Sequence record: OR769031.1
Reading direction: 5' to 3' (one strand)
Length of the DNA stretch: 39,283 bases
Source of the DNA: Escherichia phage Carena
Shown here: one piece after another, positions 1 to 39,283 of the stretch
Layout: the number at the start of each line of letters is the position of its first letter
Position numbering within the stretch: position 1 is the first letter of the stretch
Notes under the pieces: generated by a model
What the model was told of the DNA's origin: nothing
Seen by the model: only the letters and a program-made list of their open reading frames with translations
The model's database searches: none
Translations under genes and position numbers: made by a program

Positions 1-207
1 ATGTTGTCTTTAGATTTTAACAACGAGGTAGTGAAGGCTGCTCCGATTGTAGGTACAGGTGTAGCCGACGGTGCTGCCCGTCTGTTCTTCGGACTGTCCC
101 TTAACGAGTGGTTCTATGTAGCCGCAATTGCCTACACAGTGGCTCAAATTGGTGCCAAGGTAGTCGATGTGATTATCAAATGGAAGAAGGAGGGTAAAGA
201 TGTCTAA
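1..207 (+). CDS. 17.5: Class II holin (T7 gp17.5-like), 68 aa
   Basis: ORF starts at window position 1; AAGGAGG at 39272-39278 gives 5-nt spacing across the wrap; hydrophobic core and basic C-terminus; close match to recalled T7 gp17.5 (MLSLDFNNE...AAPIVGTGVAD...). Confidence 0.9.
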   Translation: MLSLDFNNEVVKAAPIVGTGVADGAARLFFGLSLNEWFYVAAIAYTVAQIGAKVVDVIIKWKKEGKDV

Positions 208-469
208 CGATAAATCTTTGATTCAATTCCTTGAGATGCTGGACACTGAGATGGCTCAACGTATGCTTGCTGACTTGCAGAACGATGAACGACGCACACC
301 TCAACTGTACAACGCAATCGGGAAACTATTAGAGCGCCACAAGTTCCAAGTCTCCAAGTTACAGCCAGACCGTAACATCCTTGGTGGACTGGCAGATGGA
401 CTCGAAGAGTACCAGAACTTGGTAGGCTCCGATGGTCTCACTGAAGATGAGAAGTACACGCTTAACTGA
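200..469 (+). CDS. 18: Terminase small subunit / DNA maturation protein A (gp18-like), 89 aa
   Basis: SD GAAGGAGGG upstream of ATG at 200; same length and position as T7 gp18; overlaps holin stop. Confidence 0.85.
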   Translation: MSNDKSLIQFLEMLDTEMAQRMLADLQNDERRTPQLYNAIGKLLERHKFQVSKLQPDRNILGGLADGLEEYQNLVGSDGLTEDEKYTLN

Positions 470-475
470 TGGTAA

Positions 476-517
476 TACTCAAGGCCACTACATCTAGTGG
501 TCTTTATGGATTATCAA
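476..517 (+). promoter_or_regulatory. RNase III-type processing hairpin (R18.5-like)
   Basis: Motif ACTCAAGG...GG(T)CTTTATGGATTA shared with six other intergenic sites in this window (CAAGGTC...GGCCTTT..TGAT); matches T7 RNase III site architecture. Confidence 0.6.
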
Positions 518-567
518 CACAACTCACGGTGACTCTACGTGAAATCTGAGAAATGGGGAGGGTAGTT

Positions 568-1011
568 ATGCTCAAGAATTTAAAGAGCTACGCCATCGCT
601 GTGGCCTTTGCCTTGGGGATGACCCTTGCGTACAACCACGGCTATGACAAGGCTAACACTAAATGGGAACAGGAGGTGCACAATGAGTACGTTAAGAAAG
701 TTGAGGCGACTGCGGATAAACAGGCTGCTCTCAATGAAGTCTCACGACAATACCAAGAAGACCTTGCGGCGCTGGAAGGCAGCACTGATAGGGTCATTAA
801 TGATTTGCGTAACGATGGTAAGCGGCTGCGTGTCAAACTATCAGCCACCTCACGAGAACTCCAAGCTAACGGTGGATGCCTCGTTGATGGTCGAGCCGAA
901 CTTGACGAAGAGTTTAGTAAGCGTCTTATCGGAGTAACTCAAAGAGGGGATGCGTGGATTAAAGCGCTCCAAAATACAATAACTGAAATGCAATCTAAGA
1001 AGGAGAAATAA
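568..1011 (+). CDS. 18.5: Rz-like inner-membrane spanin (i-spanin), 147 aa
   Basis: SD GGGGAGGG 5 nt before ATG at 568 (the 553 ATG lacks an SD); N-terminal TM helix then long charged coiled-coil; similar to recalled T7 gp18.5. Confidence 0.85.
   Translation: MLKNLKSYAIAVAFALGMTLAYNHGYDKANTKWEQEVHNEYVKKVEATADKQAALNEVSRQYQEDLAALEGSTDRVINDLRNDGKRLRVKLSATSRELQANGGCLVDGRAELDEEFSKRLIGVTQRGDAWIKALQNTITEMQSKKEK
683..937 (+). CDS. 18.7: Rz1-like outer-membrane lipoprotein spanin (o-spanin), embedded in +1 frame of Rz, 84 aa
   Basis: AGGAGG 6 nt upstream of ATG at 683; basic n-region, hydrophobic core, lipobox VSGC, proline-rich mature part; begins MSTLR like T7 gp18.7; entirely inside the Rz gene. 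Confidence 0.8.
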   Translation: MSTLRKLRRLRINRLLSMKSHDNTKKTLRRWKAALIGSLMICVTMVSGCVSNYQPPHENSKLTVDASLMVEPNLTKSLVSVLSE

Positions 1012-1012
1012 T

Positions 1013-1240
1013 ATGGCTACTACAAACTCAAGAACCAGCACACTCTGGACCATCAATGGTCGCTCACCAGATAGCCGTGATGTGTATGACCGCAACAATA
1101 TTGGTCTTCGTGTTGGGCGTATCGACATCCCAGCTTCCGTTATGTTCCAACCTAGTGACATCGACGTGGCTGTATCTAAGACCGACACTATCAAGGCTCT
1201 TGAGAAGCGCATCGCTGACTTAGAGAAATCTGCCAAGTAA
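1013..1240 (+). CDS. Hypothetical protein, 75 aa, between spanin and terminase large subunit
   Basis: AGGAG 7 nt upstream of ATG; starts 2 nt after Rz stop; no TM or signal peptide; C-terminal amphipathic/coiled-coil segment (IKALEKRIADLEKSAK). No counterpart at this junction in T7 as I recall it. Confidence 0.6.
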   Translation: MATTNSRTSTLWTINGRSPDSRDVYDRNNIGLRVGRIDIPASVMFQPSDIDVAVSKTDTIKALEKRIADLEKSAK

Positions 1241-1255
1241 CAATAGGAGGCCACA

Positions 1256-3013
1256 ATGTCTACTCAAGCAAACAAGAATGCGCTCATCGTGGCGCAACTT
1301 AAGGGTGACTTCGTGGCCTTCCTGTTCGTCTTATGGAAGGCTCTGAACTTACCTAAACCAACCAAGTGTCAGATTGATATGGCACGTACACTCGCTAACG
1401 GCGACCACAAGAAGTTTATCCTTCAGGCGTTCCGTGGTATCGGCAAGTCCTTTATCACCTGTGCGTTCGTCGTGTGGGTCTTATGGCGTGACCCTCAACT
1501 TAAGGTGCTCATTGTGTCTGCCTCTAAGGAACGTGCGGACGCTAACTCCATCTTCATCAAGAACATCATCGACCTCTTACCGTTCCTCTCTGAGTTGAAA
1601 CCTCGACCGGGACAGCGAGACTCCGTGATTAGCTTCGATGTGGGATTGGCTAAACCAGACCACTCTCCCTCTGTTAAGTCTGTAGGTATCACTGGTCAGT
1701 TGACTGGTAGCCGTGCTGACATCATCATCGCAGATGACGTTGAGGTTCCTGGTAATAGCTCTACGAGTTCTGCCCGTGAGAAGCTCTGGACGTTGGTAAC
1801 TGAGTTTGCTGCACTACTTAAGCCGCTGCCTACCTCTCGTGTTATCTACCTTGGCACACCTCAAACCGAGATGACGCTCTACAAGGAACTTGAGGATAAC
1901 AAAGGGTACAGCACAGTAATCTGGCCAGCACAGTATCCTCGCAATGATGCTGAGGCTCTCTACTATGGGGACCGCTTGGCTCCGATGCTTAAGGCTGAAT
2001 ACGATGAAGGCTATGAGTTACTTCGTGGTCAACCTACTGACCCTGTTCGATTCGACATGGATGACCTCCGTGAACGTGAACTCGAATACGGTAAAGCTGG
2101 CTACACGCTTCAGTTCATGCTTAACCCAAACCTTAGTGATGCCGAGAAGTACCCGCTACGACTCCGTGACGCTATCGTGTGCGCTGTGGACCCTGAACGT
2201 GCCCCATTGTCTTACCAGTGGTTGCCGAACCGTCAGAACCGCAATGAGGAACTCCCTAACGTTGGTCTGAAGGGTGATGACATCCATAGCTTCCATACGT
2301 GCTCTTCTAGAACCGCTGAGTACCAGTCTAAGATTCTCGTCATTGACCCTAGTGGTCGTGGTAAGGATGAGACCGGGTATGCAGTCCTCTACTCACTGAA
2401 CGGTTACATCTACCTGATGGAAGTAGGAGGGTTCCGTGGTGGCTACGATGATGCTACCCTAGAGAAGCTCGCTAAGAAGGCCAAGCAGTGGAAGGTACAG
2501 ACAGTCGTCCATGAGTCCAACTTCGGTGACGGTATGTTCGGTAAGATTTTCTCTCCGATTCTCCTGAAGCACCATAAGTGTGCCTTAGAGGAAATCCGTG
2601 CTAAGGGCATGAAGGAGATGCGAATCTGCGATACTATCGAGCCATTGATGGGTGCACACAAGCTGGTCATTCGTGATGAGGTTATCCGTGAGGACTATCA
2701 GACTGCTCGTGACCTTGATGGGAAACATGATGTCCGCTACAGTGCGTTCTATCAGATGACCCGTATGACCCGTGAGCGAGGCGCTGTGGCACACGATGAC
2801 CGCATTGATGCTATCGCATTGGGTATCGAGTTCCTTCGTGAAGGGATGCTTGTGGATAGCCGTGTAGGTGAAGAAGAGATGACCCTTGAGTTCCTTGAAC
2901 ATCACATGGAGAAACAGACCATTGGTGGTGATGCTATTCATAGCTACGAGGCTGGTGGCGTGGACATCTACTACGAGGATGATGGAGACTCTAGCTGCTT
3001 CATTGAGTGGTAA
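1256..3013 (+). CDS. 19: Terminase large subunit / DNA maturation protein B (gp19), 585 aa
   Basis: SD AGGAGG; near-identical N-terminus to recalled T7 gp19 ([30 protein letters not shown]); ATPase and nuclease regions conserved. Confidence 0.97.
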
Positions 3014-3100
3014 TAGATAAGTATGCGGGAAAGGTGCATAGGTAAGCACTTAGTACCGCTACGTTACCATTAAGTAACTTACTGATATACATGAAGAAAT

Positions 3101-3123
3101 TAATACGACTCACTATTGGGAAG
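3101..3123 (+). promoter_or_regulatory. Phage RNAP promoter (phiOR-like)
   Basis: TAATACGACTCACTATTGGGAAG; 22/23 identical to T7 class III consensus; same position as T7 phiOR upstream of gene 19.5. Confidence 0.8.
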
Positions 3124-3137
3124 GGCACCCTAAGACA

Positions 3138-3157
3138 ACTTAAAGACACTTAAAGAC
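3138..3157 (+). repeat. Tandem decamer ACTTAAAGAC x2
   Basis: Direct tandem repeat read in the sequence; resembles the short AAAG-containing repeats near T7 genome ends. Confidence 0.5.
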
Positions 3158-3281
3158 TGCATATGCAAAGTGCATACTTAGTGACTAACTCTTAGAGACC
3201 CTTACAGTGAGGGATGATGGTAATAGTAATTACATCCCTAACTATCAGTGTAACCATCAAGTATAACAAGGAGGACGCTCT

Positions 3282-3437
3282 ATGCGCTTACTATCCGTGC
3301 TAAAGACACTGGCAACGCATCGAGTGACTTACAAATTTCTCGTTGTACTTGCTGCTTCCATTGGTCTCGCATCTAGTGCTGAACACATCGGTGAACTGGA
3401 GACTCTGCTTTGTTCTCTACTCACTTGTGTTCCTTAG
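3282..3437 (+). CDS. 19.5: gp19.5-like small protein, 51 aa
   Basis: SD AAGGAGG 7 nt upstream; not in the ORF track (<60 aa); conserved HRVTY.FLVVL motif as in T7 gp19.5; last gene before the genome end. Confidence 0.7.
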   Translation: MRLLSVLKTLATHRVTYKFLVVLAASIGLASSAEHIGELETLLCSLLTCVP

Positions 3438-3465
3438 ACTGCTCATCGGCGCTTAGTGCGCTCTT

Positions 3466-3503
3466 AGTGATTATGGTCGATATACATCTTCCCCATAATC
3501 ACT
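3466..3503. repeat. Perfect 11-bp inverted repeat AGTGATTATGG / CCATAATCACT with 16-nt spacer
   Basis: Read directly; lies in the noncoding terminal region between gene 19.5 and the early promoters. Confidence 0.7.
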
Positions 3504-3521
3504 GAGAGAGAGAGAGAGAGA
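3504..3521. repeat. (GA)9 dinucleotide tract
   Basis: gagagagagagagagaga read directly, immediately after the inverted repeat. Confidence 0.9.
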
Positions 3522-3552
3522 CGCTAACAATGGTCATCTTCTCTTTATGTCT

Positions 3553-3572
3553 ACTATAAGAGACTATAAGAC
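3553..3572 (+). repeat. Tandem decamer ACTATAAGAG / ACTATAAGAC
   Basis: Direct repeat, followed by ACTTAAAGAGAGG; same motif family as 3138-3157. Confidence 0.5.
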
Positions 3573-3611
3573 CACTTAAAGAGAGGCTTTAAGATTATTT
3601 GAGATTGAGTG

Positions 3612-3640
3612 TTGACATTGATAATGGCTTATGAGACTAT
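3612..3640 (+). promoter_or_regulatory. Host sigma70 early promoter (A1-like)
   Basis: TTGACA, 17-nt spacer, GACTAT; first of four evenly spaced TTGAC(A/T) elements upstream of gene 0.3. Confidence 0.55.
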
Positions 3641-3746
3641 AGCAACCGTTGAGAGACACAACGCTATCAACTACCAGACAAGACCGCGAGTTATCTGGTA
3701 ATGCTGAAGGGTCTCAAGTAGTCATCAACCAGACGTAAGAAAGTGG

Positions 3747-3775
3747 TTGACTCAACGAAAGAAACAACGTAGTAT
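3747..3775 (+). promoter_or_regulatory. Host sigma70 early promoter
   Basis: TTGACT, 17-nt spacer, TAGTAT. Confidence 0.7.
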
Positions 3776-3836
3776 AGCAGTCGTCAACAACTGGTCGCCC
3801 TCTGAAACAACATGAGGTGTCACGGTGAGAAAGCAG

Positions 3837-3866
3837 TTGACAAGTAGCAACAACAAGATGTAAGAT
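3837..3866 (+). promoter_or_regulatory. Host sigma70 early promoter (A2-like)
   Basis: TTGACA, 18-nt spacer, TAAGAT; same hexamers as T7 A2. Confidence 0.65.
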
Positions 3867-3996
3867 GTACGACATGCAATAAGAGAGAACGGATAGGAAC
3901 TGCGAAACCTGCCGGATACTCGCCAAGGATGAGGCACTGCTTATTGGAGTATGCAGACACGATAAGCACCACGTTATCTTCTAGTCAAATTAAGTG

Positions 3997-4025
3997 TTGA
4001 CACGGTAACGAAAGCACGATAAGAT
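3997..4025 (+). promoter_or_regulatory. Host sigma70 early promoter (A3-like)
   Basis: TTGACA, 17-nt spacer, TAAGAT; downstream ...GTGAGTCACCACACTGAAAGGTGATGCGGTCTAACGAAACCTGACC matches recalled T7 A3 leader. Confidence 0.7.
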
Positions 4026-4120
4026 GTACCACGAAATGACGGAACAGTGAGTCACCACACTGAAAGGTGATGCGGTCTAACGAAACCTGACCAAAGACGC
4101 TCTTTAACAATCTGGATAAT

Positions 4121-4190
4121 AGCTCTTGAGTGTACCGTATAAGCGAATAACTCAAGGTCGCACTGAAAGCGTGGCCTTTATGATATTCAC
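4121..4190 (+). promoter_or_regulatory. RNase III processing site (R0.3-like)
   Basis: AGCTCTTGAGTG...AACTCAAGGTCGCACTGAAAGCGTGGCCTTTATGATATTCAC; near-identical to recalled T7 R0.3. Confidence 0.7.
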
Positions 4191-4218
4191 TTAACGAACT
4201 AACATGAGGTAACACCAA

Positions 4219-4677
4219 ATGATTTTCACTAAAGAGCCTGCTAACGTCTTCTATGTACTGGTAAGCGCATTCCGTTCCAACCTCGACGATGAGGTGAATA
4301 TGAGTCGCCACCGCCACATGGTAAGCACTTTACGTGCCGCACCGGGTCTTTATGGCTCCGTTGAGTCAACCGATTTGACCGGGTGCTATCGTGAGGCAAT
4401 CGCAAGCGCACCGACTGAGGAAAAAACGGTTCGTGTACGCTGCAAGGACAAGGCGCAGGCACTCAATGTTGCACGCTTAGCTTGCAATGAGTGGGAGCAA
4501 GATTGCGTACTGGTATACAAATCACAGACTCACACGGCTGGTCTGGTGTACGCTAAAGGAATCGACGGTTACAAGGCTGAACGTCTGCCGGGTAGCTTCC
4601 AAGAAGTGCCTAAAGGCGCACCGCTTCAAGGTTGCTTTACGATTGATGAGTTCGGTCGCCGCTGGCAAGTACAGTAA
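4219..4677 (+). CDS. 0.3: Gene 0.3 product, SAM hydrolase (SAMase) type rather than Ocr, 152 aa
   Basis: First early gene; 152 aa, not acidic, unlike the 117-aa acidic Ocr; sequence MIFTKEPA... matches my recollection of T3 gp0.3 (recollection confidence about 0.75). Confidence 0.85.
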   Translation: MIFTKEPANVFYVLVSAFRSNLDDEVNMSRHRHMVSTLRAAPGLYGSVESTDLTGCYREAIASAPTEEKTVRVRCKDKAQALNVARLACNEWEQDCVLVYKSQTHTAGLVYAKGIDGYKAERLPGSFQEVPKGAPLQGCFTIDEFGRRWQVQ

Positions 4678-4680
4678 GTG

Positions 4681-4726
4681 TTAAACTCAAGGTCGCTCCT
4701 AGCGAGTGGCCTTTATGATTATCACT
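4681..4726 (+). promoter_or_regulatory. RNase III processing site (R0.5-like)
   Basis: AAACTCAAGGTCGCTCCTAGCGAGTGGCCTTTATGATTATCAC. Confidence 0.7.
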
Positions 4727-4752
4727 TTGAAACAACGCACGGGATTAATATC

Positions 4753-4890
4753 ATGCTGAAATCTTATGTTATGCCTATCCATACACGCAACGGGGCGACA
4801 GTTTGCACACCTGATGGCTTCGCAATGAAACAACGAATCGAACGCCTTAAGCGTGAACTGCGCACAAATCGCAAGATCAACAATATCTAA
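4753..4890 (+). CDS. 0.6: gp0.6-like small protein, 45 aa
   Basis: Internal ATG of track ORF 4678..4890 placed after the RNase III hairpin; sequence M.K.YVMPIHT.NGATVCTPDGFAMKQRIERLKRELR resembles recalled T7 gp0.6A. Confidence 0.7.
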   Translation: MLKSYVMPIHTRNGATVCTPDGFAMKQRIERLKRELRTNRKINNI

Positions 4891-4999
4891 ATCTAATTAC
4901 ATTTGACACTGGATAATGCACGAAGTGAGCGCTGGCGACATCATGGGCGCTCTCTCTCTCTCCCTCTTAAAGTCAACTAACTAAATAGGACACAATCTA

Positions 5000-6097
5000 A
5001 TGAACTACACCGACATTCAGGCACGTCTGGCAATCATCAAGTCTCTCCCGATTAGTGAACTGGACAAGCGCCAGCCTCTTTTGGTTGCACTTGCTGCTGA
5101 CATCGTGAACGGTGAGACGTGTGATGGTAACGACACCGATGGCTCGAACGGCTTGGAGTATCAGGACTGGTGGCACACATTGGGCGCACTGATGCGTGAT
5201 GCAGGTTTCCGCATGTTGGGTAATGGTCACTTCAGTGCGGCCTACTCGCATGAACTGTTACCGGGTCGAGTCATCAAGGTTGGCTTTAAGAAAGAGGATT
5301 CAGGCGCTGCATACACTGCATTCTGTAGGATGCACCAAGGCCGAGCGGGTATCCCTAACGTCTATCACGTAGCACGTCATGCAGGTTGCTATACGGTCGT
5401 ACTGGACCGCTTAAAAAGCTGTGACCGCGATAATTATGACCATGAGGTATACGCTGACCTCGCACGTTACTTTGTGGAGTCGGATTGCCATGACGCAAGC
5501 GACTTTGCACCGGGTGACTACGAGTTCATTGAGACCTGCCAGCTTATCCGCAAGTTCTTCAAAGGGATTGCATCTTTCGACATGCACAGCGGGAACATTA
5601 TGTTCGATGACAACGATGTCCCGTACATCACTGACCCGGTTAGTTTCTCCCATGACCGTGAACGCGAGGACGGTTTCCCATTAGACCCTGATGCACTGAT
5701 TGCCGAGGTCGAGGCGATAGCTAACGAGCGCATCATTGAACGGTGCCGCAATCGTAAGGCTAAGTGTGACCCTAATGGCACTTACTGGATGAACAAGAAA
5801 GCTAACATGAAACGCCGTAAGCGCAACCGTAAGTTACGTGCCAAGGTAGCTGAACGTGACCGCTTACACTTCATGGCAATCCGTAGGGAACGCGGTGTGA
5901 TTGAGCGTAACGAACGCCGTGCTGAGATGCTCATGGGGTCTGCGTGGCATGACTTCTGGCTGCGTAATGGTAACGCAACGGTACGCAAGATTGACCAAGT
6001 GAATGGCCTCAAGTGGCAACTAGGGGACCGCCTAGCAATCCAAGCGGGTCTACCTCTGAACATCGACAAGGTACTTGACTCTCAACTGCAAGGCTGA
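5000..6097 (+). CDS. 0.7: Ser/Thr protein kinase / host transcription shutoff protein (gp0.7), 365 aa
   Basis: Conserved blocks GFKMLGNGHFSAAYSH, VIKVGFKKEDSGAAYTAFCRM, SFDMHSGNIMF, PYITDPVSFS as in T7 gp0.7. Confidence 0.9.
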   Translation: MNYTDIQARLAIIKSLPISELDKRQPLLVALAADIVNGETCDGNDTDGSNGLEYQDWWHTLGALMRDAGFRMLGNGHFSAAYSHELLPGRVIKVGFKKEDSGAAYTAFCRMHQGRAGIPNVYHVARHAGCYTVVLDRLKSCDRDNYDHEVYADLARYFVESDCHDASDFAPGDYEFIETCQLIRKFFKGIASFDMHSGNIMFDDNDVPYITDPVSFSHDREREDGFPLDPDALIAEVEAIANERIIERCRNRKAKCDPNGTYWMNKKANMKRRKRNRKLRAKVAERDRLHFMAIRRERGVIERNERRAEMLMGSAWHDFWLRNGNATVRKIDQVNGLKWQLGDRLAIQAGLPLNIDKVLDSQLQG

Positions 6098-6103
6098 TAA
6101 GGT

Positions 6104-6148
6104 GTATCTTCAAGGTCGGCACTGACTGCTGGCCTTTATAGATAAACT
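6104..6148 (+). promoter_or_regulatory. RNase III processing site (R1-like)
   Basis: TCTTCAAGGTCGGCACTGACTGCTGGCCTTTATAGATAA. Confidence 0.65.
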
Positions 6149-6170
6149 TTCTTAACAACGTGAGGCAACA

Positions 6171-8822
6171 ATGACTAACGTAATCAACGCACCAAAGAAC
6201 GACTTCTCTGACATCGCTAACGCAATCATGCCGTACAACATTCTGGCTGACCACTACGGTGCACACCTTGCAGCTACGCAGTTACAGCTTGAGCACGAAG
6301 CGCACACTGAGGGTGAGAAGCGTTTTCTTAAGGCAATGGAACGTCAAATCAAAGCGGGTGAGTTCGGCGATAACGCAGTGGCTAAACCTCTCCTGTCATC
6401 CCTCGCACCAAAGTTTATCGAGGCGTGGAACACTTGGTTCACTGAAGTGGAAGCGAAGCGTGGCAAGCGTCCAGTGGCCTACAATCTGGTACAGAAGGTT
6501 GCACCTGAAGCTGCGGCATTCATCACACTGAAGGTCACACTGGCTTGCTTGACCAAAGAGGAATACACGAACCTTCAATCGGTCGCCACTAAGATTGGTC
6601 GTAGCATTGAAGATGAACTGCGTTTTGGTCGCATCCGTGACGAAGAAGCGAAGCACTTTAAGAACCATGTACAGGAGGCACTGAACAAGCGCGTTGGTAT
6701 CGTCTACAAGAAAGCATTCATGCAAGCCGTAGAGGGCAAGATGCTTGATGCTGGTCAACTGCAAACCAAGTGGACTACGTGGACACCTGAAGAATCAATC
6801 CACGTTGGAGTTCGCATGTTGGAACTGCTCATTGGGTCTACTGGTCTCGTTGAGTTACACAGACCGTTTGCTGGTAACGTTGAGAAGGATGGCGAGTACA
6901 TCCAGTTAACCGAGCAATACGTTGACCTGTTATCTAAACGTGCTGGCGCTCTGGCTGCGATTGCACCAATGTATCAACCTTGTGTAGTCCCTCCGAAGCC
7001 TTGGACTTCTCCGGTTGGCGGTGGCTATTGGGCGGCTGGTCGCAAGCCTCTCTCTCTGGTTCGTACTGGTTCCAAGAAGGGACTTGAGCGTTACAACGAT
7101 GTGTATATGCCTGAAGTCTACAAGGCGGTGAACATCGCACAGAATACTCCTTGGAAGATTAACAAGAAGGTTCTGGCAGTGGTCAACGAGATTGTGAACT
7201 GGAAGCATTGCCCGGTTGAAGATGTACCCGCTCTGGAACGTGGTGAACTCCCGGTCAAACCTGAAGACATCGACACCAACGAAGCGGCACTCAAAGCGTG
7301 GAAGAAAGCGGCCTCCGCAATCTACCGCAAAGAGAAGGCTCGCGTGTCTCGTCGCATGAGCATGGAGTTCATGTTAGGTCAGGCCAATAAGTTCGCACAG
7401 TTTAAAGCTATCTGGTTCCCAATGAACATGGACTGGCGCGGTCGTGTGTATGCGGTCCCTATGTTTAACCCGCAAGGCAACGACATGACTAAAGGTCTGT
7501 TAACGCTCGCTAAAGGTAAACCGATTGGTGTCGATGGGTACTACTGGCTGAAGATTCACGGTGCTAACACTGCTGGTGTGGACAAGGTGGACTTCGCAGA
7601 ACGCATCAAGTTCATTGATGACAACCACGAGAACATCATGAGCGTAGCGGCTGACCCAATTGCTAACACTTGGTGGGCTGAACAAGACTCCCCGTTCTGC
7701 TTCCTCGCGTTCTGCTTTGAGTATGCGGGAGTCCAGCACCACGGGATGAACTACAACTGCTCTCTGCCGCTGGCGTTCGATGGCTCTTGCTCTGGTATTC
7801 AGCACTTCTCCGCGATGCTCCGCGATGAGGTTGGCGGTCGTGCGGTTAACCTGCTGCCGAGCAAGGAAGTACAGGACATCTACCGCATCGTTGCTGAACG
7901 TGTGAACGAAATCCTGAACCAAGATGTTATCAACGGGACCGACAACGAAGTAGAGACCGTGACCAACAAGGACACAGGGGAAATCACCGAGAAGCTCAAG
8001 CTGGGTACTAAAGAACTAGCTGGTCAGTGGCTGGCCTACGGTGTGACTCGCAAGGTCACTAAACGTTCAGTCATGACGTTGGCTTACGGTTCCAAAGAGT
8101 ACGGATTCCGTGACCAAGTTCTTGAGGACACCATTCAGCCAGCTATCGACGATGGTAAAGGCTTGATGTTCACTCAACCGAACCAAGCGGCTGGCTATAT
8201 GGCTAAACTGATTTGGGACGCTGTAACGGTGACTGTGGTCGCTGCGGTTGAAGCAATGAACTGGCTGAAGTCTGCTGCTAAACTGCTGGCTGCTGAAGTC
8301 AAGGACAAGAAGACCAAAGAGGTTCTGCGCAAACGCTGTGCGGTACATTGGGTAACTCCTGATGGCTTCCCGGTCTGGCAGGAATATAAGAAGCCAGTAC
8401 AGACCCGCTTGAACCTGATGTTCTTAGGTCAGATTCGTTTGCAGCCTACCGTGAACACCAACAAGGATAGCGGCATTGATGCACGTAAGCAGGAGTCAGG
8501 TATCGCACCTAACTTTGTTCACTCAATGGATGGAAGCCACCTGCGAATGACTGTAGTGCGCTCCTATGAGGTCTACGGTGTGGAATCCTTCGCACTGATT
8601 CATGACTCATTTGGTACTATCCCGGCTGATGCTGGCAACCTGTTCAAAGCTGTACGTGAAACGATGGTGAACACCTATGAAGAAAACGATGTACTTGCAG
8701 ACTTCTATGAGCAATTTGCTGACCAGTTGCACGAATCACAGCTTGACAAGATGCCTGAGATGCCAGCTAAGGGTTCTCTGGACCTGCAAGAAATCCTTAA
8801 GTCAGACTTTGCGTTTGCCTAA
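6171..8822 (+). CDS. 1: Single-subunit DNA-dependent RNA polymerase (gp1), 883 aa
   Basis: Same length as T7 RNAP; catalytic and specificity-loop regions conserved (RLNLMFLGQ.RLQPT with Asn at the T7 N748-equivalent codon 8412-8414; HDSFGT). Confidence 0.98.
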   Translation: MTNVINAPKNDFSDIANAIMPYNILADHYGAHLAATQLQLEHEAHTEGEKRFLKAMERQIKAGEFGDNAVAKPLLSSLAPKFIEAWNTWFTEVEAKRGKRPVAYNLVQKVAPEAAAFITLKVTLACLTKEEYTNLQSVATKIGRSIEDELRFGRIRDEEAKHFKNHVQEALNKRVGIVYKKAFMQAVEGKMLDAGQLQTKWTTWTPEESIHVGVRMLELLIGSTGLVELHRPFAGNVEKDGEYIQLTEQYVDLLSKRAGALAAIAPMYQPCVVPPKPWTSPVGGGYWAAGRKPLSLVRTGSKKGLERYNDVYMPEVYKAVNIAQNTPWKINKKVLAVVNEIVNWKHCPVEDVPALERGELPVKPEDIDTNEAALKAWKKAASAIYRKEKARVSRRMSMEFMLGQANKFAQFKAIWFPMNMDWRGRVYAVPMFNPQGNDMTKGLLTLAKGKPIGVDGYYWLKIHGANTAGVDKVDFAERIKFIDDNHENIMSVAADPIANTWWAEQDSPFCFLAFCFEYAGVQHHGMNYNCSLPLAFDGSCSGIQHFSAMLRDEVGGRAVNLLPSKEVQDIYRIVAERVNEILNQDVINGTDNEVETVTNKDTGEITEKLKLGTKELAGQWLAYGVTRKVTKRSVMTLAYGSKEYGFRDQVLEDTIQPAIDDGKGLMFTQPNQAAGYMAKLIWDAVTVTVVAAVEAMNWLKSAAKLLAAEVKDKKTKEVLRKRCAVHWVTPDGFPVWQEYKKPVQTRLNLMFLGQIRLQPTVNTNKDSGIDARKQESGIAPNFVHSMDGSHLRMTVVRSYEVYGVESFALIHDSFGTIPADAGNLFKAVRETMVNTYEENDVLADFYEQFADQLHESQLDKMPEMPAKGSLDLQEILKSDFAFA

Positions 8823-8829
8823 CGGAATC

Positions 8830-8852
8830 TAATACGACTCACTATTGGGAGA
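8830..8852 (+). promoter_or_regulatory. Phage RNAP promoter (phi1.1A-like)
   Basis: TAATACGACTCACTATTGGGAGA. Confidence 0.85.
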
Positions 8853-8911
8853 CCCTTGGGGTTTCCCCTACTTTAAGATAACTTTAAGTTTAACTTTAAG
8901 AGGCAACAACT

Positions 8912-9481
8912 ATGTTTACTTTCATTGCAACCACTACCGCTATCATCTCCACCACACTGGCTATCGTCTTCCTCAAGACTGGTAAGCAAGTCAATGACCA
9001 ACTCAATGCAGCCTATAAGGAACGTAAAGTTCTCAAAGAGAATCTGGCTGAAGGTCATAGTGAACTGGCATCCATGCGCAATTACATTGAGAGATACAAG
9101 CGAGAGACTGAGAGCGACATGAAGTTTGAAAGTGAGCGCACCAAGGCAATCATCACAGACCATGTGAACCGCAACAAGGAACTGAGAGAGCACATTAAGG
9201 AGTTAGAGAAGTTCCGCGATGGCATCCTGTTTAGTGACATCACGTCTATCAAGTTTACTGCTCACATCCCGGATGCTGGATGGAAGCGCACTGAGTTCAA
9301 GCTAGGCATAGGGTCTTGTGGCAAAGAGGTTACATGTTTGCACTGGAAAGAACAGTCGGACCGTTACCTGCTGACACAGACATGCACTGATGGTGAGCGC
9401 AAAGAGTTCACCTATTATAAGAAAGACGTAGCGGGTCGCATTGAGATTGCACGTAAGGTTGCAGACAATACGACTCACTAA
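8912..9481 (+). CDS. Hypothetical membrane-anchored protein in the gene 1.05 slot, 189 aa
   Basis: SD and phi1.1A upstream; N-terminal TM helix (FTFIATTTAIISTTLAIVFL), long charged coiled-coil, Cys-containing C-terminal domain; not present in T7. Confidence 0.8.
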   Translation: MFTFIATTTAIISTTLAIVFLKTGKQVNDQLNAAYKERKVLKENLAEGHSELASMRNYIERYKRETESDMKFESERTKAIITDHVNRNKELREHIKELEKFRDGILFSDITSIKFTAHIPDAGWKRTEFKLGIGSCGKEVTCLHWKEQSDRYLLTQTCTDGERKEFTYYKKDVAGRIEIARKVADNTTH

Positions 9482-9488
9482 TGGGAAA
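9466..9488 (+). promoter_or_regulatory. Phage RNAP promoter (phi1.1B-like)
   Basis: CAATACGACTCACTAATGGGAAA; overlaps the last four codons and stop of the upstream ORF. Confidence 0.8.
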
Positions 9489-9498
9489 CACTGAAAGT

Positions 9499-9538
9499 TA
9501 AACTCAAGGTCATCTACATGGTGGCCTTCATGATTAAC
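9499..9538 (+). promoter_or_regulatory. RNase III processing site (R1.1-like)
   Basis: AAACTCAAGGTCATCTACATGGTGGCCTTCATGATTAAC. Confidence 0.7.
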
Positions 9539-9570
9539 TGTCAACGATACTACAAAGAGGAAATAACATT

Positions 9571-9720
9571 ATGCGTACCAACTTTGAACCAACCACTAAG
9601 CGCAACAACGTCATCAACGAACACGGTGCTGAATGGCAGGAACGTAAAGACCGCATGAAGAAACGCCACAAGACAAAGCGTGGTAACTCTGAGAAACGTA
9701 ACTGGAAGGAGGCACTCTAA
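9571..9720 (+). CDS. 1.1: gp1.1-like small basic protein, 49 aa
   Basis: SD AAGAGG; highly basic (K/R-rich); size and position as T7 gp1.1; not in track (<60 aa). Confidence 0.7.
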   Translation: MRTNFEPTTKRNNVINEHGAEWQERKDRMKKRHKTKRGNSEKRNWKEAL

Positions 9721-9992
9721 TGGGTCGCTTATACAGTGGTAACTTAATGGCATACAAAGACGCTATCGAACGACTCAAAGAAGACCACGATGTGAGTGTG
9801 GTCGTTGAGACTTTCCGCTATGAGAACTATGCGAGGATGCGATGGGTATCCGGTGAGACTCTTCGAGTGGTCTTACGGAATGGCTTAGTGTTAACCTCTA
9901 AGTGTTTCGAACAGGACGATGAAGACGTTCGCTGCAATGCACAGACTGAATGGCTTCGTAAGGTACACAGTGACCTGAAGCACTGGAAGTAA
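9720..9992 (+). CDS. 1.2: gp1.2-like (host dGTPase inhibitor family), 90 aa
   Basis: Starts MGRLYSGNL and ends DLKHWK like T7 gp1.2 (MGRLYSGNL...LKDWK); TAATG overlap with gene 1.1 stop. Confidence 0.85.
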   Translation: MGRLYSGNLMAYKDAIERLKEDHDVSVVVETFRYENYARMRWVSGETLRVVLRNGLVLTSKCFEQDDEDVRCNAQTEWLRKVHSDLKHWK

Positions 9993-10012
9993 TACGACTC
10001 ACTATTGCGAGA
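9990..10012 (+). promoter_or_regulatory. Phage RNAP promoter (phi1.3-like)
   Basis: TAATACGACTCACTATTGCGAGA (C at +2); its first TAA is the gene 1.2 stop codon. Confidence 0.8.
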
Positions 10013-10014
10013 GG

Positions 10015-10055
10015 TAAACTCAAGGTCATCTACACGGTGGCCTTTGTGATTAACT
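10015..10055 (+). promoter_or_regulatory. RNase III processing site (R1.3-like)
   Basis: AAACTCAAGGTCATCTACACGGTGGCCTTTGTGATTAAC. Confidence 0.7.
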
Positions 10056-10097
10056 TTTGCTTAAACATTAACCAATACACACTAAAGGAGTTCCATC

Positions 10098-11180
10098 ATG
10101 GAAATCACATTCAAGACTAACCCATTCAAAGCAGTATCCTACGTTGAGTCTGCCATTAAGAAAGCACTCGACAAAGCTGGCTACCTGATTGCTGACACTA
10201 AGCATGATGGTGTGCGTGGCAACATCGTGGTTGATAATACGGCTGACTGTCTGTGGCTGTCCCGTGTCTCTAAGACCATCCCCGCGCTTGAGCACCTTAA
10301 TGGGTTCGACCAACGCTGGGCTAATGTTCTCAAAGATGACCGCTGGATTTTCCCTGATGGCTTCATGCTCGATGGTGAACTCATGGTCAAAGGTGTAGAC
10401 TTCAACACAGGGTCTGGCCTGCTGCGTACCAAGTGGCTTAAAGCTACAAACTTCGTACACTCCACCAGCGAATACTTCCATGAAGAGTGGAAGAAGAACA
10501 AACAGCCGTTTGAGTTAGACCCACAGCGCCTGAAGGTTGTCCTGTATGCTGCTATGCCGTATCACGATATGGTAGAAGGCAAAGAGTATGGAGTTATGTC
10601 CCTCCTGATGCAAGAGCATGTGCGTTCCCTCATTCCGGTTCTTAGTGAACACTTCCCGGAAATAACTTGGGAACTCTCTGAGGCCAAAGAAGTCTACGAC
10701 ATGGTAGAACTTCAGGAACTCTACGAGAAAGCTCGTGCTGATGGACATGAAGGTCTGGTCGTCAAAGACCCGCTTGAAGTTTACAAGCGTGGCAAGAAGT
10801 CTGGCTGGTGGAAGATGAAGCCTGAGAATGAAGCTGATGGTATTATCGTTGGCCTCAATTGGGGGACTAAAGGTCTCGCTAATGAAGGCAAAGTGATTGG
10901 CTTCGAGGTTCTCTTGGAGTCTGGTCGCGTAGTTAACGCCAACAACATTAGCCAAGAGTTGATGGACGAGTTCACCGAGAAGGTAAAGGAGAAGACACTA
11001 AGTGACTGTGGGTTCTTCAGTCCATACGGAATCGGAGACAATGATGCCTGTACGCGTAACCCTTATGAGGGCTGGCAATGTCAGGTAGCCTACATGGAGG
11101 AAACTCCTGATGGTTCTCTGCGTCACCCATCGTTCGTTATGTTCCGTGGTGTCGAGTCAGACCCAACGGTCAAGATGTAA
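10098..11180 (+). CDS. 1.3: ATP-dependent DNA ligase (gp1.3), 360 aa
   Basis: Adenylation motif K.DGVRG (active-site Lys), conserved blocks SRVSKTIPALEHLNGFD, GEL.VKGVDFNTGSGLLRTKW, KRGKKSGWWKMKPE as in T7 ligase. Confidence 0.95.
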   Translation: MEITFKTNPFKAVSYVESAIKKALDKAGYLIADTKHDGVRGNIVVDNTADCLWLSRVSKTIPALEHLNGFDQRWANVLKDDRWIFPDGFMLDGELMVKGVDFNTGSGLLRTKWLKATNFVHSTSEYFHEEWKKNKQPFELDPQRLKVVLYAAMPYHDMVEGKEYGVMSLLMQEHVRSLIPVLSEHFPEITWELSEAKEVYDMVELQELYEKARADGHEGLVVKDPLEVYKRGKKSGWWKMKPENEADGIIVGLNWGTKGLANEGKVIGFEVLLESGRVVNANNISQELMDEFTEKVKEKTLSDCGFFSPYGIGDNDACTRNPYEGWQCQVAYMEETPDGSLRHPSFVMFRGVESDPTVKM

Positions 11181-11190
11181 ATAAATCAAT

Positions 11191-11225
11191 GGTCAGTCCT
11201 TAGCGGGGCTGGCCTTTTGCGTTTC
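11191..11225 (+). terminator. Candidate early terminator (TE-like)
   Basis: GGUCAG/CUGGCC 6-bp stem (one G-U) followed by UUUUGCGUUUC; same location and U-rich tail (..GGCCTTT.TGCGTTT.TATA) as recalled T7 TE. Confidence 0.4.
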
Positions 11226-11247
11226 TATACGACTCACTATGGAGGAA
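11225..11247 (+). promoter_or_regulatory. Degenerate phage RNAP promoter (phi1.5-like)
   Basis: CTATACGACTCACTATGGAGGAA; -13..-3 core intact, -17/-16 and -1 deviate; GGAGGA doubles as SD. Confidence 0.45.
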
Positions 11248-11254
11248 CAACCTC

Positions 11255-11335
11255 ATGCTATTTCTAATTGTCGCTGTAATTGTTGCCACATTTGCTTTCG
11301 TTGTCATTGACGACAATTGCTGGCCTGATTGCTAA
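11255..11335 (+). CDS. Small hydrophobic peptide (gp1.5-like), 26 aa
   Basis: SD GGAGGA 8 nt upstream; hydrophobic core plus acidic/Cys tail, pattern like T7 gp1.5; not in track. Confidence 0.45.
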   Translation: MLFLIVAVIVATFAFVVIDDNCWPDC

Positions 11336-11355
11336 TACGACTCACACATGGAGGA
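11333..11355 (+). promoter_or_regulatory. Degenerate phage RNAP promoter (phi1.6-like)
   Basis: TAATACGACTCACACATGGAGGA; -17..-5 perfect, -4..-1 altered (ACAT instead of TATT). Confidence 0.5.
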
Positions 11356-11362
11356 CACACAA

Positions 11363-11626
11363 ATGTTAAGACTTCACTTCAACAAATCTAACGGTATCTT
11401 CTCTGCCCGTGGCTCTGACCGCTCGACGGTTCTTGCCTCTGAGAAACATGCAGTCATCCCTAAAGTGCTTGGCTCGACCATTGAGTTAGCACCTCGTGTT
11501 CACGCTGTAATAACCACTGGCTTATATAAAGAAGCGACCACTGGCTCCCGGCCTTTCATTCCGGTTCTCGTCACCCGTTTCCCTAAAGTCCGTCTGGTAA
11601 TTGCTCGTATCAAGGAGGTGTTCTAA
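11363..11626 (+). CDS. 1.6: gp1.6-like protein, 87 aa
   Basis: Start at second ATG (SD GGAGGA 8 nt upstream); MLRLHFNKS...VTRFP.VRL...RIKEVF similar to T7 gp1.6. Confidence 0.8.
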   Translation: MLRLHFNKSNGIFSARGSDRSTVLASEKHAVIPKVLGSTIELAPRVHAVITTGLYKEATTGSRPFIPVLVTRFPKVRLVIARIKEVF

Positions 11627-11997
11627 TGTCTGGTTGCATCGCATGTTTAGAGAAAGATGACCGATACCCTCACACTTGCAAAACAAAGCACACAAGTGAG
11701 TGTACAATATGGAATGGCGCTGGTGTGTGTAGCTGCACTGAGTCAGACAAACCACAAGATATAGAGGGTGTTCGCAAGCCGAGCCACTATATGTTGTTTG
11801 ATGACATTGAGGCTATTGAGGTGATTGCCCGGTCGATGACCCGTGAGCAATTCAAAGGGTACTGCTTAGGGAACATCCTTAAGTATCGACTACGTGCTGG
11901 TAAGAAATCTGAACTGGCATTCTTAGAGAAGGACATGGCGAAAGCTGGGTTCTATGGTGAACTTTACGAGAAACATAAGGGCAAGTGTTATGCTTAA
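11626..11997 (+). CDS. 1.7: gp1.7-like nucleotide kinase (short form), 123 aa
   Basis: CIACLEKDDRYPHTC and C-terminal KPSHYMLFDDIEAIEVIARSMT.EQFKGYC.GNILKYRLRAGKKSELA.LEKD as in T7 gp1.7; shorter than the 196-aa T7 protein. Confidence 0.85.
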   Translation: MSGCIACLEKDDRYPHTCKTKHTSECTIWNGAGVCSCTESDKPQDIEGVRKPSHYMLFDDIEAIEVIARSMTREQFKGYCLGNILKYRLRAGKKSELAFLEKDMAKAGFYGELYEKHKGKCYA

Positions 11998-12088
11998 ACC
12001 TAGTGAATGGTGTGAACGTATGTTCGAAAAGACGGGCAACGTTGACTACTTAGAGTTATATAATCAGTGGAAGGAGAGAGGTCAATGA
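11990..12088 (+). CDS. 1.8: gp1.8-like small protein, 32 aa
   Basis: Overlaps end of 1.7 and start of gene 2; C-terminus [10 protein letters not shown] resembles T7 gp1.8 (...LYELWKSRGQ); not in track. Confidence 0.55.
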
Positions 12089-12276
12089 GCAACTTAAACA
12101 AAGGGTCACTTGTAAACGGTGACAAGAAGTTCTTCGCAACGGTCGAAGGCCAAGGCCAATCGTTCGAAGTCCCTGTGTTCGCTGCGTCTCTTGAAGAGGC
12201 CAACGAGTTAGCTGAGTGGCAATATGTCCCGGCTGGCTTCGCAGTGACACGCATCCGTCCAGACCGAAAGGTTTAA
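12085..12276 (+). CDS. 2: Host RNA polymerase inhibitor Gp2, 63 aa
   Basis: ATGA overlap with 1.8 stop; MSNLNKGSL...FEVP...[14 protein letters not shown] matches T7 Gp2. Confidence 0.9.
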
Positions 12277-12296
12277 TAGGACTCACTATTGGGAGA
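12274..12296 (+). promoter_or_regulatory. Phage RNAP promoter (phi2.5-like)
   Basis: TAATAGGACTCACTATTGGGAGA; first TAA is the gene 2 stop codon. Confidence 0.8.
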
Positions 12297-12344
12297 CACA
12301 GCGTTTCCCAATTTTAACTTTCAGAAACTTTAAGGAGAAACATC

Positions 12345-13043
12345 ATGGCTTTCAACAAACGTAAAGTATTCACTTCCGCTCGTGGCGTTGCTGAACCGTA
12401 TTGCTATCTGGCTAAACCGGACTTCGGTAGCGGTGACTTCAAGAACGAACGTGGTGTCTACAAGGTGTCACTTACTGTATCCAACGACGACCCTCGCTGT
12501 CAGAAAATGATTGACGAGATTGTCGAAGCCCATGAAGCGGACTATGCTGCTCGTCTCGAAGAGTACGAAGCGAACCCGCCGAAAGTTGTCAAGGGTAAGA
12601 AACCGCTGAAGCCGTATGTTGGCGACATGCCTTTCATGGATAACGAAGACGGAACCACTACGTTCAACTTCAAGTGCTACGGCTCGTTCACTGACAAGAA
12701 GACTGGTGAGAACAAACCAATCGACTTGGCTATCGTGGACTCCAAGGGCAAGCGCATTCGTGGCGAACGTCCAGCTATCTCTGGTGGCTCTGAATTGAAA
12801 ATCAAATACACCCTGTTCCCTTATGGCTGGTCTGCTGTGGCTGGTGCATCCGTTAAGCTGCAACTGGATTCTGTGATGCTGATTAAGCTGGTCGAGTTCG
12901 GTGGTGGTGATGATGATTGGGGTGATGAAGTCGAAGAAGACGGTTATGTAGCTGATGAAGCACAGACCCGCAAGCCGCAGAACGACTCTGGCTGGGACGA
13001 AGAACCAGAAGAGGACGATGAAGACGAAGACGGTGACTTCTAA
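12345..13043 (+). CDS. 2.5: Single-stranded DNA-binding protein (gp2.5), 232 aa
   Basis: Conserved OB-fold blocks and acidic C-terminal tail ending ...EDDEDEDGDF as in T7 gp2.5. Confidence 0.95.
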   Translation: MAFNKRKVFTSARGVAEPYCYLAKPDFGSGDFKNERGVYKVSLTVSNDDPRCQKMIDEIVEAHEADYAARLEEYEANPPKVVKGKKPLKPYVGDMPFMDNEDGTTTFNFKCYGSFTDKKTGENKPIDLAIVDSKGKRIRGERPAISGGSELKIKYTLFPYGWSAVAGASVKLQLDSVMLIKLVEFGGGDDDWGDEVEEDGYVADEAQTRKPQNDSGWDEEPEEDDEDEDGDF

Positions 13044-13489
13044 TGGCTAAGGGTTATGCAGGTCGAGGCACTCGTGTGGGTGCCTTTCGCTCTGGCTTGG
13101 AGGATAAGGTAAGCAAGCAACTTGAAGGGAAGAACATTAAGTTCGACTACGAGCGTTGGCGTGTACCGTATGTTGTTCCTGCAAGCAACCATACCTATTG
13201 CCCGGACTTCCTGTTACCTAATGGCATCTTTGTGGAAACAAAGGGTCTGTGGGATAGTGACGACCGCAAGAAACACTTACTGATTCGTGAACAGTATCCT
13301 GAACTTGATGTGCGCATCGTGTTCTCTTCTAGCCGCTCCAAGCTGTACAAAGGGTCTCCGACCAGCTACGGTGAGTGGTGCGAGAAGCATGGCATTCTGT
13401 TTGCTGACAAGTTAATTCCAGTTGATTGGCTAAAAGAGCCTTCTAAGGATGTTCCATTCGATAAATTTAAAGAGGTGAAGAAGAAATGA
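13043..13489 (+). CDS. 3: Endonuclease I (Holliday junction resolvase, gp3), 148 aa
   Basis: Near-identical to recalled T7 gp3 (GAFRSGLEDKVSKQLE...YVIPASNHTY.PDFLLPNGIFVETKGLW). Confidence 0.95.
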   Translation: MAKGYAGRGTRVGAFRSGLEDKVSKQLEGKNIKFDYERWRVPYVVPASNHTYCPDFLLPNGIFVETKGLWDSDDRKKHLLIREQYPELDVRIVFSSSRSKLYKGSPTSYGEWCEKHGILFADKLIPVDWLKEPSKDVPFDKFKEVKKK

Positions 13490-13941
13490 GTAAGGTACAA
13501 TTCAAACCACGCGCTGTGACAGAAGCAATCTTTGTCCACTGTAGCGCAACCAAGGCGTCCATGAATGTTGGACTGCGTGAAATCCGTCAGTGGCATAAAG
13601 AACAGGGCTGGCTTGATGTAGGCTACCACTTCATTATTCGCCGTGATGGTACAATCGAAGAAGGCCGTCCGGTCGATGTCGTTGGGTCTCACGTTAAGGA
13701 CTGGAACAGTAAGTCAGTCGGTGTGTGCCTCGTTGGTGGTATCGACGATAAGGGCAGACACGAAGCTAACTTTACGCCAGCACAGATGCACTCTCTGAAA
13801 GAGAAACTTGCAGACCTGCTGGACATGTACCCAGATGCTGAAGTGAAAGCTCACCATGACGTTGCACCTAAAGCGTGTCCGTCTTTCAACTTGAGTCGCT
13901 GGCTGAAAACTGGTGAATTAGTAACTAGTGATTGGGGTTAA
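13486..13941 (+). CDS. 3.5: N-acetylmuramoyl-L-alanine amidase / T7-type lysozyme (gp3.5), 151 aa
   Basis: AIFVHCSATK, EIRQWHKEQGWLDVGYHFII.RDGT, HH.VAPKACPSF as in T7 lysozyme. Confidence 0.95.
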   Translation: MSKVQFKPRAVTEAIFVHCSATKASMNVGLREIRQWHKEQGWLDVGYHFIIRRDGTIEEGRPVDVVGSHVKDWNSKSVGVCLVGGIDDKGRHEANFTPAQMHSLKEKLADLLDMYPDAEVKAHHDVAPKACPSFNLSRWLKTGELVTSDWG

Positions 13942-13945
13942 TATT

Positions 13946-14038
13946 ATGATGATTATCCACGAGATGGGTCTATACGATTTGGCTTATCGCTTGGCATTCC
14001 TGCTGGCAATGGTCTACATTCTGACCCGCAAGGATTAA
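13946..14038 (+). CDS. Small hydrophobic peptide, 30 aa
   Basis: ATG 5 nt after gene 3.5 stop; single predicted TM segment; stop codon is the TAA of the following promoter; not in track; no strong SD. Confidence 0.35.
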   Translation: MMIIHEMGLYDLAYRLAFLLAMVYILTRKD

Positions 14039-14058
14039 TAGAACTCACTATGGGAGGA
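14036..14058 (+). promoter_or_regulatory. Phage RNAP promoter (phi3.8-like)
   Basis: TAATAGAACTCACTATGGGAGGA. Confidence 0.65.
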
Positions 14059-14108
14059 CCGAAAGGTTTCTCCCTTTGTTCGCTAAAATTGTATAAGGAG
14101 TAACCACT

Positions 14109-16056
<1,948 letters not shown>

Positions 16057-16058
<2 letters not shown>

Positions 16059-16079
16059 ATACGACTCACTAATGGGACA
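16057..16079 (+). promoter_or_regulatory. Phage RNAP promoter (phi4.3-like)
   Basis: AAATACGACTCACTAATGGGACA. Confidence 0.75.
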
Positions 16080-16122
16080 GACACTCTGTTCCCACTTATC
16101 AATCCACTTAAGGAGAATCACA

Positions 16123-16335
16123 ATGTTTAAATTCATCAACACTCTTGGTAAGCTGGTAGTTAAAATGTACTTCCGTGAAGCTAAACGTATGAACGACAAG
16201 GCACGTAAGGACGCTGAACAGGCGCAACGGTTGGCTAAACAGGCGCGTCTACTGTCTGAAGATGCAAGTGCTGGCGTTACGTCTGCTGCTAAGATTGCAG
16301 CGAAAGCAACCGACCTAAACAAGTTCTTCCTGTAA
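16123..16335 (+). CDS. 4.3: gp4.3-like protein, 70 aa
   Basis: SD AAGGAG 6 nt upstream; positional and size analog of T7 gene 4.3; basic coiled-coil. Confidence 0.8.
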   Translation: MFKFINTLGKLVVKMYFREAKRMNDKARKDAEQAQRLAKQARLLSEDASAGVTSAAKIAAKATDLNKFFL

Positions 16336-16514
16336 TGGTTACGATAACCCTTGTGCTCACTCTGATAACTGTGAGCGGACAAACAATAAGTCAAGTCCCT
16401 ATCACTGCACCAAAGGCTGAGGCATACGAGATATGTGAACAGCAAGGGCGCTCGTGGTCTAAGGACTTGATGAAGAACGGCAGGGTTTTCACTGCTAACT
16501 ACAACTGTATCTAA
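16335..16514 (+). CDS. Hypothetical secreted/membrane small protein, 59 aa
   Basis: TAATG overlap with gene 4.3 stop; N-terminal signal/TM-like segment (MVTITLVLTLITVSG); not in track. Confidence 0.5.
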   Translation: MVTITLVLTLITVSGQTISQVPITAPKAEAYEICEQQGRSWSKDLMKNGRVFTANYNCI

Positions 16515-16528
16515 TAGGAGTACACAAC

Positions 16529-16831
16529 ATGGCTATTAAATTCCCCGGTAACACTATCCGTCTGTCTGACACCATCGACCAGTATGCTCGCCGAGTGCAC
16601 ATCAACGTTCGCAACGGCAAGGTAACTCTGGTCTACCGCTGGAAGGACCACAAGTCCACCAAGGCTCACACACAGCGTGTGACTCTGGATGATACACAGG
16701 CAGGTCGTCTGCTGGCTTCCGTTGCTGTAGCTGCTACTGTGGCTGTAGGTGAAGACAATGTTCGTCAGGTTCTGCTGGGTAAGACCGTGGAGTCTGAGGG
16801 AAACATGCTTGCGGACAAGTGTGAAGAGTAA
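16529..16831 (+). CDS. Hypothetical protein, 100 aa (gene 4.5 slot)
   Basis: SD TAGGAG 8 nt upstream; positional analog of T7 4.5; homology not recognised. Confidence 0.7.
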   Translation: MAIKFPGNTIRLSDTIDQYARRVHINVRNGKVTLVYRWKDHKSTKAHTQRVTLDDTQAGRLLASVAVAATVAVGEDNVRQVLLGKTVESEGNMLADKCEE

Positions 16832-16834
16832 GAG

Positions 16835-16876
16835 TTAAACTAAAGGTCATCTCCGGGTGGCCTTCGTGATTAACTT
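16835..16876 (+). promoter_or_regulatory. RNase III processing site (R4.7-like)
   Basis: AAACTAAAGGTCATCTCCGGGTGGCCTTCGTGATTAAC. Confidence 0.7.
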
Positions 16877-16887
16877 TTGTATGAAAT

Positions 16888-16910
16888 CTATTCAACTCAC
16901 TAATGGGAGA
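16888..16910 (+). promoter_or_regulatory. Degenerate phage RNAP promoter (phi4.7-like)
   Basis: CTATTCAACTCACTAATGGGAGA; A instead of G at -11, deviant -17..-12. Confidence 0.5.
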
Positions 16911-16918
16911 ACAACACT

Positions 16919-17335
16919 ATGCGTAATCGTAATGTAATCGAAGCTGAAATCGCTAAACTGGAAGCTGAACTGGCAGACGTTAAAGAGCATGAATGTGCAC
17001 GCGACTCTGCGGTACATATCCTGAAGAACTTAGGATGGACTCGCTCCCGTGGTCAATGGGTGAAACCTAAAGCCACTAGCGGTAGCGTTGGTATGCAGAC
17101 TTTCGATGCAAACAAGATGACCCACATCAAGGCTGGGGACTTCTGTGAGTCCAACATCAACGGAGACATTTGGTATGTCCGTAAGGTCGAAGGGACAGAC
17201 ATTTGGTGCTCCCGTGTGACACGCATTGATGTAATGGGTACAGTCGCTGGGATTCAGTATCACAAGATGAACCACAAGAACCTGCGTGTGGTTGACCCGA
17301 AGAACTTCATGGGCTACCGTAAATCTACATTTTAA
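16919..17335 (+). CDS. Hypothetical protein, 138 aa (gene 4.7 slot)
   Basis: Positional and size analog of T7 gp4.7 (135 aa); GGGAGA of the promoter start region serves as SD. Confidence 0.8.
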   Translation: MRNRNVIEAEIAKLEAELADVKEHECARDSAVHILKNLGWTRSRGQWVKPKATSGSVGMQTFDANKMTHIKAGDFCESNINGDIWYVRKVEGTDIWCSRVTRIDVMGTVAGIQYHKMNHKNLRVVDPKNFMGYRKSTF

Positions 17336-17347
17336 GGAGTAAACACA

Positions 17348-19462
17348 ATGTTACTATCCGACTTAGAAGCAAACGGGTTGCTGCACAATGTTAGTCAATT
17401 TCACTGTGCGGTGACTTACGACTACACAACTGACAAGTACATCCGTTATCGACCTGATGACTTTGGGGCATACATTGATGCACTCGAAGCTGAGGTTGCT
17501 CGCGGTGGTCTCATTGTGTTTCACAACGGGCATAAGTATGACGTTCCGGTTATCGAGAAGCTGGCAAAGCTGATCCTTAATCGTGACGTTAAGTTCCCGA
17601 AAGAGAACGTCTTGGACACCTTAGTGATGTCCCGACTGATTTACTCTAACATCAAAGACACCGATGCTGGTCTGCTCCGTGCTGGCAAGCTACCGGGACA
17701 ACGCTTTGGGTCTCACGCTCTGGAAGCATGGGGCTACCGCTTAGGTGAAATGAAGGGTGAGTACAAGGACGACTTTAAGAAGTCACTGGAAGAGTCTGGT
17801 GATGAATACGAAGACGGGATGGAGTGGCTGTTCTTCAATGAAGACATGATGGAATATAACGTTCAAGACGTTGTAGTCACCAAGGCACTCTTTGAGAAAC
17901 TGTGTAGTAACACTTTCTATTTCCCTAACGAGACACCCGCTGGAAGCACAGAAGCAGACCGTTTCTGGAATGGTAGCATTGAGGCTGTCAAACTGGAACA
18001 TGATGCTGCATGGTTGTTAGCTAAGATGGAACGTAATGGTTTCCCGATTGATATTAAGTCTCTTGAGAACCTCTATGCTGAACTGGCTGGTAGACGTGGT
18101 GAGCTACTCGTAGAGTTAACCAATACGTTTGGCTCATGGTACTCCGCTAAGGGCGGTACTGAAGCATTCAGGCATCCTCGTACCGGAAAGCCGCTCACCA
18201 AGTATCCTCGTGTGAAGTATCCGAAACAGGGTGGCATCTTTAAGAAGCCAAAGAACAAGAAGCAACGTGAAGGTCTGGAACCTTGTGAACTGGACACTCG
18301 TGATTATGTAGAGGGCGCTCCGTATACGCCTGTAGAGCACGTTGTGTTTAACCCTGCAAGTCGTGAACACATCACTCGTGTGCTTACCAAAGCTGGCTGG
18401 GTGCCCGTTGAGTTCACTCCTAGTGGTGCACCAAAGGTAGACGATGAGGTATTGGAACACGTTAAGGTAGACGACCCGGATGCACAGCGTTGCATTGAGT
18501 TGATTAAAGAATACCTTATGATTCAGAAACGTATCGGTCAGGTTGCTGAAGGTGATAACGGCTGGCTCCGAATGATTGGAGACGATGGTCGTATTCACGG
18601 TAGCGTTAACCCGAACGGTGCGGTAACTGGACGTGCAACTCATAGTTTCCCTAACGTGGCACAGGTGCCTTCAATCCGTGCTGCATATGGTGAACCTTGC
18701 CGTGCTGCTTTCGGTGCCGAGCACAACATGAAAGACGGTAAGCCAGACCCTTGGGTTCAAGTTGGTGTGGATGCGTCCGGCCTTGAGCTACGATGCTTGG
18801 GTCACTTCATGTATCGCTATGATGAGGGAGAGTACGTTGAGACCATCCTCACTGGTGACATCCATACGAAGAACCAATTGGCTGCTGGTCTGCCGACTCG
18901 TGACAACGCTAAGACGTTTATCTACGGGTTCCTCTATGGTGCTGGGGCTGCGAAGATTGGACAGATTGTTGGTGGCACTGCCGAAGATGGTAAGCGACTC
19001 ATCAAGAACTTCCTTGAGCAAACTCCGGCTATCGCTGCGTTGCGTGAAGCAATCACAGGTACACTCGTCAAGGACTCTAAGTGGGTTGGCGGTGAACAGA
19101 AAGTAACTTGGAAACGCCGTTGGGTTCGTGGCTTGGATGGTCGTAAAGTACACGTCCGTAGTCCCCACGCTGCGTTGAACACCTTGTTGCAATCTGCGGG
19201 TGCTCTGATTTGTAAACTGTGGATTGTCAAGACAGAAGAGATGCTCCTTGAGATGGGATACAAGCACGGCTGGGATGGTGACTTCTGCCTCATGGGGTGG
19301 ATACACGATGAGCAACAGCTTGCTTGCCGTACTGAAGAGATTGCCAAAGTTGTAATCGAAGTATCTCAACAGGCTATGCGCTGGGTTGGAGACCACTTTA
19401 ACTTCCGGTGCCAACTGGATACTGAAGGAAAGATGGGGCCGAATTGGGCTGTTTGTCACTAA
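17348..19462 (+). CDS. 5: DNA polymerase (family A, gp5), 704 aa
   Basis: Same length as T7 gp5; 3'-5' exonuclease and polymerase motifs conserved (VFHNGHKYDVPV, KTFIYGFLYGAG, HDE). Confidence 0.98.
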   Translation: MLLSDLEANGLLHNVSQFHCAVTYDYTTDKYIRYRPDDFGAYIDALEAEVARGGLIVFHNGHKYDVPVIEKLAKLILNRDVKFPKENVLDTLVMSRLIYSNIKDTDAGLLRAGKLPGQRFGSHALEAWGYRLGEMKGEYKDDFKKSLEESGDEYEDGMEWLFFNEDMMEYNVQDVVVTKALFEKLCSNTFYFPNETPAGSTEADRFWNGSIEAVKLEHDAAWLLAKMERNGFPIDIKSLENLYAELAGRRGELLVELTNTFGSWYSAKGGTEAFRHPRTGKPLTKYPRVKYPKQGGIFKKPKNKKQREGLEPCELDTRDYVEGAPYTPVEHVVFNPASREHITRVLTKAGWVPVEFTPSGAPKVDDEVLEHVKVDDPDAQRCIELIKEYLMIQKRIGQVAEGDNGWLRMIGDDGRIHGSVNPNGAVTGRATHSFPNVAQVPSIRAAYGEPCRAAFGAEHNMKDGKPDPWVQVGVDASGLELRCLGHFMYRYDEGEYVETILTGDIHTKNQLAAGLPTRDNAKTFIYGFLYGAGAAKIGQIVGGTAEDGKRLIKNFLEQTPAIAALREAITGTLVKDSKWVGGEQKVTWKRRWVRGLDGRKVHVRSPHAALNTLLQSAGALICKLWIVKTEEMLLEMGYKHGWDGDFCLMGWIHDEQQLACRTEEIAKVVIEVSQQAMRWVGDHFNFRCQLDTEGKMGPNWAVCH

Positions 19463-19472
19463 GGAGGTAACT

Positions 19473-19808
19473 ATGGGAGGCGTTGCTACGCTTAGGTTTC
19501 ACACTATGCCGACTGGCTGTATCGTCTGCGTCTCCCATAAGAGGAACAAAGATGGTTACTTCCGGTACAGCGTAGGGTCATCCAGAAAGGGTGAGAAGAT
19601 GGCGTTTATGTTCCACCGATTCGTGTGGGAGAACGTCAACGGAAAGATACCAGAAGGGTATGAGATAGACCATCTATGCCTAAACCGTGGGTGCTGTAAC
19701 GTAGAGCACCTACAGTGTATCCCCAAGCGGGAACATGTAATCAAGACTAACCGAGAGCGGAAGGTCATCACATTGAAAGCAAAGGAGAAATATCATGGCT
19801 ATTACTAA
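19473..19808 (+). CDS. HNH endonuclease, 111 aa (gene 5.3 slot)
   Basis: SD AAGGAGG 5 nt upstream; HNH signature EIDHLCLNRGCCNVEHLQ plus Cys pairs (CIVC). Confidence 0.8.
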   Translation: MGGVATLRFHTMPTGCIVCVSHKRNKDGYFRYSVGSSRKGEKMAFMFHRFVWENVNGKIPEGYEIDHLCLNRGCCNVEHLQCIPKREHVIKTNRERKVITLKAKEKYHGYY

Positions 19809-20088
19809 ACGTTTTAAAGTATCATTCGAAATGACCGTAAAGGTTGACTCTGAGACTGAAGATATGATTAAGGAACGCATCTTGGATTTGGCTCGCAGCG
19901 TTCGTGATGGTGAGTCCATAAGCGCACAGGACAAAGAGTTGCTCGTTCAGGCTCTGACTTACGGTGCAGATGGTGCTGTGGCCTTTGCTGTTAAGCAGGG
20001 TGTCCGTAATGAAATCCGTGAGATGGGCATTGAGCACCACGGAGAGGGCATTAAGTTTGCACCAGCAACTATCCGTGAGGTGAAGTAA
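19795..20088 (+). CDS. 5.5: gp5.5-like (H-NS-binding protein family), 97 aa
   Basis: MA.TKRFKVSF...ELLVQALT.G..G.VAF..KQ as in T7 gp5.5. Confidence 0.85.
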   Translation: MAITKRFKVSFEMTVKVDSETEDMIKERILDLARSVRDGESISAQDKELLVQALTYGADGAVAFAVKQGVRNEIREMGIEHHGEGIKFAPATIREVK

Positions 20089-20297
20089 TGGGTGAATATC
20101 TACGTGTACTGGCGGCTATCAAAAGCTGCCCTAAGACCTTTCAGTCGAACTATGTGCGCAACAATGCGTCACTGGTGGCTGAGGCTGCGAGTCGTGGTCA
20201 TATCTCTTGCCTATCAGTCGATGGGCGTAATGCTGGCGCTTGGGAAGTAACAGGCGCTGGTGTCCGATTCCTGAAGAAGATGGGAGGTTGCGTATGA
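20088..20297 (+). CDS. 5.7: gp5.7-like protein, 69 aa
   Basis: VLAAIKSCPKTFQSNYVRNNASLVAEAASRGHISCL...RFLKKMGGCV, near-identical to recalled T7 gp5.7; TAATG overlap with 5.5. Confidence 0.85.
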   Translation: MGEYLRVLAAIKSCPKTFQSNYVRNNASLVAEAASRGHISCLSVDGRNAGAWEVTGAGVRFLKKMGGCV

Positions 20298-21208
20298 GCG
20301 CAATTACACTGAAGGAGTTCTACGAGTTACGCCAAGGCAAATCCGACAAGGGTGTCTTGGTCATGGATGGCGACTGGCTGGTATTCCAAGCGATGGCAGC
20401 AAGCGAAGTCGAGACCGATTGGGGCGATGATTGCTGGACCTTAGAGTGTGACCACGGGAAAGCGTGGAACATTCTGGTTGACTCTATCAAGTCCTATGCG
20501 AGCCGCAAGAAGGCTTGGCGTGATGCACCTATCGTACTGGCCTTCACTGACGCTGTGAACTGGCGTAGGGAACTGGTGGACCCAACCTATAAGGAGAACC
20601 GTAAGGCATCCCGTAAGCCTGTAGGCTACCGTGCGTTCGTCGAGCGTGTTCAAGCCTGTGAGGACTGGACGTCTATCCTTGAGGACCGACTTGAGGGTGA
20701 TGACGTAATGGGAATCATCGGGTCTGGTGCTAAACATTTTGGTTTCAAGAAGGCTGTACTGGTCTCCTGTGATAAGGACTTTAAGACCATCCCTGATTGT
20801 GACTTCTTGTGGTGCACTACTGGTAACATCTTGACTCAAGACCAGACTACTGCTGACTACTGGCACATCTACCAGACCATCAAAGGTGACATTACTGATG
20901 GATATGGTGGCATTCCTGGATGGGGAGAGACTACCGCTGAGTGGCTTGAGAACCCGTATGCCTTTGAACAGGTTGAGAAAACTTTCAAGTCTGGTGCCCG
21001 TAAGGGACAGACAGTTCTCGAATGGAAGAAGGTTGACATGGGAGACCGAACCTTGTGGGAAGCCATTGTGACCCTTGGTGCCAAAGCTGGGATGACCGAA
21101 GAGGAAATCATTAAGCAAGGCCAGATGGCTCGCATCCTTCGATTCGAAGAGTACAACTTTATCGACAAGGAGATTTACCTATGGTCGCCGGAACAGTTGC
21201 GTTCGTAA
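20294..21208 (+). CDS. 6: 5'-3' exonuclease (gp6), 304 aa
   Basis: Start at ATG with GGAGG upstream (track ORF begins earlier at 20240); conserved VLVMDGDWLVFQAM, APIVLAFTD.VNWR.ELVDP.YK.NRK, CDKDFKTIP.CDFLWCTTGNILTQ, KGDITDGY.GI.GWG. Confidence 0.95.
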   Translation: MSAITLKEFYELRQGKSDKGVLVMDGDWLVFQAMAASEVETDWGDDCWTLECDHGKAWNILVDSIKSYASRKKAWRDAPIVLAFTDAVNWRRELVDPTYKENRKASRKPVGYRAFVERVQACEDWTSILEDRLEGDDVMGIIGSGAKHFGFKKAVLVSCDKDFKTIPDCDFLWCTTGNILTQDQTTADYWHIYQTIKGDITDGYGGIPGWGETTAEWLENPYAFEQVEKTFKSGARKGQTVLEWKKVDMGDRTLWEAIVTLGAKAGMTEEEIIKQGQMARILRFEEYNFIDKEIYLWSPEQLRS

Positions 21209-21264
21209 TGTTCGCAATCGTAGTCCTCGCAATGGTGTGGGCTGCATTCATCGCAACACTTTGA
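21208..21264 (+). CDS. Possible small hydrophobic peptide (gene 6.3 slot), 18 aa
   Basis: TAATG overlap with gene 6 stop; hydrophobic; very short, not in track. Confidence 0.3.
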   Translation: MFAIVVLAMVWAAFIATL

Positions 21265-21299
21265 GTGTGTAACTCTAGGCATTCTGACCCTCGTGAAAT

Positions 21300-21322
21300 C
21301 AATACGACTCACTATGGGAGAG
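21300..21322 (+). promoter_or_regulatory. Phage RNAP promoter (phi6.5-like)
   Basis: CAATACGACTCACTATGGGAGAG. Confidence 0.7.
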
Positions 21323-21375
21323 GGGTGCCTATATGATACCTACTTTAAGTTCTAACTTTAAGGAGAGCATTTATT

Positions 21376-21621
21376 ATGTTAACCCCTATCAAGAAATACA
21401 TGGAGAACCCTCAAGATATTCCTAACGTTCCTCGTAGCGTTATGGAGTATTTACAGGTTCAATATAATGCTGGATATGCCTTGCAGTCTGGTTTAGTTAA
21501 CCGATTGAAACAGGCTGGCTGGTCTGAAAGCTACATCGCTGGGTTCCTCGCGGGTCTCAACTATGCGTCTCAAACCTTAGACGACATGGAGGCAATCCGT
21601 AAGGAACAGGCTGAGTCCTAA
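21376..21621 (+). CDS. 6.5: gp6.5-like protein, 81 aa
   Basis: MLTPI...NP.DIP.VPR...EYLQV as in T7 gp6.5. Confidence 0.8.
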   Translation: MLTPIKKYMENPQDIPNVPRSVMEYLQVQYNAGYALQSGLVNRLKQAGWSESYIAGFLAGLNYASQTLDDMEAIRKEQAES

Positions 21622-21636
21622 TCGTATGGAGGTCTT

Positions 21637-21909
21637 ATGTGCTTTTCACCAAAGATTAAGACACCTAAAGTAAAGACCGATACTGTCCGAGCTATTGACC
21701 CAGCGCCACTGACTGAGGAACCGAAAGGTATTCTCTTTGGAGGCGATGAGGACACAGATAGCGGAACCTCTTCTGAGGTGCCAACGGGTGGCAAGAAGTC
21801 CCTTAAGGTGAAACTGGATGACTCCGTTGAGAAGTCCAAGAAGGCTGATGATGCAGCCAAGAAGAAGTCCAAGTCTGGTATCCGTACCAGTATCTTTAAG
21901 AAGAAATAA
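21637..21909 (+). CDS. 6.7: gp6.7-like virion protein, 90 aa
   Basis: Position and size as T7 gp6.7; Lys-rich C-terminus; SD GGAGGT. Confidence 0.8.
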   Translation: MCFSPKIKTPKVKTDTVRAIDPAPLTEEPKGILFGGDEDTDSGTSSEVPTGGKKSLKVKLDDSVEKSKKADDAAKKKSKSGIRTSIFKKK

Positions 21910-21923
21910 TTAGGAGGTTTATC

Positions 21924-22289
21924 ATGGGTTGGGGTAAAAAGATTCGCAAATCAGTTAAGAAGGCAGTCAGGAAAGTAACCAAGCCTATCGAGAAGGTAGT
22001 AAAGGAAACTGGTAAGGCAGTCGAGAAGGTAGGCAAGGAAGCTGGTAAGGTCGTTGGAGGCGTTGCTGGTGCCCTGTCTGGTGGGAAGCCTGATGTTCAA
22101 GTCGTTGAGACCCCTGCTGCTGCTATTCAGGCTGCACCTCCTGCTGCACAGATTATCGAGCCACCAAGTAAAGATGACGTAGACTCTGATGACGATGCAC
22201 AGACTGAATCTGGTAAGAAGAAAGCCCGTGCTGGTGGTAAGAAAGCTCTGAGTGTCGCTCGCAGTTCTGGCGGTGGTCTTAACATTTAA
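21924..22289 (+). CDS. 7.3: gp7.3-like tail/host-range protein, 121 aa
   Basis: Lys-rich repeats KKAV.KVTK and C-terminus ESGKKKARAGGKKALSVARSSGGGLNI as in T7 gp7.3; follows 6.7 directly with no gene 7. Confidence 0.85.
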   Translation: MGWGKKIRKSVKKAVRKVTKPIEKVVKETGKAVEKVGKEAGKVVGGVAGALSGGKPDVQVVETPAAAIQAAPPAAQIIEPPSKDDVDSDDDAQTESGKKKARAGGKKALSVARSSGGGLNI

Positions 22290-22301
22290 TAAGGAGGCAC
22301 T

Positions 22302-23909
22302 ATGGCAAGCTCACAGAAACGTGAAGGCTTTGCGGAGAATGGTGCCAAGGCTGTGTATGACGCATTGAAGAACGACCGGAACTCCTATGAGACCCGTGCG
22401 GAAAACTGTGCGAAGTACACAATCCCCTCGTTGTTCCCTAAAGACTCCGACAACGCATCAACTGACTACACCACTCCGTGGCAAGCAGTAGGTGCTCGCG
22501 GTCTGAACAACTTGGCCTCTAAGCTCATGCTAGCTCTGTTCCCTATGCAGACTTGGATGAAGCTGACCATCTCTGAGTTCGAAGCGAAACAATTGGTTGC
22601 ACAACCTGCTGAACTGGCGAAGGTCGAAGAGGGTCTCTCAATGGTCGAGCGTATCTTGATGAACTACATCGAGTCAAACTCCTACCGTGTGACACTCTTT
22701 GAGACCCTGAAGCAGTTAATCGTGGCTGGTAACGCATTGCTCTACATCCCGGAACCTGAAGGTACTTACAATCCCATGAAGTTATACCGACTGTCTTCTT
22801 ATGTTGTCCAACGAGACGCATTCGGCACGGTATTACAGATTGTGACCTTGGATAAGACTGCTTATGCAGCGCTACCAGAAGACGTAAGGAACTCTCTGGA
22901 CTCCGGTACGGAACACAAAGGCGATGAAATGATTGACGTGTATACTCACATTTATCTCGATGAGGAATCAGGCGAATACCTGAAGTACGAAGAGATTGAT
23001 GGAGTCGAAGTTGATGGTACAGATGCTTCTTATCCGGTGGACGCTTGTCCTTATATCCCGGTTCGCATGGTACGCATTGATGGGGAATCATACGGTCGTT
23101 CATACTGCGAGGAATACTTGGGTGACTTACGTTCCCTTGAGAACCTTCAGGAAGCTATCGTCAAGATGTCCATGATTAGCGCAAAGGTTATCGGCTTGGT
23201 AAACCCTGCTGGTATCACACAGGTTCGCCGCTTGACCAAAGCGCAGACTGGTGACTTCGTGTCTGGTCGTCCAGAAGACATCTCGTTCCTGCAACTCGAA
23301 AAGGCTGCTGACTTCTCCGTGGCTCGTGCTGTGAGTGAACAGATTGAAGGCCGACTGTCCTATGCCTTTATGCTGAACTCCGCTGTGCAACGTACTGGTG
23401 AGCGTGTGACTGCCGAAGAGATTCGCTATGTTGCATCTGAACTCGAAGATACCCTTGGTGGTGTCTATTCGATTCTCTCACAGGAACTTCAGTTGCCAAT
23501 GGTTCGTGTCCTGCTGAAGCAACTTCAAGCGACCAATCAGATTCCTGAGTTACCGAAAGAGGCCGTTGAGCCTACTATCAGTACCGGGATGGAAGCATTG
23601 GGTCGTGGTCAAGACCTCGATAAGCTGGAACGCTGTATTGCTGCGTGGTCTGCTCTTGCTCCTATGCAGAATGACCCGGACATCAACATTGCGACCATTA
23701 AGTTGCGCATTGCGAACGCTATCGGCATCGACACTTCCGGTATCCTCAAGACACCTGAAGAGAAACAACAGGAAATGGCTGAGTCCGCTCAAGGTACTGC
23801 ACTGGAGAACGCTGCTGCGTCTGCTGGTGCTGGTGCTGGTGCACTGGCTACTGCAAGTCCTGAGAACATGCAAGCTGCTGCTGAACAGGCTGGTATGGTT
23901 CCCAATTAA
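22302..23909 (+). CDS. 8: Portal (head-to-tail connector) protein gp8, 535 aa
   Basis: Size and position as T7 gp8 (536 aa); SD AAGGAGG. Confidence 0.97.
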   Translation: MASSQKREGFAENGAKAVYDALKNDRNSYETRAENCAKYTIPSLFPKDSDNASTDYTTPWQAVGARGLNNLASKLMLALFPMQTWMKLTISEFEAKQLVAQPAELAKVEEGLSMVERILMNYIESNSYRVTLFETLKQLIVAGNALLYIPEPEGTYNPMKLYRLSSYVVQRDAFGTVLQIVTLDKTAYAALPEDVRNSLDSGTEHKGDEMIDVYTHIYLDEESGEYLKYEEIDGVEVDGTDASYPVDACPYIPVRMVRIDGESYGRSYCEEYLGDLRSLENLQEAIVKMSMISAKVIGLVNPAGITQVRRLTKAQTGDFVSGRPEDISFLQLEKAADFSVARAVSEQIEGRLSYAFMLNSAVQRTGERVTAEEIRYVASELEDTLGGVYSILSQELQLPMVRVLLKQLQATNQIPELPKEAVEPTISTGMEALGRGQDLDKLERCIAAWSALAPMQNDPDINIATIKLRIANAIGIDTSGILKTPEEKQQEMAESAQGTALENAAASAGAGAGALATASPENMQAAAEQAGMVPN

Positions 23910-23929
23910 TACGACTCACTAATGGGAGA
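23907..23929 (+). promoter_or_regulatory. Phage RNAP promoter (phi9-like)
   Basis: TAATACGACTCACTAATGGGAGA; first TAA is the gene 8 stop. Confidence 0.85.
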
Positions 23930-23984
23930 GACACTACGTCCTCCCTTGAGTTCAACTTTATGAAATCTAAAGGAGATAACAATT

Positions 23985-24896
23985 ATGGCTGGTGAATCTA
24001 ACGCTGACGTATACGCATCTTTTGGTGTGAACTCTGCGGTTGTTGGTGGGTCTACTCCTACTGACCACGAACAGGCTATGCTCGAACTCGATGTTGCTGC
24101 CCGTGATGGCGATGATGCAATCGAGCTAGTTAGCAACGATGACCCTTATGGCAATCCAGACCCATTCGGTGAAGAGGATGAGAGTCGTACTGAGATTCGC
24201 ATCTCCACTGATGGTGAACCTGAAGTAACCGAAGAAGGTGAAATCGACTATGAAGGAACCGAAGATGAAGGCTCCGAAGAGTTTGAACCAGTTGGTGACG
24301 TTCCAGATGAACTGAATGAAGCCTCAAGTCAACTCGAAGAGCACGAAGTTGGTTTCGAAGAGATGGTCAATCAGGCGGCTGAACGTGGTCTGTCAGAAGA
24401 AACCATCGTGCGCATCCAACAGGAATACGGAGAGGACGGTCTGTCTGAAGAGTCTTACGAAGAGTTAGCCAAAGCTGGTTACTCCAAGTCGTTTGTTGAC
24501 TCCTACATCCGTGGTCAGGAAGCACTGGTAGAACAGTATGTTCAGTCCGTTATGGAGTACGCTGGCGGTGAAGCACAGTTCCAAGCAATCTACAATCATC
24601 TCGAAGTGTCCAACCCGGATGCTGCTGAGTCTCTGATTAGTGCCTTGGAGAACCGTGACCTCGCAACAGTTAAGGCTATCGTCAATCTCGCTGGCGCAAG
24701 CCGTGCGAAGACTTTCGGTAAACCTGCTGCCCGTAGTATCTCTAAACGTGCCGTACCTGCTGCACCTGTACGCACCAAACAGTCTGGCTTTGAGTCACAG
24801 GCTGAGATGATTGCTGCAATGTCCGACCCTCGCTATCGTCACGACAGTAAGTTCCGTGCGGAAGTTGAGCGCAAGATGATGTACAGTCAGTTCTAA
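23985..24896 (+). CDS. 9: Capsid assembly scaffolding protein gp9, 303 aa
   Basis: Highly acidic (E/D-rich), position between portal and capsid genes as in T7. Confidence 0.95.
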   Translation: MAGESNADVYASFGVNSAVVGGSTPTDHEQAMLELDVAARDGDDAIELVSNDDPYGNPDPFGEEDESRTEIRISTDGEPEVTEEGEIDYEGTEDEGSEEFEPVGDVPDELNEASSQLEEHEVGFEEMVNQAAERGLSEETIVRIQQEYGEDGLSEESYEELAKAGYSKSFVDSYIRGQEALVEQYVQSVMEYAGGEAQFQAIYNHLEVSNPDAAESLISALENRDLATVKAIVNLAGASRAKTFGKPAARSISKRAVPAAPVRTKQSGFESQAEMIAAMSDPRYRHDSKFRAEVERKMMYSQF

Positions 24897-24899
24897 AAT

Positions 24900-24922
24900 T
24901 AATACGACTCACTATTGGGAGA
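24900..24922 (+). promoter_or_regulatory. Phage RNAP promoter (phi10-like, capsid gene promoter)
   Basis: TAATACGACTCACTATTGGGAGA followed by a GGGAGA...TCTCCC 5' stem-loop and a 105-nt leader to gene 10. Confidence 0.9.
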
Positions 24923-25027
24923 GACAATACGTTCTCCCACTTTGAGTGATACACAATGAGAACCAACTCGTTTCAAGTAGTACCTCACATTTAAATTTTC
25001 ATATAAATCAACAGAAGGAGATTCAAC

Positions 25028-26071
25028 ATGGCTAACATGAATGGTGGACAACAGATTGGTAAGGACCAAGGTAAAGGCATGAGCGCTGGTGACAAACTGG
25101 CTCTGTTCCTGAAGGTCTTCGGTGGTGAAGTTCTGACTGCATTTACCCGTACCTCCGTGACTATGAACAAACACCTCGTGCGTTCTATTCAGTCCGGTAA
25201 GTCCGCGCAGTTCCCTGTGCTAGGTCGTACCAAAGCTGCTTACCTGCAACCGGGTGAGAACCTCGATGACAAACGTAAAGACATGAAGCACACTGAGCGT
25301 ACCATTAACATTGATGGTCTGCTGACTGCTGACGTTCTGATTTACGACATCGAAGACGCAATGAACCACTATGACGTGCGTTCTGAGTACACCGCACAGT
25401 TAGGTGAGTCTCTGGCTCTGGCTGCTGATGGCGCGGTTCTGGCTGAAATGGCTAAACTGTGTAACCTTCCGGCTGCATCCAATGAGAACATCGCGGGTCT
25501 TGGTACTGCAAGTGTGCTGGAAGTCGGCGACGCTACTACACTTCAGGCCGACCAAGTGAAGCTGGGTCAGGCAATTATTGCACAGTTGACTCTGGCTCGT
25601 GCGCGTCTGACTAAGAACTATGTTCCGTCTGCTGACCGTACCTTCTACACGACTCCTGATAACTACTCAGCGATTCTGGCTGCTCTGATGCCTAACGCTG
25701 CAAACTATCAGGCACTGATTGACCCGTCTACTGGTTCTATCCGCAACGTCATGGGCTTTGAAGTAATCGAAGTTCCGCATCTGACCGCTGGTGGTGCTGG
25801 CGAAGACCGTCCAGAAGAAGGCGTGAACCCGACCGGTCAGAAACACGCGTTCCCTGAGACCGCTAGTGGTGACACTAAGGTTGCTCTGGACAACGTGGTA
25901 GGTCTGTTCTGCCACCGCTCTGCCGTTGGTACTGTTAAGCTGAAAGACATGGCGCTGGAACGTGCTCGTCGTGCAAACTATCAGGCTGACCAGATTATCG
26001 CTAAGTACGCGATGGGTCACGGTGGTCTGCGCCCTGAAGCTGTAGGTGCGCTGGTTTTCAACAAGGCTTAA
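25028..26071 (+). CDS. 10A: Major capsid protein 10A, 347 aa
   Basis: GGQQ.G..QGKG, DKLALFLKVFGGEVLTAF, IAKYAMGHGGLRPEA as in T7 gp10A. Confidence 0.98.
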   Translation: MANMNGGQQIGKDQGKGMSAGDKLALFLKVFGGEVLTAFTRTSVTMNKHLVRSIQSGKSAQFPVLGRTKAAYLQPGENLDDKRKDMKHTERTINIDGLLTADVLIYDIEDAMNHYDVRSEYTAQLGESLALAADGAVLAEMAKLCNLPAASNENIAGLGTASVLEVGDATTLQADQVKLGQAIIAQLTLARARLTKNYVPSADRTFYTTPDNYSAILAALMPNAANYQALIDPSTGSIRNVMGFEVIEVPHLTAGGAGEDRPEEGVNPTGQKHAFPETASGDTKVALDNVVGLFCHRSAVGTVKLKDMALERARRANYQADQIIAKYAMGHGGLRPEAVGALVFNKA

Positions 26072-26205
26072 CTTCTCGCAAACTCGTAGGGGACACTGAG
26101 TCCCTTACTGAAGTTGAGCAAGAGCTAACGCCACAACAGAAAGCTGCCCGTACCCGTGCGGCAAACAAGGCTCGAAAGGAAGCTGAGTTAGCTGCTACTG
26201 AATGA
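25028..26205 (+). CDS. 10B: Minor capsid protein 10B produced by -1 ribosomal frameshift near the end of 10A
   Basis: Heptamer G GTT TTC at 26053-26059 near the 10A stop; the -1 frame is open for 50 more codons to TGA at 26203-26205, as in the T7 10A/10B arrangement. Confidence 0.6.
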
Positions 26206-26216
26206 TAACTATATGA

Positions 26217-26260
26217 AACCCCTTGGGTGCCTTCGCGGGTGCTTGAGGGGTTTTTTTTTT
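26217..26260 (+). terminator. T-phi-like late terminator
   Basis: CCCCTTGGGTGCC-TTCG-CGGGTGCTTGAGGGG followed by T10; closely resembles the recalled T7 T-phi sequence. Confidence 0.8.
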
Positions 26261-26267
26261 CGTACCA

Positions 26268-26290
26268 CTAATAGACTCACTAATGGGAGG
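26268..26290 (+). promoter_or_regulatory. Degenerate phage RNAP promoter (phi11-like)
   Basis: CTAATAGACTCACTAATGGGAGG; GACTCACTA core intact, upstream part shifted by 1 nt. Confidence 0.5.
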
Positions 26291-26298
26291 AAATCACT

Positions 26299-26889
26299 AT
26301 GCGTTCCTATGAGACTACCCTAGAGACTGGCGAAGAGTTGGCTGCGGTCAATGACATCTTGGCCTCTATCGGTGAACCGCCTGTGTCCACTTTGGAAGGT
26401 GATGCTAACGCCGATGTTACCAACGCTCGTCGAGTTCTCAATAAGATTAACCGACAGATTCAGTCAAAGGGCTGGACGTTCAACATTGAGGAAGACCAAC
26501 AGTTGCTCCCTGATGTGTTCAACGGATTGATTCCTTACATGTCCGACTACCTGTCTGTGATGACACCGGGAGGAGCTACTGCCTATGTCAATCGAGGTGG
26601 TTACGTGTTTGACCGGACTACTGGAACTGATGTGTTTAAAGAACCAATCACTGTGACCATTATCAAGCTCCGAGAGTTCTACGAGATGCCTGAGTGTTTC
26701 CGCTTCTGGATTGTCACCAAAGCTGCCCGTCAGTTTAACAACAGGTTCTTTGGTGCTCCTGAGATTGACGCAGTGTTAGCTGAAGAAGAGCAAGAAGCAA
26801 AGATGCAATGTCACGAGTATGAATTGGACTTTGGTAACTTCAACATGCTTGATGGTGATGCCTTCACTGGCGGTCTGCTATCTCGCTAA
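26299..26889 (+). CDS. 11: Tail tubular protein A (gp11), 196 aa
   Basis: Near-identical N-terminus to T7 gp11 (MRSY...[25 protein letters not shown]). Confidence 0.95.
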
Positions 26890-26914
26890 TGATAACAACT
26901 TAAGGAGGTCTCTA

Positions 26915-29293
26915 ATGGCTCTTATTTCACAATCCGTCAAGAACCTGAAGGGCGGTATCAGTCAACAGCCGAACATCTTAAGGTTCCCCGAACAGGGTTC
27001 CGAACAGATTAACGGCTGGTCTTCGGAGACTGAGGGTCTTCAGAAGCGTCCACCTTTTGTCTTCACTAAGACCATTGGAGACCAGAATGCCCTTGGTACA
27101 AAACCACTCATCCACTTAATCAACCGTGATAGCGTAGAACAGTATTACGTTGTGTTCACAGGACAGGCAGTCCGAGTGTTCGACCTAAATGGCAAAGAGT
27201 ACACAGTGAAGGGTGACTTGAGTTACGTGAAGGTAGGGAACCCGCGTGATGACCTACGAATGGTGACGGTTGCTGACTATACGTTTATCGTTAACCGAAA
27301 CATGGTGGTTCGTGCCGATAAGACACCGCTCTATACTCTAAAAGAGAACGGAGACTGTTTGATTAACGTTCGTGGTGGACAATATGGGCGCACCTTGGCG
27401 TTCACAATAAACAACGTCCGCATTGAGTACAAGATTGCACAAGGTGACAAGCCTGAACACGTGCAAGAGACCGATGCGCAGTGGCTCGTTAAGAAACTGG
27501 CAGGTCTTGCTCGTGCTCACGGTTCCTTCAAGGACTGGAAGTTCAACGAAGGGTCTGGCTTCATCCACGTCATCGCTCCGGGTAACAGTCAGATTAACCA
27601 GTTGTCCACTGAGGATGGTTATGCTAACCAGTTGATGAATGCTGTAATGCACACAAGCCAGTCATTCAGTAAGTTGCCAATCGAGGCTCCTAATGGATAC
27701 ACTGTGAAGATTGTAGGTGACACCTCTAAGACTTCCGATATGTTCTATGTCCAGTATGACAACGTGAAGAAAGTCTGGAAGGAAGTCGCCGGATGGGGAG
27801 TTGAGAAGGGTCTCAATGGTGACACTATGCCACATGCTTTGGTTCGTCAATCAGACGGCTCCTTCGCTATGCAGGTTCTACCGTGGGCACAGCGCTCATG
27901 TGGGGACATGGATACTAACCCGACTCCTTCTATCGTAGACCAGAAGATTAACGATGTGTTCTTCTTCCGTAACCGCTTAGGGTTCCTAGCTGGTGAGAAC
28001 ATTGTGATGTCTCGTACCTCCAAGTATTTCTCGCTGTTCCCTGCATCCGTGGCTAACCTGTCAGATGATGACCCGATTGATGTGGCTGTATCCCACAACC
28101 GTATCTCAATCCTGAAGTATGCCGTACCGTTCTCTGAAGAGTTGCTGCTATGGTCTGACCAAGCACAGTTCGTTCTGTCTGCCTCTGGTATCCTCTCACC
28201 GAAGTCTGTAGAGTTGAACCTTACGACTGAGTTCGATGTATCCGACCGTGCGCGCCCTTATGGTGTTGGTCGTGGTGTATACTTTGCGTCACCTCGTGCA
28301 TCTTATACATCACTGAACCGCTACTATGCTGTACAGGACGTAAGTTCAGTTAAGTCCGCTGAGGATATGAGTGCTCACGTTCCAAGCTACATCCCCAACG
28401 GTGTGTTCTCCATTCGTGGGTCTGGTACTGAGAACTTTATCTCTGTGCTCTCCGCGAACGCCCCTAGTAAAATCTTCCTGTACAAATTCCTGTACCTAAA
28501 CGAAGAGATTGCACAACAGGCGTGGTCACATTGGGAACTTGGAAGTAACGTAACGGTTCTGGCTTGTGACTCTATCGGCTCAACTATGTACCTTGTGTTG
28601 CGCAATCAGTCACACACTTGGATGTGCCGAGCACACTTTACGAAGAACAGCATTGACTTCGATAGCGAGCCTTACCGCTTGTATATTGACAACAAGATAA
28701 AGTATGTGATTCCTAAAGGTGCCTACAACGATGACACTTACACGACCACTATCAAGCCTGTGGACATCTACGGGATGAAGTATTGGAATGGTAAGTTCTA
28801 CATCGTAGCCTCTGATGGTCTGGTATCGTGGTTCGAGCCACCTCGTGGTGGATGGCCTAACGGTGTCCCTGTGTTGTCAATGAGTGGGAACCGAGAGGGT
28901 GAGACTATTTACATTGGGTTGGCTATAGACTTCCGTTATGTGTTCTCTAAGTTCCTCATTAAGAAGACTGCCGATGATGGTTCAACAGCTACCGAGGATA
29001 TTGGGCGCTTGCAGCTTCGCCGTGCGTGGGTCAACTATGAGGACTCCGGTGCATTCACTGTGGAGGTTGAGAACACCTCTCGCCTCTTCAGGTACGACAT
29101 GGCGGGTGCCCGCTTGGGTTCCAATGCTCTACGTGCTGGTGGACTTAATGTTGGTACTGGTCAGTTCCGCTTCCCGGTTGCTGGCAACGCACAGTTGAAC
29201 GAAGTAAGGATTATCTCTGACCACACTACACCACTTAACGTGATTGGTTGTGGCTGGGAAGGTAACTACCTACGTCGCTCTTCTGGTATCTAA
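26915..29293 (+). CDS. 12: Tail tubular protein B (gp12), 792 aa
   Basis: Start at ATG with AAGGAGG upstream (track ORF begins earlier at 26819); MALISQS.KNLKGGISQQP.ILR.P.QGS as in T7 gp12. Confidence 0.95.
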   Translation: MALISQSVKNLKGGISQQPNILRFPEQGSEQINGWSSETEGLQKRPPFVFTKTIGDQNALGTKPLIHLINRDSVEQYYVVFTGQAVRVFDLNGKEYTVKGDLSYVKVGNPRDDLRMVTVADYTFIVNRNMVVRADKTPLYTLKENGDCLINVRGGQYGRTLAFTINNVRIEYKIAQGDKPEHVQETDAQWLVKKLAGLARAHGSFKDWKFNEGSGFIHVIAPGNSQINQLSTEDGYANQLMNAVMHTSQSFSKLPIEAPNGYTVKIVGDTSKTSDMFYVQYDNVKKVWKEVAGWGVEKGLNGDTMPHALVRQSDGSFAMQVLPWAQRSCGDMDTNPTPSIVDQKINDVFFFRNRLGFLAGENIVMSRTSKYFSLFPASVANLSDDDPIDVAVSHNRISILKYAVPFSEELLLWSDQAQFVLSASGILSPKSVELNLTTEFDVSDRARPYGVGRGVYFASPRASYTSLNRYYAVQDVSSVKSAEDMSAHVPSYIPNGVFSIRGSGTENFISVLSANAPSKIFLYKFLYLNEEIAQQAWSHWELGSNVTVLACDSIGSTMYLVLRNQSHTWMCRAHFTKNSIDFDSEPYRLYIDNKIKYVIPKGAYNDDTYTTTIKPVDIYGMKYWNGKFYIVASDGLVSWFEPPRGGWPNGVPVLSMSGNREGETIYIGLAIDFRYVFSKFLIKKTADDGSTATEDIGRLQLRRAWVNYEDSGAFTVEVENTSRLFRYDMAGARLGSNALRAGGLNVGTGQFRFPVAGNAQLNEVRIISDHTTPLNVIGCGWEGNYLRRSSGI

Positions 29294-29323
29294 AATGAAA
29301 ACACCCCCGACTCAATAAGTGAA

Positions 29324-29346
29324 CAATACGACTCACTATTGGGAAG
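29324..29346 (+). promoter_or_regulatory. Phage RNAP promoter (phi13-like)
   Basis: CAATACGACTCACTATTGGGAAG; flanked by CCCCC / GGGGGG runs. Confidence 0.8.
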
Positions 29347-29373
29347 GGGGGTTTATACTTAAAGGAGAACTCT

Positions 29374-29787
29374 ATGTTAATAATCAGACCTACTAAAGAA
29401 TCAGACTTTACTAGATTCACTCCGTCACCTGAAGACATCGCTGAGGCACATGCCTACGGGATTGAACCATCATTTCCACCAGCTAATGAGTGCGTCACTA
29501 TGTCACTTCACGGTATGCCAGTGGCTATCGGTGGTAACTGTGGCGACCAAGTGTGGTTCGTAACGTCCGCTCGTGTCTGGAAACTAAGCATGAAGACACG
29601 AAGAGAGTTCCGAAAGCTCATTCTGGAGTATCGTGATACCATGCTCAAACAGTATCCGATTATCTGGAACTACGTTTGGGTCGGCAACAAGTCCCACATT
29701 AGGTTCTTGAAGTCTATTGGTGCGGTGTTCCATAATGAGTTTACTGGTGACAGTAATCAATTCCAACTATTCACTATAGGAGGTTAA
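29374..29787 (+). CDS. 13: Internal virion / assembly protein gp13, 137 aa
   Basis: Position and size as T7 gp13 (138 aa). Confidence 0.8.
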   Translation: MLIIRPTKESDFTRFTPSPEDIAEAHAYGIEPSFPPANECVTMSLHGMPVAIGGNCGDQVWFVTSARVWKLSMKTRREFRKLILEYRDTMLKQYPIIWNYVWVGNKSHIRFLKSIGAVFHNEFTGDSNQFQLFTIGG

Positions 29788-29789
29788 CT

Positions 29790-30395
29790 ATGTGCTGGAT
29801 GGCTGCAATCCCAATCGCCATGCAAGGTGCGTCTATGGTAATGGGCGGCATGCAGGGTGAACAGGCAAAGGCCGCACAGATTGACCAAGGTCGTCGACAA
29901 AGCTGGCAGATGATTAAGGAGATGAACTACAACGATGCTAACCTTAAGTTAGAATCCCGTGACCTCATCGACTCGACTGTCCAAGAGATGACCCAAGCGA
30001 ATATGAACCGTGTGCGAAACATGGGGACTATCCGTGCGGCAATCGGTGAAGGGATGCTTGAAGGTAACTCAATGGAACGTGTAGCTCGCGTTACTGAGGG
30101 TGACTTCCTTCGAGAGTCTCAAGGTCTCACCGAGAACTACCAACGTGACTACAGTGTCATCTTAGGGAAGCGTTTAGCTAACCACGAGAACACAGTGAGT
30201 CAGATTAAAGAAATCAACAAGTCCGAGCCAAAACTCAAAGGCCGCTTAGAGCAAATCATCGACCCATTAGGTTTGGGTATGGGTAAGCTGGCTGGCATTG
30301 CAACTGCTGGTGGACTCTTCGAGGGCAAGTTGGCTAAGAAGGCTGCCTCTAAGGTTAAGGCTTCGGATGCTAAGTCAACAGGCCAAGGTAAATAA
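29790..30395 (+). CDS. 14: Internal virion protein A (gp14), 201 aa
   Basis: MCW.AAIPIA...RAAIGE.MLEG.SM.R..RVTEG.F.RE as in T7 gp14. Confidence 0.9.
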   Translation: MCWMAAIPIAMQGASMVMGGMQGEQAKAAQIDQGRRQSWQMIKEMNYNDANLKLESRDLIDSTVQEMTQANMNRVRNMGTIRAAIGEGMLEGNSMERVARVTEGDFLRESQGLTENYQRDYSVILGKRLANHENTVSQIKEINKSEPKLKGRLEQIIDPLGLGMGKLAGIATAGGLFEGKLAKKAASKVKASDAKSTGQGK

Positions 30396-30409
30396 AGGAG
30401 GTACAGTTT

Positions 30410-32689
30410 ATGAGTAAGTTAGCGCAAGCATTGGGTAGCATGAATGCTCCGGCTACTAGTCGGCTGCGTGGAACTGGTCGTATGGAAGTTAAGGCCGCAA
30501 CAGTCTACGAAGACCCTAAGTATGCCAAGAAGTCCGCTCTGATTGGTACTGTAGGTAAACTTGCTGAGATGGGTGCGGATGCTTATATGAAGTATGACCA
30601 GCACCAGAAGGACAAGGCAGACGAACGCTCTAACGAGATTATTCGTAAGCTGACTCCTGAGCAACGTCGAGAGGCCATTAAGAATGGGACACTGTTATAT
30701 CAGGATGACCCTTACGCGATGGAAGCCCTCAAGACTAAGACTGGTCGTAACGCTGCATATCTCGTAGATGACGAAGTGGCACAGAAGGTGAAGAACGGTG
30801 AGTTCCGTACTCGTCAAGAGTTGGAAGAGTTCCGTCACAGCCGACTGCAAGAAGCCGCTAAGAACTATGCGGAACAGTTTGGTATCGACGAGACCGATGA
30901 GTATTACCAGAAGGGATTCAACTCTGACATCACCGAGCGTAACATTGCTCTCTATGGTGCTCACGATAACTTCCTGAGTGACCAAGCTAAGAAGGGTGCT
31001 GTCATCAACAGTCGCGTAGAGTTGAACTCTGTGTTGAACGACCCGGACACCCTACGTTCTCCGTATGCTGGTGAGTTCTTTGAGAACTACTTCAGTGCCG
31101 GATTGACTACAGGAAGTATCCCTAGTGATGACCAAGCGTTCACCATGATTAGCCAAGGTCTCTCTGACGTGGTTAACCGTGAGGGCGGTGGTCAGTTCCT
31201 GCAACAGATTGAGAACCGTAAGGTCAAACTGCATGGCAAGGAGACTACATTCAAGGAACTGATGGGTGCCGAACAGTGGAATAACTTGATGGTCAAGGCT
31301 CAACATAATGAGTTCCAACTGAACGCTAAGAAGACCGAGGCGTTCCAGCTTAATGTGAACTCCGCGTTGAACCAAGAGAACGTCAACACTGGATGGGAAC
31401 AGCTTCAGTCTATCAAGGCAGAACTGGACATGCTGCAACCGGGCGAAGAGATGACACCTGAACGTCAGGCTCTAATCAACGCACAGACGCAGATGCAGGA
31501 CCGCATGAAGCGAGAGACCGCTGAGTTAGCCAAGCAGATGGACAAGCAACAGAAGTCAATGAACAAGATGAACGTCATTGATGCACAGTTTCAGAAGCGA
31601 CTGAACGGTGAATATGTGTCTACTGCGTATGGCGATATGCCTACCAATGAGAACACTGGTGAGTTCACTCATAGCGATATGGTTAACTATGCGAACAAGA
31701 AGTTAGCCGACATTGACGCTATGGACATCCCTGCTGAACAGAAGGACCGCATGAAGCTCGACTACCTCAAGGCTGACTCTGAGAAGGGTGCTTTCCGTAC
31801 TGCGGTTGGTGAACTTATCGGGGACGCTGAGAAGGAATGGACGTCTGCTGTGATTAACGGGAAGATGCCCGAAGATGGTGGGGTGGCACTCAATGCCCTT
31901 CGTCGTGTTCGTAATGCTGACCCTGAGTTATTCGCTGCGTTGTACCCTGATAAAGCCGAGATGTTCCTCACGATGGACATGATGGACAACCAAGGGATTG
32001 ACCCGCAGATTCTCTTAGATGCGGATAAGGCCCGACAGTCTCTGACCAAGGATATGCAGTACGAGGATGACAAGGCATGGGCTGCTCTCAAGAACAACTC
32101 ACAGTCTCCTGAACTGTCCCGTATGCCAGCCACACTTGATGCAGGTGCCCGTAAGATTTACGACTCCGTTAAGTACCGCACAGGTAACGCTGATATGGCA
32201 ATGCAACAGGTCGATAAGTATCTCAAAGAGAACACAACGACTCTCACTGGTGATGATGTTGATGGTGATACCATTGGTGTCTTGACGAGAAACTCTCTGC
32301 GTGTGACCGATGACCCGGACTCTTGGAAACAAGGTAAGGACATCATCGACCAAGCCGCGAAGAAACTCGCTGAGACGAACCCTTGGGTGACTAATAAGCA
32401 ACTCACTGTGTTCGAGCGTGGTGACTCTATCTACCTGATGGACACTACCGGACAGGTTAACGTAAGGTATGACAAGCAGTTGCTCTCGAAGATGTACCAA
32501 GAGAATCAGGCCAAGTTGGATGCGGAAGCACGAGACAAGGCACTCAAAGATGCCAATAAGCGAACCTTGCATACACGAGCTATGAACCGTAAACGTGAAC
32601 GTGAGGCCAAGAAACCTAAGCGTTCTGGCAGCATGTACGATTCGGTAAGTGGTAAAGGTATTCTGGATACGCTGACTGGTAAAGACTAA
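30410..32689 (+). CDS. 15: Internal virion protein B (gp15), 759 aa
   Basis: Position and size as T7 gp15 (747 aa); SD AAGGAGG. Confidence 0.9.
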   Translation: MSKLAQALGSMNAPATSRLRGTGRMEVKAATVYEDPKYAKKSALIGTVGKLAEMGADAYMKYDQHQKDKADERSNEIIRKLTPEQRREAIKNGTLLYQDDPYAMEALKTKTGRNAAYLVDDEVAQKVKNGEFRTRQELEEFRHSRLQEAAKNYAEQFGIDETDEYYQKGFNSDITERNIALYGAHDNFLSDQAKKGAVINSRVELNSVLNDPDTLRSPYAGEFFENYFSAGLTTGSIPSDDQAFTMISQGLSDVVNREGGGQFLQQIENRKVKLHGKETTFKELMGAEQWNNLMVKAQHNEFQLNAKKTEAFQLNVNSALNQENVNTGWEQLQSIKAELDMLQPGEEMTPERQALINAQTQMQDRMKRETAELAKQMDKQQKSMNKMNVIDAQFQKRLNGEYVSTAYGDMPTNENTGEFTHSDMVNYANKKLADIDAMDIPAEQKDRMKLDYLKADSEKGAFRTAVGELIGDAEKEWTSAVINGKMPEDGGVALNALRRVRNADPELFAALYPDKAEMFLTMDMMDNQGIDPQILLDADKARQSLTKDMQYEDDKAWAALKNNSQSPELSRMPATLDAGARKIYDSVKYRTGNADMAMQQVDKYLKENTTTLTGDDVDGDTIGVLTRNSLRVTDDPDSWKQGKDIIDQAAKKLAETNPWVTNKQLTVFERGDSIYLMDTTGQVNVRYDKQLLSKMYQENQAKLDAEARDKALKDANKRTLHTRAMNRKREREAKKPKRSGSMYDSVSGKGILDTLTGKD

Positions 32690-32712
32690 CAGACCACAAT
32701 AGGAGGTTCCAA

Positions 32713-35700
32713 GTGGATAAGTATAACCCGAACGAACCGCATGAATATGATGCGTTATTTCAACAAGCTGCTGACACACATGGAGTCTCCTATGGCCTTC
32801 TTCGGAAGGTCGGTTGGGTAGAGTCCCGATTCAATCCGAAGGCCCAATCCAAAACCGGGCCACGGGGTGTTATGCAGTTCACTAAGGCAACTGGTCAGGC
32901 TTATGGCCTACTATCTGATGAGGACTTCAACGACCCGGCTAAGTCTATTGATGCTGGCGCTCGATACCTTGCAGACCTCGTTAAGAAGTACAATGGTGAC
33001 GAACTGAAAGCTGCCCTAGCGTACAACCAAGGTGAAGGCCATAATGGTAAGCCACAACTAGAAGCCTACGATTCCGGTAACTTTGCTGGGATTGGGGACG
33101 AAGGGCGAAACTATATCCGTTCACTTCTGGATGTCGCTAAGTCTCCTAAGAGTGGTGACATCGAGTCATTCGGTGGCATCACCCCAAAGGGTAAAGGGAT
33201 TCCGTTTGATGCTGCGATGAGCGGTATCGGGAAGAAAGGAAAGGTAACAACTGAACTCCCTGAGTCTCACTCAATGTCCTTTCAAGGTAAAGAACAGGCC
33301 GCTCCCAATCAGCCGTTCGGTAAAGACTATTGGGAAGCCAAAGGAACTACACTCGACGAAGCTAACGAGCGTTCAACCTTCTTCGGATTCGGTAATGCTG
33401 CTGAAGCAGAACTCTCCAACTCAACCTTGGGTGTGGCCTTCCGTGCTGGTAAGCGTGATAATGGTTTCGATGTTGTTACTGATGTACTTCAACCGACACG
33501 GTTTAACAGCCACATTTGGTCGCCTGAAGAACTCGAAAAGATTCGCAACGAAGTGAAGAACCCGGCGTACATGAACGTAGTGCTTGGAGGTTCCTCTGAG
33601 AATCTGGATGAACTCATCAAGTTAGCCAACGAGAACTATGAGTTGGACGCTAAGGCCGCTGATGCTGGACTTGGTGCGAAACTATCTGCTGGGATTATCG
33701 GTGCTGGTGTGGACCCTCTGACCTACGTTCCAATCGCTGGGACTGCGGCTAAAGGATTCAAACTGGTGAACAAGGCGCTGATTGTTGGCGCACAAGCAGG
33801 TGCTCTTAGCGTTGCCTCTGAGGGTCTGCGTACATCGGTGGCGGGTGGTGATGCTCACTACGCAGAAGCTGCCCTTGCTGGTATGCTGTTCGCTGGTGGA
33901 CTGACTGCTATCGCTGACGGTGTTGCCGCAGGTCTCCGTAAGTCTGGTGCTGAACAGATTGAGAACCCGTTTGCTGCTGCACAGATGCGCTTTGAGGCCC
34001 GTGAGACTGCCCGTAACACTGGTGGGCATGACGCAAGTCGAATGCCTCCTAGTGAAGACCGAGTGTTCTCACAGCACAACGGCGTTGAGTATTCACCTCT
34101 TGAGACCGAACCGGGTGCCGTAGTGTTGCGTGATGGTTCCATTATCAGTGACACCAACTTAGCTAACCCGATGACAGCCAAAGAGTTCGCCGAGGTGGAC
34201 CCTGAACGCGCTGCGTGGGGATTGCCTATGCGTGGACTGAGTGAAATCGGCTTGAGGACTTTACGCTCTGAACATGCCGAAATCCGTGGTCTCGCTAAGG
34301 ACTTAGTGCGTTCACCTACAGGGATGGAGTCTGGCTCACATGGTAAGTTCGGTGCTACCGCATCTGACATCAAAGAGCGACTGCACAGTACCAACCAGCG
34401 AACCTACAATGACCTCTATGCTGCAATGAAGGAAGCAATGGCTGACCCTGAGTGGTCCGTTGGTATGTTCAAGCGTAGTGCTCAAGGTGCCCGTCAGGAA
34501 ATCTATCGCCGTGCTGCTATCGCTATTGAGCGTCCAGAACTTCAAGCCAACTTAACGAAGGCTGAACGTAAGGTGATGGACATCATGAAGGAACACTTCG
34601 ACCTCAAGCGTGAGATGATGGAGAACCCGGCTATGTTCGGTAACAAGGCAACTTCCATCTTCCCTAACAGTCGTCACAAAGGGACTTACGTTCCTCATGT
34701 GTACTCACGGGAAGCCAAGCAGTTGTACGCACAGGCTCTTGGTGGTACTGACGGTTTACAGGAAGCTATTGCTGCAAGCTGGATGACATCGTACCGTTCA
34801 CGTCCTGAAGTTAAGGCCCGTGTGGATGAGATGCTGCTAGAGCAGTTACGGGCATCTCAACCATCAGGTAAGACTGCGGGTACTACACCTAATAAGCACT
34901 CTTCTGTAGACACAGCCAGTTACCAGATGAAACTGGACGATGCGGCTACACAGGCAAGTGATAAGGTAGCAGAACTAAAAGACGTACTTACCAACGCTGA
35001 GAAGCGAGTTGCGGACCGTGAAAGGAAACTCCAGAACTCCAAGGACAGACTGGCTTCGCATGAGGCTAAGCTGAAGGAGTTAGAAGAAAAACTAGCTGCT
35101 AAACCTAATAGCAAAACCATCCCTGTTAAGATTGAGAGCCGGAAGAAGATGATTGAGACCCAGAAGTCTCACGTCCGTGTTAACACAGATCGTCTCGACT
35201 ACATGAAAGGACAGGTTACTAAGGTCCAAGACAGAATCACCAAAGCCACCTCCGAAGCTGAAGAAGCCGCCTCTGCTGTCAAAGGTGCACAAGCTGCTCC
35301 GGCTAAACCTTCAGAGCGCCGGAAGTTTGACACAGACGAGAAGGTGGAACCAAATGTAGACGAAGAGGCTGTGCTTAGTCAGATGGCTGAGAAGTACGCT
35401 ATGGACAAGGCTTATGGCATTGCGAAGACCGATGAGTTCAACTCTTCAAGTGTCATCGACGATAACATTGAGGGTCTCGTAGGGATTGAGAACAACTCGT
35501 TCCTTGAAGCCCGTAACCTGTTCGACTCTGACATGCCAATCACCTTACCGAATGGACAACAGTTCTCTGTGAATGACCTCCGTGACTTCGATATGAAGCA
35601 TGTGATGCCAGCCTATGACCGCCGTATTGATGGTGACATCGCTATCATGGGAGGTACAGGAAAGACTACTGCTGAACTCAAGGATTCCATTATGGCTCTC

Positions 35701-37164
35701 GATAAGAAGTCTGAAGGCAAAGGCACAATGAAAGGTGAAGTGGAAGCACTCAAGGATACCGTTAAGATTCTCACAGGCCGTGCTCGACGCAATCAGGATA
35801 CTATGGGTGACACTATGGTTCGCGCTCTGTCCGATATGTCCTTCTTCACGAAGAACGCATACATGGGCTTGCAGAACCTAACTGAAATCTCTGGTATGTT
35901 GGCTAAGGGTAACGTTCGTGCGATGCTGCATGGTATTCCGGCACTGCGTGACTTAGCATTCCGCAACAAGCCAGTCTCCGGTAGTGAACTCAAAGAACTC
36001 CACTCCATGGTGTTTGGTAAAGAGTTCGACCAGTTAATCCGACCGACTCGTCAAGACATCATTCAGCGACTCCGTGAGTCCACTGATACACCTGATGTTG
36101 CAGCTAAGGTTGTTGGTACGGTTAAGCACACCACTCAAGAGTTGGCTGCTCGCTCTCCGTTCACTAAGTTCCTCAATGGTACTTCCAACTACATTCTGGA
36201 CATGGCCCGTCAAGGTGTCATGGGAGATGTGGTAACTCATGCCATTACTGGTAAGGGTGCCAACAAGTGGATTAAAGGCGACATGCTGAAATCTGCGAGT
36301 ATCTCTAAGGAACAGTGGGAAGGCATTCAGAACCTCATCCGTGAGAACGTCACTCAAGGTGCTGACGGCAAGTACACCTTCAAGGACAAGCGTAAGTTGG
36401 CTAATGACCCGCGAGCTATGGACCTGTGGCGACTGGCTGATAAGGTAGCTGATGAAACCATGCTGAGACCACACAAGGTGTCCTTACAGGATTCCCATGC
36501 GTTTGGCGCTGCTGCTAAGTTGGTCCTTCAGTTCAAGTCTTTCGTAATCAAGTCGATGAACTCTAAGTTTATCCGCTCCGGTAACGAAGCCTTTAAGAAC
36601 CATAGGGCTATGGATATGGCGCTAACCTACGCAATCTCTGGTGGAATTGCTGGTTCCTACTACGTGGCACAGGCCCACTTGAAGGCTGCTGGTCTACCTA
36701 AAGAGCAACAGAAGGACTACTTGAAGAAAGCTCTCGACCCTAAGATGATTGCCTACGCTGCGGCCTCCAGAAGTTCACACTTAGGGTCTCCGTTGAGTAT
36801 CGCTAACTTCGTTATGGGTGCTGCGGGTTATGACCAAGGTCTTATGGTTCGCTCTACGATTCTACCGAAAGGTGATGACAAGCGTGAGCGCAATAAGGCA
36901 GCGACTTCTCGTGACATGGGTGATTCAATTATGGGCGCTATTGGTGAACAGATTCCCGCTCTTGGCTTCGCTGGTGCTACTCTTGCTGCTGGTCGAAATG
37001 CTTATGGTGTCCTTACGGCTCCCAATAAAGTGACCGAGCGTGAGATGATGACTGGTCTGATGAATGCTCATCGTGAGATGGTTCCGAACGACCCAATCAC
37101 TCAACAGATGCTCATTAAGTTCTATGAGGCTAACGGTGTTCACCTTAAGTCTGACAAGAAGTAA
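32713..37164 (+). CDS. 16: Internal virion protein D with N-terminal lytic transglycosylase domain (gp16), 1483 aa, GTG start
   Basis: GTG start 6 nt after AGGAGG; N-terminus MDKY...GVSYGLLRKVGWVESRFNP.A.SKTGPRGVMQFTKATG (SLT motif, catalytic Glu) as in T7 gp16; about 165 aa longer than T7 gp16 because of an internal coiled-coil insertion. Confidence 0.95.
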   Translation: MDKYNPNEPHEYDALFQQAADTHGVSYGLLRKVGWVESRFNPKAQSKTGPRGVMQFTKATGQAYGLLSDEDFNDPAKSIDAGARYLADLVKKYNGDELKAALAYNQGEGHNGKPQLEAYDSGNFAGIGDEGRNYIRSLLDVAKSPKSGDIESFGGITPKGKGIPFDAAMSGIGKKGKVTTELPESHSMSFQGKEQAAPNQPFGKDYWEAKGTTLDEANERSTFFGFGNAAEAELSNSTLGVAFRAGKRDNGFDVVTDVLQPTRFNSHIWSPEELEKIRNEVKNPAYMNVVLGGSSENLDELIKLANENYELDAKAADAGLGAKLSAGIIGAGVDPLTYVPIAGTAAKGFKLVNKALIVGAQAGALSVASEGLRTSVAGGDAHYAEAALAGMLFAGGLTAIADGVAAGLRKSGAEQIENPFAAAQMRFEARETARNTGGHDASRMPPSEDRVFSQHNGVEYSPLETEPGAVVLRDGSIISDTNLANPMTAKEFAEVDPERAAWGLPMRGLSEIGLRTLRSEHAEIRGLAKDLVRSPTGMESGSHGKFGATASDIKERLHSTNQRTYNDLYAAMKEAMADPEWSVGMFKRSAQGARQEIYRRAAIAIERPELQANLTKAERKVMDIMKEHFDLKREMMENPAMFGNKATSIFPNSRHKGTYVPHVYSREAKQLYAQALGGTDGLQEAIAASWMTSYRSRPEVKARVDEMLLEQLRASQPSGKTAGTTPNKHSSVDTASYQMKLDDAATQASDKVAELKDVLTNAEKRVADRERKLQNSKDRLASHEAKLKELEEKLAAKPNSKTIPVKIESRKKMIETQKSHVRVNTDRLDYMKGQVTKVQDRITKATSEAEEAASAVKGAQAAPAKPSERRKFDTDEKVEPNVDEEAVLSQMAEKYAMDKAYGIAKTDEFNSSSVIDDNIEGLVGIENNSFLEARNLFDSDMPITLPNGQQFSVNDLRDFDMKHVMPAYDRRIDGDIAIMGGTGKTTAELKDSIMALDKKSEGKGTMKGEVEALKDTVKILTGRARRNQDTMGDTMVRALSDMSFFTKNAYMGLQNLTEISGMLAKGNVRAMLHGIPALRDLAFRNKPVSGSELKELHSMVFGKEFDQLIRPTRQDIIQRLRESTDTPDVAAKVVGTVKHTTQELAARSPFTKFLNGTSNYILDMARQGVMGDVVTHAITGKGANKWIKGDMLKSASISKEQWEGIQNLIRENVTQGADGKYTFKDKRKLANDPRAMDLWRLADKVADETMLRPHKVSLQDSHAFGAAAKLVLQFKSFVIKSMNSKFIRSGNEAFKNHRAMDMALTYAISGGIAGSYYVAQAHLKAAGLPKEQQKDYLKKALDPKMIAYAAASRSSHLGSPLSIANFVMGAAGYDQGLMVRSTILPKGDDKRERNKAATSRDMGDSIMGAIGEQIPALGFAGATLAAGRNAYGVLTAPNKVTEREMMTGLMNAHREMVPNDPITQQMLIKFYEANGVHLKSDKK

Positions 37165-37165
37165 T

Positions 37166-37188
37166 CAATACGACTCACTAATGGGAAG
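37166..37188 (+). promoter_or_regulatory. Phage RNAP promoter (phi17-like)
   Basis: CAATACGACTCACTAATGGGAAG followed by a GGGAAG...CTTCCC stem-loop. Confidence 0.85.
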
Positions 37189-37235
37189 GCTAACACAGCT
37201 TCCCTCTATCCAACACATTCGAAAGGAGGCTACAG

Positions 37236-39236
37236 ATGGCTAACAAGATTCGTACTGTGATGACTTACCCGCTGAATGGTGCCGTGAACTTCACGATTAC
37301 CTTTGATTATCTGGCTCGTAAGTTCGTCCAAGTGACACTTATTGGTAAAGACCGTAAAGAACTGGTTCTCAATCAGGACTACCGTTTTACCAGTAAGACT
37401 CAAATTACAACTACCCGTGCGTGGACTGCCGCTGATGGCTACCAGATGATTGAGATTCGTCGATTCACTTCGGCTACCGACCGTCTGGTTGATTTTGCTG
37501 ATGGCTCAATCCTCCGTGCATATGACCTGAACATCTCGCAGATTCAAACCCTGCACGTTGCCGAAGAAGCACGAGACCTCACTGCGGATACCATTGGTGT
37601 CAACAATGATGGTCACTTAGATGCTCGTGGTCGTAAGATTGTAAACTTGGCGTATGCCACAAATGACTATGATGCTGTTCCTTTAAAGCAGGTTAAAGAG
37701 CGTGAATCCTCTGCATGGAATGCTGTAACAAAGGCTAACGAACATGCCGACCGCTCCAATAAGGAAGCAAACCGTTCTCGTGATGAGGCCAACCGTGCTC
37801 AACGTGAAGCTGACCGCTCAACTCAACAGGCAGGTGTCTCTACGCAACAAGCAGTTGAGTCCAAGAAGCAAGCTGATCGTTCCAACTCTGAGGCTAACCG
37901 AGCTAAAGGATATGCTGATAGTATGACCGCAAGTGTCGCTGAGGCTAAGAAGCAAGCTGACCGTTCCAACTCTGAGGCCAATCGTGCCCGTGATGAGGCC
38001 AATCGTGCTGCCGGAGAAGTGACTAAAGCTGCTGCTGAGGTTGCCAAGGCTGCTGCACACGTTGAGACCGCTAAGGGACATGCAGACCGTGCGAACACTG
38101 AGGCTAATCGCTCCAAAGGTGAGGCTGACCGTGCTAAGTCTGAGGCCGACAAGTTAGGCAGCATGAATGCACTTGCAGGGGCTATTGAAAGTGTATCAGG
38201 CAGTGATGTACGCTTTAAGGGTAAAGTAAGTGGGCGCAGTCTGACTCTACATAATGATGCTAAAGGCGCTGGGACTCAACCAGTAGACCAAGTGTGGAAC
38301 CAGTGGCGTGGTCAGGACTCTAAGGAGACTGTGTGGGAACAGTGGATTCAAGCTGGGACAAAACGAATGGACTACTATGTGTTCACTAACACCGACCCGG
38401 CAACGTGGCCTGAAGGTCGTTCCAATAGCAAAGGACACCATAACTTCTATGGTGACGTTCTGTTTGCTGGTGGTAACGTCGAGACGCACGGGAACCTTAA
38501 GGTAAACGCAGTTGAGTCTAGACATAACGTGTTCATCTCCGACCAAGCCGCAAGTTTCAAGAGTAACACACATGGTGGTAGCTGGAACCAGTGGACCGGT
38601 AGCTTGAATCCAGACCTACAGCATGATATTGCTGGACAAGGGGACGTTGCATATCTCCTTGAGAGGGCTACAATTTGGGGCAAAGAACACCTGTATGCCA
38701 AGTGCTTATATAACAACGGCACAGGCGCTAACTTCTTTATCAGGCAATATCTGCGAGGCACCTATTTCGATCTACGCTCCGATGGTGTCCTTTCCTGCTC
38801 TTCTGGTTGGAACATCCCACCCGATGGGAACCTGTACATCAAGAAGTACAACTCGTACATTGATGCTTGGGTGAATAAGCGTCTTAGCGAACATGCTTAC
38901 AACAAAAGCGAGACCAACAACTTAGTCAATGGACGCCTAACACAAGGTGCTGCTGATGGTCTATACATCCGTAAGAATGCTGGTTGGTCTGAGGTTTGGA
39001 AAGGCCCTGCTGGTGGTGGTGTTTCAGTTGGTCTCTCACAGGATGTTCGTTGGAGAACCATCTGGATTCAAACTCAAGGCAAATGGAACCCTGTGGAGAT
39101 TGGGGACGATGGGGCTTACTACATTTCGTCGATGGGCGGTTGGTTGACCTTTACAATCTCCAACAACGGGCGTACATTCCGTAACGATGGTGATAGGTCT
39201 TCTGTTCCTACACGCATCCTTGTGCGTAACAACTAA
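37236..39236 (+). CDS. 17: Tail fiber protein (gp17), 666 aa
   Basis: N-terminal ~150 aa conserved with T7 gp17 (ADGY..IE.RR.TS.TDRLVDF.DGSILRAYDLN..QIQT.HVAEEARDLT.DTIGVNNDGHLDARGR.IVNLA); repetitive coiled-coil shaft; divergent distal domain; C-terminus SVP...V.N. like T7. Confidence 0.95.
   Translation: MANKIRTVMTYPLNGAVNFTITFDYLARKFVQVTLIGKDRKELVLNQDYRFTSKTQITTTRAWTAADGYQMIEIRRFTSATDRLVDFADGSILRAYDLNISQIQTLHVAEEARDLTADTIGVNNDGHLDARGRKIVNLAYATNDYDAVPLKQVKERESSAWNAVTKANEHADRSNKEANRSRDEANRAQREADRSTQQAGVSTQQAVESKKQADRSNSEANRAKGYADSMTASVAEAKKQADRSNSEANRARDEANRAAGEVTKAAAEVAKAAAHVETAKGHADRANTEANRSKGEADRAKSEADKLGSMNALAGAIESVSGSDVRFKGKVSGRSLTLHNDAKGAGTQPVDQVWNQWRGQDSKETVWEQWIQAGTKRMDYYVFTNTDPATWPEGRSNSKGHHNFYGDVLFAGGNVETHGNLKVNAVESRHNVFISDQAASFKSNTHGGSWNQWTGSLNPDLQHDIAGQGDVAYLLERATIWGKEHLYAKCLYNNGTGANFFIRQYLRGTYFDLRSDGVLSCSSGWNIPPDGNLYIKKYNSYIDAWVNKRLSEHAYNKSETNNLVNGRLTQGAADGLYIRKNAGWSEVWKGPAGGGVSVGLSQDVRWRTIWIQTQGKWNPVEIGDDGAYYISSMGGWLTFTISNNGRTFRNDGDRSSVPTRILVRNN
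37740..38160 (+). repeat. Coding direct repeats within the tail-fiber shaft (period about 84 bp)
   Basis: AAGAAGCAAGCTGA(T/C)CGTTCCAACTCTGAGGC at 37864 and 37948; CGTGATGAGGCCAA(C/T)CGTGC at 37779 and 37989; encodes repeated ADRSNSEANRA units. Confidence 0.75.
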
Positions 39237-39283
39237 TGGAATACAACGAGGCCACGGATGGTCTCAACAATAAGGAGGACACA

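Follow-up and report, generated by a model that had tools for sequence, protein, structure and literature searches.

The 75-codon open reading frame (ORF) between the spanin genes and the terminase large subunit gene of Escherichia phage Carena is, with high probability, what remains, collapsed but in frame, of a late accessory gene of 185 codons that is carried as a cassette by Berlinvirus phages. The window, by which we mean the entire stretch of DNA analyzed, comprises 39,283 nucleotides (OR769031.1), and the ORF (75 codons plus stop) occupies positions 1013-1240 on the plus strand. Relative to the 185-codon Berlinvirus gene represented by phrog_20446, it is an in-frame internal-deletion allele. 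Its product is deposited as WPJ67490.1 and annotated as “hypothetical protein car1b_004” in Escherichia phage Carena (OR769031, Berlinvirus). Carena was recovered from water of the Ebrie lagoon, with E. coli C as the isolation host and a 48 h enrichment (PMC10927641). The genome announcement (PMC10927641) is silent on a truncation of car1b_004, and no paper discussing the gene in the slot between genes 18.5 and 19 was found in a literature search.

The ATG of the ORF is located at 1013 and its TAA stop at 1238-1240. A Shine-Dalgarno sequence, AAGGAG (1000-1005, +), is present within the 3′ end of gene 18.5, 7 nt 5′ of the ATG. The gene 18.5 stop codon is at 1009-1011 and the ORF begins 2 nt later, so the description given in the sequence-only reading, a 75-codon ORF with a good Shine-Dalgarno sequence of its own starting 2 nt past the Rz stop, was accurate. 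Three further genes of the window start in the same initiation context (AAGGAGA...ATGGCT; repeat family D8). The neighborhood is a T7-type late cassette consisting of the holin gene 17.5 (1-207), the small terminase gene 18 (200-469), the i-spanin (Rz) gene 18.5 (553-1011, +) immediately upstream of the ORF, and the terminase large subunit gene 19 (1256-3013, +) immediately downstream. Gene 19 is preceded by its own Shine-Dalgarno sequence, AGGAGG (1245-1250, +), which is carried along as part of the 3′ portion of the accessory cassette. The o-spanin (Rz1) gene 18.7 (683-937, +) is embedded in the +1 frame of gene 18.5, encodes a lipobox (...VSGC) and has annotated homologues in BA14 and CarlSpitteler. 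An antisense ORF at 850-1254 was judged to be spurious, as stops interrupt its BA14 counterpart, and an Rfam scan of positions 1-3300 gave no match. The nearest phage promoter 5′ of the ORF is at ∼37163-37204, ahead of gene 17. Because no promoter-like copy exists between 37204 and 3098, the ORF would be read from the gene 17 promoter or from ones further upstream.

The product carries no cysteine and hence no lipobox, and has no signal peptide. Its maximum 19-residue Kyte-Doolittle value is 0.78, so there is no transmembrane segment. Like Rz1, car1b_004 is a small ORF of the lysis cassette, but it lacks the signal peptide, cysteine and lipobox of an o-spanin. Rz1 itself is still found within Rz, and the ORF is therefore not a displaced Rz1, in agreement with the sequence-only reading. 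The amphipathic, coiled-coil-like C-terminus noted earlier was also recovered: the last 25 residues fit a heptad pattern with I/L at the a and d positions (best-register a/d residues A-K-I-L-I-L-A). This helix matches helix 167-181 in the AlphaFold model of a full-length relative and is no longer than about two to three heptads. The other proteins of the window showed no similarity to the 75-aa product, and holin families in Pfam, PHROGs and NCBIfam gave no match to it.

The 11 closest relatives (PZJ0206, CarlSpitteler, 285P, PhiV-1, nasanit, FE44, BSP161, S523, P483, BA14 and ETEP21B) all carry a 558-bp, 185-codon gene in the 18.5-19 slot, annotated as “unknown product” or “hypothetical protein”, and every copy is intact. 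Using either positions 1-3100 (megablast) or the 75-aa product (tblastn) as query, relatives were matched in two pieces that together span 555 bp in the relative versus 225 bp in Carena. The DNA alignment of Carena and BA14 contains a single clean gap of 330 bp, corresponding to codons 43-152 (110 of 185 codons), such that codons 1-42 are joined in frame to codons 153-185. The edges of the gap are formed by a 5-bp direct repeat, GCTTC, present in relatives as two copies 330 bp apart; these stand in the contexts CCAGCTTCGG (upstream) and AG(C/T)GCTTCCG (downstream) in BA14, 285P, PZJ0206, FE44, BSP161, S523 and nasanit. In Carena a lone GCTTC remains at the deletion junction (1133-1137, +). The 5′ remnant (1013-1132, +) holds codons 1-40 of the full-length gene, which encode strands β1 and β2 and the conserved GRxPDSRD...GRIDIP motif as judged from the BA14 alignment, family alignments and the structural model. 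The 3′ remnant (1138-1237, +) holds codons 153-185, which encode the last part of a strand together with both C-terminal helices, one of these being amphipathic and coiled-coil-like.

Despite the deletion, the start codon, Shine-Dalgarno sequence and stop codon of the ORF were all kept, as was the Shine-Dalgarno sequence of gene 19. The flanking region is otherwise colinear with that of the relatives, and the 75 retained codons are 84-94% identical to their copies. Carena falls within a group of long-form phages to which it is 93-96% identical at the DNA level. Because of this placement, and because the N-terminal domain is present in every more distant family member, the alignments identify the 185-codon long form as the probable ancestral state. 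Neither the deleted 330 bp nor the surroundings of the ORF contain a phage promoter-like site at ≤6 mismatches. Translational coupling was considered as a cause of in-frame deletions and is unsupported, since RNA structure does not occlude the initiation region of gene 19 (z = +0.94).

That the ORF is not a product of chance is borne out by its match to phrog_20446 (E = 1.4e-37, 130.5 bits) and by relatives in 57 phage records. This 185-position profile is covered in two stretches only, by residues 1-44 against positions 1-44 and by the C-terminus, and coverage of the full-length profile, including the N-terminal β-sandwich, is not achieved by the Carena product. An AlphaFold2 model of the 185-aa form (mean pLDDT 76, and ∼85 over residues 1-120) predicts an N-terminal β-sandwich with strands at 4-13, 32-40, 52-59, 64-67, 89-95 and 104-114 and a helix at 70-76, followed by an acidic DPEPEGG linker, three short strands (129-155) and C-terminal helices at 157-164 and 167-181. 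The deletion took out five of the seven sandwich strands and the only helix of the sandwich, as well as the acidic linker and most of the small module that follows it. The Carena product also lacks the motifs GY.KVEY, GS..MT and V.KE..DP, which are invariant in the family, and the predicted pI shifts from 4.9 for the acidic 185-aa form to 9.3 for the basic 75-aa product. Phrog_20446 members such as BA14 “unknown product” ACF15774.1 (likewise 285P LXB_046, FE44 FIVT_0044, CarlSpitteler bas68_0005 and PhiV-1 QLF85797) thus share the slot, start context and stop with the Carena ORF, but they are 185 aa long and acidic and have the N-domain core.

Private substitutions of Carena in the retained codons are confined to R9S and G162V, both non-synonymous and both at conserved residues, with no synonymous changes. 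In the same columns, the other eleven phages have 5 non-synonymous versus 16 synonymous private changes, a difference that is not significant (one-sided p ∼0.08). These substitutions are consistent with relaxed constraint on the Carena copy. Because the core of the N-terminal β-sandwich and the acidic linker were removed, the ancestral function has most probably been lost from this copy. The roles proposed in the sequence-only reading (lysis regulator, packaging accessory or host-interaction factor) are unlikely for the Carena copy, from which 110 of 185 codons and most of the conserved N-domain are missing. Its view of the ORF as an extra gene holds in that the ORF has its own translation signals and has no counterpart in T7 or T3, where 18.5/18.7 run directly into 19. 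It does not hold in that the full gene is 2.5 times as long, and the ORF an allele of it with an internal deletion.

We consider it unlikely that the 75-aa stub acts as a functional mini-protein, whose N-terminal 42 residues still dock on a partner and whose helix still oligomerizes, giving it a partial ancestral role or making it a dominant competitor. These 42 residues are the most conserved stretch of the family and contain many family-invariant residues (R, D, S, R, D, R, D, S), and the deletion is in frame with start, stop and both Shine-Dalgarno sequences kept. A second, independent 40-aa allele (described below) is likewise in frame and keeps its N-terminal 28 residues. However, the prior for an in-frame outcome is 1 in 3 per event, which makes two cases weak evidence. 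The strands that remain after loss of five of seven N-domain strands and the only helix cannot form the sandwich, and the invariant motifs listed above went with them. Carena has also altered the conserved basic residue 9 and G162, and the net charge of the protein has been reversed.

Two further readings are far less probable. An artifact of the assembly or of the phage population is a highly improbable source of the short ORF; on this reading, a stock with the full-length gene, or a mixture, would have been represented with 330 bp collapsed in assembly. In its favor, the exact 75-aa product occurs as a single sequence among ∼15 billion proteins, and a 32-mer spanning the junction of the deletion is not in IMG/VR. 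Against it, the contigs from two assemblers agreed at 11,338x coverage (PMC10927641), a repeat of 5 bp falls well short of the length at which assemblies collapse, and the remaining region is colinear with relatives. Least probable of all is a self-standing new small late gene for a lysis regulator, packaging accessory or host-interaction factor. The position of the ORF between spanin and terminase genes, its strong translation signals and its amphipathic C-terminus would suit such a gene, but the ORF is a fragment of a 185-codon gene at a position already occupied in relatives. Moreover, searches of Pfam, PHROGs, NCBIfam and the PDB related it to none of the holin, antiholin, spanin, terminase or portal-associated families, and T7, T3 and P694 lyse and package normally without the gene.

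The reading of car1b_004 as a remnant accounts for these data by ordinary gene decay in a dispensable slot; the ORF is not a new regulator. In the Carena lineage, 330 bp would have been lost between the two GCTTC repeats, joining codons 1-42 to 153-185. Since the endpoints lie in a short direct repeat, the signature of such events, the deletion probably arose by replication slippage or by microhomology-mediated illegitimate recombination. Events of this kind between short repeats are a classic source of T7 deletions, and spontaneous deletions between short direct repeats of T7 were reportedly described by Studier and co-workers and by Pierce, Kong and Masker. The Carena deletion resembles these in having a perfect direct repeat (5 bp), in leaving one copy and in affecting a non-essential gene. 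It differs in coming from a natural isolate obtained with a 48 h enrichment on E. coli C. Because the start codon, stop codon and both Shine-Dalgarno sequences survived, the stub is probably still translated late, from class III message, as an 8.3-kDa basic peptide that would consist of two N-terminal β-strands and a C-terminal amphipathic helix. Most probably, then, car1b_004 is a decaying, dispensable remnant. Its annotation should describe an allele of the Berlinvirus 185-aa gene with an internal deletion rather than a distinct small protein. The locus opens no new class of mechanism. Carena is a natural near-knockout of a conserved, uncharacterized late accessory gene, and its comparison with CarlSpitteler, PhiV-1 and 285P, in which the gene is intact, offers a route to the family function via adsorption, host range, burst and virion composition.

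The full-length family is rare and narrow in distribution. By tblastn it is present in 57 of 50,697 phage records, all Berlinvirus-like, whose hosts are Escherichia, Yersinia, Salmonella, Erwinia and Enterobacter. Protein collections yielded 18 clusters at 90% identity (5.8 billion proteins) and 23 representatives at 50% identity (1.84 billion proteins), and IMG/VR contributed nothing beyond known isolates. Wherever the context could be read, including in divergent metagenomic T7-like phages, the order was Rz, family gene, large terminase on the same strand. The refutation that the sequence-only reading itself proposed applies here, as the gene is annotated at exactly this position in 57 Berlinvirus-group records and, as car1b_004, in Carena. 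At the 18.5-19 junction the slot is empty in T7, as stated in that reading, and in T3, and it is filled in the 11 Berlinvirus relatives. KP32 and P694 also have an empty slot, and sequence comparison suggests the same for JSS1, JSS2 and vB_CECAV_058. The full-length gene is dispensable, and copies are under purifying selection (mean pairwise dN/dS 0.13).

The P694 junction (L005:1000-1020), set against window positions 995-1260, illustrates how the slot may be filled. In empty-slot Berlinviruses such as P694, the Rz stop overlaps the gene 19 start (TAATG), and gene 19 uses the AAGGAG within Rz. Where the slot is filled, this AAGGAG is used by the accessory gene instead, and another Shine-Dalgarno sequence, AGGAGG, comes with the cassette. 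Because empty-slot phages exist and the gene 19 Shine-Dalgarno sequence arrives with the gene, the accessory gene behaves as an insertable cassette, running cleanly from one Shine-Dalgarno sequence to the next, that brings its own downstream signal for gene 19.

The second, independent collapsed allele, P0031, encodes 40 aa and lies at L019:2034-2156 on a 6.6-kb metagenomic T7-like contig (Logan contig SRR16235701_17658). It descends from a 251-codon P0011-type gene (L020:601-1356) that lost two segments in frame, each between short repeats (CTCTG and CTGCTGAA). Start and stop codons are kept, as is the gene 19 Shine-Dalgarno sequence, and 28 N-terminal residues remain. P0031 thus resembles the Carena allele in family, slot, in-frame deletion between short repeats and preserved signals, and differs from it in the 251-aa parent, in having two deletions instead of one and in the 28 N-terminal residues that it retains.

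When the stub, the 185-aa form and seven paralogues were scanned against Pfam, NCBIfam and PHROGs, two PHROGs of unknown function were the only families recovered. A weak match to phrog_1857, “head-tail connector” (E 0.006-0.0095), covers only the coiled-coil tail and was taken as compositional. Sequence profile searches of the PDB matched designed coiled coils alone, and Foldseek searches of BFVD returned family members, one uncharacterized Klebsiella phage protein and nothing else. A relationship between the N-domain and the tail-attachment domain of gp17 (PF03906) was considered on the basis of a marginal BLAST value (E 0.034) and rejected, as hhalign gave a probability of 0.26% and no PF03906 match was obtained.

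Family members share a conserved N-domain (∼115 aa) and a DPEPE linker, followed by C-terminal modules that vary between members; most proteins end in a ...LEKRIxALEKPA helix. The phrog_27102 proteins of Yersinia phages Yepe2, Berlin, Yep-phi and vB_YpP_T3 (201-256 aa) occupy the same 18.5-19 slot as the Carena ORF. They have a homologous N-terminal ∼115 aa (∼60% identity) and the DPEPE linker in common with phrog_20446, and many have the ...LEKRIxALEKPA helix. Phrog_27102 proteins differ from phrog_20446 in their central and C-terminal modules, one of which is common to rV5-like tail fibers and, as tandem repeats, to large RTX/cadherin-like bacterial proteins. In the 256-aa Yersinia-phage paralogues, this central module aligns with an internal domain of rV5-like tail fibers at 29% over 126 residues (pairwise E 3e-9; database-wide E ∼3e-3; ∼100 records). 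The BA14/Carena subtype is without the fiber-like module. P0011 contains Ala/Ser/Glu-rich repeats resembling the gp17 shaft repeats, for which the BLAST match is not significant (E 0.27). The central module of the 256-aa paralogues is also found in 5-6 tandem copies in bacterial proteins P0030, P0033, P0035 and P0036 (540-1288 aa). These proteins have RTX, cadherin-like and Tox-PLDMTX-like Pfam matches, and the module itself has no Pfam model.

A literature search found no virion proteome for a Berlinvirus carrying the gene. A virion proteome has been published for vB_ShiP-A7, but this phage is absent from the tblastn matches to the family. Due to late expression, the acidic product, the conserved N-terminus paired with a variable C-terminus, and dispensability, we suggest with low confidence that the full-length family might be an accessory virion-surface (fiber- or adhesin-like) protein and not a lysis or packaging factor; its link to lysis or packaging is one of position alone. 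The module that longer paralogues have in common with rV5-like tail fibers hints weakly in the same virion-surface direction. A more specific proposal is doubtful. It holds that the family is an unrecognized virion-surface protein of T7-like phages, whose sandwich would dock on the particle and whose swappable fiber-type modules and coiled coil would serve as a secondary adhesin or decoration. The gene would be shed repeatedly by in-frame microhomology deletions, as in the 75-aa (Carena) and 40-aa (L019) stubs, when it is unneeded, for example on rough laboratory hosts like E. coli C.

Several other features of the window were recorded. Between genes 18 and 18.5, a stable hairpin at 467-520 (MFE −24.7 kcal/mol, z = −3.2) lies where T3 has its annotated RNase III site, R18.5. 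Hairpin repeats of a similar ACTCAAGG...GTGGCCTT type are present at 4140-4192, 4675-4727, 9493-9539 and 10009-10055 (families D6 and D14), and none of the hairpin repeats in the window was recognized by Rfam. The window also contains ∼16 promoter-like 23-mers for a phage RNA polymerase, with the consensus TAATACGACTCACTA(A/T)TGGGAGA, which is very close to that of T7 except for the initiation-proximal TA(A/T)TGGG. Copies are located at 3098-3139, 8827-8868, 9463-9504, 9987-10028, 11227-11249, 11335-11357, 12271-12312, 14033-14074, 16054-16095, 16885-16926, 21289-21323, 23904-23945, 24897-24938, 26270-26292, 29326-29348 and 37163-37204. Within gene 17 (tail fiber), four 68-nt units at 37732-38135, with a spacing of 105-126 nt, encode shaft repeats of the ADRSNSEANRA type. 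Note that the deposited Carena genome is circularly permuted with respect to the T7 convention, starting at gene 17.5 and ending after gene 17. The window must therefore contain the true genome ends and terminal repeat, for which the stretch from gene 19 to the early region (about 3.1-4.7 kb) is the probable location.

Follow-up and report, generated by a model that had tools for sequence, protein, structure and literature searches.

We conclude with high confidence that Escherichia phage Carena is a Berlinvirus that carries a T3-type SAM lyase in gene 0.3 and phage promoters of the kind normal for its genus, and that the 0.3 cassette was swapped in from Teetrevirus, the T3 group. The window analyzed here, the whole 39,283 nt stretch of record OR769031.1, is the genome of a BA14-like Berlinvirus in circularly permuted form. 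The whole-genome comparison suggested in the preliminary description gave nucleotide identities of 91.5% over 95% of the genome for nasanit (PV245933) and 90.2% over 94% for BA14, both classified as Berlinvirus in their records, against 72.8% for phiYeO3-12 and 71.7% for T7, each over ~72% of the genome. A 24.9-kb query from the window was 92.6% identical to nasanit over 94%. With the genus level for nucleotide similarity at approximately 70%, these values place Carena as a BA14-like T7-group phage in the genus Berlinvirus; nasanit, at <95% identity, is classed as a different species by the usual criterion. By the same comparison Carena falls outside Teetrevirus, as shown by its distance from phiYeO3-12, the lack of the promoter core CCCTCACTA and an RNA polymerase with N748; only positions 4097-4727 are T3-group-like.

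The 152-aa product of gene 0.3 had been described from the sequence as a non-acidic protein of the T3 SAMase type rather than Ocr, and our searches bear this out. It matched the Pfam family PF23780 (S-AdoMet_lyase) at E=2.5e-42 and 144.4 bits over model positions 1-132 of 133, the curated threshold being 28 bits, and PHROG 2226 at 1.8e-54. The T3 SAMase chain (PDB 7OCK/8BB1) is identical at 150 of 152 residues, and the similarity extends over residues 1-152 (E=8e-101). The sole differences, C23D and S62A, lie outside the residues mutated in earlier studies (PMC7877911; bioRxiv 10.1101/2023.02.27.530186). The gp0.3 proteins of phiYeO3-12 and nasanit are each identical at 152/152 residues. The active-site residues E67, E68, Q94 and D95 (T3 numbering) are all conserved at the same positions as in T3, and so are the MetK-interface residues I2 and T4 at the N terminus and Q103 and T104 in the loop; the roles of both sets were defined previously (PMC7877911; bioRxiv 10.1101/2023.02.27.530186). 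As in Carena, gp0.3 of phiYeO3-12 and T3 has 152 aa, is encoded by the first early gene behind A promoters and an R0.3 hairpin, contains the internal start codon M28 and retains these residues.

T7 Ocr, the gene 0.3 product of Teseptimavirus, occupies the same genomic slot, has the same early timing and likewise targets type I restriction-modification and BREX. It is, however, a DNA mimic of 117 aa with a pI of 4.05 (D+E = 34, K+R = 6), whereas the Carena protein is near-neutral (pI 7.6, D+E = 18, K+R = 19). BLASTP of Ocr against the gene 0.3 product gave no match at E<=100, and a tblastn search for a hidden ocr across the whole window returned only noise (E>5). As judged from these comparisons, the gene 0.3 product is of the T3 SAMase type and unrelated to Ocr, and it lacks the features that define an Ocr-type DNA mimic, namely high acidity, a length of ~117 aa and homology to T7 gp0.3.

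The enzymatic activity, MetK binding and anti-restriction role of the Carena protein are predicted from its 99-100% identity to characterised proteins. Gene 0.3 would be the first gene read by host RNA polymerase once the DNA has entered. By homology to T3 gp0.3, its product would cleave SAM to 5′-methylthioadenosine and homoserine lactone and, by binding MetK, the SAM synthetase of the host, would block SAM resynthesis as well. The SAM pool required by type I restriction enzymes and BREX would then collapse, allowing unmodified phage DNA to survive. The T3 SAMase type enzyme is a lyase and not a hydrolase (PMC7877911), so that the earlier label 'SAM-hydrolase-type' has to be dropped; in annotation 'lyase' is correct, while both 'SAM hydrolase' and 'SAM-dependent methyltransferase' are wrong. 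Several public records propagate the latter misnomer. The preliminary description had offered SAM depletion or methyltransferase inhibition as the anti-restriction strategy. Depletion is still the expected route, but the second activity of T3 SAMase is the inhibition of MetK, not of methyltransferases (PMC8406200; bioRxiv 10.1101/2023.02.27.530186), and the binding depends on an E. coli-type MetK (bioRxiv 10.1101/2023.02.27.530186). For host-range prediction and phage therapy, gene 0.3 would predict resistance to type I restriction-modification and BREX in hosts with an E. coli-type MetK.

Direct inhibition of EcoKI was proposed in earlier work, and in the historical T3 mutant 3356 anti-restriction survived the loss of SAM cleavage (both as summarised in bioRxiv 10.1101/2023.02.27.530186). 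These reports would fit a main role independent of SAM, in which the gene 0.3 product directly binds and inhibits type I restriction enzymes in an Ocr-like manner. However, the catalytically dead E68Q/Q94A T3 protein still binds MetK, and its residual activity is gone if MetK cannot be bound; because this activity requires MetK binding, the old 3356 phenotype is explained via SAM synthesis (bioRxiv 10.1101/2023.02.27.530186). The Carena protein is, moreover, non-acidic and without similarity to Ocr. We regard direct inhibition as highly improbable and retain SAM depletion as the predicted mode of action.

The phage promoters had been read as T7-type and not T3-type, and both the promoters and the polymerase agree with this. 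GACTCACTA occurs at 13 sites, all on the + strand (0.46 expected; maximum 3 in 100 shuffles), whereas the T3-type CCCTCACTA has 0 sites in the whole window. A matrix scan found 16 phage promoters, that is, the 13 GACTCACTA sites and three with AACTCACTA or GACTCACAC cores (Table 1). All 13 GACTCACTA sites are embedded in 23-mers of the form TAATACGACTCACTA[T/A]TGGGAGA, which is the consensus of the annotated BA14 promoters. Positions -12 to -8 read CGACT (G-11, A-10) as in T7, compared with ACCCT in T3. The Carena promoters are T7-like from -17 to -3 but do not match the full T7 23-bp consensus TAATACGACTCACTATAGGGAGA, having T, not A, at -1. To judge by their sequence they are T7-like, more precisely Berlinvirus-type, and cross-recognition of promoters such as TAATACGACTCACTATTGGGAGA by T7 RNAP is plausible. 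The gene 1 RNAP is 98.8% identical in amino acids to that of BA14, 76.5% to T7 and 75.3% to T3. The AT-rich recognition loop has the T7-type residues R96 and K98, and N748, which is D in T3 and phiYeO3-12, lies in the specificity loop together with R756 and Q758; an RNAP with these three residues would read the 16 promoters of the form TAATACGACTCACTA(T/A)TGGGAGA. In contrast, phiYeO3-12 and T3, as members of Teetrevirus, combine CCCTCACTA promoters with D749.

Table 1. Features of the Carena window, with coordinates on the + strand and the basis of each assignment.
Feature	Coordinates	Strand	Basis or remark
Phage promoter TAATACGACTCACTATTGGGAAG (phiOR position)	3101..3123	+	motif + matrix scan; identical to BA14 phiOR
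Candidate host sigma-70-type early promoter, TTGACT-17-TAGTAT, A-series	3747..3775	+	consensus scan; predicted function
Candidate host sigma-70-type early promoter, TTGACA-18-TAAGAT	3837..3866	+	10/12 consensus matches; predicted function
Candidate host sigma-70-type early promoter, TTGACA-17-TAAGAT	3997..4025	+	last before gene 0.3; aligns with A3-type promoter of T3 and phiYeO3-12
Putative T3-group (Teetrevirus-like) recombinant tract: leader, R0.3 hairpin, gene 0.3, 5′ half of R0.45/R0.5 hairpin	4097..4727	+	631 bp
R0.3-type RNase III processing hairpin upstream of gene 0.3	4136..4196	+	-19.8 kcal/mol, z=-4.1; putative cleavage
Gene 0.3, predicted S-adenosylmethionine lyase (T3 SAMase type), 152 aa	4219..4677	+	ATG-to-stop ORF
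Synonymous micro-patch GTA AGC GCA, BA14-type, within T3-type allele	4263..4269	+	7 nt; probable short secondary conversion tract
Possible in-frame internal start 0.3B, from M28	4300..4677	+	preceded by GAGGTGA; T3 annotates internal initiation at homologous codon
R0.45/R0.5-type RNase III hairpin	4676..4727	+	-18.6 kcal/mol, z=-3.1; contains right-hand crossover 4682-4699
T7 gp0.6A-like small ORF, 45 aa	4753..4890	+	86% nt identity to T7 1648-1769; phrog_8393 at 2e-27; protein comparison
Gene 0.7, Ser/Thr protein kinase	5000..6097	+	phrog_2828 at 4e-180
Gene 1, single-subunit RNA polymerase, 883 aa	6171..8822	+	T7-type specificity residues R96, K98, R746, N748, R756, Q758
Phage promoter (phi1.05 position)	8830..8852	+	motif + matrix scan
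Phage promoter (phi1.1 position)	9466..9488	+	motif + matrix scan
Phage promoter (phi1.3 position)	9990..10012	+	motif + matrix scan
Phage promoter (phi1.5 position)	11225..11247	+	motif + matrix scan
Weaker phage promoter TAATACGACTCACACATGGAGGA (phi1.6 position)	11333..11355	+	matrix scan, 21.4 bits
Phage promoter (phi2.5 position)	12274..12296	+	motif + matrix scan
Weaker phage promoter, GAACTCACTA core (phi3.8 position)	14036..14058	+	matrix scan, 22.3 bits
Phage promoter (phi4.3 position)	16057..16079	+	motif + matrix scan
Phage promoter, CAACTCACTA core (phi4.7 position)	16888..16910	+	matrix scan, 27.1 bits; identical to BA14 phi4.7
Phage promoter (phi6.5 position)	21300..21322	+	motif + matrix scan
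Phage promoter (phi9 position)	23907..23929	+	motif + matrix scan
Phage promoter (phi10 position)	24900..24922	+	motif + matrix scan
Phage promoter, between phi10-type (24900) and phi13-type (29324)	26268..26290	+	motif + matrix scan
Phage promoter (phi13 position)	29324..29346	+	motif + matrix scan
Phage promoter (phi17 position)	37166..37188	+	motif + matrix scan

A SAMase gene together with T7-type promoters had been taken to suggest modular exchange. This pairing is, however, standard in Berlinvirus. A SAMase is encoded at 0.3 in every Berlinvirus examined (BA14, 285P, Kvp1, FE44, P483, CarlSpitteler and ErnstBeyeler), and BA14, 285P, Kvp1, FE44, P483 and CarlSpitteler have the same gene order as Carena. 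Ten of the 20 SAMase loci in IMG/VR carry GACTCACTA promoters and the RLNLMFLG polymerase motif; the Berlinvirus loci there carry GACTCACTA promoters, and the promoters that accompany SAMase relatives have at least four different cores. The combination was already noted in Kvp1 in 2008 and in BASEL phages in 2021 (PMC2579914, PMC8594841). On these genome comparisons it is the known norm of the genus and not a hybrid state, and Carena, whose T3-type SAM lyase looks functional, is a Berlinvirus rather than a T3/T7 hybrid. What stands of the earlier suggestion is exchange at a finer scale, as the 0.3 cassette itself appears to be a recent T3-group import (98% vs ~72% identity).

Of the 631 bp at 4097-4727, Carena and phiYeO3-12 differ at 12 (98.1% identity); in the flanks, identity is 60-80%. 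The 200-bp windows outside this tract have a mean identity to phiYeO3-12 of 72% (sd 6, maximum 88.5), and >=93% is reached nowhere else in the genome. The 0.3 allele of BA14 is 81% identical to that of Carena in nucleotides and 136/152 in amino acids, and the other Berlinvirus alleles (including 285P, Kvp1, FE44, P483 and CarlSpitteler) are 78-83% identical in nucleotides. Ten metagenomic contigs encoding the identical protein were read, and each of them is T3-type, with CCCTCACTA and without GACTCACTA; nine carry an 884-aa RNAP with the D749 motif, and the tenth ends inside gene 1. Besides Carena, only nasanit has a T3-type 0.3 allele in a Berlinvirus backbone. We infer the direction of exchange from this distribution of alleles, whereas the identities, motifs, residues and mosaic boundaries are direct observations.

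Near-identity to the T3 group could in principle reflect purifying selection on a slow-evolving, vertically inherited gene, with no exchange at all. The gene 0.3 protein is indeed constrained (dN 0.006-0.08 in all comparisons), and the presence of SAMase throughout the Berlinvirus genomes examined would agree with inheritance. Synonymous divergence tells otherwise: in gene 0.3, dS is 0.08 relative to phiYeO3-12 and 1.08 relative to BA14, whereas gene 1 shows the opposite order, with 1.67 and 0.40. This contrast contradicts vertical conservation as the cause of the high identity. In addition, the 122-bp non-coding leader (4097-4218) has zero mismatches to phiYeO3-12, the other Berlinvirus alleles are far more distant, and identity drops abruptly at 4096/4097 and ~4727. 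Vertical inheritance is thus extremely improbable, and recent import of the cassette is the reading supported by the sequence comparison.

The assembly must be imperfect somewhere because the window lacks ~500 bp, the terminal repeat and phiOL, which are present in BA14 and nasanit. This could point to a chimera, in which the assembly fused reads of a co-occurring T3-group phage with a Berlinvirus contig where RNase III and leader sequences are conserved. The right-hand junction falls within a 52-bp element found as a repeat in relatives, and metagenomes commonly contain T3-group phages encoding the identical protein. However, the same type of mosaic is present in nasanit, isolated independently in Thailand (drainage water, host E. 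coli), and the two sequences are identical at positions 3900-4216 of the window, a stretch that includes the left junction. The BA14-type micro-patch at 4263-4269 is found in 0/16 T3-type alleles checked, all of which read GT[GT]TC[ACT]GCT, but in 8/8 BA14-type Berlinvirus alleles, and a read chimera would not yield it. The tract also differs by ~2% from every T3-group sequence recovered. A chimera is therefore very unlikely, and we hold to a genuine recombinant.

Nasanit is the closest genome to Carena. Its T3-type allele matches at 452/459 nt with an identical protein, but it lacks the micro-patch, which distinguishes Carena from phiYeO3-12 and T3 as well. It keeps the terminal-repeat and phiOL region and a phiYeO3-12-like gene 0.45 between two RNase III site copies; in Carena gene 0.45, which lies downstream of 0.3 in phiYeO3-12 and T3, is absent. 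Derivation of the window from nasanit strictly by deletion was rejected, as base 4681 matches phiYeO3-12 but neither of the hairpin copies of nasanit, and the two backbones share only ~92% identity. The left-junction 31-mer GAAACCTGACCAAAGACGCTCTTTAACAATC had eight matches in IMG/VR, none of them a recombinant; their alignment with the window ends at the 0.3 start codon (4221), and most carry GACTCACTA promoters. Because these matches lack SAMase, GAAACCTGACCAAAGACGCTCTTTAACAATC marks a conserved leader and cannot serve to recognise the junction. A 48-mer across the right junction had no match in IMG/VR, where no second arrangement without 0.45 was recovered.

The cassette was probably replaced from hairpin to hairpin by a Teetrevirus allele through homologous recombination in the conserved leader and RNase III hairpin, after which gene 0.45 would have been lost and a short tract converted back to Berlinvirus sequence. 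We suggest tentatively, with a confidence just short of even, that the 0.3 slot of T7-group phages is a hot spot of inter-genus exchange, where whole anti-restriction cassettes are swapped, stacked or trimmed by way of homologous linkers formed by the conserved RNase III hairpins and the leader. The uptake of the Teetrevirus SAM-lyase cassette by Carena and nasanit fits this idea, as does the loss of gene 0.45 from Carena via a crossover inside the hairpin. So does Berlinvirus A7: in front of its own SAMase it has a T7 ocr (97% identical) with an R0.5-type hairpin behind it. If the hot spot is general, counter-defence genes of Studiervirinae would circulate in cassettes that are bounded by hairpins and uncoupled from the transcription module. 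The movement of counter-defence genes between genera is already accepted for the T7 group; the swap common to Carena and nasanit, with its parallel in the ocr and SAMase tandem of A7, would be a small example of it in lytic phages. With both the gene and the genus known, the recombination is a modest addition.

The surroundings of gene 0.3 are consistent with its earlier description as the first early gene. It lies downstream of the sigma-70-like promoters at 3747, 3837 and 3997, in a stretch whose homolog in the BA14 record has four annotated host-RNAP promoters, and of the hairpin at 4136-4196, which is 100% identical to the annotated R0.3 of phiYeO3-12 and aligns with that of T3, too; cleavage of these hairpins by RNase III is predicted. 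The hairpin at 4676-4727 is phiYeO3-12-like 5′ of the loop, whereas from the loop to its 3′ end it matches nasanit copy 2 and T7 R0.5. Where Carena has the T7-like 0.6A, BA14 has a T3-like 0.6 gene. The Berlinvirus backbone resumes at gene 0.7, and from ~4987 onward the sequence is 95-99% identical to BA14 and nasanit.

The product of gene 0.3, which the preliminary description regarded as a non-acidic SAMase of the T3 type and not as Ocr, indeed belongs to this type. It matched the S-adenosylmethionine lyase family PF23780 in Pfam (2.5e-42, 144 bits, cut-off 28) and aligned over its full length with the T3 SAMase chain (PDB 7OCK/8BB1), from which it differs by two substitutions, C23D and S62A. 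The gp0.3 proteins of Yersinia phage phiYeO3-12 and Escherichia phage nasanit are each identical to it at 152/152 residues. Its pI is 7.6, with 18 acidic and 19 basic residues, in contrast to T7 Ocr (pI 4.05, 34 acidic among 117 residues). BLASTP against Ocr gave no match at E≤100, and no ocr was found in the whole window by tblastn with the Ocr query, which returned noise only.

T3 SAMase, like its relatives, acts as a lyase, yielding MTA and homoserine lactone (PMC7877911), and the term hydrolase is to be corrected accordingly. SAM synthesis is also inhibited by the T3 protein, which binds the synthetase responsible, MetK (PMC8406200; bioRxiv 10.1101/2023.02.27.530186); on these sources, the proposed methyltransferase inhibition should read MetK inhibition. 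This binding largely accounts for the older notion that EcoKI is blocked directly, as by Ocr, and SAM is required for the defensive step of type I R-M and BREX (bioRxiv 10.1101/2023.02.27.530186). The gene 0.3 product keeps E67, E68, Q94 and D95 of the catalytic site as well as the MetK contacts I2, T4, Q103 and T104. As the T3 type both cleaves SAM and inhibits MetK and these key residues are retained, homology to T3 SAMase argues that SAM depletion was the right anti-restriction route to propose; SAM cleavage and MetK inhibition together would disable type I R-M and BREX. Public records widely label homologues of T3 SAMase 'SAM-dependent methyltransferase' (e.g. NC_003298 T3p01 and PV245933 CDS0015), and this label also appears in PHROG 2226. 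This label is a misnomer for a SAM-destroying enzyme, and the lyase name of PF23780 is correct.

The genome as a whole is that of a Berlinvirus. In megablast with a 24.9-kb query, the closest record was nasanit (92.6% identity over 94%), followed by CarlSpitteler, ErnstBeyeler, JSS1, BA14, 285P, P483, FE44 and Kvp1; all four records opened (nasanit, BA14, CarlSpitteler and ErnstBeyeler) are classified as Berlinvirus. Across the whole window, nasanit shares 91.5% identity (95% covered) and BA14 90.2% (94% covered), but phiYeO3-12 just 72.8% and T7 71.7%, with ~72% covered in each case. The window is circularly permuted, gene 19 for the terminase large subunit ending at 3013 ahead of the early region.

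The promoters are of the T7 type, as had been noted. The T7-type core GACTCACTA occurs at 13 sites, every one on the + strand (0.46 expected), versus none for the T3-type core CCCTCACTA in the window. Each of these sites is a 23-mer that reads TAATACGACTCACTA(T/A)TGGGAGA, and a position-weight scan added three weaker promoters, for a total of 16, and found none on the minus strand. No phage promoter was found in the stretch 3124-8829. The gene 1 RNA polymerase is 98.8% identical to that of BA14 and 75-77% to those of T7 and T3, and has N748 where the T3 and phiYeO3-12 enzymes carry D.

The combination of SAMase with T7-type promoters had been taken as a sign of modular exchange, but this argument does not hold. 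BA14 has a gene 0.3 of the same family (459 nt) and the same annotated promoter consensus, and all the remaining Berlinvirus records matched carry SAMase at the 0.3 locus (among them 285P, Kvp1, FE44, P483, BP12A, BSP161, S523, A7, PZJ0206, CarlSpitteler and ErnstBeyeler). Relatives were found at 20 loci in IMG/VR, 10 of which have GACTCACTA promoters with the T7-type RLNLMFLG motif, two CCCTCACTA promoters with the T3-type RLDMIFLG motif, and eight other cores (GGTAGCACTA, GGGCACACTA and one GGACACACTA). T3-like gp0.3, 0.6 and 0.7 alongside Berlin-like phage promoters were already noted in Kvp1 (PMC2579914), and the BASEL study found SAMase at the 0.3 locus in all tested Studiervirinae genera except Teseptimavirus (PMC8594841). 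Since the pairing is the Berlinvirus norm and is in the literature, it is not in itself a sign of a T3 x T7 hybrid. The IMG/VR contigs L040-L047, T7-group genomes of ~40-41 kb, encode distant SAMase relatives (37-40% aa identity), and the promoter-like core that recurs in them is GGTAGCACTA, GGGCACACTA or GGACACACTA; as these cores differ, the SAMase slot does not depend on polymerase specificity across several lineages.

Exchange itself did occur, at the 0.3 cassette. In a sliding comparison, 4097-4727 is 98.1% identical to phiYeO3-12 (12 mismatches/631 bp) between flanks of 60-80%. This is the sole place in 39 kb with ≥93% identity in 200-bp windows; those outside average 72% (sd 6, maximum 88.5). 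The BA14 allele of gene 0.3 is identical at merely 374/459 nt and 136/152 aa, and other Berlinvirus alleles are 78-83% identical. Synonymous divergences are incongruent: dS of gene 0.3 is 0.08 versus phiYeO3-12 and 1.08 versus BA14, the opposite order to gene 1 (1.67 and 0.40, respectively). Across the non-coding leader (122 bp, 4097-4218), phiYeO3-12 and the window do not differ at any position, and the identity is therefore not explicable by protein-level constraint. Except for nasanit, all records with ≥85% identity to gene 0.3 belong to the T3-like group, an assignment made mostly by organism name and confirmed as Teetrevirus for the T3 and phiYeO3-12 records. Among the metagenomic contigs with a gene for the identical protein, all ten that were read have CCCTCACTA promoters and none has GACTCACTA; in nine, the polymerase is 884 aa long and bears the T3-type motif, and the tenth ends inside gene 1. 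The parsimonious reading of these sequences is allelic replacement from Teetrevirus to Berlinvirus in a common ancestor of the window phage and nasanit.

Features of the window and counterparts in related phages
Feature	Position	Strand	Details
Gene 0.3, SAMase type	4219-4677	+	ATG-to-stop frame, 152 aa (ORF listing)
Hairpin, putative R0.3 RNase III site counterpart	4136-4196		-19.8 kcal/mol, z=-4.1; R0.3 site annotated in T3 and phiYeO3-12
Second hairpin, holding the right edge	4676-4727		-18.6 kcal/mol, z=-3.1
T7 gp0.6A-like ORF	4753-4890		45 aa; 86% nt identity to T7 gp0.6A; phrog_8393
Gene 1 RNA polymerase	6171-8822		T7-type specificity residues R746, N748, R756, Q758, plus R96, K98
Counterparts of window 3505-3567	BA14 39475-39816 and 195-422; nasanit 3879-4427
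Shigella phage A7 (VB_Ship_A7, NC_048180)	ocr 257-601; SAMase 670-1128		R0.5-type hairpin between

The left edge (4096/4097) lies within the leader, ~40 nt 5′ of the first hairpin. In the second hairpin, the 5′ arm of the stem resembles phiYeO3-12, and the loop and everything downstream match the second hairpin copy of nasanit and the T7 R0.5 site. Gene 0.45 follows gene 0.3 in nasanit and phiYeO3-12, and nasanit carries its phiYeO3-12-like copy between two copies of this RNase III-type hairpin (5536-5592 and 5857-5908), whereas in the window only one hairpin, a hybrid, is present and 0.45 is missing, which is consistent with loss by recombination between the hairpin copies. The next ORF is T7 gp0.6A-like where BA14 has a T3-like 0.6 gene, and thus segments of three kinds, Berlinvirus, Teetrevirus and Teseptimavirus-like, are patched together in the early region. 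The Berlinvirus backbone returns from ~4987 with the 0.7 kinase. The 0.6-0.7 intergenic region contains a (CT)n-rich run, GCTCTCTCTCTCTCCCTCTT (4944-4960), mirroring the (GA)9 run at 3503-3521.

We considered whether the T3-like tract is an assembly chimera. The window lacks ~500 bp found in BA14 and nasanit between gene 19.5 and the A promoters, and the assembly is therefore imperfect: 63 bp including the (GA)9 run (3505-3567) stand where these phages have about 550-570 bp, and the absent segment includes, in BA14, the terminal repeat, concatemer junction and phiOL promoter. This shortfall may reflect either a collapse during assembly or a true deletion, and T7-type packaging would be difficult to square with the latter. 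Three points argue against a chimera. First, nasanit, a separate public record from drainage water in Thailand (host E. coli), carries the same 0.3 allele and is identical to the window across the left junction (3900-4216). Second, the tract is ~2% different from every T3-group sequence recovered. Third, 4263-4269 inside the T3-type gene reads GTAAGCGCA, which differs from all T3-type alleles by five synonymous changes (Ser AGC, not TCN); this string is present in 8/8 BA14-type and 0/16 T3-type alleles checked, and hence absent from every T3-type source sequence checked. It looks like a short secondary gene-conversion tract within the imported gene.

The preliminary observation is thus confirmed and its interpretation partly supported, with gene type, promoter type and functional direction right. 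A known protein has the same sequence as the gene 0.3 product, the genome falls in a known genus, and the combination has been described before. To this the allele swap from hairpin to hairpin adds a minor but well-supported point. Together with this swap, the tandem genes of Shigella phage A7, also a Berlinvirus, suggest as a plausible generalisation that genera may repeatedly exchange cassettes bounded by hairpins and so remodel the 0.3 slot. In A7, an ocr 97% identical to that of T7 (100/103 aa) lies directly 5′ of the phage's own SAMase gene, placing both anti-restriction strategies in tandem.

Follow-up and report, generated by a model that had tools for sequence, protein, structure and literature searches.

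T7-family RNA polymerases are workhorses of in vitro RNA production and of orthogonal gene circuits. How they tell promoters apart is usually credited to the specificity loop, which reads positions -12 to -8, and the choice of start site depends on the distance from the binding element. The binding element spans -17 to -5 and the melting element -4 to -1 (PMC11617373), and the base contacts of the specificity-loop residues have been summarised (PMC5937735). A promoter class with T at -1 and A or T at -2 was deposited in 2008 with the genome of phage BA14 (GenBank EU734171 / NC_011040), in which 16 promoters of this type are annotated. Within this class, our literature search found published in vitro activity only for the polymerase of Pectobacterium phage PP74 (R6), which was active on TAATACGACTCACTATTGGGAA both in a cell-free system and, as purified enzyme, in in vitro transcription (Curry et al. 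2024, PMC11475235). The initial annotation of the DNA analysed here had overlooked that the class was already annotated and published.

The window, a stretch of 39,283 nucleotides from Escherichia phage Carena (OR769031.1), is by its sequence the complete genome of a Berlinvirus, a T7-like phage of the BA14/Berlin/285P/FE44 group. Judged on a 25-kb segment (positions 9001-34000), nucleotide identity was ~94% to ErnstBeyeler and CarlSpitteler, both of them Berlinvirus, over 95-96% of the segment and ~91% to BA14 over 97% of it. These values lie above the ICTV genus threshold of at least 70% nucleotide identity across the genome (as quoted in PMC13600099). Gene order was that of BA14, protein by protein, and the best nucleotide identity in the gene 1 region was 94.3%; 120 phage records, some of them from outside Berlinvirus, covered at least 80% of that region. 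Assignment to a described species calls for at least 95% genome nucleotide identity, and the best match (~94% over 96%; INPHARED, August 2025) left the phage outside the existing Berlinvirus species. Polymerase, promoter consensus and site positions all agree with earlier deposits for BA14, Berlin, Kvp1, FE44 and PP74, so that the feature is real but ordinary and, as it stands, a matter of routine T7-like phage annotation. The T directly before the start site may count for more than had been supposed.

The same 16 promoter sites of 23 bp, all on the + strand and with the consensus TAATACGACTCACTA(T/A)TGGGAGA, emerged from a mismatch scan and from a matrix derived from the sites themselves, in agreement with the initial annotation in both number and consensus. 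Sites scored 25.0-37.7 bits on this position weight matrix, which had been proposed as a check, leaving a clean gap to the highest-scoring position elsewhere in the window (8.1 bits), and shuffles gave an expectation of 0.00 occurrences of the consensus pattern. The matrix was run over the window, BA14, Berlin and T7, and in T7 it recovered all 17 annotated promoters and nothing else. Apart from gene 1, the interval first assigned to the family (6171-8852) takes in a single promoter (8830-8852), and the remaining 15 are scattered across the genome. As is typical of T7-group promoters, the sites lie at gene-cluster boundaries, intergenic or at gene ends, in synteny with mapped promoters, and 15 of them coincide with promoters annotated in the BA14 record EU734171.

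From left to right, phiOR (TAATACGACTCACTATTGGGAAG, 3101-3123) follows gene 19 and is the same as the annotated phiOR of BA14, and phi1.05 (8830-8852), found by the scan and with a BA14 counterpart, is an exact consensus 8 nt past the gene 1 stop. Both scan and matrix, together with a BA14 counterpart, supported phi1.1 (CAATACGACTCACTAATGGGAAA, 9466-9488), phi1.3 (TAATACGACTCACTATTGCGAGA, 9990-10012), phi1.5 (CTATACGACTCACTATGGAGGAA, 11225-11247), phi1.6 (TAATACGACTCACACATGGAGGA, 11333-11355), phi2.5 (TAATAGGACTCACTATTGGGAGA, 12274-12296), phi4.3 (AAATACGACTCACTAATGGGACA, 16057-16079), phi4.7 (CTATTCAACTCACTAATGGGAGA, 16888-16910), phi9 (TAATACGACTCACTAATGGGAGA, 23907-23929), the exact consensus of phi10 at the capsid gene (24900-24922) and phi13 (CAATACGACTCACTATTGGGAAG, 29324-29346). 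Scan and matrix also identified, each again with a BA14 counterpart, a promoter upstream of gene 4, in a 3.8-like position (TAATAGAACTCACTATGGGAGGA, 14036-14058), phi6.5 (CAATACGACTCACTATGGGAGAG, 21300-21322) and phi17, 2 nt past the gene 16 stop (CAATACGACTCACTAATGGGAAG, 37166-37188). A putative early terminator, a TE-like stem-loop with a T run after it, lies after the ligase gene (11191-11214, + strand), where TE is annotated in BA14, and the putative late terminator, an 18-pair Tphi-like hairpin again trailed by a T run, lies after gene 10 (26215-26254, + strand). The weakest site on the matrix, phi11 (CTAATAGACTCACTAATGGGAGG, 26268-26290, 25.0 bits), closely follows Tphi and precedes gene 11 by 8 nt; BA14 and Berlin lack it, and PP74 (22382) and ErnstBeyeler (26936) carry degenerate forms of it.

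Could these repeated 23-mers be signals of another kind, for instance for replication, packaging or recombination, and not promoters at all? Some T7 promoters do double as replication origins, which is a second role and not an alternative to the promoter. The sites share one orientation, lie between genes or at gene ends and correspond one to one, in synteny, to promoters annotated in T7 and BA14, which makes such a reading scarcely credible. Together with the published in vitro activity of the PP74 polymerase on the same sequence (PMC11475235), these features effectively refute it.

Base by base, positions -10 to -5 (ACTCAC) were invariant in 16/16 sites, with G at -11 in 14/16 and C at -12 in 13/16, so that -12 to -5 reads CGACTCAC, as in T7-class promoters. 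At T7 spacing, from which the start sites are assumed, +1 was G in every site. The initial annotation had described T at -1 and A or T at -2: the latter held throughout (T in 9/16, A in 7/16), and T at -1 held in 13/16, thus in most copies, while G stood there in the three sites starting at 11225, 14036 and 21300 and A in none. The match to T7 through -3 was not uniform as claimed, site 11333 departing from the consensus at -4/-3 (CACACATGG) and the upstream halves of sites 16888 and 26268 having diverged. If the three sites with G at -1 are active, the polymerase is not strictly T-dependent.

These three sites also bear on the register. They appear one base shorter (CACTATGGGAG), and in two promoters of this kind the BA14 annotators moved the frame by one base, as though the start were one base off (G at -1 in the TATGG variants) or, in the TATTGGG sites, lay farther downstream. 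We consider such a shift improbable, and it is just as hard to credit that the apparent -1 T belongs to an initiation element with other spacing. G occupies +1 in all 16 sites at T7 spacing, and start-site choice in the T7 family is fixed by distance. Moreover, phi6.5, which has T at -1 in BA14, Berlin and ErnstBeyeler, differs from Berlin by a T-to-G substitution and not by a deletion (TT GGAGAG in Berlin, TG GGAGAG in the window), which disfavours treating the CACTATGG variants as one-base deletions.

In five Berlinvirus genomes, 74 promoters carried T at -1 in 65 cases and G in 9, with neither A nor C in any, although the close relationship of the five genomes means that 74 sites amount to far fewer than 74 independent observations. 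The pattern used for PP74 and ErnstBeyeler had WATW for TAAT at -15, which forces one mismatch on every match and probably hid weak promoters (phi1.5, phi1.6, phi4.7) in these two phages; since -1 was left unconstrained in that pattern, the counts at this position are unbiased. In T7, -1 was A in 16 of 17 promoters and T in one, phi2.5. Among orthologous promoters -2 switches between A and T (phi1.3, phi2.5), and -1 changes only from T to G. The window promoters belong to this Berlinvirus class, with T or rarely G at -1 and A or T at -2, followed by GGGAGA. Conservation, together with published experiments on relatives, suggests that T at -1 is a genus-wide signature of the promoter class that is probably selected and not neutral.

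Gene 1 (6171-8822, + strand) encodes a single-subunit T7-type RNA polymerase of 883 aa, as indicated by the open reading frame, by identity to the T7 and BA14 enzymes and by Pfam and PDB matches. The product shared 98.75% amino-acid identity with BA14 gp1, also 883 aa, and 77% with T7 RNAP with one gap, numbering being shared with T7 from about residue 202 onward. It scored 373.7 bits against Pfam RNA_pol (PF00940; cut-off 22) and 78.3 bits against RPOL_N (PF14700; cut-off 30.1), and its top PDB match was T7 RNAP (1cez/1qln), colinear over the full length (residues 3-883 against 2-883, 1570.9 bits). In an alignment of eight polymerases that takes in T7, T3, K11 and SP6, the catalytic and substrate residues D537, D812, K631, Y639 and H784 fell in invariant columns.

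The specificity loop (residues 739-770) is encoded at 8385-8480 on the + strand and is the same as that of T7 at 28/32 residues, the differences being I743V, F755I, I761V and E768G. Alignment and direct reading of the codons both bore out the Arg, Asn, Arg and Gln previously assigned to the four base-reading positions: R746 (CGC, 8406-8408), N748 (AAC, 8412-8414), R756 (CGT, 8436-8438) and Q758 (CAG, 8442-8444), which place the enzyme in the T7-specificity class. The alignment with T7, T3, K11 and SP6, likewise proposed at the outset, gave N and not Asp at 748, where D stands in T3 and K in K11, as expected from their different promoters. The residues also fit the promoter bases as the initial annotation had it, all four being those of T7 and -12 to -5 being T7-identical (contacts as in PMC5937735). 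Of the other two known promoter-contact elements, the AT-rich recognition loop (6450-6476, + strand; residues 94-102, equivalent to 93-101 in T7) has KRGKRP conserved, and the intercalating hairpin region (residues 230-245; 6858-6905, + strand) keeps V237 and matches T7 at 8/16 residues, which makes it the most diverged of the three.

By homology with T7, early transcription of gene 1 would fall to the host polymerase, which would start at sigma-70-type promoters lying upstream of gene 0.3 and stop at the TE terminator (11191-11214), and the phage polymerase would next transcribe the remaining genome rightward from the 16 cognate 23-bp promoters. The enzyme is predicted to bind duplex -17 to -5, with the AT-rich loop on -17 to -13 and R746, N748, R756 and Q758 of the specificity loop reading -11 to -7; the ACGACTCAC core would be the same as that of T7 because all of these are identical to their T7 counterparts. 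The intercalating hairpin, with its conserved V237, would then open TA(T/A)T at -4 to -1, and initiation would take place at the G of GGGAGA. We hold with good confidence to this account as a whole, namely a Berlinvirus genome whose gene 1 polymerase serves 16 cognate promoters with a probably selected -1 T and probable one-way compatibility with T7.

The initial annotation had located the -2/-1 change in the melting region and not in the recognition region, correctly so given the limits of the two elements (PMC11617373), and had expected the enzyme to be cross-compatible with T7 promoters. Supporting one direction, T7 RNAP transcribed TAATACGACTCACTATTGG at an RNA/DNA ratio of 73.3, compared with 141.6-188.2 for five wild-type barcodes, that is at ~43% of wild type, a value resting on a single barcode (PMC5937735 S2 file). 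Contradicting the other, the PP74 polymerase was reported to give no quantifiable expression from non-cognate promoters, with 'even a single nucleotide change', in a coupled reticulocyte system; the statement names no promoter (PMC11475235). We infer that the one-base variant was the T7 promoter, the sole promoter of a tested enzyme that lies one base off. The BA14 polymerase/promoter system is likewise described as functionally unlike those of T7 and T3 (Mertens & Hausmann 1982, as cited in PMC13600099). Our analysis suggests that T7 polymerase can probably use the window promoters at reduced efficiency and that the window polymerase probably uses T7 promoters, with A at -1, poorly. Compatibility in one direction is the likely picture, and mutual cross-compatibility is half supported: what had been observed in the sequence is confirmed, and its interpretation is supported in part.

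The two polymerases might instead be interchangeable on both promoters in both directions, the -1 T being neutral or merely kinetic. The identity of the base-reading residues and of the -17 to -5 element with T7, the classing of -4 to -1 as a melting and not a recognition element, the ~43% activity of T7 RNAP on TATTGG, the natural -1 T at T7 phi2.5 and the three window sites with G at -1 all speak for such interchange. We nevertheless judge it unlikely, given that A is found at -1 in 0/74 sites though -2 switches freely between A and T, and given the reports that the PP74 polymerase is inactive after a one-base change and that BA14 is functionally distinct from T7 and T3.

One-way compatibility, if it holds, implies a determinant outside the four classical specificity residues. 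A tentative proposal, which we rate as possible but short of probable, is that Berlinvirus discriminates against T7 by a single melting-element base (-1 T versus A), read outside the specificity loop, making a one-way-orthogonal pair; with similar reserve, T7 RNAP would use both promoter types and the Berlin-type enzyme only its own. Candidate readers of -1 are the intercalating hairpin 230-245 (50% identity), Y418M adjoining W422, and H772R or Q786M. W422 and Y418 may have a role near template position -1.

Compared with known systems, the window is closest to BA14, which has 15 of its 16 annotated promoters at the window's positions, agrees with it base for base at phi1.05, phi1.1, phi4.7, phi9, phi10, phi13 and phiOR among others, and shares the signature of T at -1 and A or T at -2. 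Unlike BA14, the window has phi11 after Tphi, lacks phiOL and the surrounding terminal-repeat region, and carries G in place of T at -1 of phi6.5. The PP74 polymerase, from the same genus and with the same promoter consensus TAATACGACTCACTATTGGGAA, is 94% identical to that of the window; its specificity loop differs only by K740R and its AT-rich loop reads AKSGPRP compared with AKRGKRP, and the hosts differ. T3 and K11 belong to the same family and have the same overall promoter architecture, but differ at the N748 position (D and K, respectively); their promoters differ at -12 to -10, which clearly assigns the window to the T7 and not the T3/K11 type of recognition. At 47 positions, including Y418M, F644Y, H772R and Q786M, the Berlin group is fixed differently from T7, T3 and K11.

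Should the T7 promoter really be rejected by a Berlin-type enzyme over one base at -1, a claim already partly in print, though without a mechanism (Curry et al. 2024, PMC11475235), this would reveal a second, little-studied layer of specificity and offer a cheap route to near-orthogonal polymerase/promoter pairs. T7 itself resembles the window in polymerase fold, length, and catalytic and base-reading residues (77% identity), in the genome-wide layout of its promoters and in its class III promoter TAATACGACTCACTATAGGGAGA, which is the same as the window consensus at 22/23 positions; it differs in the intercalating hairpin (50% identical), in the N-terminal domain (64%) and in the base before the start site, A in 16/17 T7 promoters and T in 13/16 of the window's, never A.

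The genome is colinear with that of phage BA14. Mapping BA14 proteins onto it recovered a complete gene order beginning at gene 17.5; the record opens exactly at this holin gene (1-207), so window coordinates lie about 3 kb off the conventional T7 map. The record of Escherichia phage ErnstBeyeler (BASEL collection) has the same circular permutation. A 25-kb stretch showed ~94% identity over 95–96% to the Escherichia phages ErnstBeyeler and CarlSpitteler, compared with ~91% identity to BA14, and the gene 1 region matched database phages at 94.3% identity at best, all within the BA14/285P/FE44 group. Records of these relatives are assigned to Studiervirinae, genus Berlinvirus, and the phage is a new member, at roughly species level, of this described genus.

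Gene 1 (6171..8822) encodes an 883-aa RNA polymerase (RNAP) with Pfam RNA_pol and RPOL_N domains. It is 98.75% identical to BA14 gp1 and aligned over its whole length with solved T7 RNAP (77% identity); the single gap falls near residue 201, and residue numbers in the two enzymes coincide beyond it. The initial annotation had placed Arg, Asn, Arg and Gln at the four base-reading positions of the specificity loop. This was confirmed by the codons read from the sequence for R746 (CGC, 8406-8408), N748 (AAC, 8412-8414), R756 (CGT, 8436-8438) and Q758 (CAG, 8442-8444), and by an alignment of the window polymerase with those of PP74 (a Pectobacterium phage), BA14, FE44, T7, T3, K11 and SP6, in which R746 is invariant and the window has N at 748, against D in T3 and K in K11. 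The established base contacts are N748 to -10/-11, R756 to -9 and Q758 to -8 (summarized in PMC5937735). Across the specificity loop (739-770) the only differences from T7 are I743V, F755I, I761V and E768G, and the AT-rich loop retains KRGKRP; the intercalating hairpin region (230-245) retains V237, yet is just 50% identical to T7. Identity to T7 was 64% in the N-terminal domain versus 87–88% in the palm and fingers.

Sixteen T7-like promoters were recovered, exactly the number initially counted. The pattern TAATACGACTCACTAWTGGGAGA gave 10 matches in the window with up to three mismatches, all on the plus strand, against 0.00 expected from shuffles, and a looser mismatch scan gave 16 sites. 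A log-odds matrix derived from these returned the same 16 from both strands, with scores of 25.0–37.7 bits compared with 8.1 for the runner-up position on either strand; this agreement and the clear score gap establish the count. Numbering from the start-site G at +1, which is present in 16/16 sites, ACTCAC from -10 to -5 is invariant and -11 is G in 14. Position -2 is T in nine sites and A in seven; at -1, 13 sites have T, three have G and none has A. The T proposed at -1 thus holds for most copies and fails in three. Named by synteny, the plus-strand promoters start at 3101 (phiOR), 8830 (phi1.05), 9466 (phi1.1), 9990 (phi1.3), 11225 (phi1.5), 11333 (phi1.6), 12274 (phi2.5), 14036 (upstream of gene 4), 16057 (phi4.3), 16888 (phi4.7), 21300 (phi6.5), 23907 (phi9), 24900 (phi10), 26268 (phi11), 29324 (phi13) and 37166 (phi17). 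The interval originally assigned to the feature (6171-8852) covers gene 1 plus the promoter that directly follows it; the other promoters lie outside. TE-like and Tphi-like terminators occur at 11191-11214 and 26215-26254.

The phi11 site (26268-26290) is an extra promoter immediately past the Tphi terminator and 8 nt ahead of gene 11; BA14 and Berlin have none, and degenerate forms occur in PP74 (22382) and ErnstBeyeler (26936). T3 has a phi11 at the corresponding position. Conversely, phiOL, present in BA14, Berlin, PP74 and ErnstBeyeler, is missing from the window in the stretch (3505-3629) that separates gene 19.5 from the early host-promoter region, as is a counterpart to the BA14 terminal repeat: ~125 nt replace BA14 39475-39816 plus 195-477, phiOL (353-375) included. 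This absence may reflect a genuine deletion, or the assembly may have collapsed at the genome ends. Of the 185-aa ORF that lies between BA14 genes 18.5 and 19, window 1013-1256 matches just the first 46 codons, apparently because of a deletion or replacement there. Gene 16 (internal virion protein D, 32713-37164) encodes 1483 aa versus 1315 aa in BA14, whose product was covered over residues 1-712 only by tblastn with one segment per query (-max_hsps 1); a lysine/glutamate/alanine-rich stretch follows the matched part, and PP74 gene 16 is comparably long (1502 aa). A small ORF between the DNA polymerase gene (gene 5) and gene 5.5 (19386-19808) carries an HNH-like motif, EIDHLCLNRGCCNVEHL, and weak similarity to BA14 gp2.8; ErnstBeyeler has a putative homing endonuclease annotated there. 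Among BA14 proteins aligning full length, most of which are 90–100% identical, the most diverged are the gene 1.05 product (8912-9481, 57%) and the tail fibre gp17 (37236-39236, 75%), the latter suggesting a different host range.

T7 promoters carry A at -1 in 16 of 17 cases, the exception being phi2.5, which has T and starts with A. Across 74 promoters from five Berlinvirus genomes (the window, BA14, Berlin, PP74 and ErnstBeyeler), 65 have T at -1, nine have G and none has A or C, and the scans constrained -1 too loosely to conceal an A. Among orthologues -2 varies, phi1.3 and phi2.5 having TT in the window and Berlin and AT in BA14, whereas the single change at -1 is from T to G, at phi6.5 (21300-21322, TATGGGAGAG), where BA14, Berlin and ErnstBeyeler carry T. 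This difference suggests a constraint on -1, albeit from few independent events, the genomes being close relatives. By homology, the host polymerase would transcribe gene 1 early, the AT-rich and specificity loops of the product would bind -17 to -5, the hairpin would open -4 to -1, and transcription would begin at G +1. The initial annotation's placing of -2/-1 in the melting element (-4 to -1) is confirmed by published work, and its view that the change bears on initiation rather than recognition agrees with melting-element substitutions affecting initiation more than binding (PMC11617373).

The proposed free cross-compatibility with T7 is supported in one direction. In a barcoded library (Komura et al., 2018), T7 RNAP gave an RNA/DNA ratio of 73.3 on the Berlin-type core TAATACGACTCACTATTGG, a single-barcode value equal to ~43% of the wild-type mean (five wild-type barcodes: 188.2, 188.1, 176.5, 152.8 and 141.6; mean 169), and 30.6 on TAATAGGACTCACTATTGG, which is window phi2.5 over -17 to +2. 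T7 polymerase should therefore read window-type promoters, more weakly than its own. In the reverse direction, Curry et al. (2024; PMC11475235) reported no quantifiable expression by PP74 polymerase after even a one-nucleotide promoter change. That text names no variant; we infer that the T7 promoter was meant, since it is the sole one-base neighbour of the PP74 promoter among those described there for functional enzymes and the T7 control. A 2026 paper citing Mertens & Hausmann (1982) describes the BA14 system as functionally unlike T7 and T3 in cross-transcription (PMC13600099). Together, these results favour one-way compatibility over free interchange. Conservation and the experiments on relatives also suggest that T at -1 is under selection and that T7 promoters would be poorly used by the window polymerase. 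Any genuine discrimination at -1 would have to be determined by residues other than R746, N748, R756 and Q758. Four Berlin-type enzymes differ consistently from T7, T3 and K11 at 47 positions, including Y418M (near W422 in sequence), F644Y, H772R, Q786M and most of the hairpin. Whether one melting-region base could give one-way orthogonality to T7 is the only mildly interesting point.

The feature is real and was accurately observed, and its biology is ordinary: the system was already annotated in BA14 (2008) and assayed in PP74 (2024). The BA14 GenBank record lists 16 phage promoters (phiOL, 1.05, 1.1, 1.3, 1.5, 1.6, 2.5, one upstream of gene 4, 4.3, 4.7, 6.5, 9, 10, 13, 17 and phiOR), whose extracted sequences are the same as those of the window, several being identical. 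The FE44 record has the same type, annotated by PHIRE, and Kvp1 and Berlin promoters cluster together in published logos (PMC2579914). PP74 polymerase is 94% identical to that of the window, its specificity loop differing at K740R alone. According to Curry et al. (2024; PMC11475235), it was tested with the predicted promoter TAATACGACTCACTATTGGGAA, had the top activity among the 26 enzymes compared by coupled cell-free assay and, once purified, gave an mRNA yield ~61% of that of a commercial T7 enzyme; the proposed pairing of promoter and enzyme thus works in a near relative.

What the first reader, a model, noticed from the sequence alone, without database searches (positions are those of the whole stretch)
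8912..9481. 189-aa membrane-anchored coiled-coil protein in the gene 1.05 slot
Directly downstream of the RNAP gene and promoter phi1.1A is a gene with one N-terminal TM helix, a long charged coiled-coil and a Cys-containing C-terminal domain. T7 has no gene here. This early/middle slot is where T7-like phages keep host-takeover and anti-defence factors. A membrane-tethered early protein could act in superinfection exclusion or against a membrane-associated host defence. Its last four codons and stop are embedded in the next promoter, suggesting long-standing integration.
Basis: partly seen in the sequence, partly recalled or inferred. Interest (0 to 1): 0.6.

Follow-up and report, generated by a model that had tools for sequence, protein, structure and literature searches.

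The report
Membrane-anchored gene 1.05 protein, function unknown
The ORF is real and built as described, but it is the already catalogued "gene 1.05" protein of T3/BA14-like phages (Pfam PF25755): a conserved small beta-barrel on a membrane-anchored helical stalk, whose function nobody has tested.

Summary
The window is Escherichia phage Carena, a Berlinvirus. ORF 8912-9481 (189 aa) is a real gene under purifying selection (dN/dS 0.05-0.17).
- an N-terminal hydrophobic anchor;
- an ~85-residue amphipathic helix;
- a six-stranded C-terminal beta domain.

Its last four codons and stop lie inside the next phage promoter, and T7 has an empty slot here.

It is not new. The C-terminal domain is Pfam PF25755 (T3 gene 1.05 protein, E 1.5e-29). 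Phage BA14 annotates the same long form as gene 1.05 ("fusion protein"), flanked by promoters phi1.05 and phi1.1. The exact protein is in GenBank as a hypothetical protein.

What I add:
- The family is phage-only.
- About half its members carry a membrane anchor. Charge distribution puts the barrel in the cytoplasm.
- Codons 6-107 are a swapped cassette between near-identical flanks.
- The gene sits next to the phage RNA polymerase gene on either side in T7-like phages.

Function is untested. My best guess is a non-essential early protein that holds a conserved intracellular partner at the inner membrane. Interest is modest.

The parts
8830..8852 (+). Phage RNA polymerase promoter phi1.05 (TAATACGACTCACTATTGGGAGA), with +1 at about 8847
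   Evidence: One of 12 same-strand matches to the promoter core, 0.03 expected. The identical sequence is annotated as promoter phi1.05 in BA14.
8853..8897 (+). A+T-rich leader with three ACTTTAAG repeats. It occupies the position where T3 annotates its primary replication origin.
   Evidence: Sequence. The T3 record places rep_origin between phi1.05 and the first codons of gene 1.05, and phiSG-JL2 does likewise. Origin function here is inferred from position only.
8898..8903 (+). Shine-Dalgarno sequence AAGAGG, 8 nt upstream of the ATG
   Evidence: Read directly from the sequence.
8912..9481 (+). Gene 1.05 coding sequence, 189 aa plus stop
   Evidence: ORF. Identical to GenBank WPJ67473.1 of phage Carena. 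PHROG 8103 E 1.8e-58. dN/dS 0.05-0.17 against WW1 and JSS1.
8915..8974 (+). Residues 2-21: N-terminal hydrophobic anchor, predicted N-out/C-in
   Evidence: Kyte-Doolittle 1.88. Hessa sum -0.16. Sixty long-form relatives have 0 K/R before the anchor and 184 K/R in the 15 residues after it.
8927..9232 (+). Codons 6-107: exchangeable cassette (anchor plus helix), unrelated in DNA to the BA14 allele although the flanks are near-identical
   Evidence: Nucleotide identity to BA14 is 0.42-0.56 here and 0.88 in the C-terminal domain. 62% of columns vary here, against 7-8% in the flanks.
8975..9229 (+). Residues 22-106: long amphipathic helix (stalk), about 85 residues
   Evidence: AF2 helix 2-106 with block pLDDT 90-98. 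Periodicity of 3.6 residues. Helix length is held to 67-91 residues in 73 family members.
9239..9454 (+). Residues 110-181: PF25755 six-stranded small beta-barrel. Family-wide invariant residues are G132, C136, Q156, F166, G175 and R176.
   Evidence: Pfam E 1.5e-29, 102 bits against a cut-off of 27. Domain-only AF2 model pLDDT 93.3, pTM 0.78. Invariant columns.
9466..9488 (+). Phage promoter phi1.1 (CAATACGACTCACTAATGGGAAA), overlapping the last four codons and the stop
   Evidence: Annotated as phi1.1 at the same place in BA14.
9492..9543 (+). Hairpin in the phi1.1 transcript leader, at the position of the T3 RNase III site R1.1
   Evidence: MFE -18 kcal/mol, z = -3.05. T3 and phiSG-JL2 annotate R1.1 immediately after phi1.1. 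No Rfam family matched.

Best explanation
Shown. This is the long form of the T3/BA14 gene 1.05 protein. It is a phage-only accessory gene, expressed from its own consensus phage promoter, and lies next to the RNA polymerase gene.

Inferred from sequence and models. The protein is a bitopic inner-membrane protein with N-out/C-in topology. A roughly 12 nm amphipathic helical stalk, probably a coiled-coil oligomer, carries a conserved 75-residue beta-barrel into the cytoplasm.

Inferred mechanism. The barrel is the working part. It is a binding module for a conserved intracellular partner, most likely a host protein, as for nearly every characterised non-essential early T7-group protein. The interchangeable anchor-plus-stalk cassette only sets where and at what valency that partner is held. 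The result is recruitment or sequestration at the cytoplasmic face of the inner membrane, serving host takeover or counter-defence. The partner is unknown.
For: Identity:
- PF25755 at 102 bits and PHROG 8103.
- BA14 annotates the same layout of gene and promoters.
- 493 phage records carry a homologue.

Real and constrained: dN/dS is 0.05-0.17 in the anchor, helix and barrel.

Architecture. Topology: 0 K/R before the anchor against 184 after it.

The barrel as the constant module:
- Of 179 family proteins, 73 have anchor plus long helix, 11 have anchor plus short linker, 18 have a long N-terminus without an anchor, and 71 are stand-alone.
- The different N-terminal forms occupy the same slot.
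- The cassette is swapped between near-identical flanks.

Phage-only: 2 hits in 185,579 species genomes, both on phage-like contigs.

Accessory:
- T7 lacks the gene.
- Fewer records hold gene 1.05 (493) than hold the neighbouring RNA polymerase-ligase region (698).
- A natural in-frame deletion variant, P0150, lacks the barrel.

Protein rather than nucleic-acid partner: the barrel is not consistently basic. Median net charge is +0.5 and 27% of members are acidic.
Against: - No partner, phenotype or localisation has been measured.
- The anchor in this phage is only marginally hydrophobic (Hessa sum about 0).
- Heptad occupancy is weak (11 of 24 a/d positions). The helix could therefore be a single amphipathic helix rather than a coiled coil.
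- Linkage to the RNA polymerase gene in both orders, and to DNA polymerase and exonuclease genes in other phages, would fit a phage-directed role equally well.
- The prior in favour of a host target is general knowledge about T7 early genes, not a test.
Confidence: 0.45

Rival explanations
1. It organises the phage's own DNA transactions at the membrane, in the manner of phi29 p16.7. The anchored stalk would tether the replication origin, the replisome or the phage RNA polymerase to the inner membrane. This could include transcription-driven genome entry.
For: - The gene lies between the two promoters that define the primary origin region in T3-type phages.
- It sits next to the RNA polymerase gene downstream in 15 loci and upstream in 14.
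- In Sphingobium-type phage contigs it lies between DNA polymerase A and a 5'-3' exonuclease.
- The weak fold neighbours are Sm/SH3-like nucleic-acid binders: Hfq, WYL domains and ribosomal protein bL19.
- p16.7 is an early integral membrane protein that anchors phi29 replication (PMC4974454).
Against: - T7 replicates and internalises its DNA without this gene.
- The barrel is not consistently basic.
- There is no profile similarity to Hfq (probability 0.07%).
- Half the family has no anchor.
- The position next to the polymerase gene changed sides perhaps only once, so it is weak statistical evidence.
Confidence: 0.2
2. It is a competition or exclusion factor acting against other phages, or against a membrane-associated abortive-infection system. 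The variable anchor-stalk cassette would set specificity.
For: - The N-terminal cassette exists as unrelated alleles exchanged between near-identical flanks.
- The Kvp1 paper lists gene 1.05 among the regions of dissimilarity between Kvp1 and phage Berlin (PMC2579914).
- It is expressed early, and a membrane location recurs across the family.
Against: - Within one allele type the cassette is under purifying, not diversifying, selection (dN/dS 0.09-0.17).
- The predicted topology puts everything except one or two residues in the cytoplasm. Incoming DNA cannot be blocked in the periplasm from there.
- The conserved part is the barrel, not the membrane part.
- No experimental hint was found in the literature.
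Confidence: 0.12
3. The protein matters little. The reading frame persists mainly because the DNA carries the origin, the promoters and an RNase III site.
For: - The regulatory elements overlap or abut both ends of the gene.
- Third-position variation is suppressed in the last 24 codons before the promoter: 5 of 24 variable against 34 of 53 in codons 108-160, Fisher p = 0.0005.
- T7 dispenses with the gene.
Against: - dN/dS is 0.05-0.10 with dS of 0.4-0.8 across the helix and barrel, well away from the regulatory elements.
- The barrel is conserved down to about 30% identity in Pseudomonas, Ralstonia and Aeromonas phages, where the promoters and gene order differ.
- The fold is predicted with high confidence.
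Confidence: 0.05

Closest known systems
T3 gene 1.05 protein (NP_523302; Pfam PF25755 Phage_T3_1_05)
   Same: The C-terminal barrel is homologous (43% identity over 79 residues). The slot is the same, between gene 1 and gene 1.1. It is flanked by promoters phi1.05 and phi1.1, and the stop codon lies inside phi1.1.
   Different: The T3 protein is 90 aa. It has the barrel plus a 17-residue N-terminal peptide, with no membrane anchor and no long helix. Its function is equally unknown.
BA14, 285P and Kvp1 gp1.05, and JSS1_006 (Berlinvirus long form, annotated as a fusion protein)
   Same: These are orthologues with the same three-part architecture, the same promoters and the same NTTH-stop tail inside phi1.1. 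JSS1_006 is 95% identical.
   Different: The BA14-type allele has an unrelated anchor-plus-helix cassette at codons 6-107, with nucleotide identity 0.42-0.56.
Phage phi29 p16.7
   Same: It is an early, non-structural integral membrane phage protein that tethers a cytoplasmic activity to the membrane (PMC4974454). From my own knowledge, it has an N-terminal anchor, a coiled coil and a C-terminal binding domain.
   Different: There is no detectable sequence relationship. PDB profile searches found nothing. From my own knowledge, the p16.7 C-terminal domain is helical, not a beta-barrel. DNA binding by the 1.05 barrel is untested and is not suggested by its charge.
Sm/SH3-like small beta-barrels (Hfq, Gemin6/7, WYL domains of BrxR, CapW and DriD, SspB, ribosomal protein bL19)
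   Different: Scores are at fold-class level only. The best Foldseek E-value against PDB is 0.23. hhalign against an Hfq profile gives probability 0.07%. The barrel has six strands and its own motif, FxLGxGPCGK...Q...DG..K.F.Y...GRIE.
E. coli ZipA (topological analogue, from my own knowledge)
   Same: It is a bitopic N-out/C-in inner-membrane protein with a long linker and a small C-terminal domain that captures a cytoplasmic partner.
   Different: There is no homology, and ZipA's linker is not a long helix. This is an analogy only and was not tested here.

Membership tests
Pfam PF25755 (T3 gene 1.05 protein family) | Match to the family HMM above the curated gathering score | tested here: met
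   102.2 bits against a cut-off of 27, E 1.5e-29, residues 110-180 covering profile positions 2-72 of 73.
Pfam PF25755 (T3 gene 1.05 protein family) | Family motif F-x-L-G-x-G-P-C-G-K ... Q ... D-G ... K-x-F-x-Y ... G-R-I-E, with invariant G, C, Q, F, G and R | tested here: met
   All six invariant residues are present (G132, C136, Q156, F166, G175, R176). The only departure is Ser for the near-invariant Pro at position 135.
Pfam PF25755 (T3 gene 1.05 protein family) | Position in the early/middle region next to the phage RNA polymerase gene | tested here: met
   The gene starts 90 bp after the gene 1 stop. The same holds in T3, BA14, KP32 and phiSG-JL2.
Long-form gene 1.05 (PHROG 8103 / 6440; fusion protein of BA14 and KP32) | Full-length profile match, plus N-terminal anchor, 67-91 residue helix and barrel | tested here: met
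   PHROG 8103 E 1.8e-58 over residues 15-189, and PHROG 6440 E 3.7e-43 over 5-179. Architecture census; model.
Sm/Hfq family | Sequence-profile similarity to Hfq (Sm1/Sm2 motifs) | tested here: not met
   hhalign of the domain profile against an Hfq alignment gives probability 0.07%.
Sm/Hfq family | Sm-like fold | tested here: inconclusive
phi29 p16.7-type membrane organiser of replication | Sequence or fold relationship to p16.7 | tested here: not met
   Profile searches of all PDB chains with the full-length and the domain alignments returned only coiled-coil noise, or one hit at E 1.4. From my own knowledge, p16.7 structures are in the PDB.
phi29 p16.7-type membrane organiser of replication | C-terminal domain binds DNA and replication proteins | not testable with these tools
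   Only indirect evidence is available. The barrel has median net charge +0.5 and 27% of members are acidic.
Holins and spanins | Profile match beyond the hydrophobic segment, and location in a lysis cassette | tested here: not met
   The only hit is a holin PHROG at E 0.021, confined to residues 3-45. The gene is in the early/middle region. The predicted topology is the opposite of an i-spanin.
Known defence and anti-defence protein families (PADLOC models) | Significant profile match | tested here: not met
   The only hit is LmuB at E 0.011, on the helical region 27-101. This is coiled-coil composition, not homology.

The most novel reading that the evidence does not exclude
The PF25755 barrel is a previously unrecognised, phage-specific module that couples the T7-group transcription or replication machinery to the inner membrane. 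The gene is encoded inside the primary origin region and is genetically linked to the RNA polymerase gene. Phages would tune the coupling by swapping anchor-stalk cassettes. This would be a Gram-negative counterpart of phi29 p16.7.
Probability: 0.15. Interest if true: 0.65.

Novelty: already known. Interest (0 to 1): 0.3.

Why it matters
Gene 1.05 is among the few genes of the classic phage T3 and its many relatives, including therapeutic candidates, that still have no function. It occurs in about 500 sequenced phages. If the barrel's partner were found, that would:
- add an effector to the well-studied T7-group early programme;
- explain why T7 can do without the gene;
- show whether membrane tethering is a general way these phages deploy early proteins.

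As it stands, the finding adds no new kind of element. Its value is as a well-defined candidate, with clear constructs to test: barrel alone, anchor-stalk swaps and a C136 mutant.

Tried and rejected
Searches that found nothing useful:
- Literature searches for gene 1.05 / gp1.05, phi1.05, PF25755, JSS1 genes, accessory-gene screens, motif strings and superinfection exclusion in Autographiviridae. They returned only genome tables and no functional data.
- NCBIfam and PADLOC gave only coiled-coil noise.
- PDB sequence-profile searches with the full-length and the domain alignments found nothing significant.
- Rfam found no match around the gene.
- A homologue search with the N-terminal half alone returned nothing, even though 99%-identical full-length proteins exist.
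- Pfam annotation of neighbours in non-T7-like contigs identified only DNA polymerase A and a 5'-3' exonuclease.

- Foldseek against AFDB50 was not available.
- The genome-collection scan needed a narrower alignment.

Ideas tested and dropped or left open:
- Hfq homology is rejected.
- The idea that short forms replace the anchor with an amphipathic membrane-binding peptide is inconclusive. T3 (hydrophobic moment 0.75), P0081 and P0099 qualify. Most others do not, and shuffles reach the T3 value in 71 of 1000 trials.
- The idea that the barrel is generally basic, and so binds nucleic acid, is not supported.
- Signal peptide or lipoprotein is rejected. The sequence has no charged n-region and no lipobox.

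Full report
WHAT THE WINDOW IS

The 189-aa protein is identical to GenBank WPJ67473.1, "hypothetical protein car1b_011" of Escherichia phage Carena. That genome is 39,283 bp, the same length as the window. The genome announcement places Carena in Berlinvirus (PMC10927641). The 6-kb region around the gene is 89-94% identical to Berlinvirus phages JSS1, BSP161, BA14, 285P and Kvp1.

CHECK OF THE OBSERVATION

- ORF 8912-9481 on the + strand is 189 codons. AAGAGG lies 8 nt upstream of the ATG.
- Residues 2-21 are hydrophobic. The Kyte-Doolittle maximum is 1.88 and the summed Hessa scale is -0.16 kcal/mol. This anchor is predicted but only moderately hydrophobic.
- AlphaFold2 with 37 homologues (mean pLDDT 89.6) gives one unbroken helix over residues 2-106 and six beta strands over 110-181.
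- The helix has 3.6-residue hydrophobic periodicity. Only 7 of 500 shuffles reach it. Most relatives show 3.5-3.6 despite unrelated sequences.
- The promoter core ATACGACTCACTA occurs 12 times, all on the + strand, against 0.03 expected.
- One promoter (8830-8852) lies 59 bp upstream of the gene. The other (9466-9488) contains codons 186-189 and the stop.
- T7 has nothing between phi1.1A and phi1.1B, which are 75 bp apart.
- The ORF is a real gene. Against WW1 and JSS1, synonymous divergence is 0.13-0.84 and dN/dS is at most 0.17 in the anchor, helix and C-terminal domain.

The only correction concerns a name. In the nomenclature of T3 and BA14 the upstream promoter is phi1.05 and the embedded one is phi1.1.

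WHAT IT IS

The C-terminal domain matches Pfam PF25755, "Enterobacteria phage T3 gene 1.05 protein", at 102 bits against a cut-off of 27. The whole protein matches PHROG 8103 and 6440, both of unknown function.

tblastn finds homologues in 493 phage records, mostly phages of Klebsiella, Escherichia, Salmonella, Pectobacterium and Yersinia. It marks promoter phi1.05 upstream and phi1.1 over the 3' end. KP32-type Klebsiella phages and the UniRef entry for JSS1_006 also call it a "fusion protein".

So the gene, its slot, its architecture and its promoter overlap are all on record. No paper in the searchable library assigns a function. It appears only in genome tables, and once in a list of regions that differ between Kvp1 and phage Berlin.

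ANATOMY OF THE FAMILY

An exhaustive profile search of 1.84 billion representative proteins found only 199 relatives at E below 0.001. A scan of one genome from each of 185,579 bacterial and archaeal species found two hits, both on phage-like contigs. The family is therefore phage-only.

I classified 179 family proteins:
- 73 have an N-terminal anchor plus a helix of 67-91 residues.
- 11 have an anchor plus a short linker.
- 18 have a long N-terminus without a clear anchor.
- 71 are the bare domain of 75-100 aa.
- 6 could not be classified because the motif search failed on them.

T3's 90-aa protein belongs to the bare type. Members with different N-terminal forms sit in the same slot, in the order RNA polymerase, 1.05, 1.1, ligase.

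The constant part is the barrel. Its motif is FxLGxGPCGK...Q...DG..K.F.Y...GRIE. Only G132, C136, Q156, F166, G175 and R176 are invariant.

Among 60 long forms there is not one Lys or Arg before the anchor, and there are 184 in the 15 residues after it. By the positive-inside rule the N-terminus faces out, and the stalk and barrel are cytoplasmic.

MOSAIC STRUCTURE

Between Carena and BA14 the DNA is nearly identical over three stretches: the end of gene 1, phi1.05, and the first five codons of 1.05. It is then unrelated over codons 6-107 (nucleotide identity 0.42-0.56, 62% of columns variable). From codon 108 to beyond phi1.1 it is again 88% identical.

The anchor-plus-stalk is thus an exchangeable cassette with sharp borders. 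Within one allele type it is under purifying selection (dN/dS 0.09-0.17), so its sequence matters.

THE BARREL

A domain-only model built on 64 diverse sequences is confident (pLDDT 93.3, pTM 0.78).
- Foldseek against the PDB has no hit below E = 0.23.
- A PDB sequence-profile search gives E = 1.4 at best.
- hhalign against Hfq gives probability 0.07%.
- In the viral structure library, every significant hit is an uncharacterised protein of Autographiviridae infecting enterobacteria, Pseudomonas, Ralstonia, Aeromonas or Delftia.

The barrel is not consistently basic. Its median net charge is +0.5 and 27% of members are acidic. That does not favour general nucleic-acid binding.

GENOMIC LINKAGE

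- In 15 enterobacterial loci the gene directly follows the RNA polymerase gene.
- In 14 loci it directly precedes it. These include cultured Pseudomonas phages G11, Waldo5 and Torve.
- In seven loci from other phage types there is no T7-type polymerase within the 4-5 kb flanks that were fetched.
- In two Sphingobium-type contigs the gene lies near replication genes. One has DNA polymerase A upstream. The other has a 5'-3' exonuclease downstream.

The T3 and phiSG-JL2 records place the primary replication origin between phi1.05 and the first codons of 1.05. Carena has an A+T-rich stretch with three ACTTTAAG repeats at that position.

HOW IT MOST LIKELY WORKS

Shown: identity, selection, architecture, phage-only distribution, dispensability in T7, and modularity.

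Inferred: membrane insertion with a cytoplasmic head, and oligomerisation through the helix.

My preferred reading (confidence 0.45) is as follows. The barrel binds a conserved intracellular partner, and the cassette holds that partner at the inner membrane. The partner is most likely a host protein, because nearly all characterised non-essential early proteins of the T7 group act that way. That prior is established knowledge, not a test made here.

The main rival (0.2) is a phi29 p16.7-like organiser of phage replication or transcription at the membrane (PMC4974454). The origin location and the polymerase linkage favour it. T7's lack of the gene and the barrel's neutral charge count against it.

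An exclusion or competition role (0.12) fits the cassette swapping. It is hard to reconcile with a cytoplasmic head and with purifying selection.

A "DNA matters, protein does not" reading (0.05) is contradicted by the selection data.

VERDICT

The element is already known as an uncharacterised family. It is a reasonable candidate for experiments but not a surprise.

Noticed in passing
window 9392-9463 (codons 161-184 of gene 1.05): Synonymous variation is suppressed just upstream of promoter phi1.1. Across Carena, BA14, JSS1 and WW1, 5 of 24 third positions vary, against 34 of 53 in codons 108-160 (Fisher p = 0.0005). This suggests an extra DNA or RNA constraint, such as part of the origin or an upstream promoter element, or recent homogenisation by recombination.
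   Followed up: partly
window 8853-8897: The A+T-rich leader has three ACTTTAAG repeats between phi1.05 and the gene. It sits where the T3 and phiSG-JL2 records annotate the primary origin of replication. Origin function here is inferred from position only.
   Followed up: partly
window 9492-9543: A stable hairpin (-18 kcal/mol, z = -3.05) follows phi1.1 directly. This is the position of the T3 RNase III site R1.1. Its 5' arm is nearly invariant among four Berlinviruses, and no Rfam family matches.
   Followed up: partly
loci L015, L021, L024-L026, L028, L033-L037, L040-L042 versus L001-L007, L012-L014, L016-L020: The PF25755 gene sits next to the phage RNA polymerase gene in both orders. It is downstream in enterobacterial T7-likes and immediately upstream in Pseudomonas T7-likes and related metagenomic contigs.
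   Followed up: partly
protein P0150 (110 aa, from the representative search): This is a natural in-frame deletion variant. It keeps the anchor, the helix and the promoter-encoded tail GRIEIARKVADNTTH but lacks almost the whole barrel. The promoter-bearing 3' end is retained even when the domain is lost.
   Followed up: no
locus L043 (T7 5800-6010) compared with window 8830-9560: T7 appears to carry the same elements in permuted order. T7 has phi1.1A, then an R1.1-like hairpin, then phi1.1B, then A+T-rich DNA, then gene 1.1. Carena has phi1.05, then A+T-rich DNA, then gene 1.05, then phi1.1, then the hairpin, then gene 1.1.
   Followed up: no
window, whole: There are twelve phage promoters with core ATACGACTCACTA, all on the + strand: 3103, 8832, 9468, 9992, 11227, 12276 (one mismatch), 16059, 21302, 23909, 24902, 29326 and 37168. 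Positions +1 to +6 vary between GGGAGA-like and weaker forms such as GCGAGA at 9992.
   Followed up: no
loci L039 (same Sphingobium contig as L023) and L031: In Sphingobium-type phage contigs the stand-alone PF25755 gene lies in a replication module. L039 has a family A DNA polymerase upstream, and L031 has a 5'-3' exonuclease downstream. No T7-type RNA polymerase lies within the fetched flanks.
   Followed up: partly
proteins P0081-P0140 (for example P0101 in loci L044 and L045): A third architecture occupies the same slot. It has a short N-terminal peptide beginning MFNF or MFNS, a coiled coil without a hydrophobic anchor, the barrel, and a basic C-terminal tail. An amphipathic membrane-binding role for the N-terminal peptide was not supported statistically.
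   Followed up: partly

Follow-up and report, generated by a model that had tools for sequence, protein, structure and literature searches.

gp16 of Escherichia phage Carena, the internal virion protein D of T7-like phages, contains an in-frame cassette that recurs at one and the same site in four genera of the Studiervirinae and is predicted to fold as a long helical hairpin. With moderate confidence, we interpret it as a horizontally exchanged accessory hairpin in a permissive gp16 loop, serving as a host-interaction or counter-defence add-on and not as part of the DNA channel. The features on which this reading is built are collected in the table.

Features of gp16 and of its inserted cassette in phage Carena; positions refer to the window, i.e. 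the whole stretch of DNA analysed (39,283 nt)
Feature	Position	Strand	Basis or remark
gp16 (internal virion protein D, ejectosome component)	32713..37164	+	ORF, 1483 aa, GTG start
SLT (lytic transglycosylase) domain, N-terminal, aa 15-120	32755..33072	+	Pfam PF01464, 93.5 bits vs cut-off 21.3
Whole inserted cassette, aa 709-888 (linker, hairpin, linker)	34837..35376	+	absent from T7 and ErnstBeyeler
Left linker, type A (QLRASQPSGKTAGTTPNKHSSVD)	34837..34911	+	predicted disordered, pLDDT <50 for aa 719-730
Helix 1 of the hairpin, aa 734-796 (63 aa)	34912..35100	+	AF2 helix, pLDDT 92-98
Tip half of the hairpin, aa 757-828	34981..35196	+	most conserved part, net basic
Hairpin turn KPNSKT (6 aa; then IP), aa 797-802	35101..35118	+	AF2 break between helices
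Helix 2 of the hairpin, aa 803-860 (58 aa)	35119..35292	+	AF2 helix, pLDDT 92-98
Right linker, type B (AAPAKPSERRKFDTDEKVEPNVDEEAVL)	35293..35376	+	predicted disordered, pLDDT <50 for aa 863-876
Equivalents of the T7 gp16 DNA-clamp mutations G737, I754, E761 (Carena G902, I919, E926)	35416..35490	+	residue mapping, just downstream of the cassette

To our knowledge, gp16 is the least understood component of the ejectosome, and no one has yet resolved its cytoplasmic part once ejection has taken place. Judged from sequence and gene order, the backbone of the Carena protein is an unambiguous orthologue of T7 gp16: the two align over their full length with 65% identity, and phmmer against the PDB matched the T7 gp16 chains 7eyb, 7k5c and 6yt5 with E=0 over two separate segments (1-710 and 880-1479). 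Outside the insert, Carena gp16 is 97% identical to that of the Berlinvirus ErnstBeyeler, and the surrounding gene order (gp13-gp14-gp15-gp16-gp17) is annotated in the same way in ErnstBeyeler and T7. The likeness to T7 gp16 (PDB 7EYB, 7K5C, 6YT5) covers the SLT domain, colinearity, gene order and a basic C-terminus, while the 180-aa cassette, which in Carena lies between the positions of T7 residues 715 and 717, is missing from the T7 protein. Carena gp16 measures 1483 aa, against 1318 aa in T7 (3957 nt, NC_001604) and 1315 aa in the closest insert-free relative; a published size table of gp16 homologues ends at 1337 aa (PMC8954989). The T7 protein is packaged in the virion and then ejected into the cell (PMC8954989).

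Alignment with T7 and ErnstBeyeler resolved the additional sequence into a single contiguous block, flanked by ARVDEML (aa 702, nt 34816) and MAEKYAMDKAYGI (aa 891, nt 35383) and including KVAELKDV at aa 751. T7 E715 pairs with Carena E710, and T7 H717 with Carena P880. In the DNA, the match to ErnstBeyeler does not extend past approximately nt 34836 and resumes at about 35377-35403, and a similarity of 94-98% to the Teseptimavirus JacobBurckhardt and to Escherichia phage P483 starts at 34837. The block stands in place of some 12 aa of native linker, for a net gain of 165 aa over T7 and 168 aa over ErnstBeyeler. A preliminary description of this DNA had proposed an insertion of roughly 165-180 aa in the gp16 homologue at 34845-35385. 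In codon terms, that interval extends between the third bases of codons 711 and 891. These alignments confirm the insertion, which the interval covers almost exactly, and an equivalent segment, looked for in T7 by alignment, is not there.

The insert is predicted to form an antiparallel two-helix coiled-coil hairpin of about 125 aa between disordered linkers of about 25 aa each. Single-sequence AlphaFold2 (AF2) returned two long helices at pLDDT 92-98, which appeared again at 82-95 in a larger-context AF2 model (481 aa, built with nine aligned sequences). The mean pLDDT of that larger model was 60, a value at which it cannot demonstrate that the insertion site is a surface loop. Hydrophobic residues follow a 3.5-residue periodicity in helix 1 (a-positions Q A V L V L L L L; p=0.002, 5000 shuffles) as well as in helix 2 (a-positions I I V L V I A V; p=0.003, 5000 shuffles). 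Together with the AF2 helices, this periodicity upholds the heptad-like coiled-coil character that had been noted earlier. From helix length, we estimate that the hairpin would be about 8-9 nm long. In the turn and just after it, K797, P798, S800, K801, T802 and P804 are invariant in 10 of 10 aligned modules, and the tip half is near-invariant across 12 phages, surface positions included. The net charge of aa 765-834 is +8. A Gre/DksA-like secondary-channel hairpin was ruled out, because the tip, with the sequence KPNSKT, is not acidic but basic or neutral.

The cassette is rare. We found it in 19 of 50,697 phage records, among which about 1281 have the gp16 flanks, and in an even sample of 60 gp16 records it was missing from 58 and present in two. 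T7, BA14, K11 and about 98% of the relatives do without it. Some ten records matched at two separate places and may contain other large inserts. Carriers include P483, Enterobacter phage PZJ0206, Escherichia phage JacobBurckhardt (Bas65) and Shigella phage A7, and the insert passes without comment in published descriptions of phages that bear it (A7, PMC8427288; the BASEL phenotyping). The gp16 proteins of P483, PZJ0206 and JacobBurckhardt have the same hairpin at the same site, with cores that share 90-94% amino acid and 94-97% DNA identity with that of Carena. Divergence of the cassette is far out of step with that of the gene around it: between Carena and JacobBurckhardt the core has 94% DNA identity and a dS of 0.12, against 62-68% and a dS of 1.7-1.8 in the gp16 flanks, and between Carena and P483 the core dS is 0.066 against a flank dS of 0.32-0.40. 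Such comparisons indicate that the cassette is an in-frame module that moves laterally and was transferred recently.

The cassette is mosaic in its linkers. The left linker of Carena has 97% DNA identity to that of JacobBurckhardt and is unrelated to the type-B left linker of P483 and A7. Its right linker has 96% DNA identity to that of P483, is common to the GNAT-bearing phage pO103 and to A7, and is unrelated to the right linker of JacobBurckhardt and PZJ0206. Carena therefore combines a type-A left linker (JacobBurckhardt/PZJ0206-like) with a type-B right linker (P483/A7/pO103-like), a combination seen in none of the database records examined. Across phages, the left and right types occur in varying pairings.

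Selection on the cassette was assessed from pairwise and pooled comparisons. Its median omega is 0.13, falling to 0.07-0.08 in the most diverged pairs (dS 1.1-1.6), and pooled pN/pS is 0.09 at the tip, 0.30 at the base and 0.81 in the left linker, a contrast that depends on a few divergent Kayfunavirus copies. These values point to purifying selection on the cassette, strongest at the hairpin tip; the high conservation of the cassette is in part due to its recent spread. They also bear on the idea of a functionless passenger, an in-frame insertion that is tolerated and spread by hitch-hiking or recombination with no benefit to the phage. The rare and patchy distribution of the cassette would fit such a passenger, as would the near-neutral linkers, a loop that tolerates unrelated inserts and the lack of a detectable homologue of known function. 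We nevertheless consider it improbable: selection is strong even at surface positions of the tip, the cassette has been kept in four genera, and autonomous mobility machinery is absent, which leaves a selfish spread unexplained.

Searches for relatives returned little. HMMER against 1.84 billion representatives, a set clustered at 50% in which an insert-bearing gp16 can hide behind insert-free representatives, gave two matches only: P0001, which is a fragment of gp16, and P0007, a repetitive coiled-coil protein that matched by composition. No relative of the module is therefore detectable beyond gp16. A word-indexed protein search yielded a handful of fragments and no full-length gp16, a scan of IMG/VR only four isolates already known, and a scan of JGI metagenomes no match to the module. 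Among GTDB genomes the sole match was an Agrobacterium Wzz/GumC-like (PCP-like) protein with 28% identity over 110 aa, which we judged to be a coiled-coil analogy and discarded as a relative. Pfam and PHROGs gave only generic coiled-coil families below threshold, and neither these two nor the HMMER search detected a homologue of known function for the hairpin.

Several other explanations were rejected. An intron, intein, homing or transposon origin was ruled out, since the insert is translated in frame with an omega of 0.13; terminal or target-site repeats were limited to 12-nt chance repeats, the sole Rfam match to the insert was at chance level (16.9 bits, E=0.89; gathering score 34), and the opposite strand has no ORF of at least 80 aa between 34394 and 36034. 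Comparison with the rest of the Carena genome spoke against an origin by duplication. Conservation of the DNA is not explained by an embedded phage promoter, as the promoter 12-mer AATACGACTCAC, present in 11 copies in the window (among them 29325 and 37167), never falls within the cassette.

The hairpin is not the only guest at this position. About 12 other phages (15 records) have a GNAT-like domain at the same gp16 site, and in Shigella phage A7 the hairpin and the GNAT-like module stand in tandem. The GNAT-like module scores 23.8 bits with Pfam PF00583 (cut-off 20.7) when scanned alone and 19.6 bits in the full protein, and in pO103, A7 and PP74 its sequence includes a putative acetyl-CoA-binding motif, R/Q-x-x-G-x-G/A, as YRRKGIAT. 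Kinship of this module with gp13/IVP-A was rejected on comparison. Overall, the site holds a linker of about 12 aa in most Studiervirinae, the hairpin in about 15 phages, the GNAT-like domain in about 12, and both in one. The presence of an unrelated domain, even in tandem, at the same site fits a cargo slot and does not fit a channel element tuned in length. Packaging of an enlarged gp16 is documented for A7, in whose virions mass spectrometry identified the 1644-aa protein (111 peptides, 72.9% coverage; PMC8427288).

In T7, the periplasmic tunnel is formed by gp15 and gp16 residues 1-228 (PMC8954989; bioRxiv 10.1101/2021.01.04.424714), and gp16-C (residues 411-1118) is modelled as a cytoplasmic hub that binds DNA non-specifically, a placement derived from low-resolution cryo-ET and biochemistry and not from a solved structure (PMC8954989). 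The insert falls within gp16-C. The preliminary description had suggested that a longer coiled coil might extend the trans-envelope DNA conduit or suit a different envelope in the host; gp16 does belong to the ejectosome, and some long helical hairpins do cross the periplasm, the colicin R-domains that turned up as fold matches being an example. Neither part of this suggestion found support. The insert lies in the hub and not in the tunnel segment, and the hairpin fold, if right, brings the chain back to its starting point, adding no path length to a conduit. As for the envelope, Bas65 JacobBurckhardt (with insert) and Bas67 ErnstBeyeler and Bas68 CarlSpitteler (without) come from the same isolation strain, E. 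coli K-12 MG1655, and phages with the insert infect E. coli, Shigella, Enterobacter, Klebsiella, Kosakonia and Yersinia, genera also infected by insert-free relatives, so that host distribution already contradicts it. Combined with the GNAT-like content of the slot, hub location, hairpin geometry and shared hosts make a longer channel or an envelope adaptation highly improbable.

A further reading is that the hairpin regulates DNA entry, altering how the gp16-C ring clamps or ratchets the leading 850 bp and tuning entry before transcription takes over. Example routes would be the addition of a basic DNA-contacting arm or a change in ring stability. The insertion site is 20 residues ahead of T7 G737, the last residue of the cassette precedes the G737 equivalent by 14 residues, and the T7 mutations G737D, I754T and E761K abolish genome-entry arrest (PMC8954989). 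Because the site adjoins this region, its location would suit a function in DNA entry equally well, and the non-specific DNA binding of gp16-C (PMC8954989) and the net charge of the tip half point in the same direction. Nonetheless, a finely tuned clamp is hard to square with a slot that accepts an unrelated globular domain; the long disordered tethers suggest an appendage, not an integrated structural element; and most relatives manage without the cassette. We regard DNA-entry regulation as unlikely. The basic character of the hairpin has also to be read in the context of the virion, where gp16 is the top ring of the core within the capsid, with DNA around it (PMC8954989), and where the enlarged A7 protein is packaged. 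The hairpin could there stabilise the gp16 tetramer of the core stack or organise DNA, with no role after ejection. This is a poor candidate, to which we give little weight: genomes with and without the insert are alike in size (about 39-41 kb), with no obvious difference in packaging, the alternative GNAT cargo points to an activity and not to a scaffold, and the narrow a-position seam suits an intramolecular two-helix hairpin, not an oligomerising bundle.

We therefore return to the accessory hairpin as our preferred reading. The cassette would be seated in a permissive loop, at T7 residues 715-717, in a region modelled as lying in the host cytoplasm, and the loop would act as a cargo slot with swappable contents. 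Since gp16 precedes the genome into the cell, the hairpin would be delivered as a ready-made appendage at the site of DNA entry, where a particular macromolecule of the host or the phage is the most likely binding partner of its strongly conserved, basic tip. By analogy with polyvalent virion proteins, its role would be host interaction or counter-defence. A bolder version of this proposal, which we put forward only tentatively and hold to be possible, not probable, is that the 715-717 loop is a general, recombination-serviced effector slot of the Studiervirinae, whose interchangeable modules (hairpin, GNAT acetyltransferase or both) reach the cytoplasm at the DNA entry portal before any phage gene is expressed and neutralise a host defence or factor acting on incoming DNA; the hairpin would then represent a new family of injected counter-defence binders, with recognition through the invariant tip.

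T7-like phages are usually held to counter host defence through early genes, such as ocr or the 0.7 kinase. Our observations raise the possibility that they may also bring pre-made effectors on a structural protein. Furthermore, gp16 appears to offer a naturally permissive loop with room for 150-330 additional residues, a candidate surface-exposed engineering site for tags, reporters and payloads delivered with the genome, or for cryo-ET labels. The system is tractable, as the BASEL collection provides near-isogenic natural pairs, Bas65 with the insert and Bas64 and T7 without it, to which the Berlinviruses add a comparison between Carena (with) and Bas67 (without). In the BASEL phenotyping, no particular immunity phenotype is ascribed to Bas65 gp16, which counts against counter-defence. 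The HXS defence paper provided no link to the gp16 insertion site.

Two sets of known systems invite comparison. The first is structural: the best Foldseek matches in the PDB were antiparallel helical hairpins with a TM of about 0.5, every E-value being above 1e-3. The colicin E3/E9 R-domain, YscO, AhlC, the Smc arm and Wzz/PCP periplasmic hairpins belong to the same predicted fold class, with two helices of about 60 residues and a tight turn, but have no significant structural or sequence kinship to the insert; the likeness appears to be an analogy of the kind typical of coiled coils. The second is functional. Polyvalent proteins, known from phages and conjugative elements, are virion-delivered multidomain conflict proteins, GNATs included (Iyer, Burroughs, Anand, de Souza, Aravind 2017, PMC5512222), in a paper that does not mention gp16. 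The resemblance lies in a large, virion-packaged protein that enters with the DNA and has swappable modules acquired by recombination (PMC5512222); in gp16, a single ejected protein holds the SLT domain and the hairpin, the latter a candidate conflict-related domain, with or without the GNAT-like module. The hairpin has no enzymatic signature. Moreover, polyvalent proteins are dedicated effector polyproteins, whereas the modules of gp16 sit in an internal loop of an essential ejection protein.

The window, 39.3 kb, is a complete-length genome of the Berlinvirus type (BA14 group, Studiervirinae), with a DNA identity of about 93-94% to Escherichia phages nasanit, CarlSpitteler and ErnstBeyeler and no exact counterpart in the phage collection. 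Upstream of its gp16 gene lie gp14 (201 aa) and gp15 (759 aa), downstream the tail fibre gene, and the protein bears an SLT transglycosylase domain at its N-terminus (Pfam, 93.5 bits). The preliminary description placed a coiled-coil insertion of about 165-180 aa in this protein, and the insertion was confirmed: window gp16 has 1483 aa against 1318 aa in T7 (NC_001604), and alignment with T7 and with ErnstBeyeler, the nearest insert-free relative (1315 aa, flanks 97-98% identical), left a single contiguous extra block, with no equivalent segment in T7. The flanking anchors ARVDEML and MAEKYAMDKAYGI start at aa 702 and aa 891, and the interval first proposed, about codons 712-891, matches the insert. 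T7 residues E715 and H717 correspond to window E710 and P880, and the T7 gp16 chains in PDB 7EYB, 7K5C and 6YT5 match (E=0) over two stretches, with residues 711-879 left out between them. DNA identity to ErnstBeyeler is 97-100% to about aa 665, falls to 92%, 82% and 70%, is gone at about nt 34837, and returns at 88% from aa 890 and at 97-100% from about aa 905. The cassette, whose boundaries were taken from alignment and DNA identity, stands in place of a native linker of ~12 aa (TLGIDPKSVTEE in ErnstBeyeler).

Coordinates of gp16, its cassettes and accompanying features (window unless another record is named)
Feature	Record	Position	Strand	Remarks
gp16	window	32713-37164	+	GTG start, 1483 aa
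Cassette	window	34837-35376	+	gp16 aa 709-888
gp17 tail fibre	window	37236-39236
AATACGACTCAC copies	window	3102, 8831, 9467, 9991, 11334, 16058, 21301, 23908, 24901, 29325, 37167
GNAT-like module	Shigella phage A7 (L003)	3626-4066		gp16 aa 876-1022
HNH endonuclease ORF	Klebsiella phage vB_VIPKPNMC04 (L009)	465-872		annotated
Wzz/GumC-like protein	Agrobacterium tumefaciens (L019)	2200-3846

All Berlinvirus gp16 genes examined (five fetched loci, L001-L005, and the window, where AGGAGG lies upstream) start with GTG; the Teseptimavirus, Przondovirus and Kayfunavirus genes examined start with ATG. The 12-mer AATACGACTCAC occurs 11 times in the window, each time upstream of genes and continuing as ...TA(T/A)TGGGA, and probably represents phage RNA-polymerase promoters; one copy lies just ahead of gp13, another directly after the gp16 stop, and none inside the cassette. 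The tail fibre protein has a long segment rich in Ala, Arg, Asn and Glu (about aa 165-310) that reiterates motifs of the type (K/E)(Q/E)ADRSNSEANRA and presumably forms the fibre's coiled-coil shaft; at the DNA level, Tandem Repeats Finder reported no repeat for it.

An AlphaFold2 model of aa 690-910 contained two helices (aa 734-796 and 803-860, pLDDT 92-98) separated by KPNSKT, with linkers of pLDDT <50 around them (aa 719-730 and 863-876). Modelling in a 481-aa context reproduced both helices and the disorder of the linkers, but was otherwise unreliable (mean pLDDT 60). The heptad-like character described earlier held as well, with a hydrophobic periodicity of 3.5 residues in helix 1 (p=0.002) and helix 2 (p=0.003; both against 5000 shuffles). 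The a-positions form a single strong hydrophobic seam (QAVLVLLLL and IIVLVIAV) and the d-positions are partly polar, so a two-stranded antiparallel hairpin is expected rather than a multi-helix bundle. As an α-helix rises ~0.15 nm per residue, helices of ~60 residues should make a hairpin roughly 8-9 nm long. Net charge is +6 for the whole module and +8 for its tip half (aa 765-834). Foldseek matches in the PDB were all long antiparallel helical hairpins, none of them significant: YscO, AhlC, the colicin E3/E9 R-domain and an Smc arm. Pfam and PHROGs gave only generic coiled-coil matches to the module, all below threshold.

A tblastn search with the cassette matched 19 of 50,697 phage records, which represent about 15 distinct phages, always within gp16 and at one and the same site. 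Carriers were found in Berlinvirus (P483, Shigella phage A7 and Enterobacter phage PZJ0206), Teseptimavirus (JacobBurckhardt, that is Bas65, NC-A and Yersinia phage vB_Yep_9), Przondovirus (Klebsiella phage vB_VIPKPNMC04) and Kayfunavirus (ST31, Kosakonia phage Kc166A and CY1); Bas105, whose record names no genus, aligns like Kayfunavirus, and Klebsiella phi1_146017 and phi1_146025 and Escherichia PH1061 and ZH4 were added by match only. In vB_VIPKPNMC04, an HNH endonuclease ORF is annotated between gp15 and gp16, overlapping the gp16 start. A query made of the flanks alone hit 1281 phage records; 58 records of an even sample of 60 had the short linker and 2 an insert, and 54 of the best 60 Berlinvirus-group records had no insert. 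These hits comprised 1291 places, so about 10 records have two, and may be gp16 genes whose inserts are too long for the two parts to be joined, as in A7, possibly of unseen module types. IMG/VR gave only copies of four isolates already among the carriers, JGI metagenomes gave no cassette match, and HMMER, run without filters on 1.84 billion representatives, found no relative outside gp16. The sole non-phage match, in GTDB genomes, was an Agrobacterium Wzz/GumC-like polysaccharide co-polymerase protein (28% identity over 110 aa) containing the exact peptide TNAEKRVAD; this likeness is probably a coiled-coil analogy, a convergence between long helical hairpins.

We then compared codons of the module core (aa 742-858) with 300 codons on each side. 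Between the window and JacobBurckhardt, of another genus, the core is 94% identical in DNA, uses the same codon for 93% of identical amino acids and has a dS of 0.12, against 62-68%, about 51% and 1.7-1.8 in the flanks. The corresponding values for P483, of the same genus, are 96.6%, 95.5% and 0.066 in the core, against 91-93%, 79-83% and 0.32-0.40. Core dS far below flank dS implies that the cassette is much younger than its backbones, and we regard this codon-level signal as decisive for lateral transfer. Linkers are mosaic too, with at least two unrelated types on the left (A, QLRASQP...; B, VNSDVFSKAEADAKLAADTENFLR...) and on the right (A, TTVGGEDTT...VQEVTMD; B, AAPAKPSERRKF...EEAVLSQ). 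The window joins left A (97% DNA identity to JacobBurckhardt) to right B (96% to P483), a combination absent from all other records examined. A self-mobile element was rejected: the opposite strand across the cassette lacks ORFs of at least 80 aa, Rfam returned a single match no better than chance (group-II-D1D4-7; 16.9 bits, gathering score 34, E=0.89), and repeats were limited to 12-nt chance ones, none flanking. No other region of the window resembles the cassette. The backbone junction falls within a conserved GA(T/C)GAGATGCTG stretch coding for DEML which, together with the lack of mobility hallmarks, points to exchange through the conserved gp16 flanks by ordinary recombination between co-infecting phages. 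The cassette is a rare in-frame module, a predicted coiled-coil hairpin on disordered linkers, recently exchanged between genera.

The same gp16 site accepts other cargo. Escherichia phage pO103 has a different insert of ~150 aa there, and A7 carries the hairpin and then this GNAT-like insert in tandem, giving a gp16 of 1644 aa. Scanned alone, the module matches PF00583 (23.8 bits against a threshold of 20.7) and contains the acetyl-CoA-type motif YRRKGIAT; none of its close relatives has a solved structure, and a relationship to gp13 was rejected. By tblastn it was found in 14 phage records (67-100% identity), always in gp16, from about 12 phages of several genera: A7, pO103, Yersinia WX2, Shigella ESh9, Pectobacterium PP74 and LET1, Enterobacter EcpYZU01 and four Klebsiella phages. 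A hypothetical protein of an Acinetobacter phage gave the fifteenth match, a weak one (32%). Type-B linkers are common to both modules, and ENFLR precedes each of them in A7 (gp16 aa 730 for the hairpin, aa 871 for GNAT), suggesting linker-mediated shuffling, for which ENFLR may be the recombination joint. ENFLR also ends the type-B left linker of P483, pO103 and vB_Yep_9. Mass spectrometry of A7 virions detected the 1644-aa gp16 (111 unique peptides, 72.9% coverage; PMC8427288), so the enlarged protein is packaged. Window gp16 can be classed as a gp16 of the T7 type in which an internal slot takes exchangeable cargo.

A longer coiled coil had been proposed to mean a longer channel or a different host envelope, and neither idea is supported. 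In T7 gp16, residues 1-156 form the transglycosylase wing, 157-228 a "molecular tape" on the gp15 periplasmic tunnel, and 243-410 and 1119-1290 putative membrane regions, and the model for 411-1118 (gp16-C) is a DNA-binding toroid within the host cytoplasm; the gp16-C mutations G737D, I754T and E761K let the whole genome enter without transcription (review by Swanson, Hou and Cingolani, PMC8954989). Pérez-Ruiz et al. describe a channel built entirely by gp15, with only gp16 residues 4-224 ordered in the complex (10.1101/2021.01.04.424714). The slot corresponds to T7 residues 715-717, and the clamp residues to window G902, I919 and E926, 14-38 residues downstream of the cassette. The insert would hence lie in the proposed cytoplasmic hub, beside the region controlling DNA entry and outside the trans-envelope conduit, a cytoplasmic placement modelled from low-resolution data. 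This topology speaks against the idea of a longer channel or a different envelope, as do the predicted geometry, in which the hairpin returns to its origin, the globular alternative cargo, and the hosts: Bas65 (with insert) and Bas67 and Bas68 (without) were isolated on one E. coli K-12 MG1655 strain, insert-bearing phages and their insert-free relatives share host genera, and receptor and immunity phenotypes are similar across the Autographiviridae of the BASEL collection (PMC8594841). The slot's closeness to the DNA-entry region speaks for a hairpin that modulates the adjacent DNA clamp or motor, the main rival to the intracellular role that we favour.

Median omega in the core was 0.13 (66 pairs), comparable to that of the essential flanks (0.05-0.24), and 0.07-0.08 for the most diverged pairs (Kc166A and Bas105, dS 1.1-1.6). 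Pooled pN/pS was 0.09 in the tip half (aa 757-828), 0.30 at the hairpin base and 0.81 in the left linker, the last inflated by pooling two unrelated linker types. In all 12 phages the tip half hardly varies, even at solvent-exposed positions and at the polar d-positions R/S/H and R/Q/N, indicating that selection preserves its protein sequence. Purifying selection is strongest at the basic tip. Such graded constraint is the pattern expected of a specific binding surface on a stalk with flexible tethers. A structural role for the hairpin, or a passenger without function, is less likely given this selection pattern and the alternative enzymatic cargo.

The cassette has been in GenBank genomes since P483 (KP090453); the publications consulted on A7, BASEL, gp16 structure and ejection-protein diversity do not mention it, and a published size table of gp16-like proteins ends at 1337 aa (PMC8954989). 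The finding is genuine and clear-cut and lends itself to experiment; the function of the cassette is a proposal. Earlier work established that gp16 is packaged in the virion and leaves it before the DNA, and placed its central part in the cytoplasm (PMC8954989); gp16 would carry the hairpin into the cell, where the tip would act on a specific macromolecule. We favour an accessory role in host interaction or counter-defence; the analogy is to the polyvalent virion proteins described by Iyer et al. (PMC5512222), a paper from which gp16 is absent.

Follow-up and report, generated by a model that had tools for sequence, protein, structure and literature searches.

Gene 17 of Escherichia phage Carena (OR769031.1; the window analysed here is the whole stretch of 39,283 nt) encodes a tail fibre of 666 aa, compared with 553 aa for T7 gp17, raising the questions of where the additional length resides, how it arose and which part of the fibre determines the host. 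Our analysis indicates that the product is very probably the lateral tail fibre of a Berlinvirus T7-like podovirus, with a modular architecture, repeats derived from heptads and a recombinant origin. The gene has already been published and annotated, and it encodes a real but ordinary long Berlinvirus fibre of the T7 type; the authors of the Carena genome described the tail fibre as the least conserved protein of the phage (PMC10927641).

The identification as gp17, together with the two protein lengths, had been proposed in an earlier note on this DNA and was borne out by the ORF and by Pfam, PHROG and PDB matches, among them phrog_4242, 'tail fiber protein', which is matched over its full length (E 4.2e-247, residues 1-666 to profile positions 1-628 of 628). 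The interval proposed there, 37740-39236, falls in the right gene but misses its start, since 37740 is an internal position at which the repeats set in. A gene 16 homologue (32713-37164) precedes the phi17 promoter and gene 17, and the holin gene 17.5 comes next, which is the arrangement of the T7 group (Studiervirinae). The record is permuted, such that the 68-aa ORF at window nt 1-207 is the counterpart of the CarlSpitteler holin gene. The AATACGACTCACTAATGGGAA-type 21-mer has ten matches in the window (three mismatches or fewer), all on the + strand, against a chance expectation of 0, and a promoter is annotated at the equivalent position in FE44, BA14 and Yepe2, where it is called phi17 in the latter two. 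We found no separate tail fibre assembly or chaperone gene directly downstream of gene 17, the next gene being the holin. Antisense ORFs are also present within the shaft (e.g. 37823-38164, 113 aa), inside a strongly supported gene and in a stretch of repetitive, alanine-rich composition.

Table 1. Features of gene 17 and its upstream region, in window coordinates.
Feature	Position	Strand	Basis
phi17 phage RNA-polymerase promoter AATACGACTCACTAATGGGAA, upstream of gene 17	37167..37187	+	21-mer match
Shine-Dalgarno AAGGAGG, 6 nt before the ATG of gene 17	37223..37229	+	direct sequence reading
Gene 17, lateral tail fibre protein, 666 aa (car1b_044 / WPJ67461.1)	37236..39236	+	ORF and exact protein match, 'tail fiber protein [Escherichia phage Carena]'
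N-terminal tail-docking domain, residues 1-154	37236..37697	+	Pfam PF03906 Phage_T7_tail
Shaft, 22 unbroken heptads, residues 162-315, presumed trimeric alpha-helical coiled coil with a small-residue core	37719..38180	+	heptad layout, autocorrelation
Breakpoint 1, within the shaft coding region, 5' CarlSpitteler-like / 3' FE44-like	37836..37895	+	maximum chi-square
Repeat pair copy 1, KKQADRSNSEANRA	37863..37904	+	37/42 nt identical to copy 2
Repeat pair copy 2, KKQADRSNSEANRA	37947..37988	+	84 nt (4 heptads) downstream of copy 1
Hinge after the coiled coil, residues 316-334	38181..38237	+	hhalign to T7
Variable beta-rich middle region, residues 335-550 (~215 aa), at the position of the T7 distal half-fibre and pyramid domain	38238..38885	+	sequence comparisons
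Junction motif (PPDGNLYIKKY..IDAWVNKRL) and extended linker, presumed alpha-helical, with a 27-aa insertion relative to T7, residues 551-582	38886..38981	+	alignment
T7-type tip domain, residues 583-666 (84 aa), presumed receptor-binding beta-sandwich	38982..39233	+	homology to T7 gp17
Breakpoint 2, within the tip coding region, ~39034	39006..39035	+	mismatch-rate shift
Orphan 3' segment, last 66 codons of gene 17	39035..39245	+	64-94% nt identity (50-nt bins) to the seven closest sampled relatives compared

Comparison with T7 module by module revealed that the 113-aa excess is made up of 42 additional residues in the shaft and 73 in the hinge, middle and linker, with the N-terminal domain and the tip each one residue shorter. 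The two ends of the protein are recognizably those of T7. At the N-terminus, the Phage_T7_tail domain scored 171 bits (gathering score 25.2; E 1.8e-50), residues 1-187 matched the solved T7 gp17 N-terminus (7boz, 8e4g; E 2e-66), and the 72% identity of the docking domain to T7 (108/150) agrees with the earlier proposal that the N-terminal ~150 aa are conserved. This domain docks the fibre onto the tail.

At the C-terminus, residues 576-665 matched T7 gp17 462-552 (E 1e-21) and, by phmmer, the solved C-terminal fragment 4A0T/4A0U (E 1.6e-22 for 4a0t_A). When functional positions of the T7 tip were taken from PMC8043750, the Carena tip (residues 583-666, 52% identity) was found to keep all the substitution-intolerant glycines as well as D540, S543 and V544, and to be altered at T7 specificity positions, with N501 replaced by Q, D520 replaced by M and the HI-loop arginine (R542) displaced by one residue. 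An AlphaFold2 model of residues 551-666 had a mean pLDDT of 51, and a Foldseek search of the PDB with it ranked 4A0U/4A0T first, at TM 0.39 and an rmsd above 10 Å, to which we give no structural weight; because the models are of low confidence and the fold search is weak, the assignment of the tip fold rests on sequence homology. As in T7, the fibre would be a homotrimer present in six copies per virion, and the bottom loops of its tip would attach reversibly to the LPS core, placing the tail for DNA ejection.

The region between shaft and tip is of a different character. The only stretch there with a profile match to T7 is residues 309-340, which include the hinge (SMNALAGAIESV..DVRFKGKV.., hhalign probability 87.7%). 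Residues 335-575 matched neither T7 nor any solved structure significantly, profile-profile comparison of the middle region with T7/T3 by hhalign matched only the first 32 columns, which are the hinge, and a profile search of PDB sequences with the middle region returned nothing but a chance-level match to a glycoside hydrolase (E 0.06). As for a counterpart of the T7 pyramid domain (residues 371-447), only the DGN..K(Y/W)...(I/L)DA(W/Y) junction could be aligned by eye, and the AlphaFold2 monomer model of residues 316-666, built from a nine-sequence alignment, was unusable (mean pLDDT 37). The homologue search returned eight proteins for the distal half and one for the tip, and missed FE44, which represents the 90% cluster to which Carena gp17 also belongs, indicating that the word index is insensitive here and that the alignments supplied to AlphaFold2 were consequently shallow. 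The pyramid region of the related fibre of Sxt1 could not be modelled by its authors either, even as a trimer (PMC11680406). The earlier view that the distal ~350 aa differ from T7 except for the final residues is thus correct for the middle region but understates the C-terminus, where a complete 84-aa tip domain is retained. With identities to T7 of 25% in the middle and about half in the tip, the distal part is far from a near-copy of T7 gp17.

Residues 335-575 showed 97.5% protein identity to FE44 and 92.9% to Sekstaphage-1 in tblastn searches, and alignment with 12 fibres of the Berlinvirus type of long gp17 revealed that the 22-heptad, ADR/ANR-rich shaft and the 27-aa linker insertion are both present and that the junction residues are invariant. 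Mean pairwise identity among the 13 fibres of this type is 90% in the shaft and 83% in the tip but 40% in the middle (335-550). The middle module is missing from the 435-aa fibres P0005 and P0007, and some relatives have the same middle with a different C-terminus.

The shaft, which is 35% identical to T7, had been described in the earlier note as repeat-expanded, with direct repeats of an 84-bp period acting as substrates for slippage or recombination. Autocorrelation of its amino acid sequence was highest at lag 7 (z = 11.2), with peaks at all multiples of 7 and an unremarkable lag 28, and the nucleotide autocorrelation peaked at 21, 42, 63, 84, 105, 126 and so on, with 105 and 21 the strongest. 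Of the 22 heptads, 21 carry Ala or Val at position 3 and 20 carry Ala or Ser at position 6, and none contains Pro. A generic repeat finder reported families spaced 105, 105, 126, 63, 147 and 84 nt apart; because all of these spacings are multiples of 21, they point to heptads and not to an 84-bp unit. The period of the shaft is therefore 7 aa (21 nt), and its nucleotide repeats mirror, in the DNA, the heptad pattern x-E-A-(D/N)-R-(A/S)-x, with no tandem duplication. By extension from T7, such a shaft would form a rigid coiled coil exceeding that of T7 by about 6 nm.

Growth of the shaft by duplication of an 84-bp unit, which would still be an active substrate for slippage or unequal recombination altering fibre length, is very improbable, despite several observations in its favor. 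Two copies of KKQADRSNSEANRA do occur 84 nt apart, as the earlier note had seen, with exact runs of 14 and 17 nt; deletions between short direct repeats are known in T7-group phages; the shaft is exactly six heptads longer than that of T7 (22 compared with 16); and distant fibres vary in the span matched by the shaft query, with pEa_SNUABM_57 and Cornix differing by 35 aa, or five heptads. The six-heptad excess and the 35-aa differences indicate that insertions or deletions of heptad units happened over deep time. However, the two KKQADRSNSEANRA copies, although the best repeat pair, are not adjacent, and Tandem Repeats Finder detected no tandem array in the shaft even at a minimum score of 30 (0 rows); 84 nt is one among the multiples of the 21-nt period. 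The copies have nine of 14 codons identical compared with 6.1 expected from codon usage alone (P = 0.086), a synonymous identity not above chance and thus no sign of recent duplication or gene conversion. Moreover, each of the 13 aligned fibres with a Carena-type shaft has 22 heptads in it, although they span three genera and several distal modules, and Bas103 has the same shaft. Among the phage records listed, the shaft query length was constant at 62% to 96% identity, with sole exceptions of two to seven extra residues located after the shaft, as is the apparent 7-aa gain of Bas103. Because shaft length is constant among relatives, we regard it as a trait of this fibre type and not the product of recent slippage; the shaft is indeed longer than that of T7, but its proposed expansion by recent slippage, and with it the role of the repeats as slippage or recombination substrates, is not sustained.

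In addition to its modular architecture, gene 17 has a mosaic pattern of relatedness, as revealed by sliding identity, mismatch lists and maximum chi-square analysis with permutations. The first 600 nt of the gene have four mismatches to CarlSpitteler (99.3% identity) compared with 89 to FE44, and the next ~1200 nt (gene nt 601-1800, covering half of the shaft, the hinge, the middle, the linker and the beginning of the tip) share 98.6% identity with FE44. The first switch is supported by 126 informative sites (maximum chi-square 107, with 0 of 2000 permutations as extreme), and at the second, at gene nt 1799, the mismatch rate to FE44 rises from 0.013 to 0.203 (chi-square 163). The 3' segment that follows encodes a protein differing from FE44 at only two of 66 positions, and the best match to 39000-39283 was 285P, at 84.5%. 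Identity recovers beyond gene 17: across the intergenic spacer and the first part of the holin gene, most 50-nt bins lie at 94-100% and none falls below 84%. On these comparisons, gene 17 is a recombinant with a CarlSpitteler-like 5' part, an FE44-like center and an orphan 3' end that lacks a close relative; for some segments, the recombinant partner may just as well be FE44 or CarlSpitteler. The conserved shaft sequence acted as a site of homologous crossover at which the distal cassette was swapped, potentially providing a route of host-range shift in Berlinvirus-type fibres.

It is extremely unlikely that this three-part pattern is an artefact of assembly or sampling, or reflects uneven selective constraint, instead of recombination. 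The genome does derive from a short-read assembly, but coverage was 11,338x and two assemblers produced an identical contig (PMC10927641). Constraint does vary along gene 17, but the switches are abrupt and lie chiefly at synonymous sites, with third-position identity to FE44 of 0.65, 0.98 and 0.47 across the three segments, a pattern that protein constraint cannot produce; the permutation test argues in the same direction.

Which part of this recombinant fibre sets host range is a separate question; the earlier note had pointed to the distal part and to a receptor (LPS type) different from that of T7. All tested Studiervirinae of the BASEL collection, including Berlinvirus members, depend on the LPS core (waaC/waaG) (PMC8594841), and Sxt1 adsorbs to ECOR50, to which T7 and T3 do not (PMC11680406). 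Taken with the retained tip domain and its altered specificity positions, these data suggest that Carena likely has a shifted or broadened specificity for the LPS core rather than a different class of receptor. Nevertheless, the tip, the known specificity determinant of T7, is conserved among Berlinvirus-type fibres while the middle varies, raising the possibility that the middle region (335-550), and not the tip, is the main host-range determinant, in which case it would offer an additional, lateral site for binding surface glycans or outer-membrane proteins. No other part of the fibre is nearly as poorly conserved as the middle, which is swapped as a cassette; Sxt1, which binds ECOR50, combines this middle with a slightly altered tip; and Huss et al. 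reported that binding by the T7 tip involves its side as well as its bottom loops (PMC8043750). We nonetheless consider this somewhat unlikely: Pfam and PDB profile searches detected no carbohydrate-binding or enzymatic domain in the middle region, its high variability could reflect relaxed constraint on a structural spacer, and variation in the tip among these fibres clusters at the equivalents of the T7 specificity loops, as it should if specificity still resides in the tip. A fuller version of the proposal, in which the conserved T7-like tip would make only a generic contact with the LPS core, and the hypervariable middle cassette, of an FE44/Sxt1 type recently acquired by Carena, would be the second lateral receptor-binding module setting host range, is unlikely. 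If it were true, this cassette would have given Carena a broad range across E. coli core types and possibly genera, and the near identity of its tip protein to that of FE44 despite ~20% DNA divergence would mean that the tip is co-adapted to the cassette.

Since the long fibre architecture has already been described, for Sxt1, these results have little importance beyond good annotation. Our analysis adds a precise module map, evidence that the repeats reflect a heptad pattern whose length is fixed and not an array prone to slippage, and two statistically clear breakpoints, which show a very recent exchange of a 1.2-kb distal cassette with an FE44-like phage. The map is of use in fibre engineering: receptor-binding cassettes of T7-like phages could be swapped at the conserved shaft and at the DGNLYIKKY junction, both of them natural splice points.

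Comparison with known fibres places Carena gp17 close to T7 gp17, for which structures of residues 371-553 (4A0T/4A0U) and of the N-terminus (7BOZ/7EY9/8E4G) have been solved. The two share gene position, promoter arrangement, docking domain, heptad shaft, hinge motif (N.N.LAGAI..V...V.FKG), a DGN-type junction before the linker and the tip. They differ in the number of heptads, in the core position occupied by Phe, Tyr or Trp in many T7 heptads and by Ala or Ser in Carena, in a middle that cannot be aligned by sequence or profile, and in the longer linker. The gp17 of Erwinia phage FE44 (AGY36941.1) has the same 666 aa and belongs to the same 90%-identity protein cluster as the Carena fibre, yet DNA identity between the genes is only ~85% in the 5' 600 nt and only ~80% in the 3' 200 nt; the two have a recently exchanged central cassette in common and not the whole gene.

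Sxt1 (Sekstaphage-1) combines a Teetrevirus backbone with a Berlinvirus-type fibre of the same long architecture as Carena. Its 'extended lateral tail fibre' has been described as having residues inserted in the pyramid region and, over 27 aa, in the linker, a tip folded like that of T7 and a host range that an adsorption assay showed to be broader (PMC11680406). It differs from Carena in an N-terminal domain that is more T3/T7-like (75% nt identity) and in ~20% of the last 66 residues of the tip, loop positions included. CarlSpitteler (Bas68), the closest whole-genome relative of Carena, has a shaft of equal length and matches over the first 600 nt, corresponding to the docking domain and the first third of the shaft; in contrast, its 655-aa gp17 has a BA14-type middle (~50% nt identity) and a tip that is ~77% identical at the nucleotide level. 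Bas103 joins a Carena-type shaft to another distal module and has a separate assembly gene.

In T-even gp37/gp38 and in the side fibres of P2, Mu and lambda, conserved stretches serve as crossover points for the exchange of distal receptor-binding cassettes. Carena differs from these systems in lacking a downstream chaperone gene and in that its crossover site would lie in the coding region of a coiled coil.

Gene 17 of Carena, which encodes the lateral tail fibre, is real and was correctly recognised, but it is ordinary and has already been published; exact-sequence look-up identified its product, gp17, as WPJ67461.1, 'tail fiber protein [Escherichia phage Carena]'. The earlier note had placed the start of its feature at 37740, which is where the repeats begin; the gene itself starts at 37236. 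The phage-polymerase promoter preceding it has ten copies in the window, compared with none expected by chance, with the consensus AATACGACTCACTA(A/T)TGGGA(A/G); those at 9467 and 37167 do not differ in sequence. Carena is a Berlinvirus isolated in Abidjan on E. coli C (PMC10927641), and the 93-94% identity to nasanit, CarlSpitteler and ErnstBeyeler that we found by megablast agrees with the published 93.4% to CarlSpitteler (Bas68) (PMC10927641). The window, 39,283 bp, comprises the whole Carena record, which is permuted: it opens at the start codon (ATG) of the holin gene 17.5 and closes 47 nt past gene 17, a start and end layout shared by the BASEL record of CarlSpitteler. It follows that the window must include, in its interior, the physical ends of the genome and the terminal repeat, probably at an ORF-poor stretch near 3.0-3.7 kb.

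Features of gene 17, its expression signals and its mosaic structure (window coordinates unless marked gene nt)
Feature	Position	Strand	Remarks
Gene 17 ORF, 666 aa	37236..39236	+	one long ORF in the region
Phage-polymerase promoter, 21 nt, AATACGACTCACTAATGGGAA	37167-37187	+	before gene 17
Ribosome-binding site AAGGAGG	37223-37229	+	before gene 17
Promoter copies	3102, 8831, 9467, 9991, 12275, 16058, 23908, 24901, 29325, 37167	all +	
Repeat pair KKQADRSNSEANRA	37863-37904 and 37947-37988		37/42 nt identical
Mosaic segment 1	gene nt 1-600		closest CarlSpitteler, 99.3%; 4 mismatches to CarlSpitteler, 89 to FE44
Mosaic segment 2	gene nt 601-1800		closest FE44, 98.6%; 17 mismatches to FE44; CarlSpitteler diverging from nt 660
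Mosaic segment 3	gene nt 1801-2001		none close, 68.7-84.3% to Berlinvirus-type fibres compared; 40 mismatches to FE44
Breakpoint 1	gene nt 601-660 = 37836-37895		inside shaft; maximum chi-square
Breakpoint 2	gene nt about 1799 = about 39034		inside tip; chi-square 163

Comparison of gp17 with the solved T7 protein revealed three matching stretches: residues 1-187 (T7 1-188, E 2e-66), a weak match of residues 217-334 (T7 176-293) covering the shaft end and hinge, and residues 576-665 (T7 462-552, E 1e-21), which also matched 4A0T and 4A0U, the solved T7 C-terminal fragment. The whole protein matched phrog_4242 ('tail fiber protein', E 4e-247) in PHROGs, and the Pfam family PF03906 matched residues 1-154 only (E 1.8e-50). 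This docking domain is 72% identical to that of T7, bearing out the proposed conservation of the N-terminal domain. Identity fell to 35% in the shaft (162-315) and 25% across the hinge, middle and linker, and was 52% in the tip (583-666). Thus the claim that the distal part is unlike T7 save for its final residues holds for the divergent middle but not for the tip, all 84 residues of which are homologous. Of the 113 residues by which gp17 exceeds its T7 counterpart, the shaft gains 42 and the hinge/middle/linker 73, the N-terminal domain and tip each being one residue shorter.

The shaft had been described as repeat-expanded, with direct repeats of an 84-bp period as substrates for slippage or recombination. 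Written in rows of seven, residues 162-315 make up 22 heptads without a break, following the pattern x-E-A-(D/N)-R-(A/S)-x, with Ala or Val at position 3 in 21 of 22, Ala or Ser at position 6 in 20 of 22, and no proline. Amino-acid autocorrelation was maximal at lag 7 (z = 11.2), and all multiples of 7 reached significance, with lag 28 (z = 6.9) lower than lags 35 and 42. Nucleotide autocorrelation peaked at 21, 42, 63, 84, 105, 126 nt and onward, and the repeat-finder families had spacings of 105, 105, 126, 63, 147 and 84 nt, each a multiple of 21; Tandem Repeats Finder reported no repeat in the region. The 84-bp period is thus a single repeat pair within a periodicity of 21-nt multiples. Nine of the 14 codons in this pair are identical, against the 6.1 that codon usage by itself predicts (P = 0.086), indicating that the DNA similarity follows from protein similarity. 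A second 21-nt pair 84 nt apart (38268-38288 and 38352-38372, 76% identical, AGTQPVD / AGTKRMD) lies in the middle region adjoining VWNQW and VWEQW motifs, and probably arose by chance or is a weak internal beta-repeat. The - strand of the shaft coding region (37818-38164) contains several antisense ORFs (87-113 aa), which its repetitive, GC-rich, stop-poor codon pattern probably explains. The T7 shaft, in comparison, consists of 16 heptads whose core positions are occupied by Ala and often by Phe/Tyr/Trp, and that of Carena is longer by exactly six heptads, or about 6 nm given the standard coiled-coil rise of ~0.148 nm per residue.

Slippage or expansion of the Carena shaft was not supported by its relatives. 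No indel occurred in the shaft across 13 aligned fibres carrying the Carena-type shaft (Carena, FE44, Sekstaphage-1, CarlSpitteler, nasanit, BA14, 285P, Yepe2, IME390, PhiV-1, S523, EG1 and BSP161), which span three genera and several different distal modules. In tblastn with residues 141-335, every phage match listed from 62% to 96% identity had an equal span, except for 2-7 extra residues aligned past the shaft (285P-type GSNGKD; Bas103); otherwise, length differences among the matches listed appeared only in far more distant fibres (35-41% identity). The long shaft is thus an old trait, fixed in this type of fibre, in agreement with mean pairwise protein identities among the 13 fibres of 88% for the docking domain, 90% for the shaft, 57% for the hinge, 40% for the middle (335-550), 68% for the junction and linker, and 83% for the tip. 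The variable part of this fibre type is the middle, neither shaft nor tip.

Sliding identity and mismatch lists divided gene 17 into three segments, the first breakpoint having a chi-square of 107 over 126 informative sites with none of 2000 permutations as extreme. Identity to FE44 at third codon positions was 0.65, 0.98 and 0.47 in segments 1, 2 and 3, while first and second positions remained at 0.95-0.99 in all three, a pattern due to recombination and not to uneven protein constraint. Downstream, in 50-nt bins that begin ~35 nt before the end of the window and extend across the holin and small-terminase genes, identity to the Berlinviruses compared was mostly 90-100%, with a few lower bins. 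The last 66 codons (39035-39233), only 80% identical to FE44 in DNA, contain 37 codon differences from FE44 but just two amino-acid differences, whereas 9-14% of residues differ in other phage pairs of similar DNA divergence. This small excess of protein conservation may reflect strong selection for this one tip sequence, or the tip may have co-adapted with the FE44-type middle. Among the matches listed, the closest phage to the 3' end of gene 17 was 84.5% identical in DNA. For the query 39000-39283, three records were counted at a match of at least 99%, none among the 25 matches listed; these are presumably short matches and may involve the two Shigella phage records in the organism count.

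Related fibres combine these regions differently. The 435-aa database fibres P0005 and P0007 pass from a short shaft directly to the junction motif and tip without the middle module, and CICC 80001 (P0001), P0006 and P0008 fuse an FE44-type start of the middle to unrelated C-termini; the CICC 80001 record begins within its own tail fibre gene. IME390, EG1 and Bas103 carry a T7-type docking domain on the Carena-type shaft. In Bas103 (Escherichia phage EmilieLinder_Bas103; locus L015, 1078-3414), the shaft, with a few substitutions, matches that of Carena in type and length, the distal part after it is unrelated, and a 'tail fiber assembly protein' is encoded separately after the fibre gene; this is a different distal-module solution on a shared shaft. 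Together, these combinations indicate that apparent module boundaries recur where docking domain and shaft meet, inside the shaft or at its end, and in the neighbourhood of the DGN(L/I) junction.

Within the tip, positions from the T7 deep mutational scan of Huss et al. (PMC8043750) showed that Carena keeps the substitution-intolerant glycines G476, G510, G522 and G532, as well as G479, G521, D540, S543 and V544. The host-discriminating positions N501 and D520 are altered to Q614 and M633, and the HI-loop arginine is displaced by one residue (T7 S541 to R654, R542 to S655). Ambiguous bases in the PhiV-1 gene 17 record (locus L010) give X residues in the HI-loop region (NDXDRXS), making comparisons at those positions unreliable. 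Residue 591 (about 39006-39008), which by alignment matches the start of the T7 tip, adjoining G476 and G479, is Pro in a KG-P-AGGG stretch and Ser, His, Arg or Thr in all 12 other fibres of the type. In the structure prediction of the tip, as suggested earlier, the model of residues 551-666 reached a pLDDT of just 51, and Foldseek ranked 4A0U/4A0T first but with a TM of 0.39, so that this match is sequence-driven. A monomer prediction for residues 316-666 had a mean pLDDT of 37 and could not be used. When the middle was compared with T7 and T3 by profile, the hinge alone aligned (87.7% probability, 32 columns), and a profile search of PDB sequences with the middle found nothing credible. The middle may have a pyramid-type fold of enlarged size, or another fold.

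Our analysis adds to published work a heptad explanation of the repeats, a module map and two recombination breakpoints. The fibre of Sekstaphage-1 (Sxt1) was 92.9% identical to that of Carena over residues 335-575 in our comparison. As published, it clusters with Berlinvirus fibres; its 'pyramid' region carries six insertions and its helical linker one of 27 aa, its tip was modelled as T7-like (54% identity), and its R655 is located elsewhere than the T7 arginine (PMC11680406). The host of FE44, according to its record, is Erwinia sp. 60. The view of the earlier note that the distal part determines host range with altered specificity is reasonable and agrees with published work on near-identical fibres (PMC11680406); the different receptor it proposed is not established. 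In BASEL, all Studiervirinae tested, including Berlinvirus, need the LPS core (waaC, waaG), with residual infectivity kept (PMC8594841). A shifted or broader LPS-core specificity than that of T7 is more likely than a different receptor. Sekstaphage-1 has a broader host range of 15 of 72 ECOR strains, among them all T7 or T3 hosts and seven more, spanning core types K-12 and R1-R4, and ECOR50 is adsorbed by Sekstaphage-1 only (PMC11680406).
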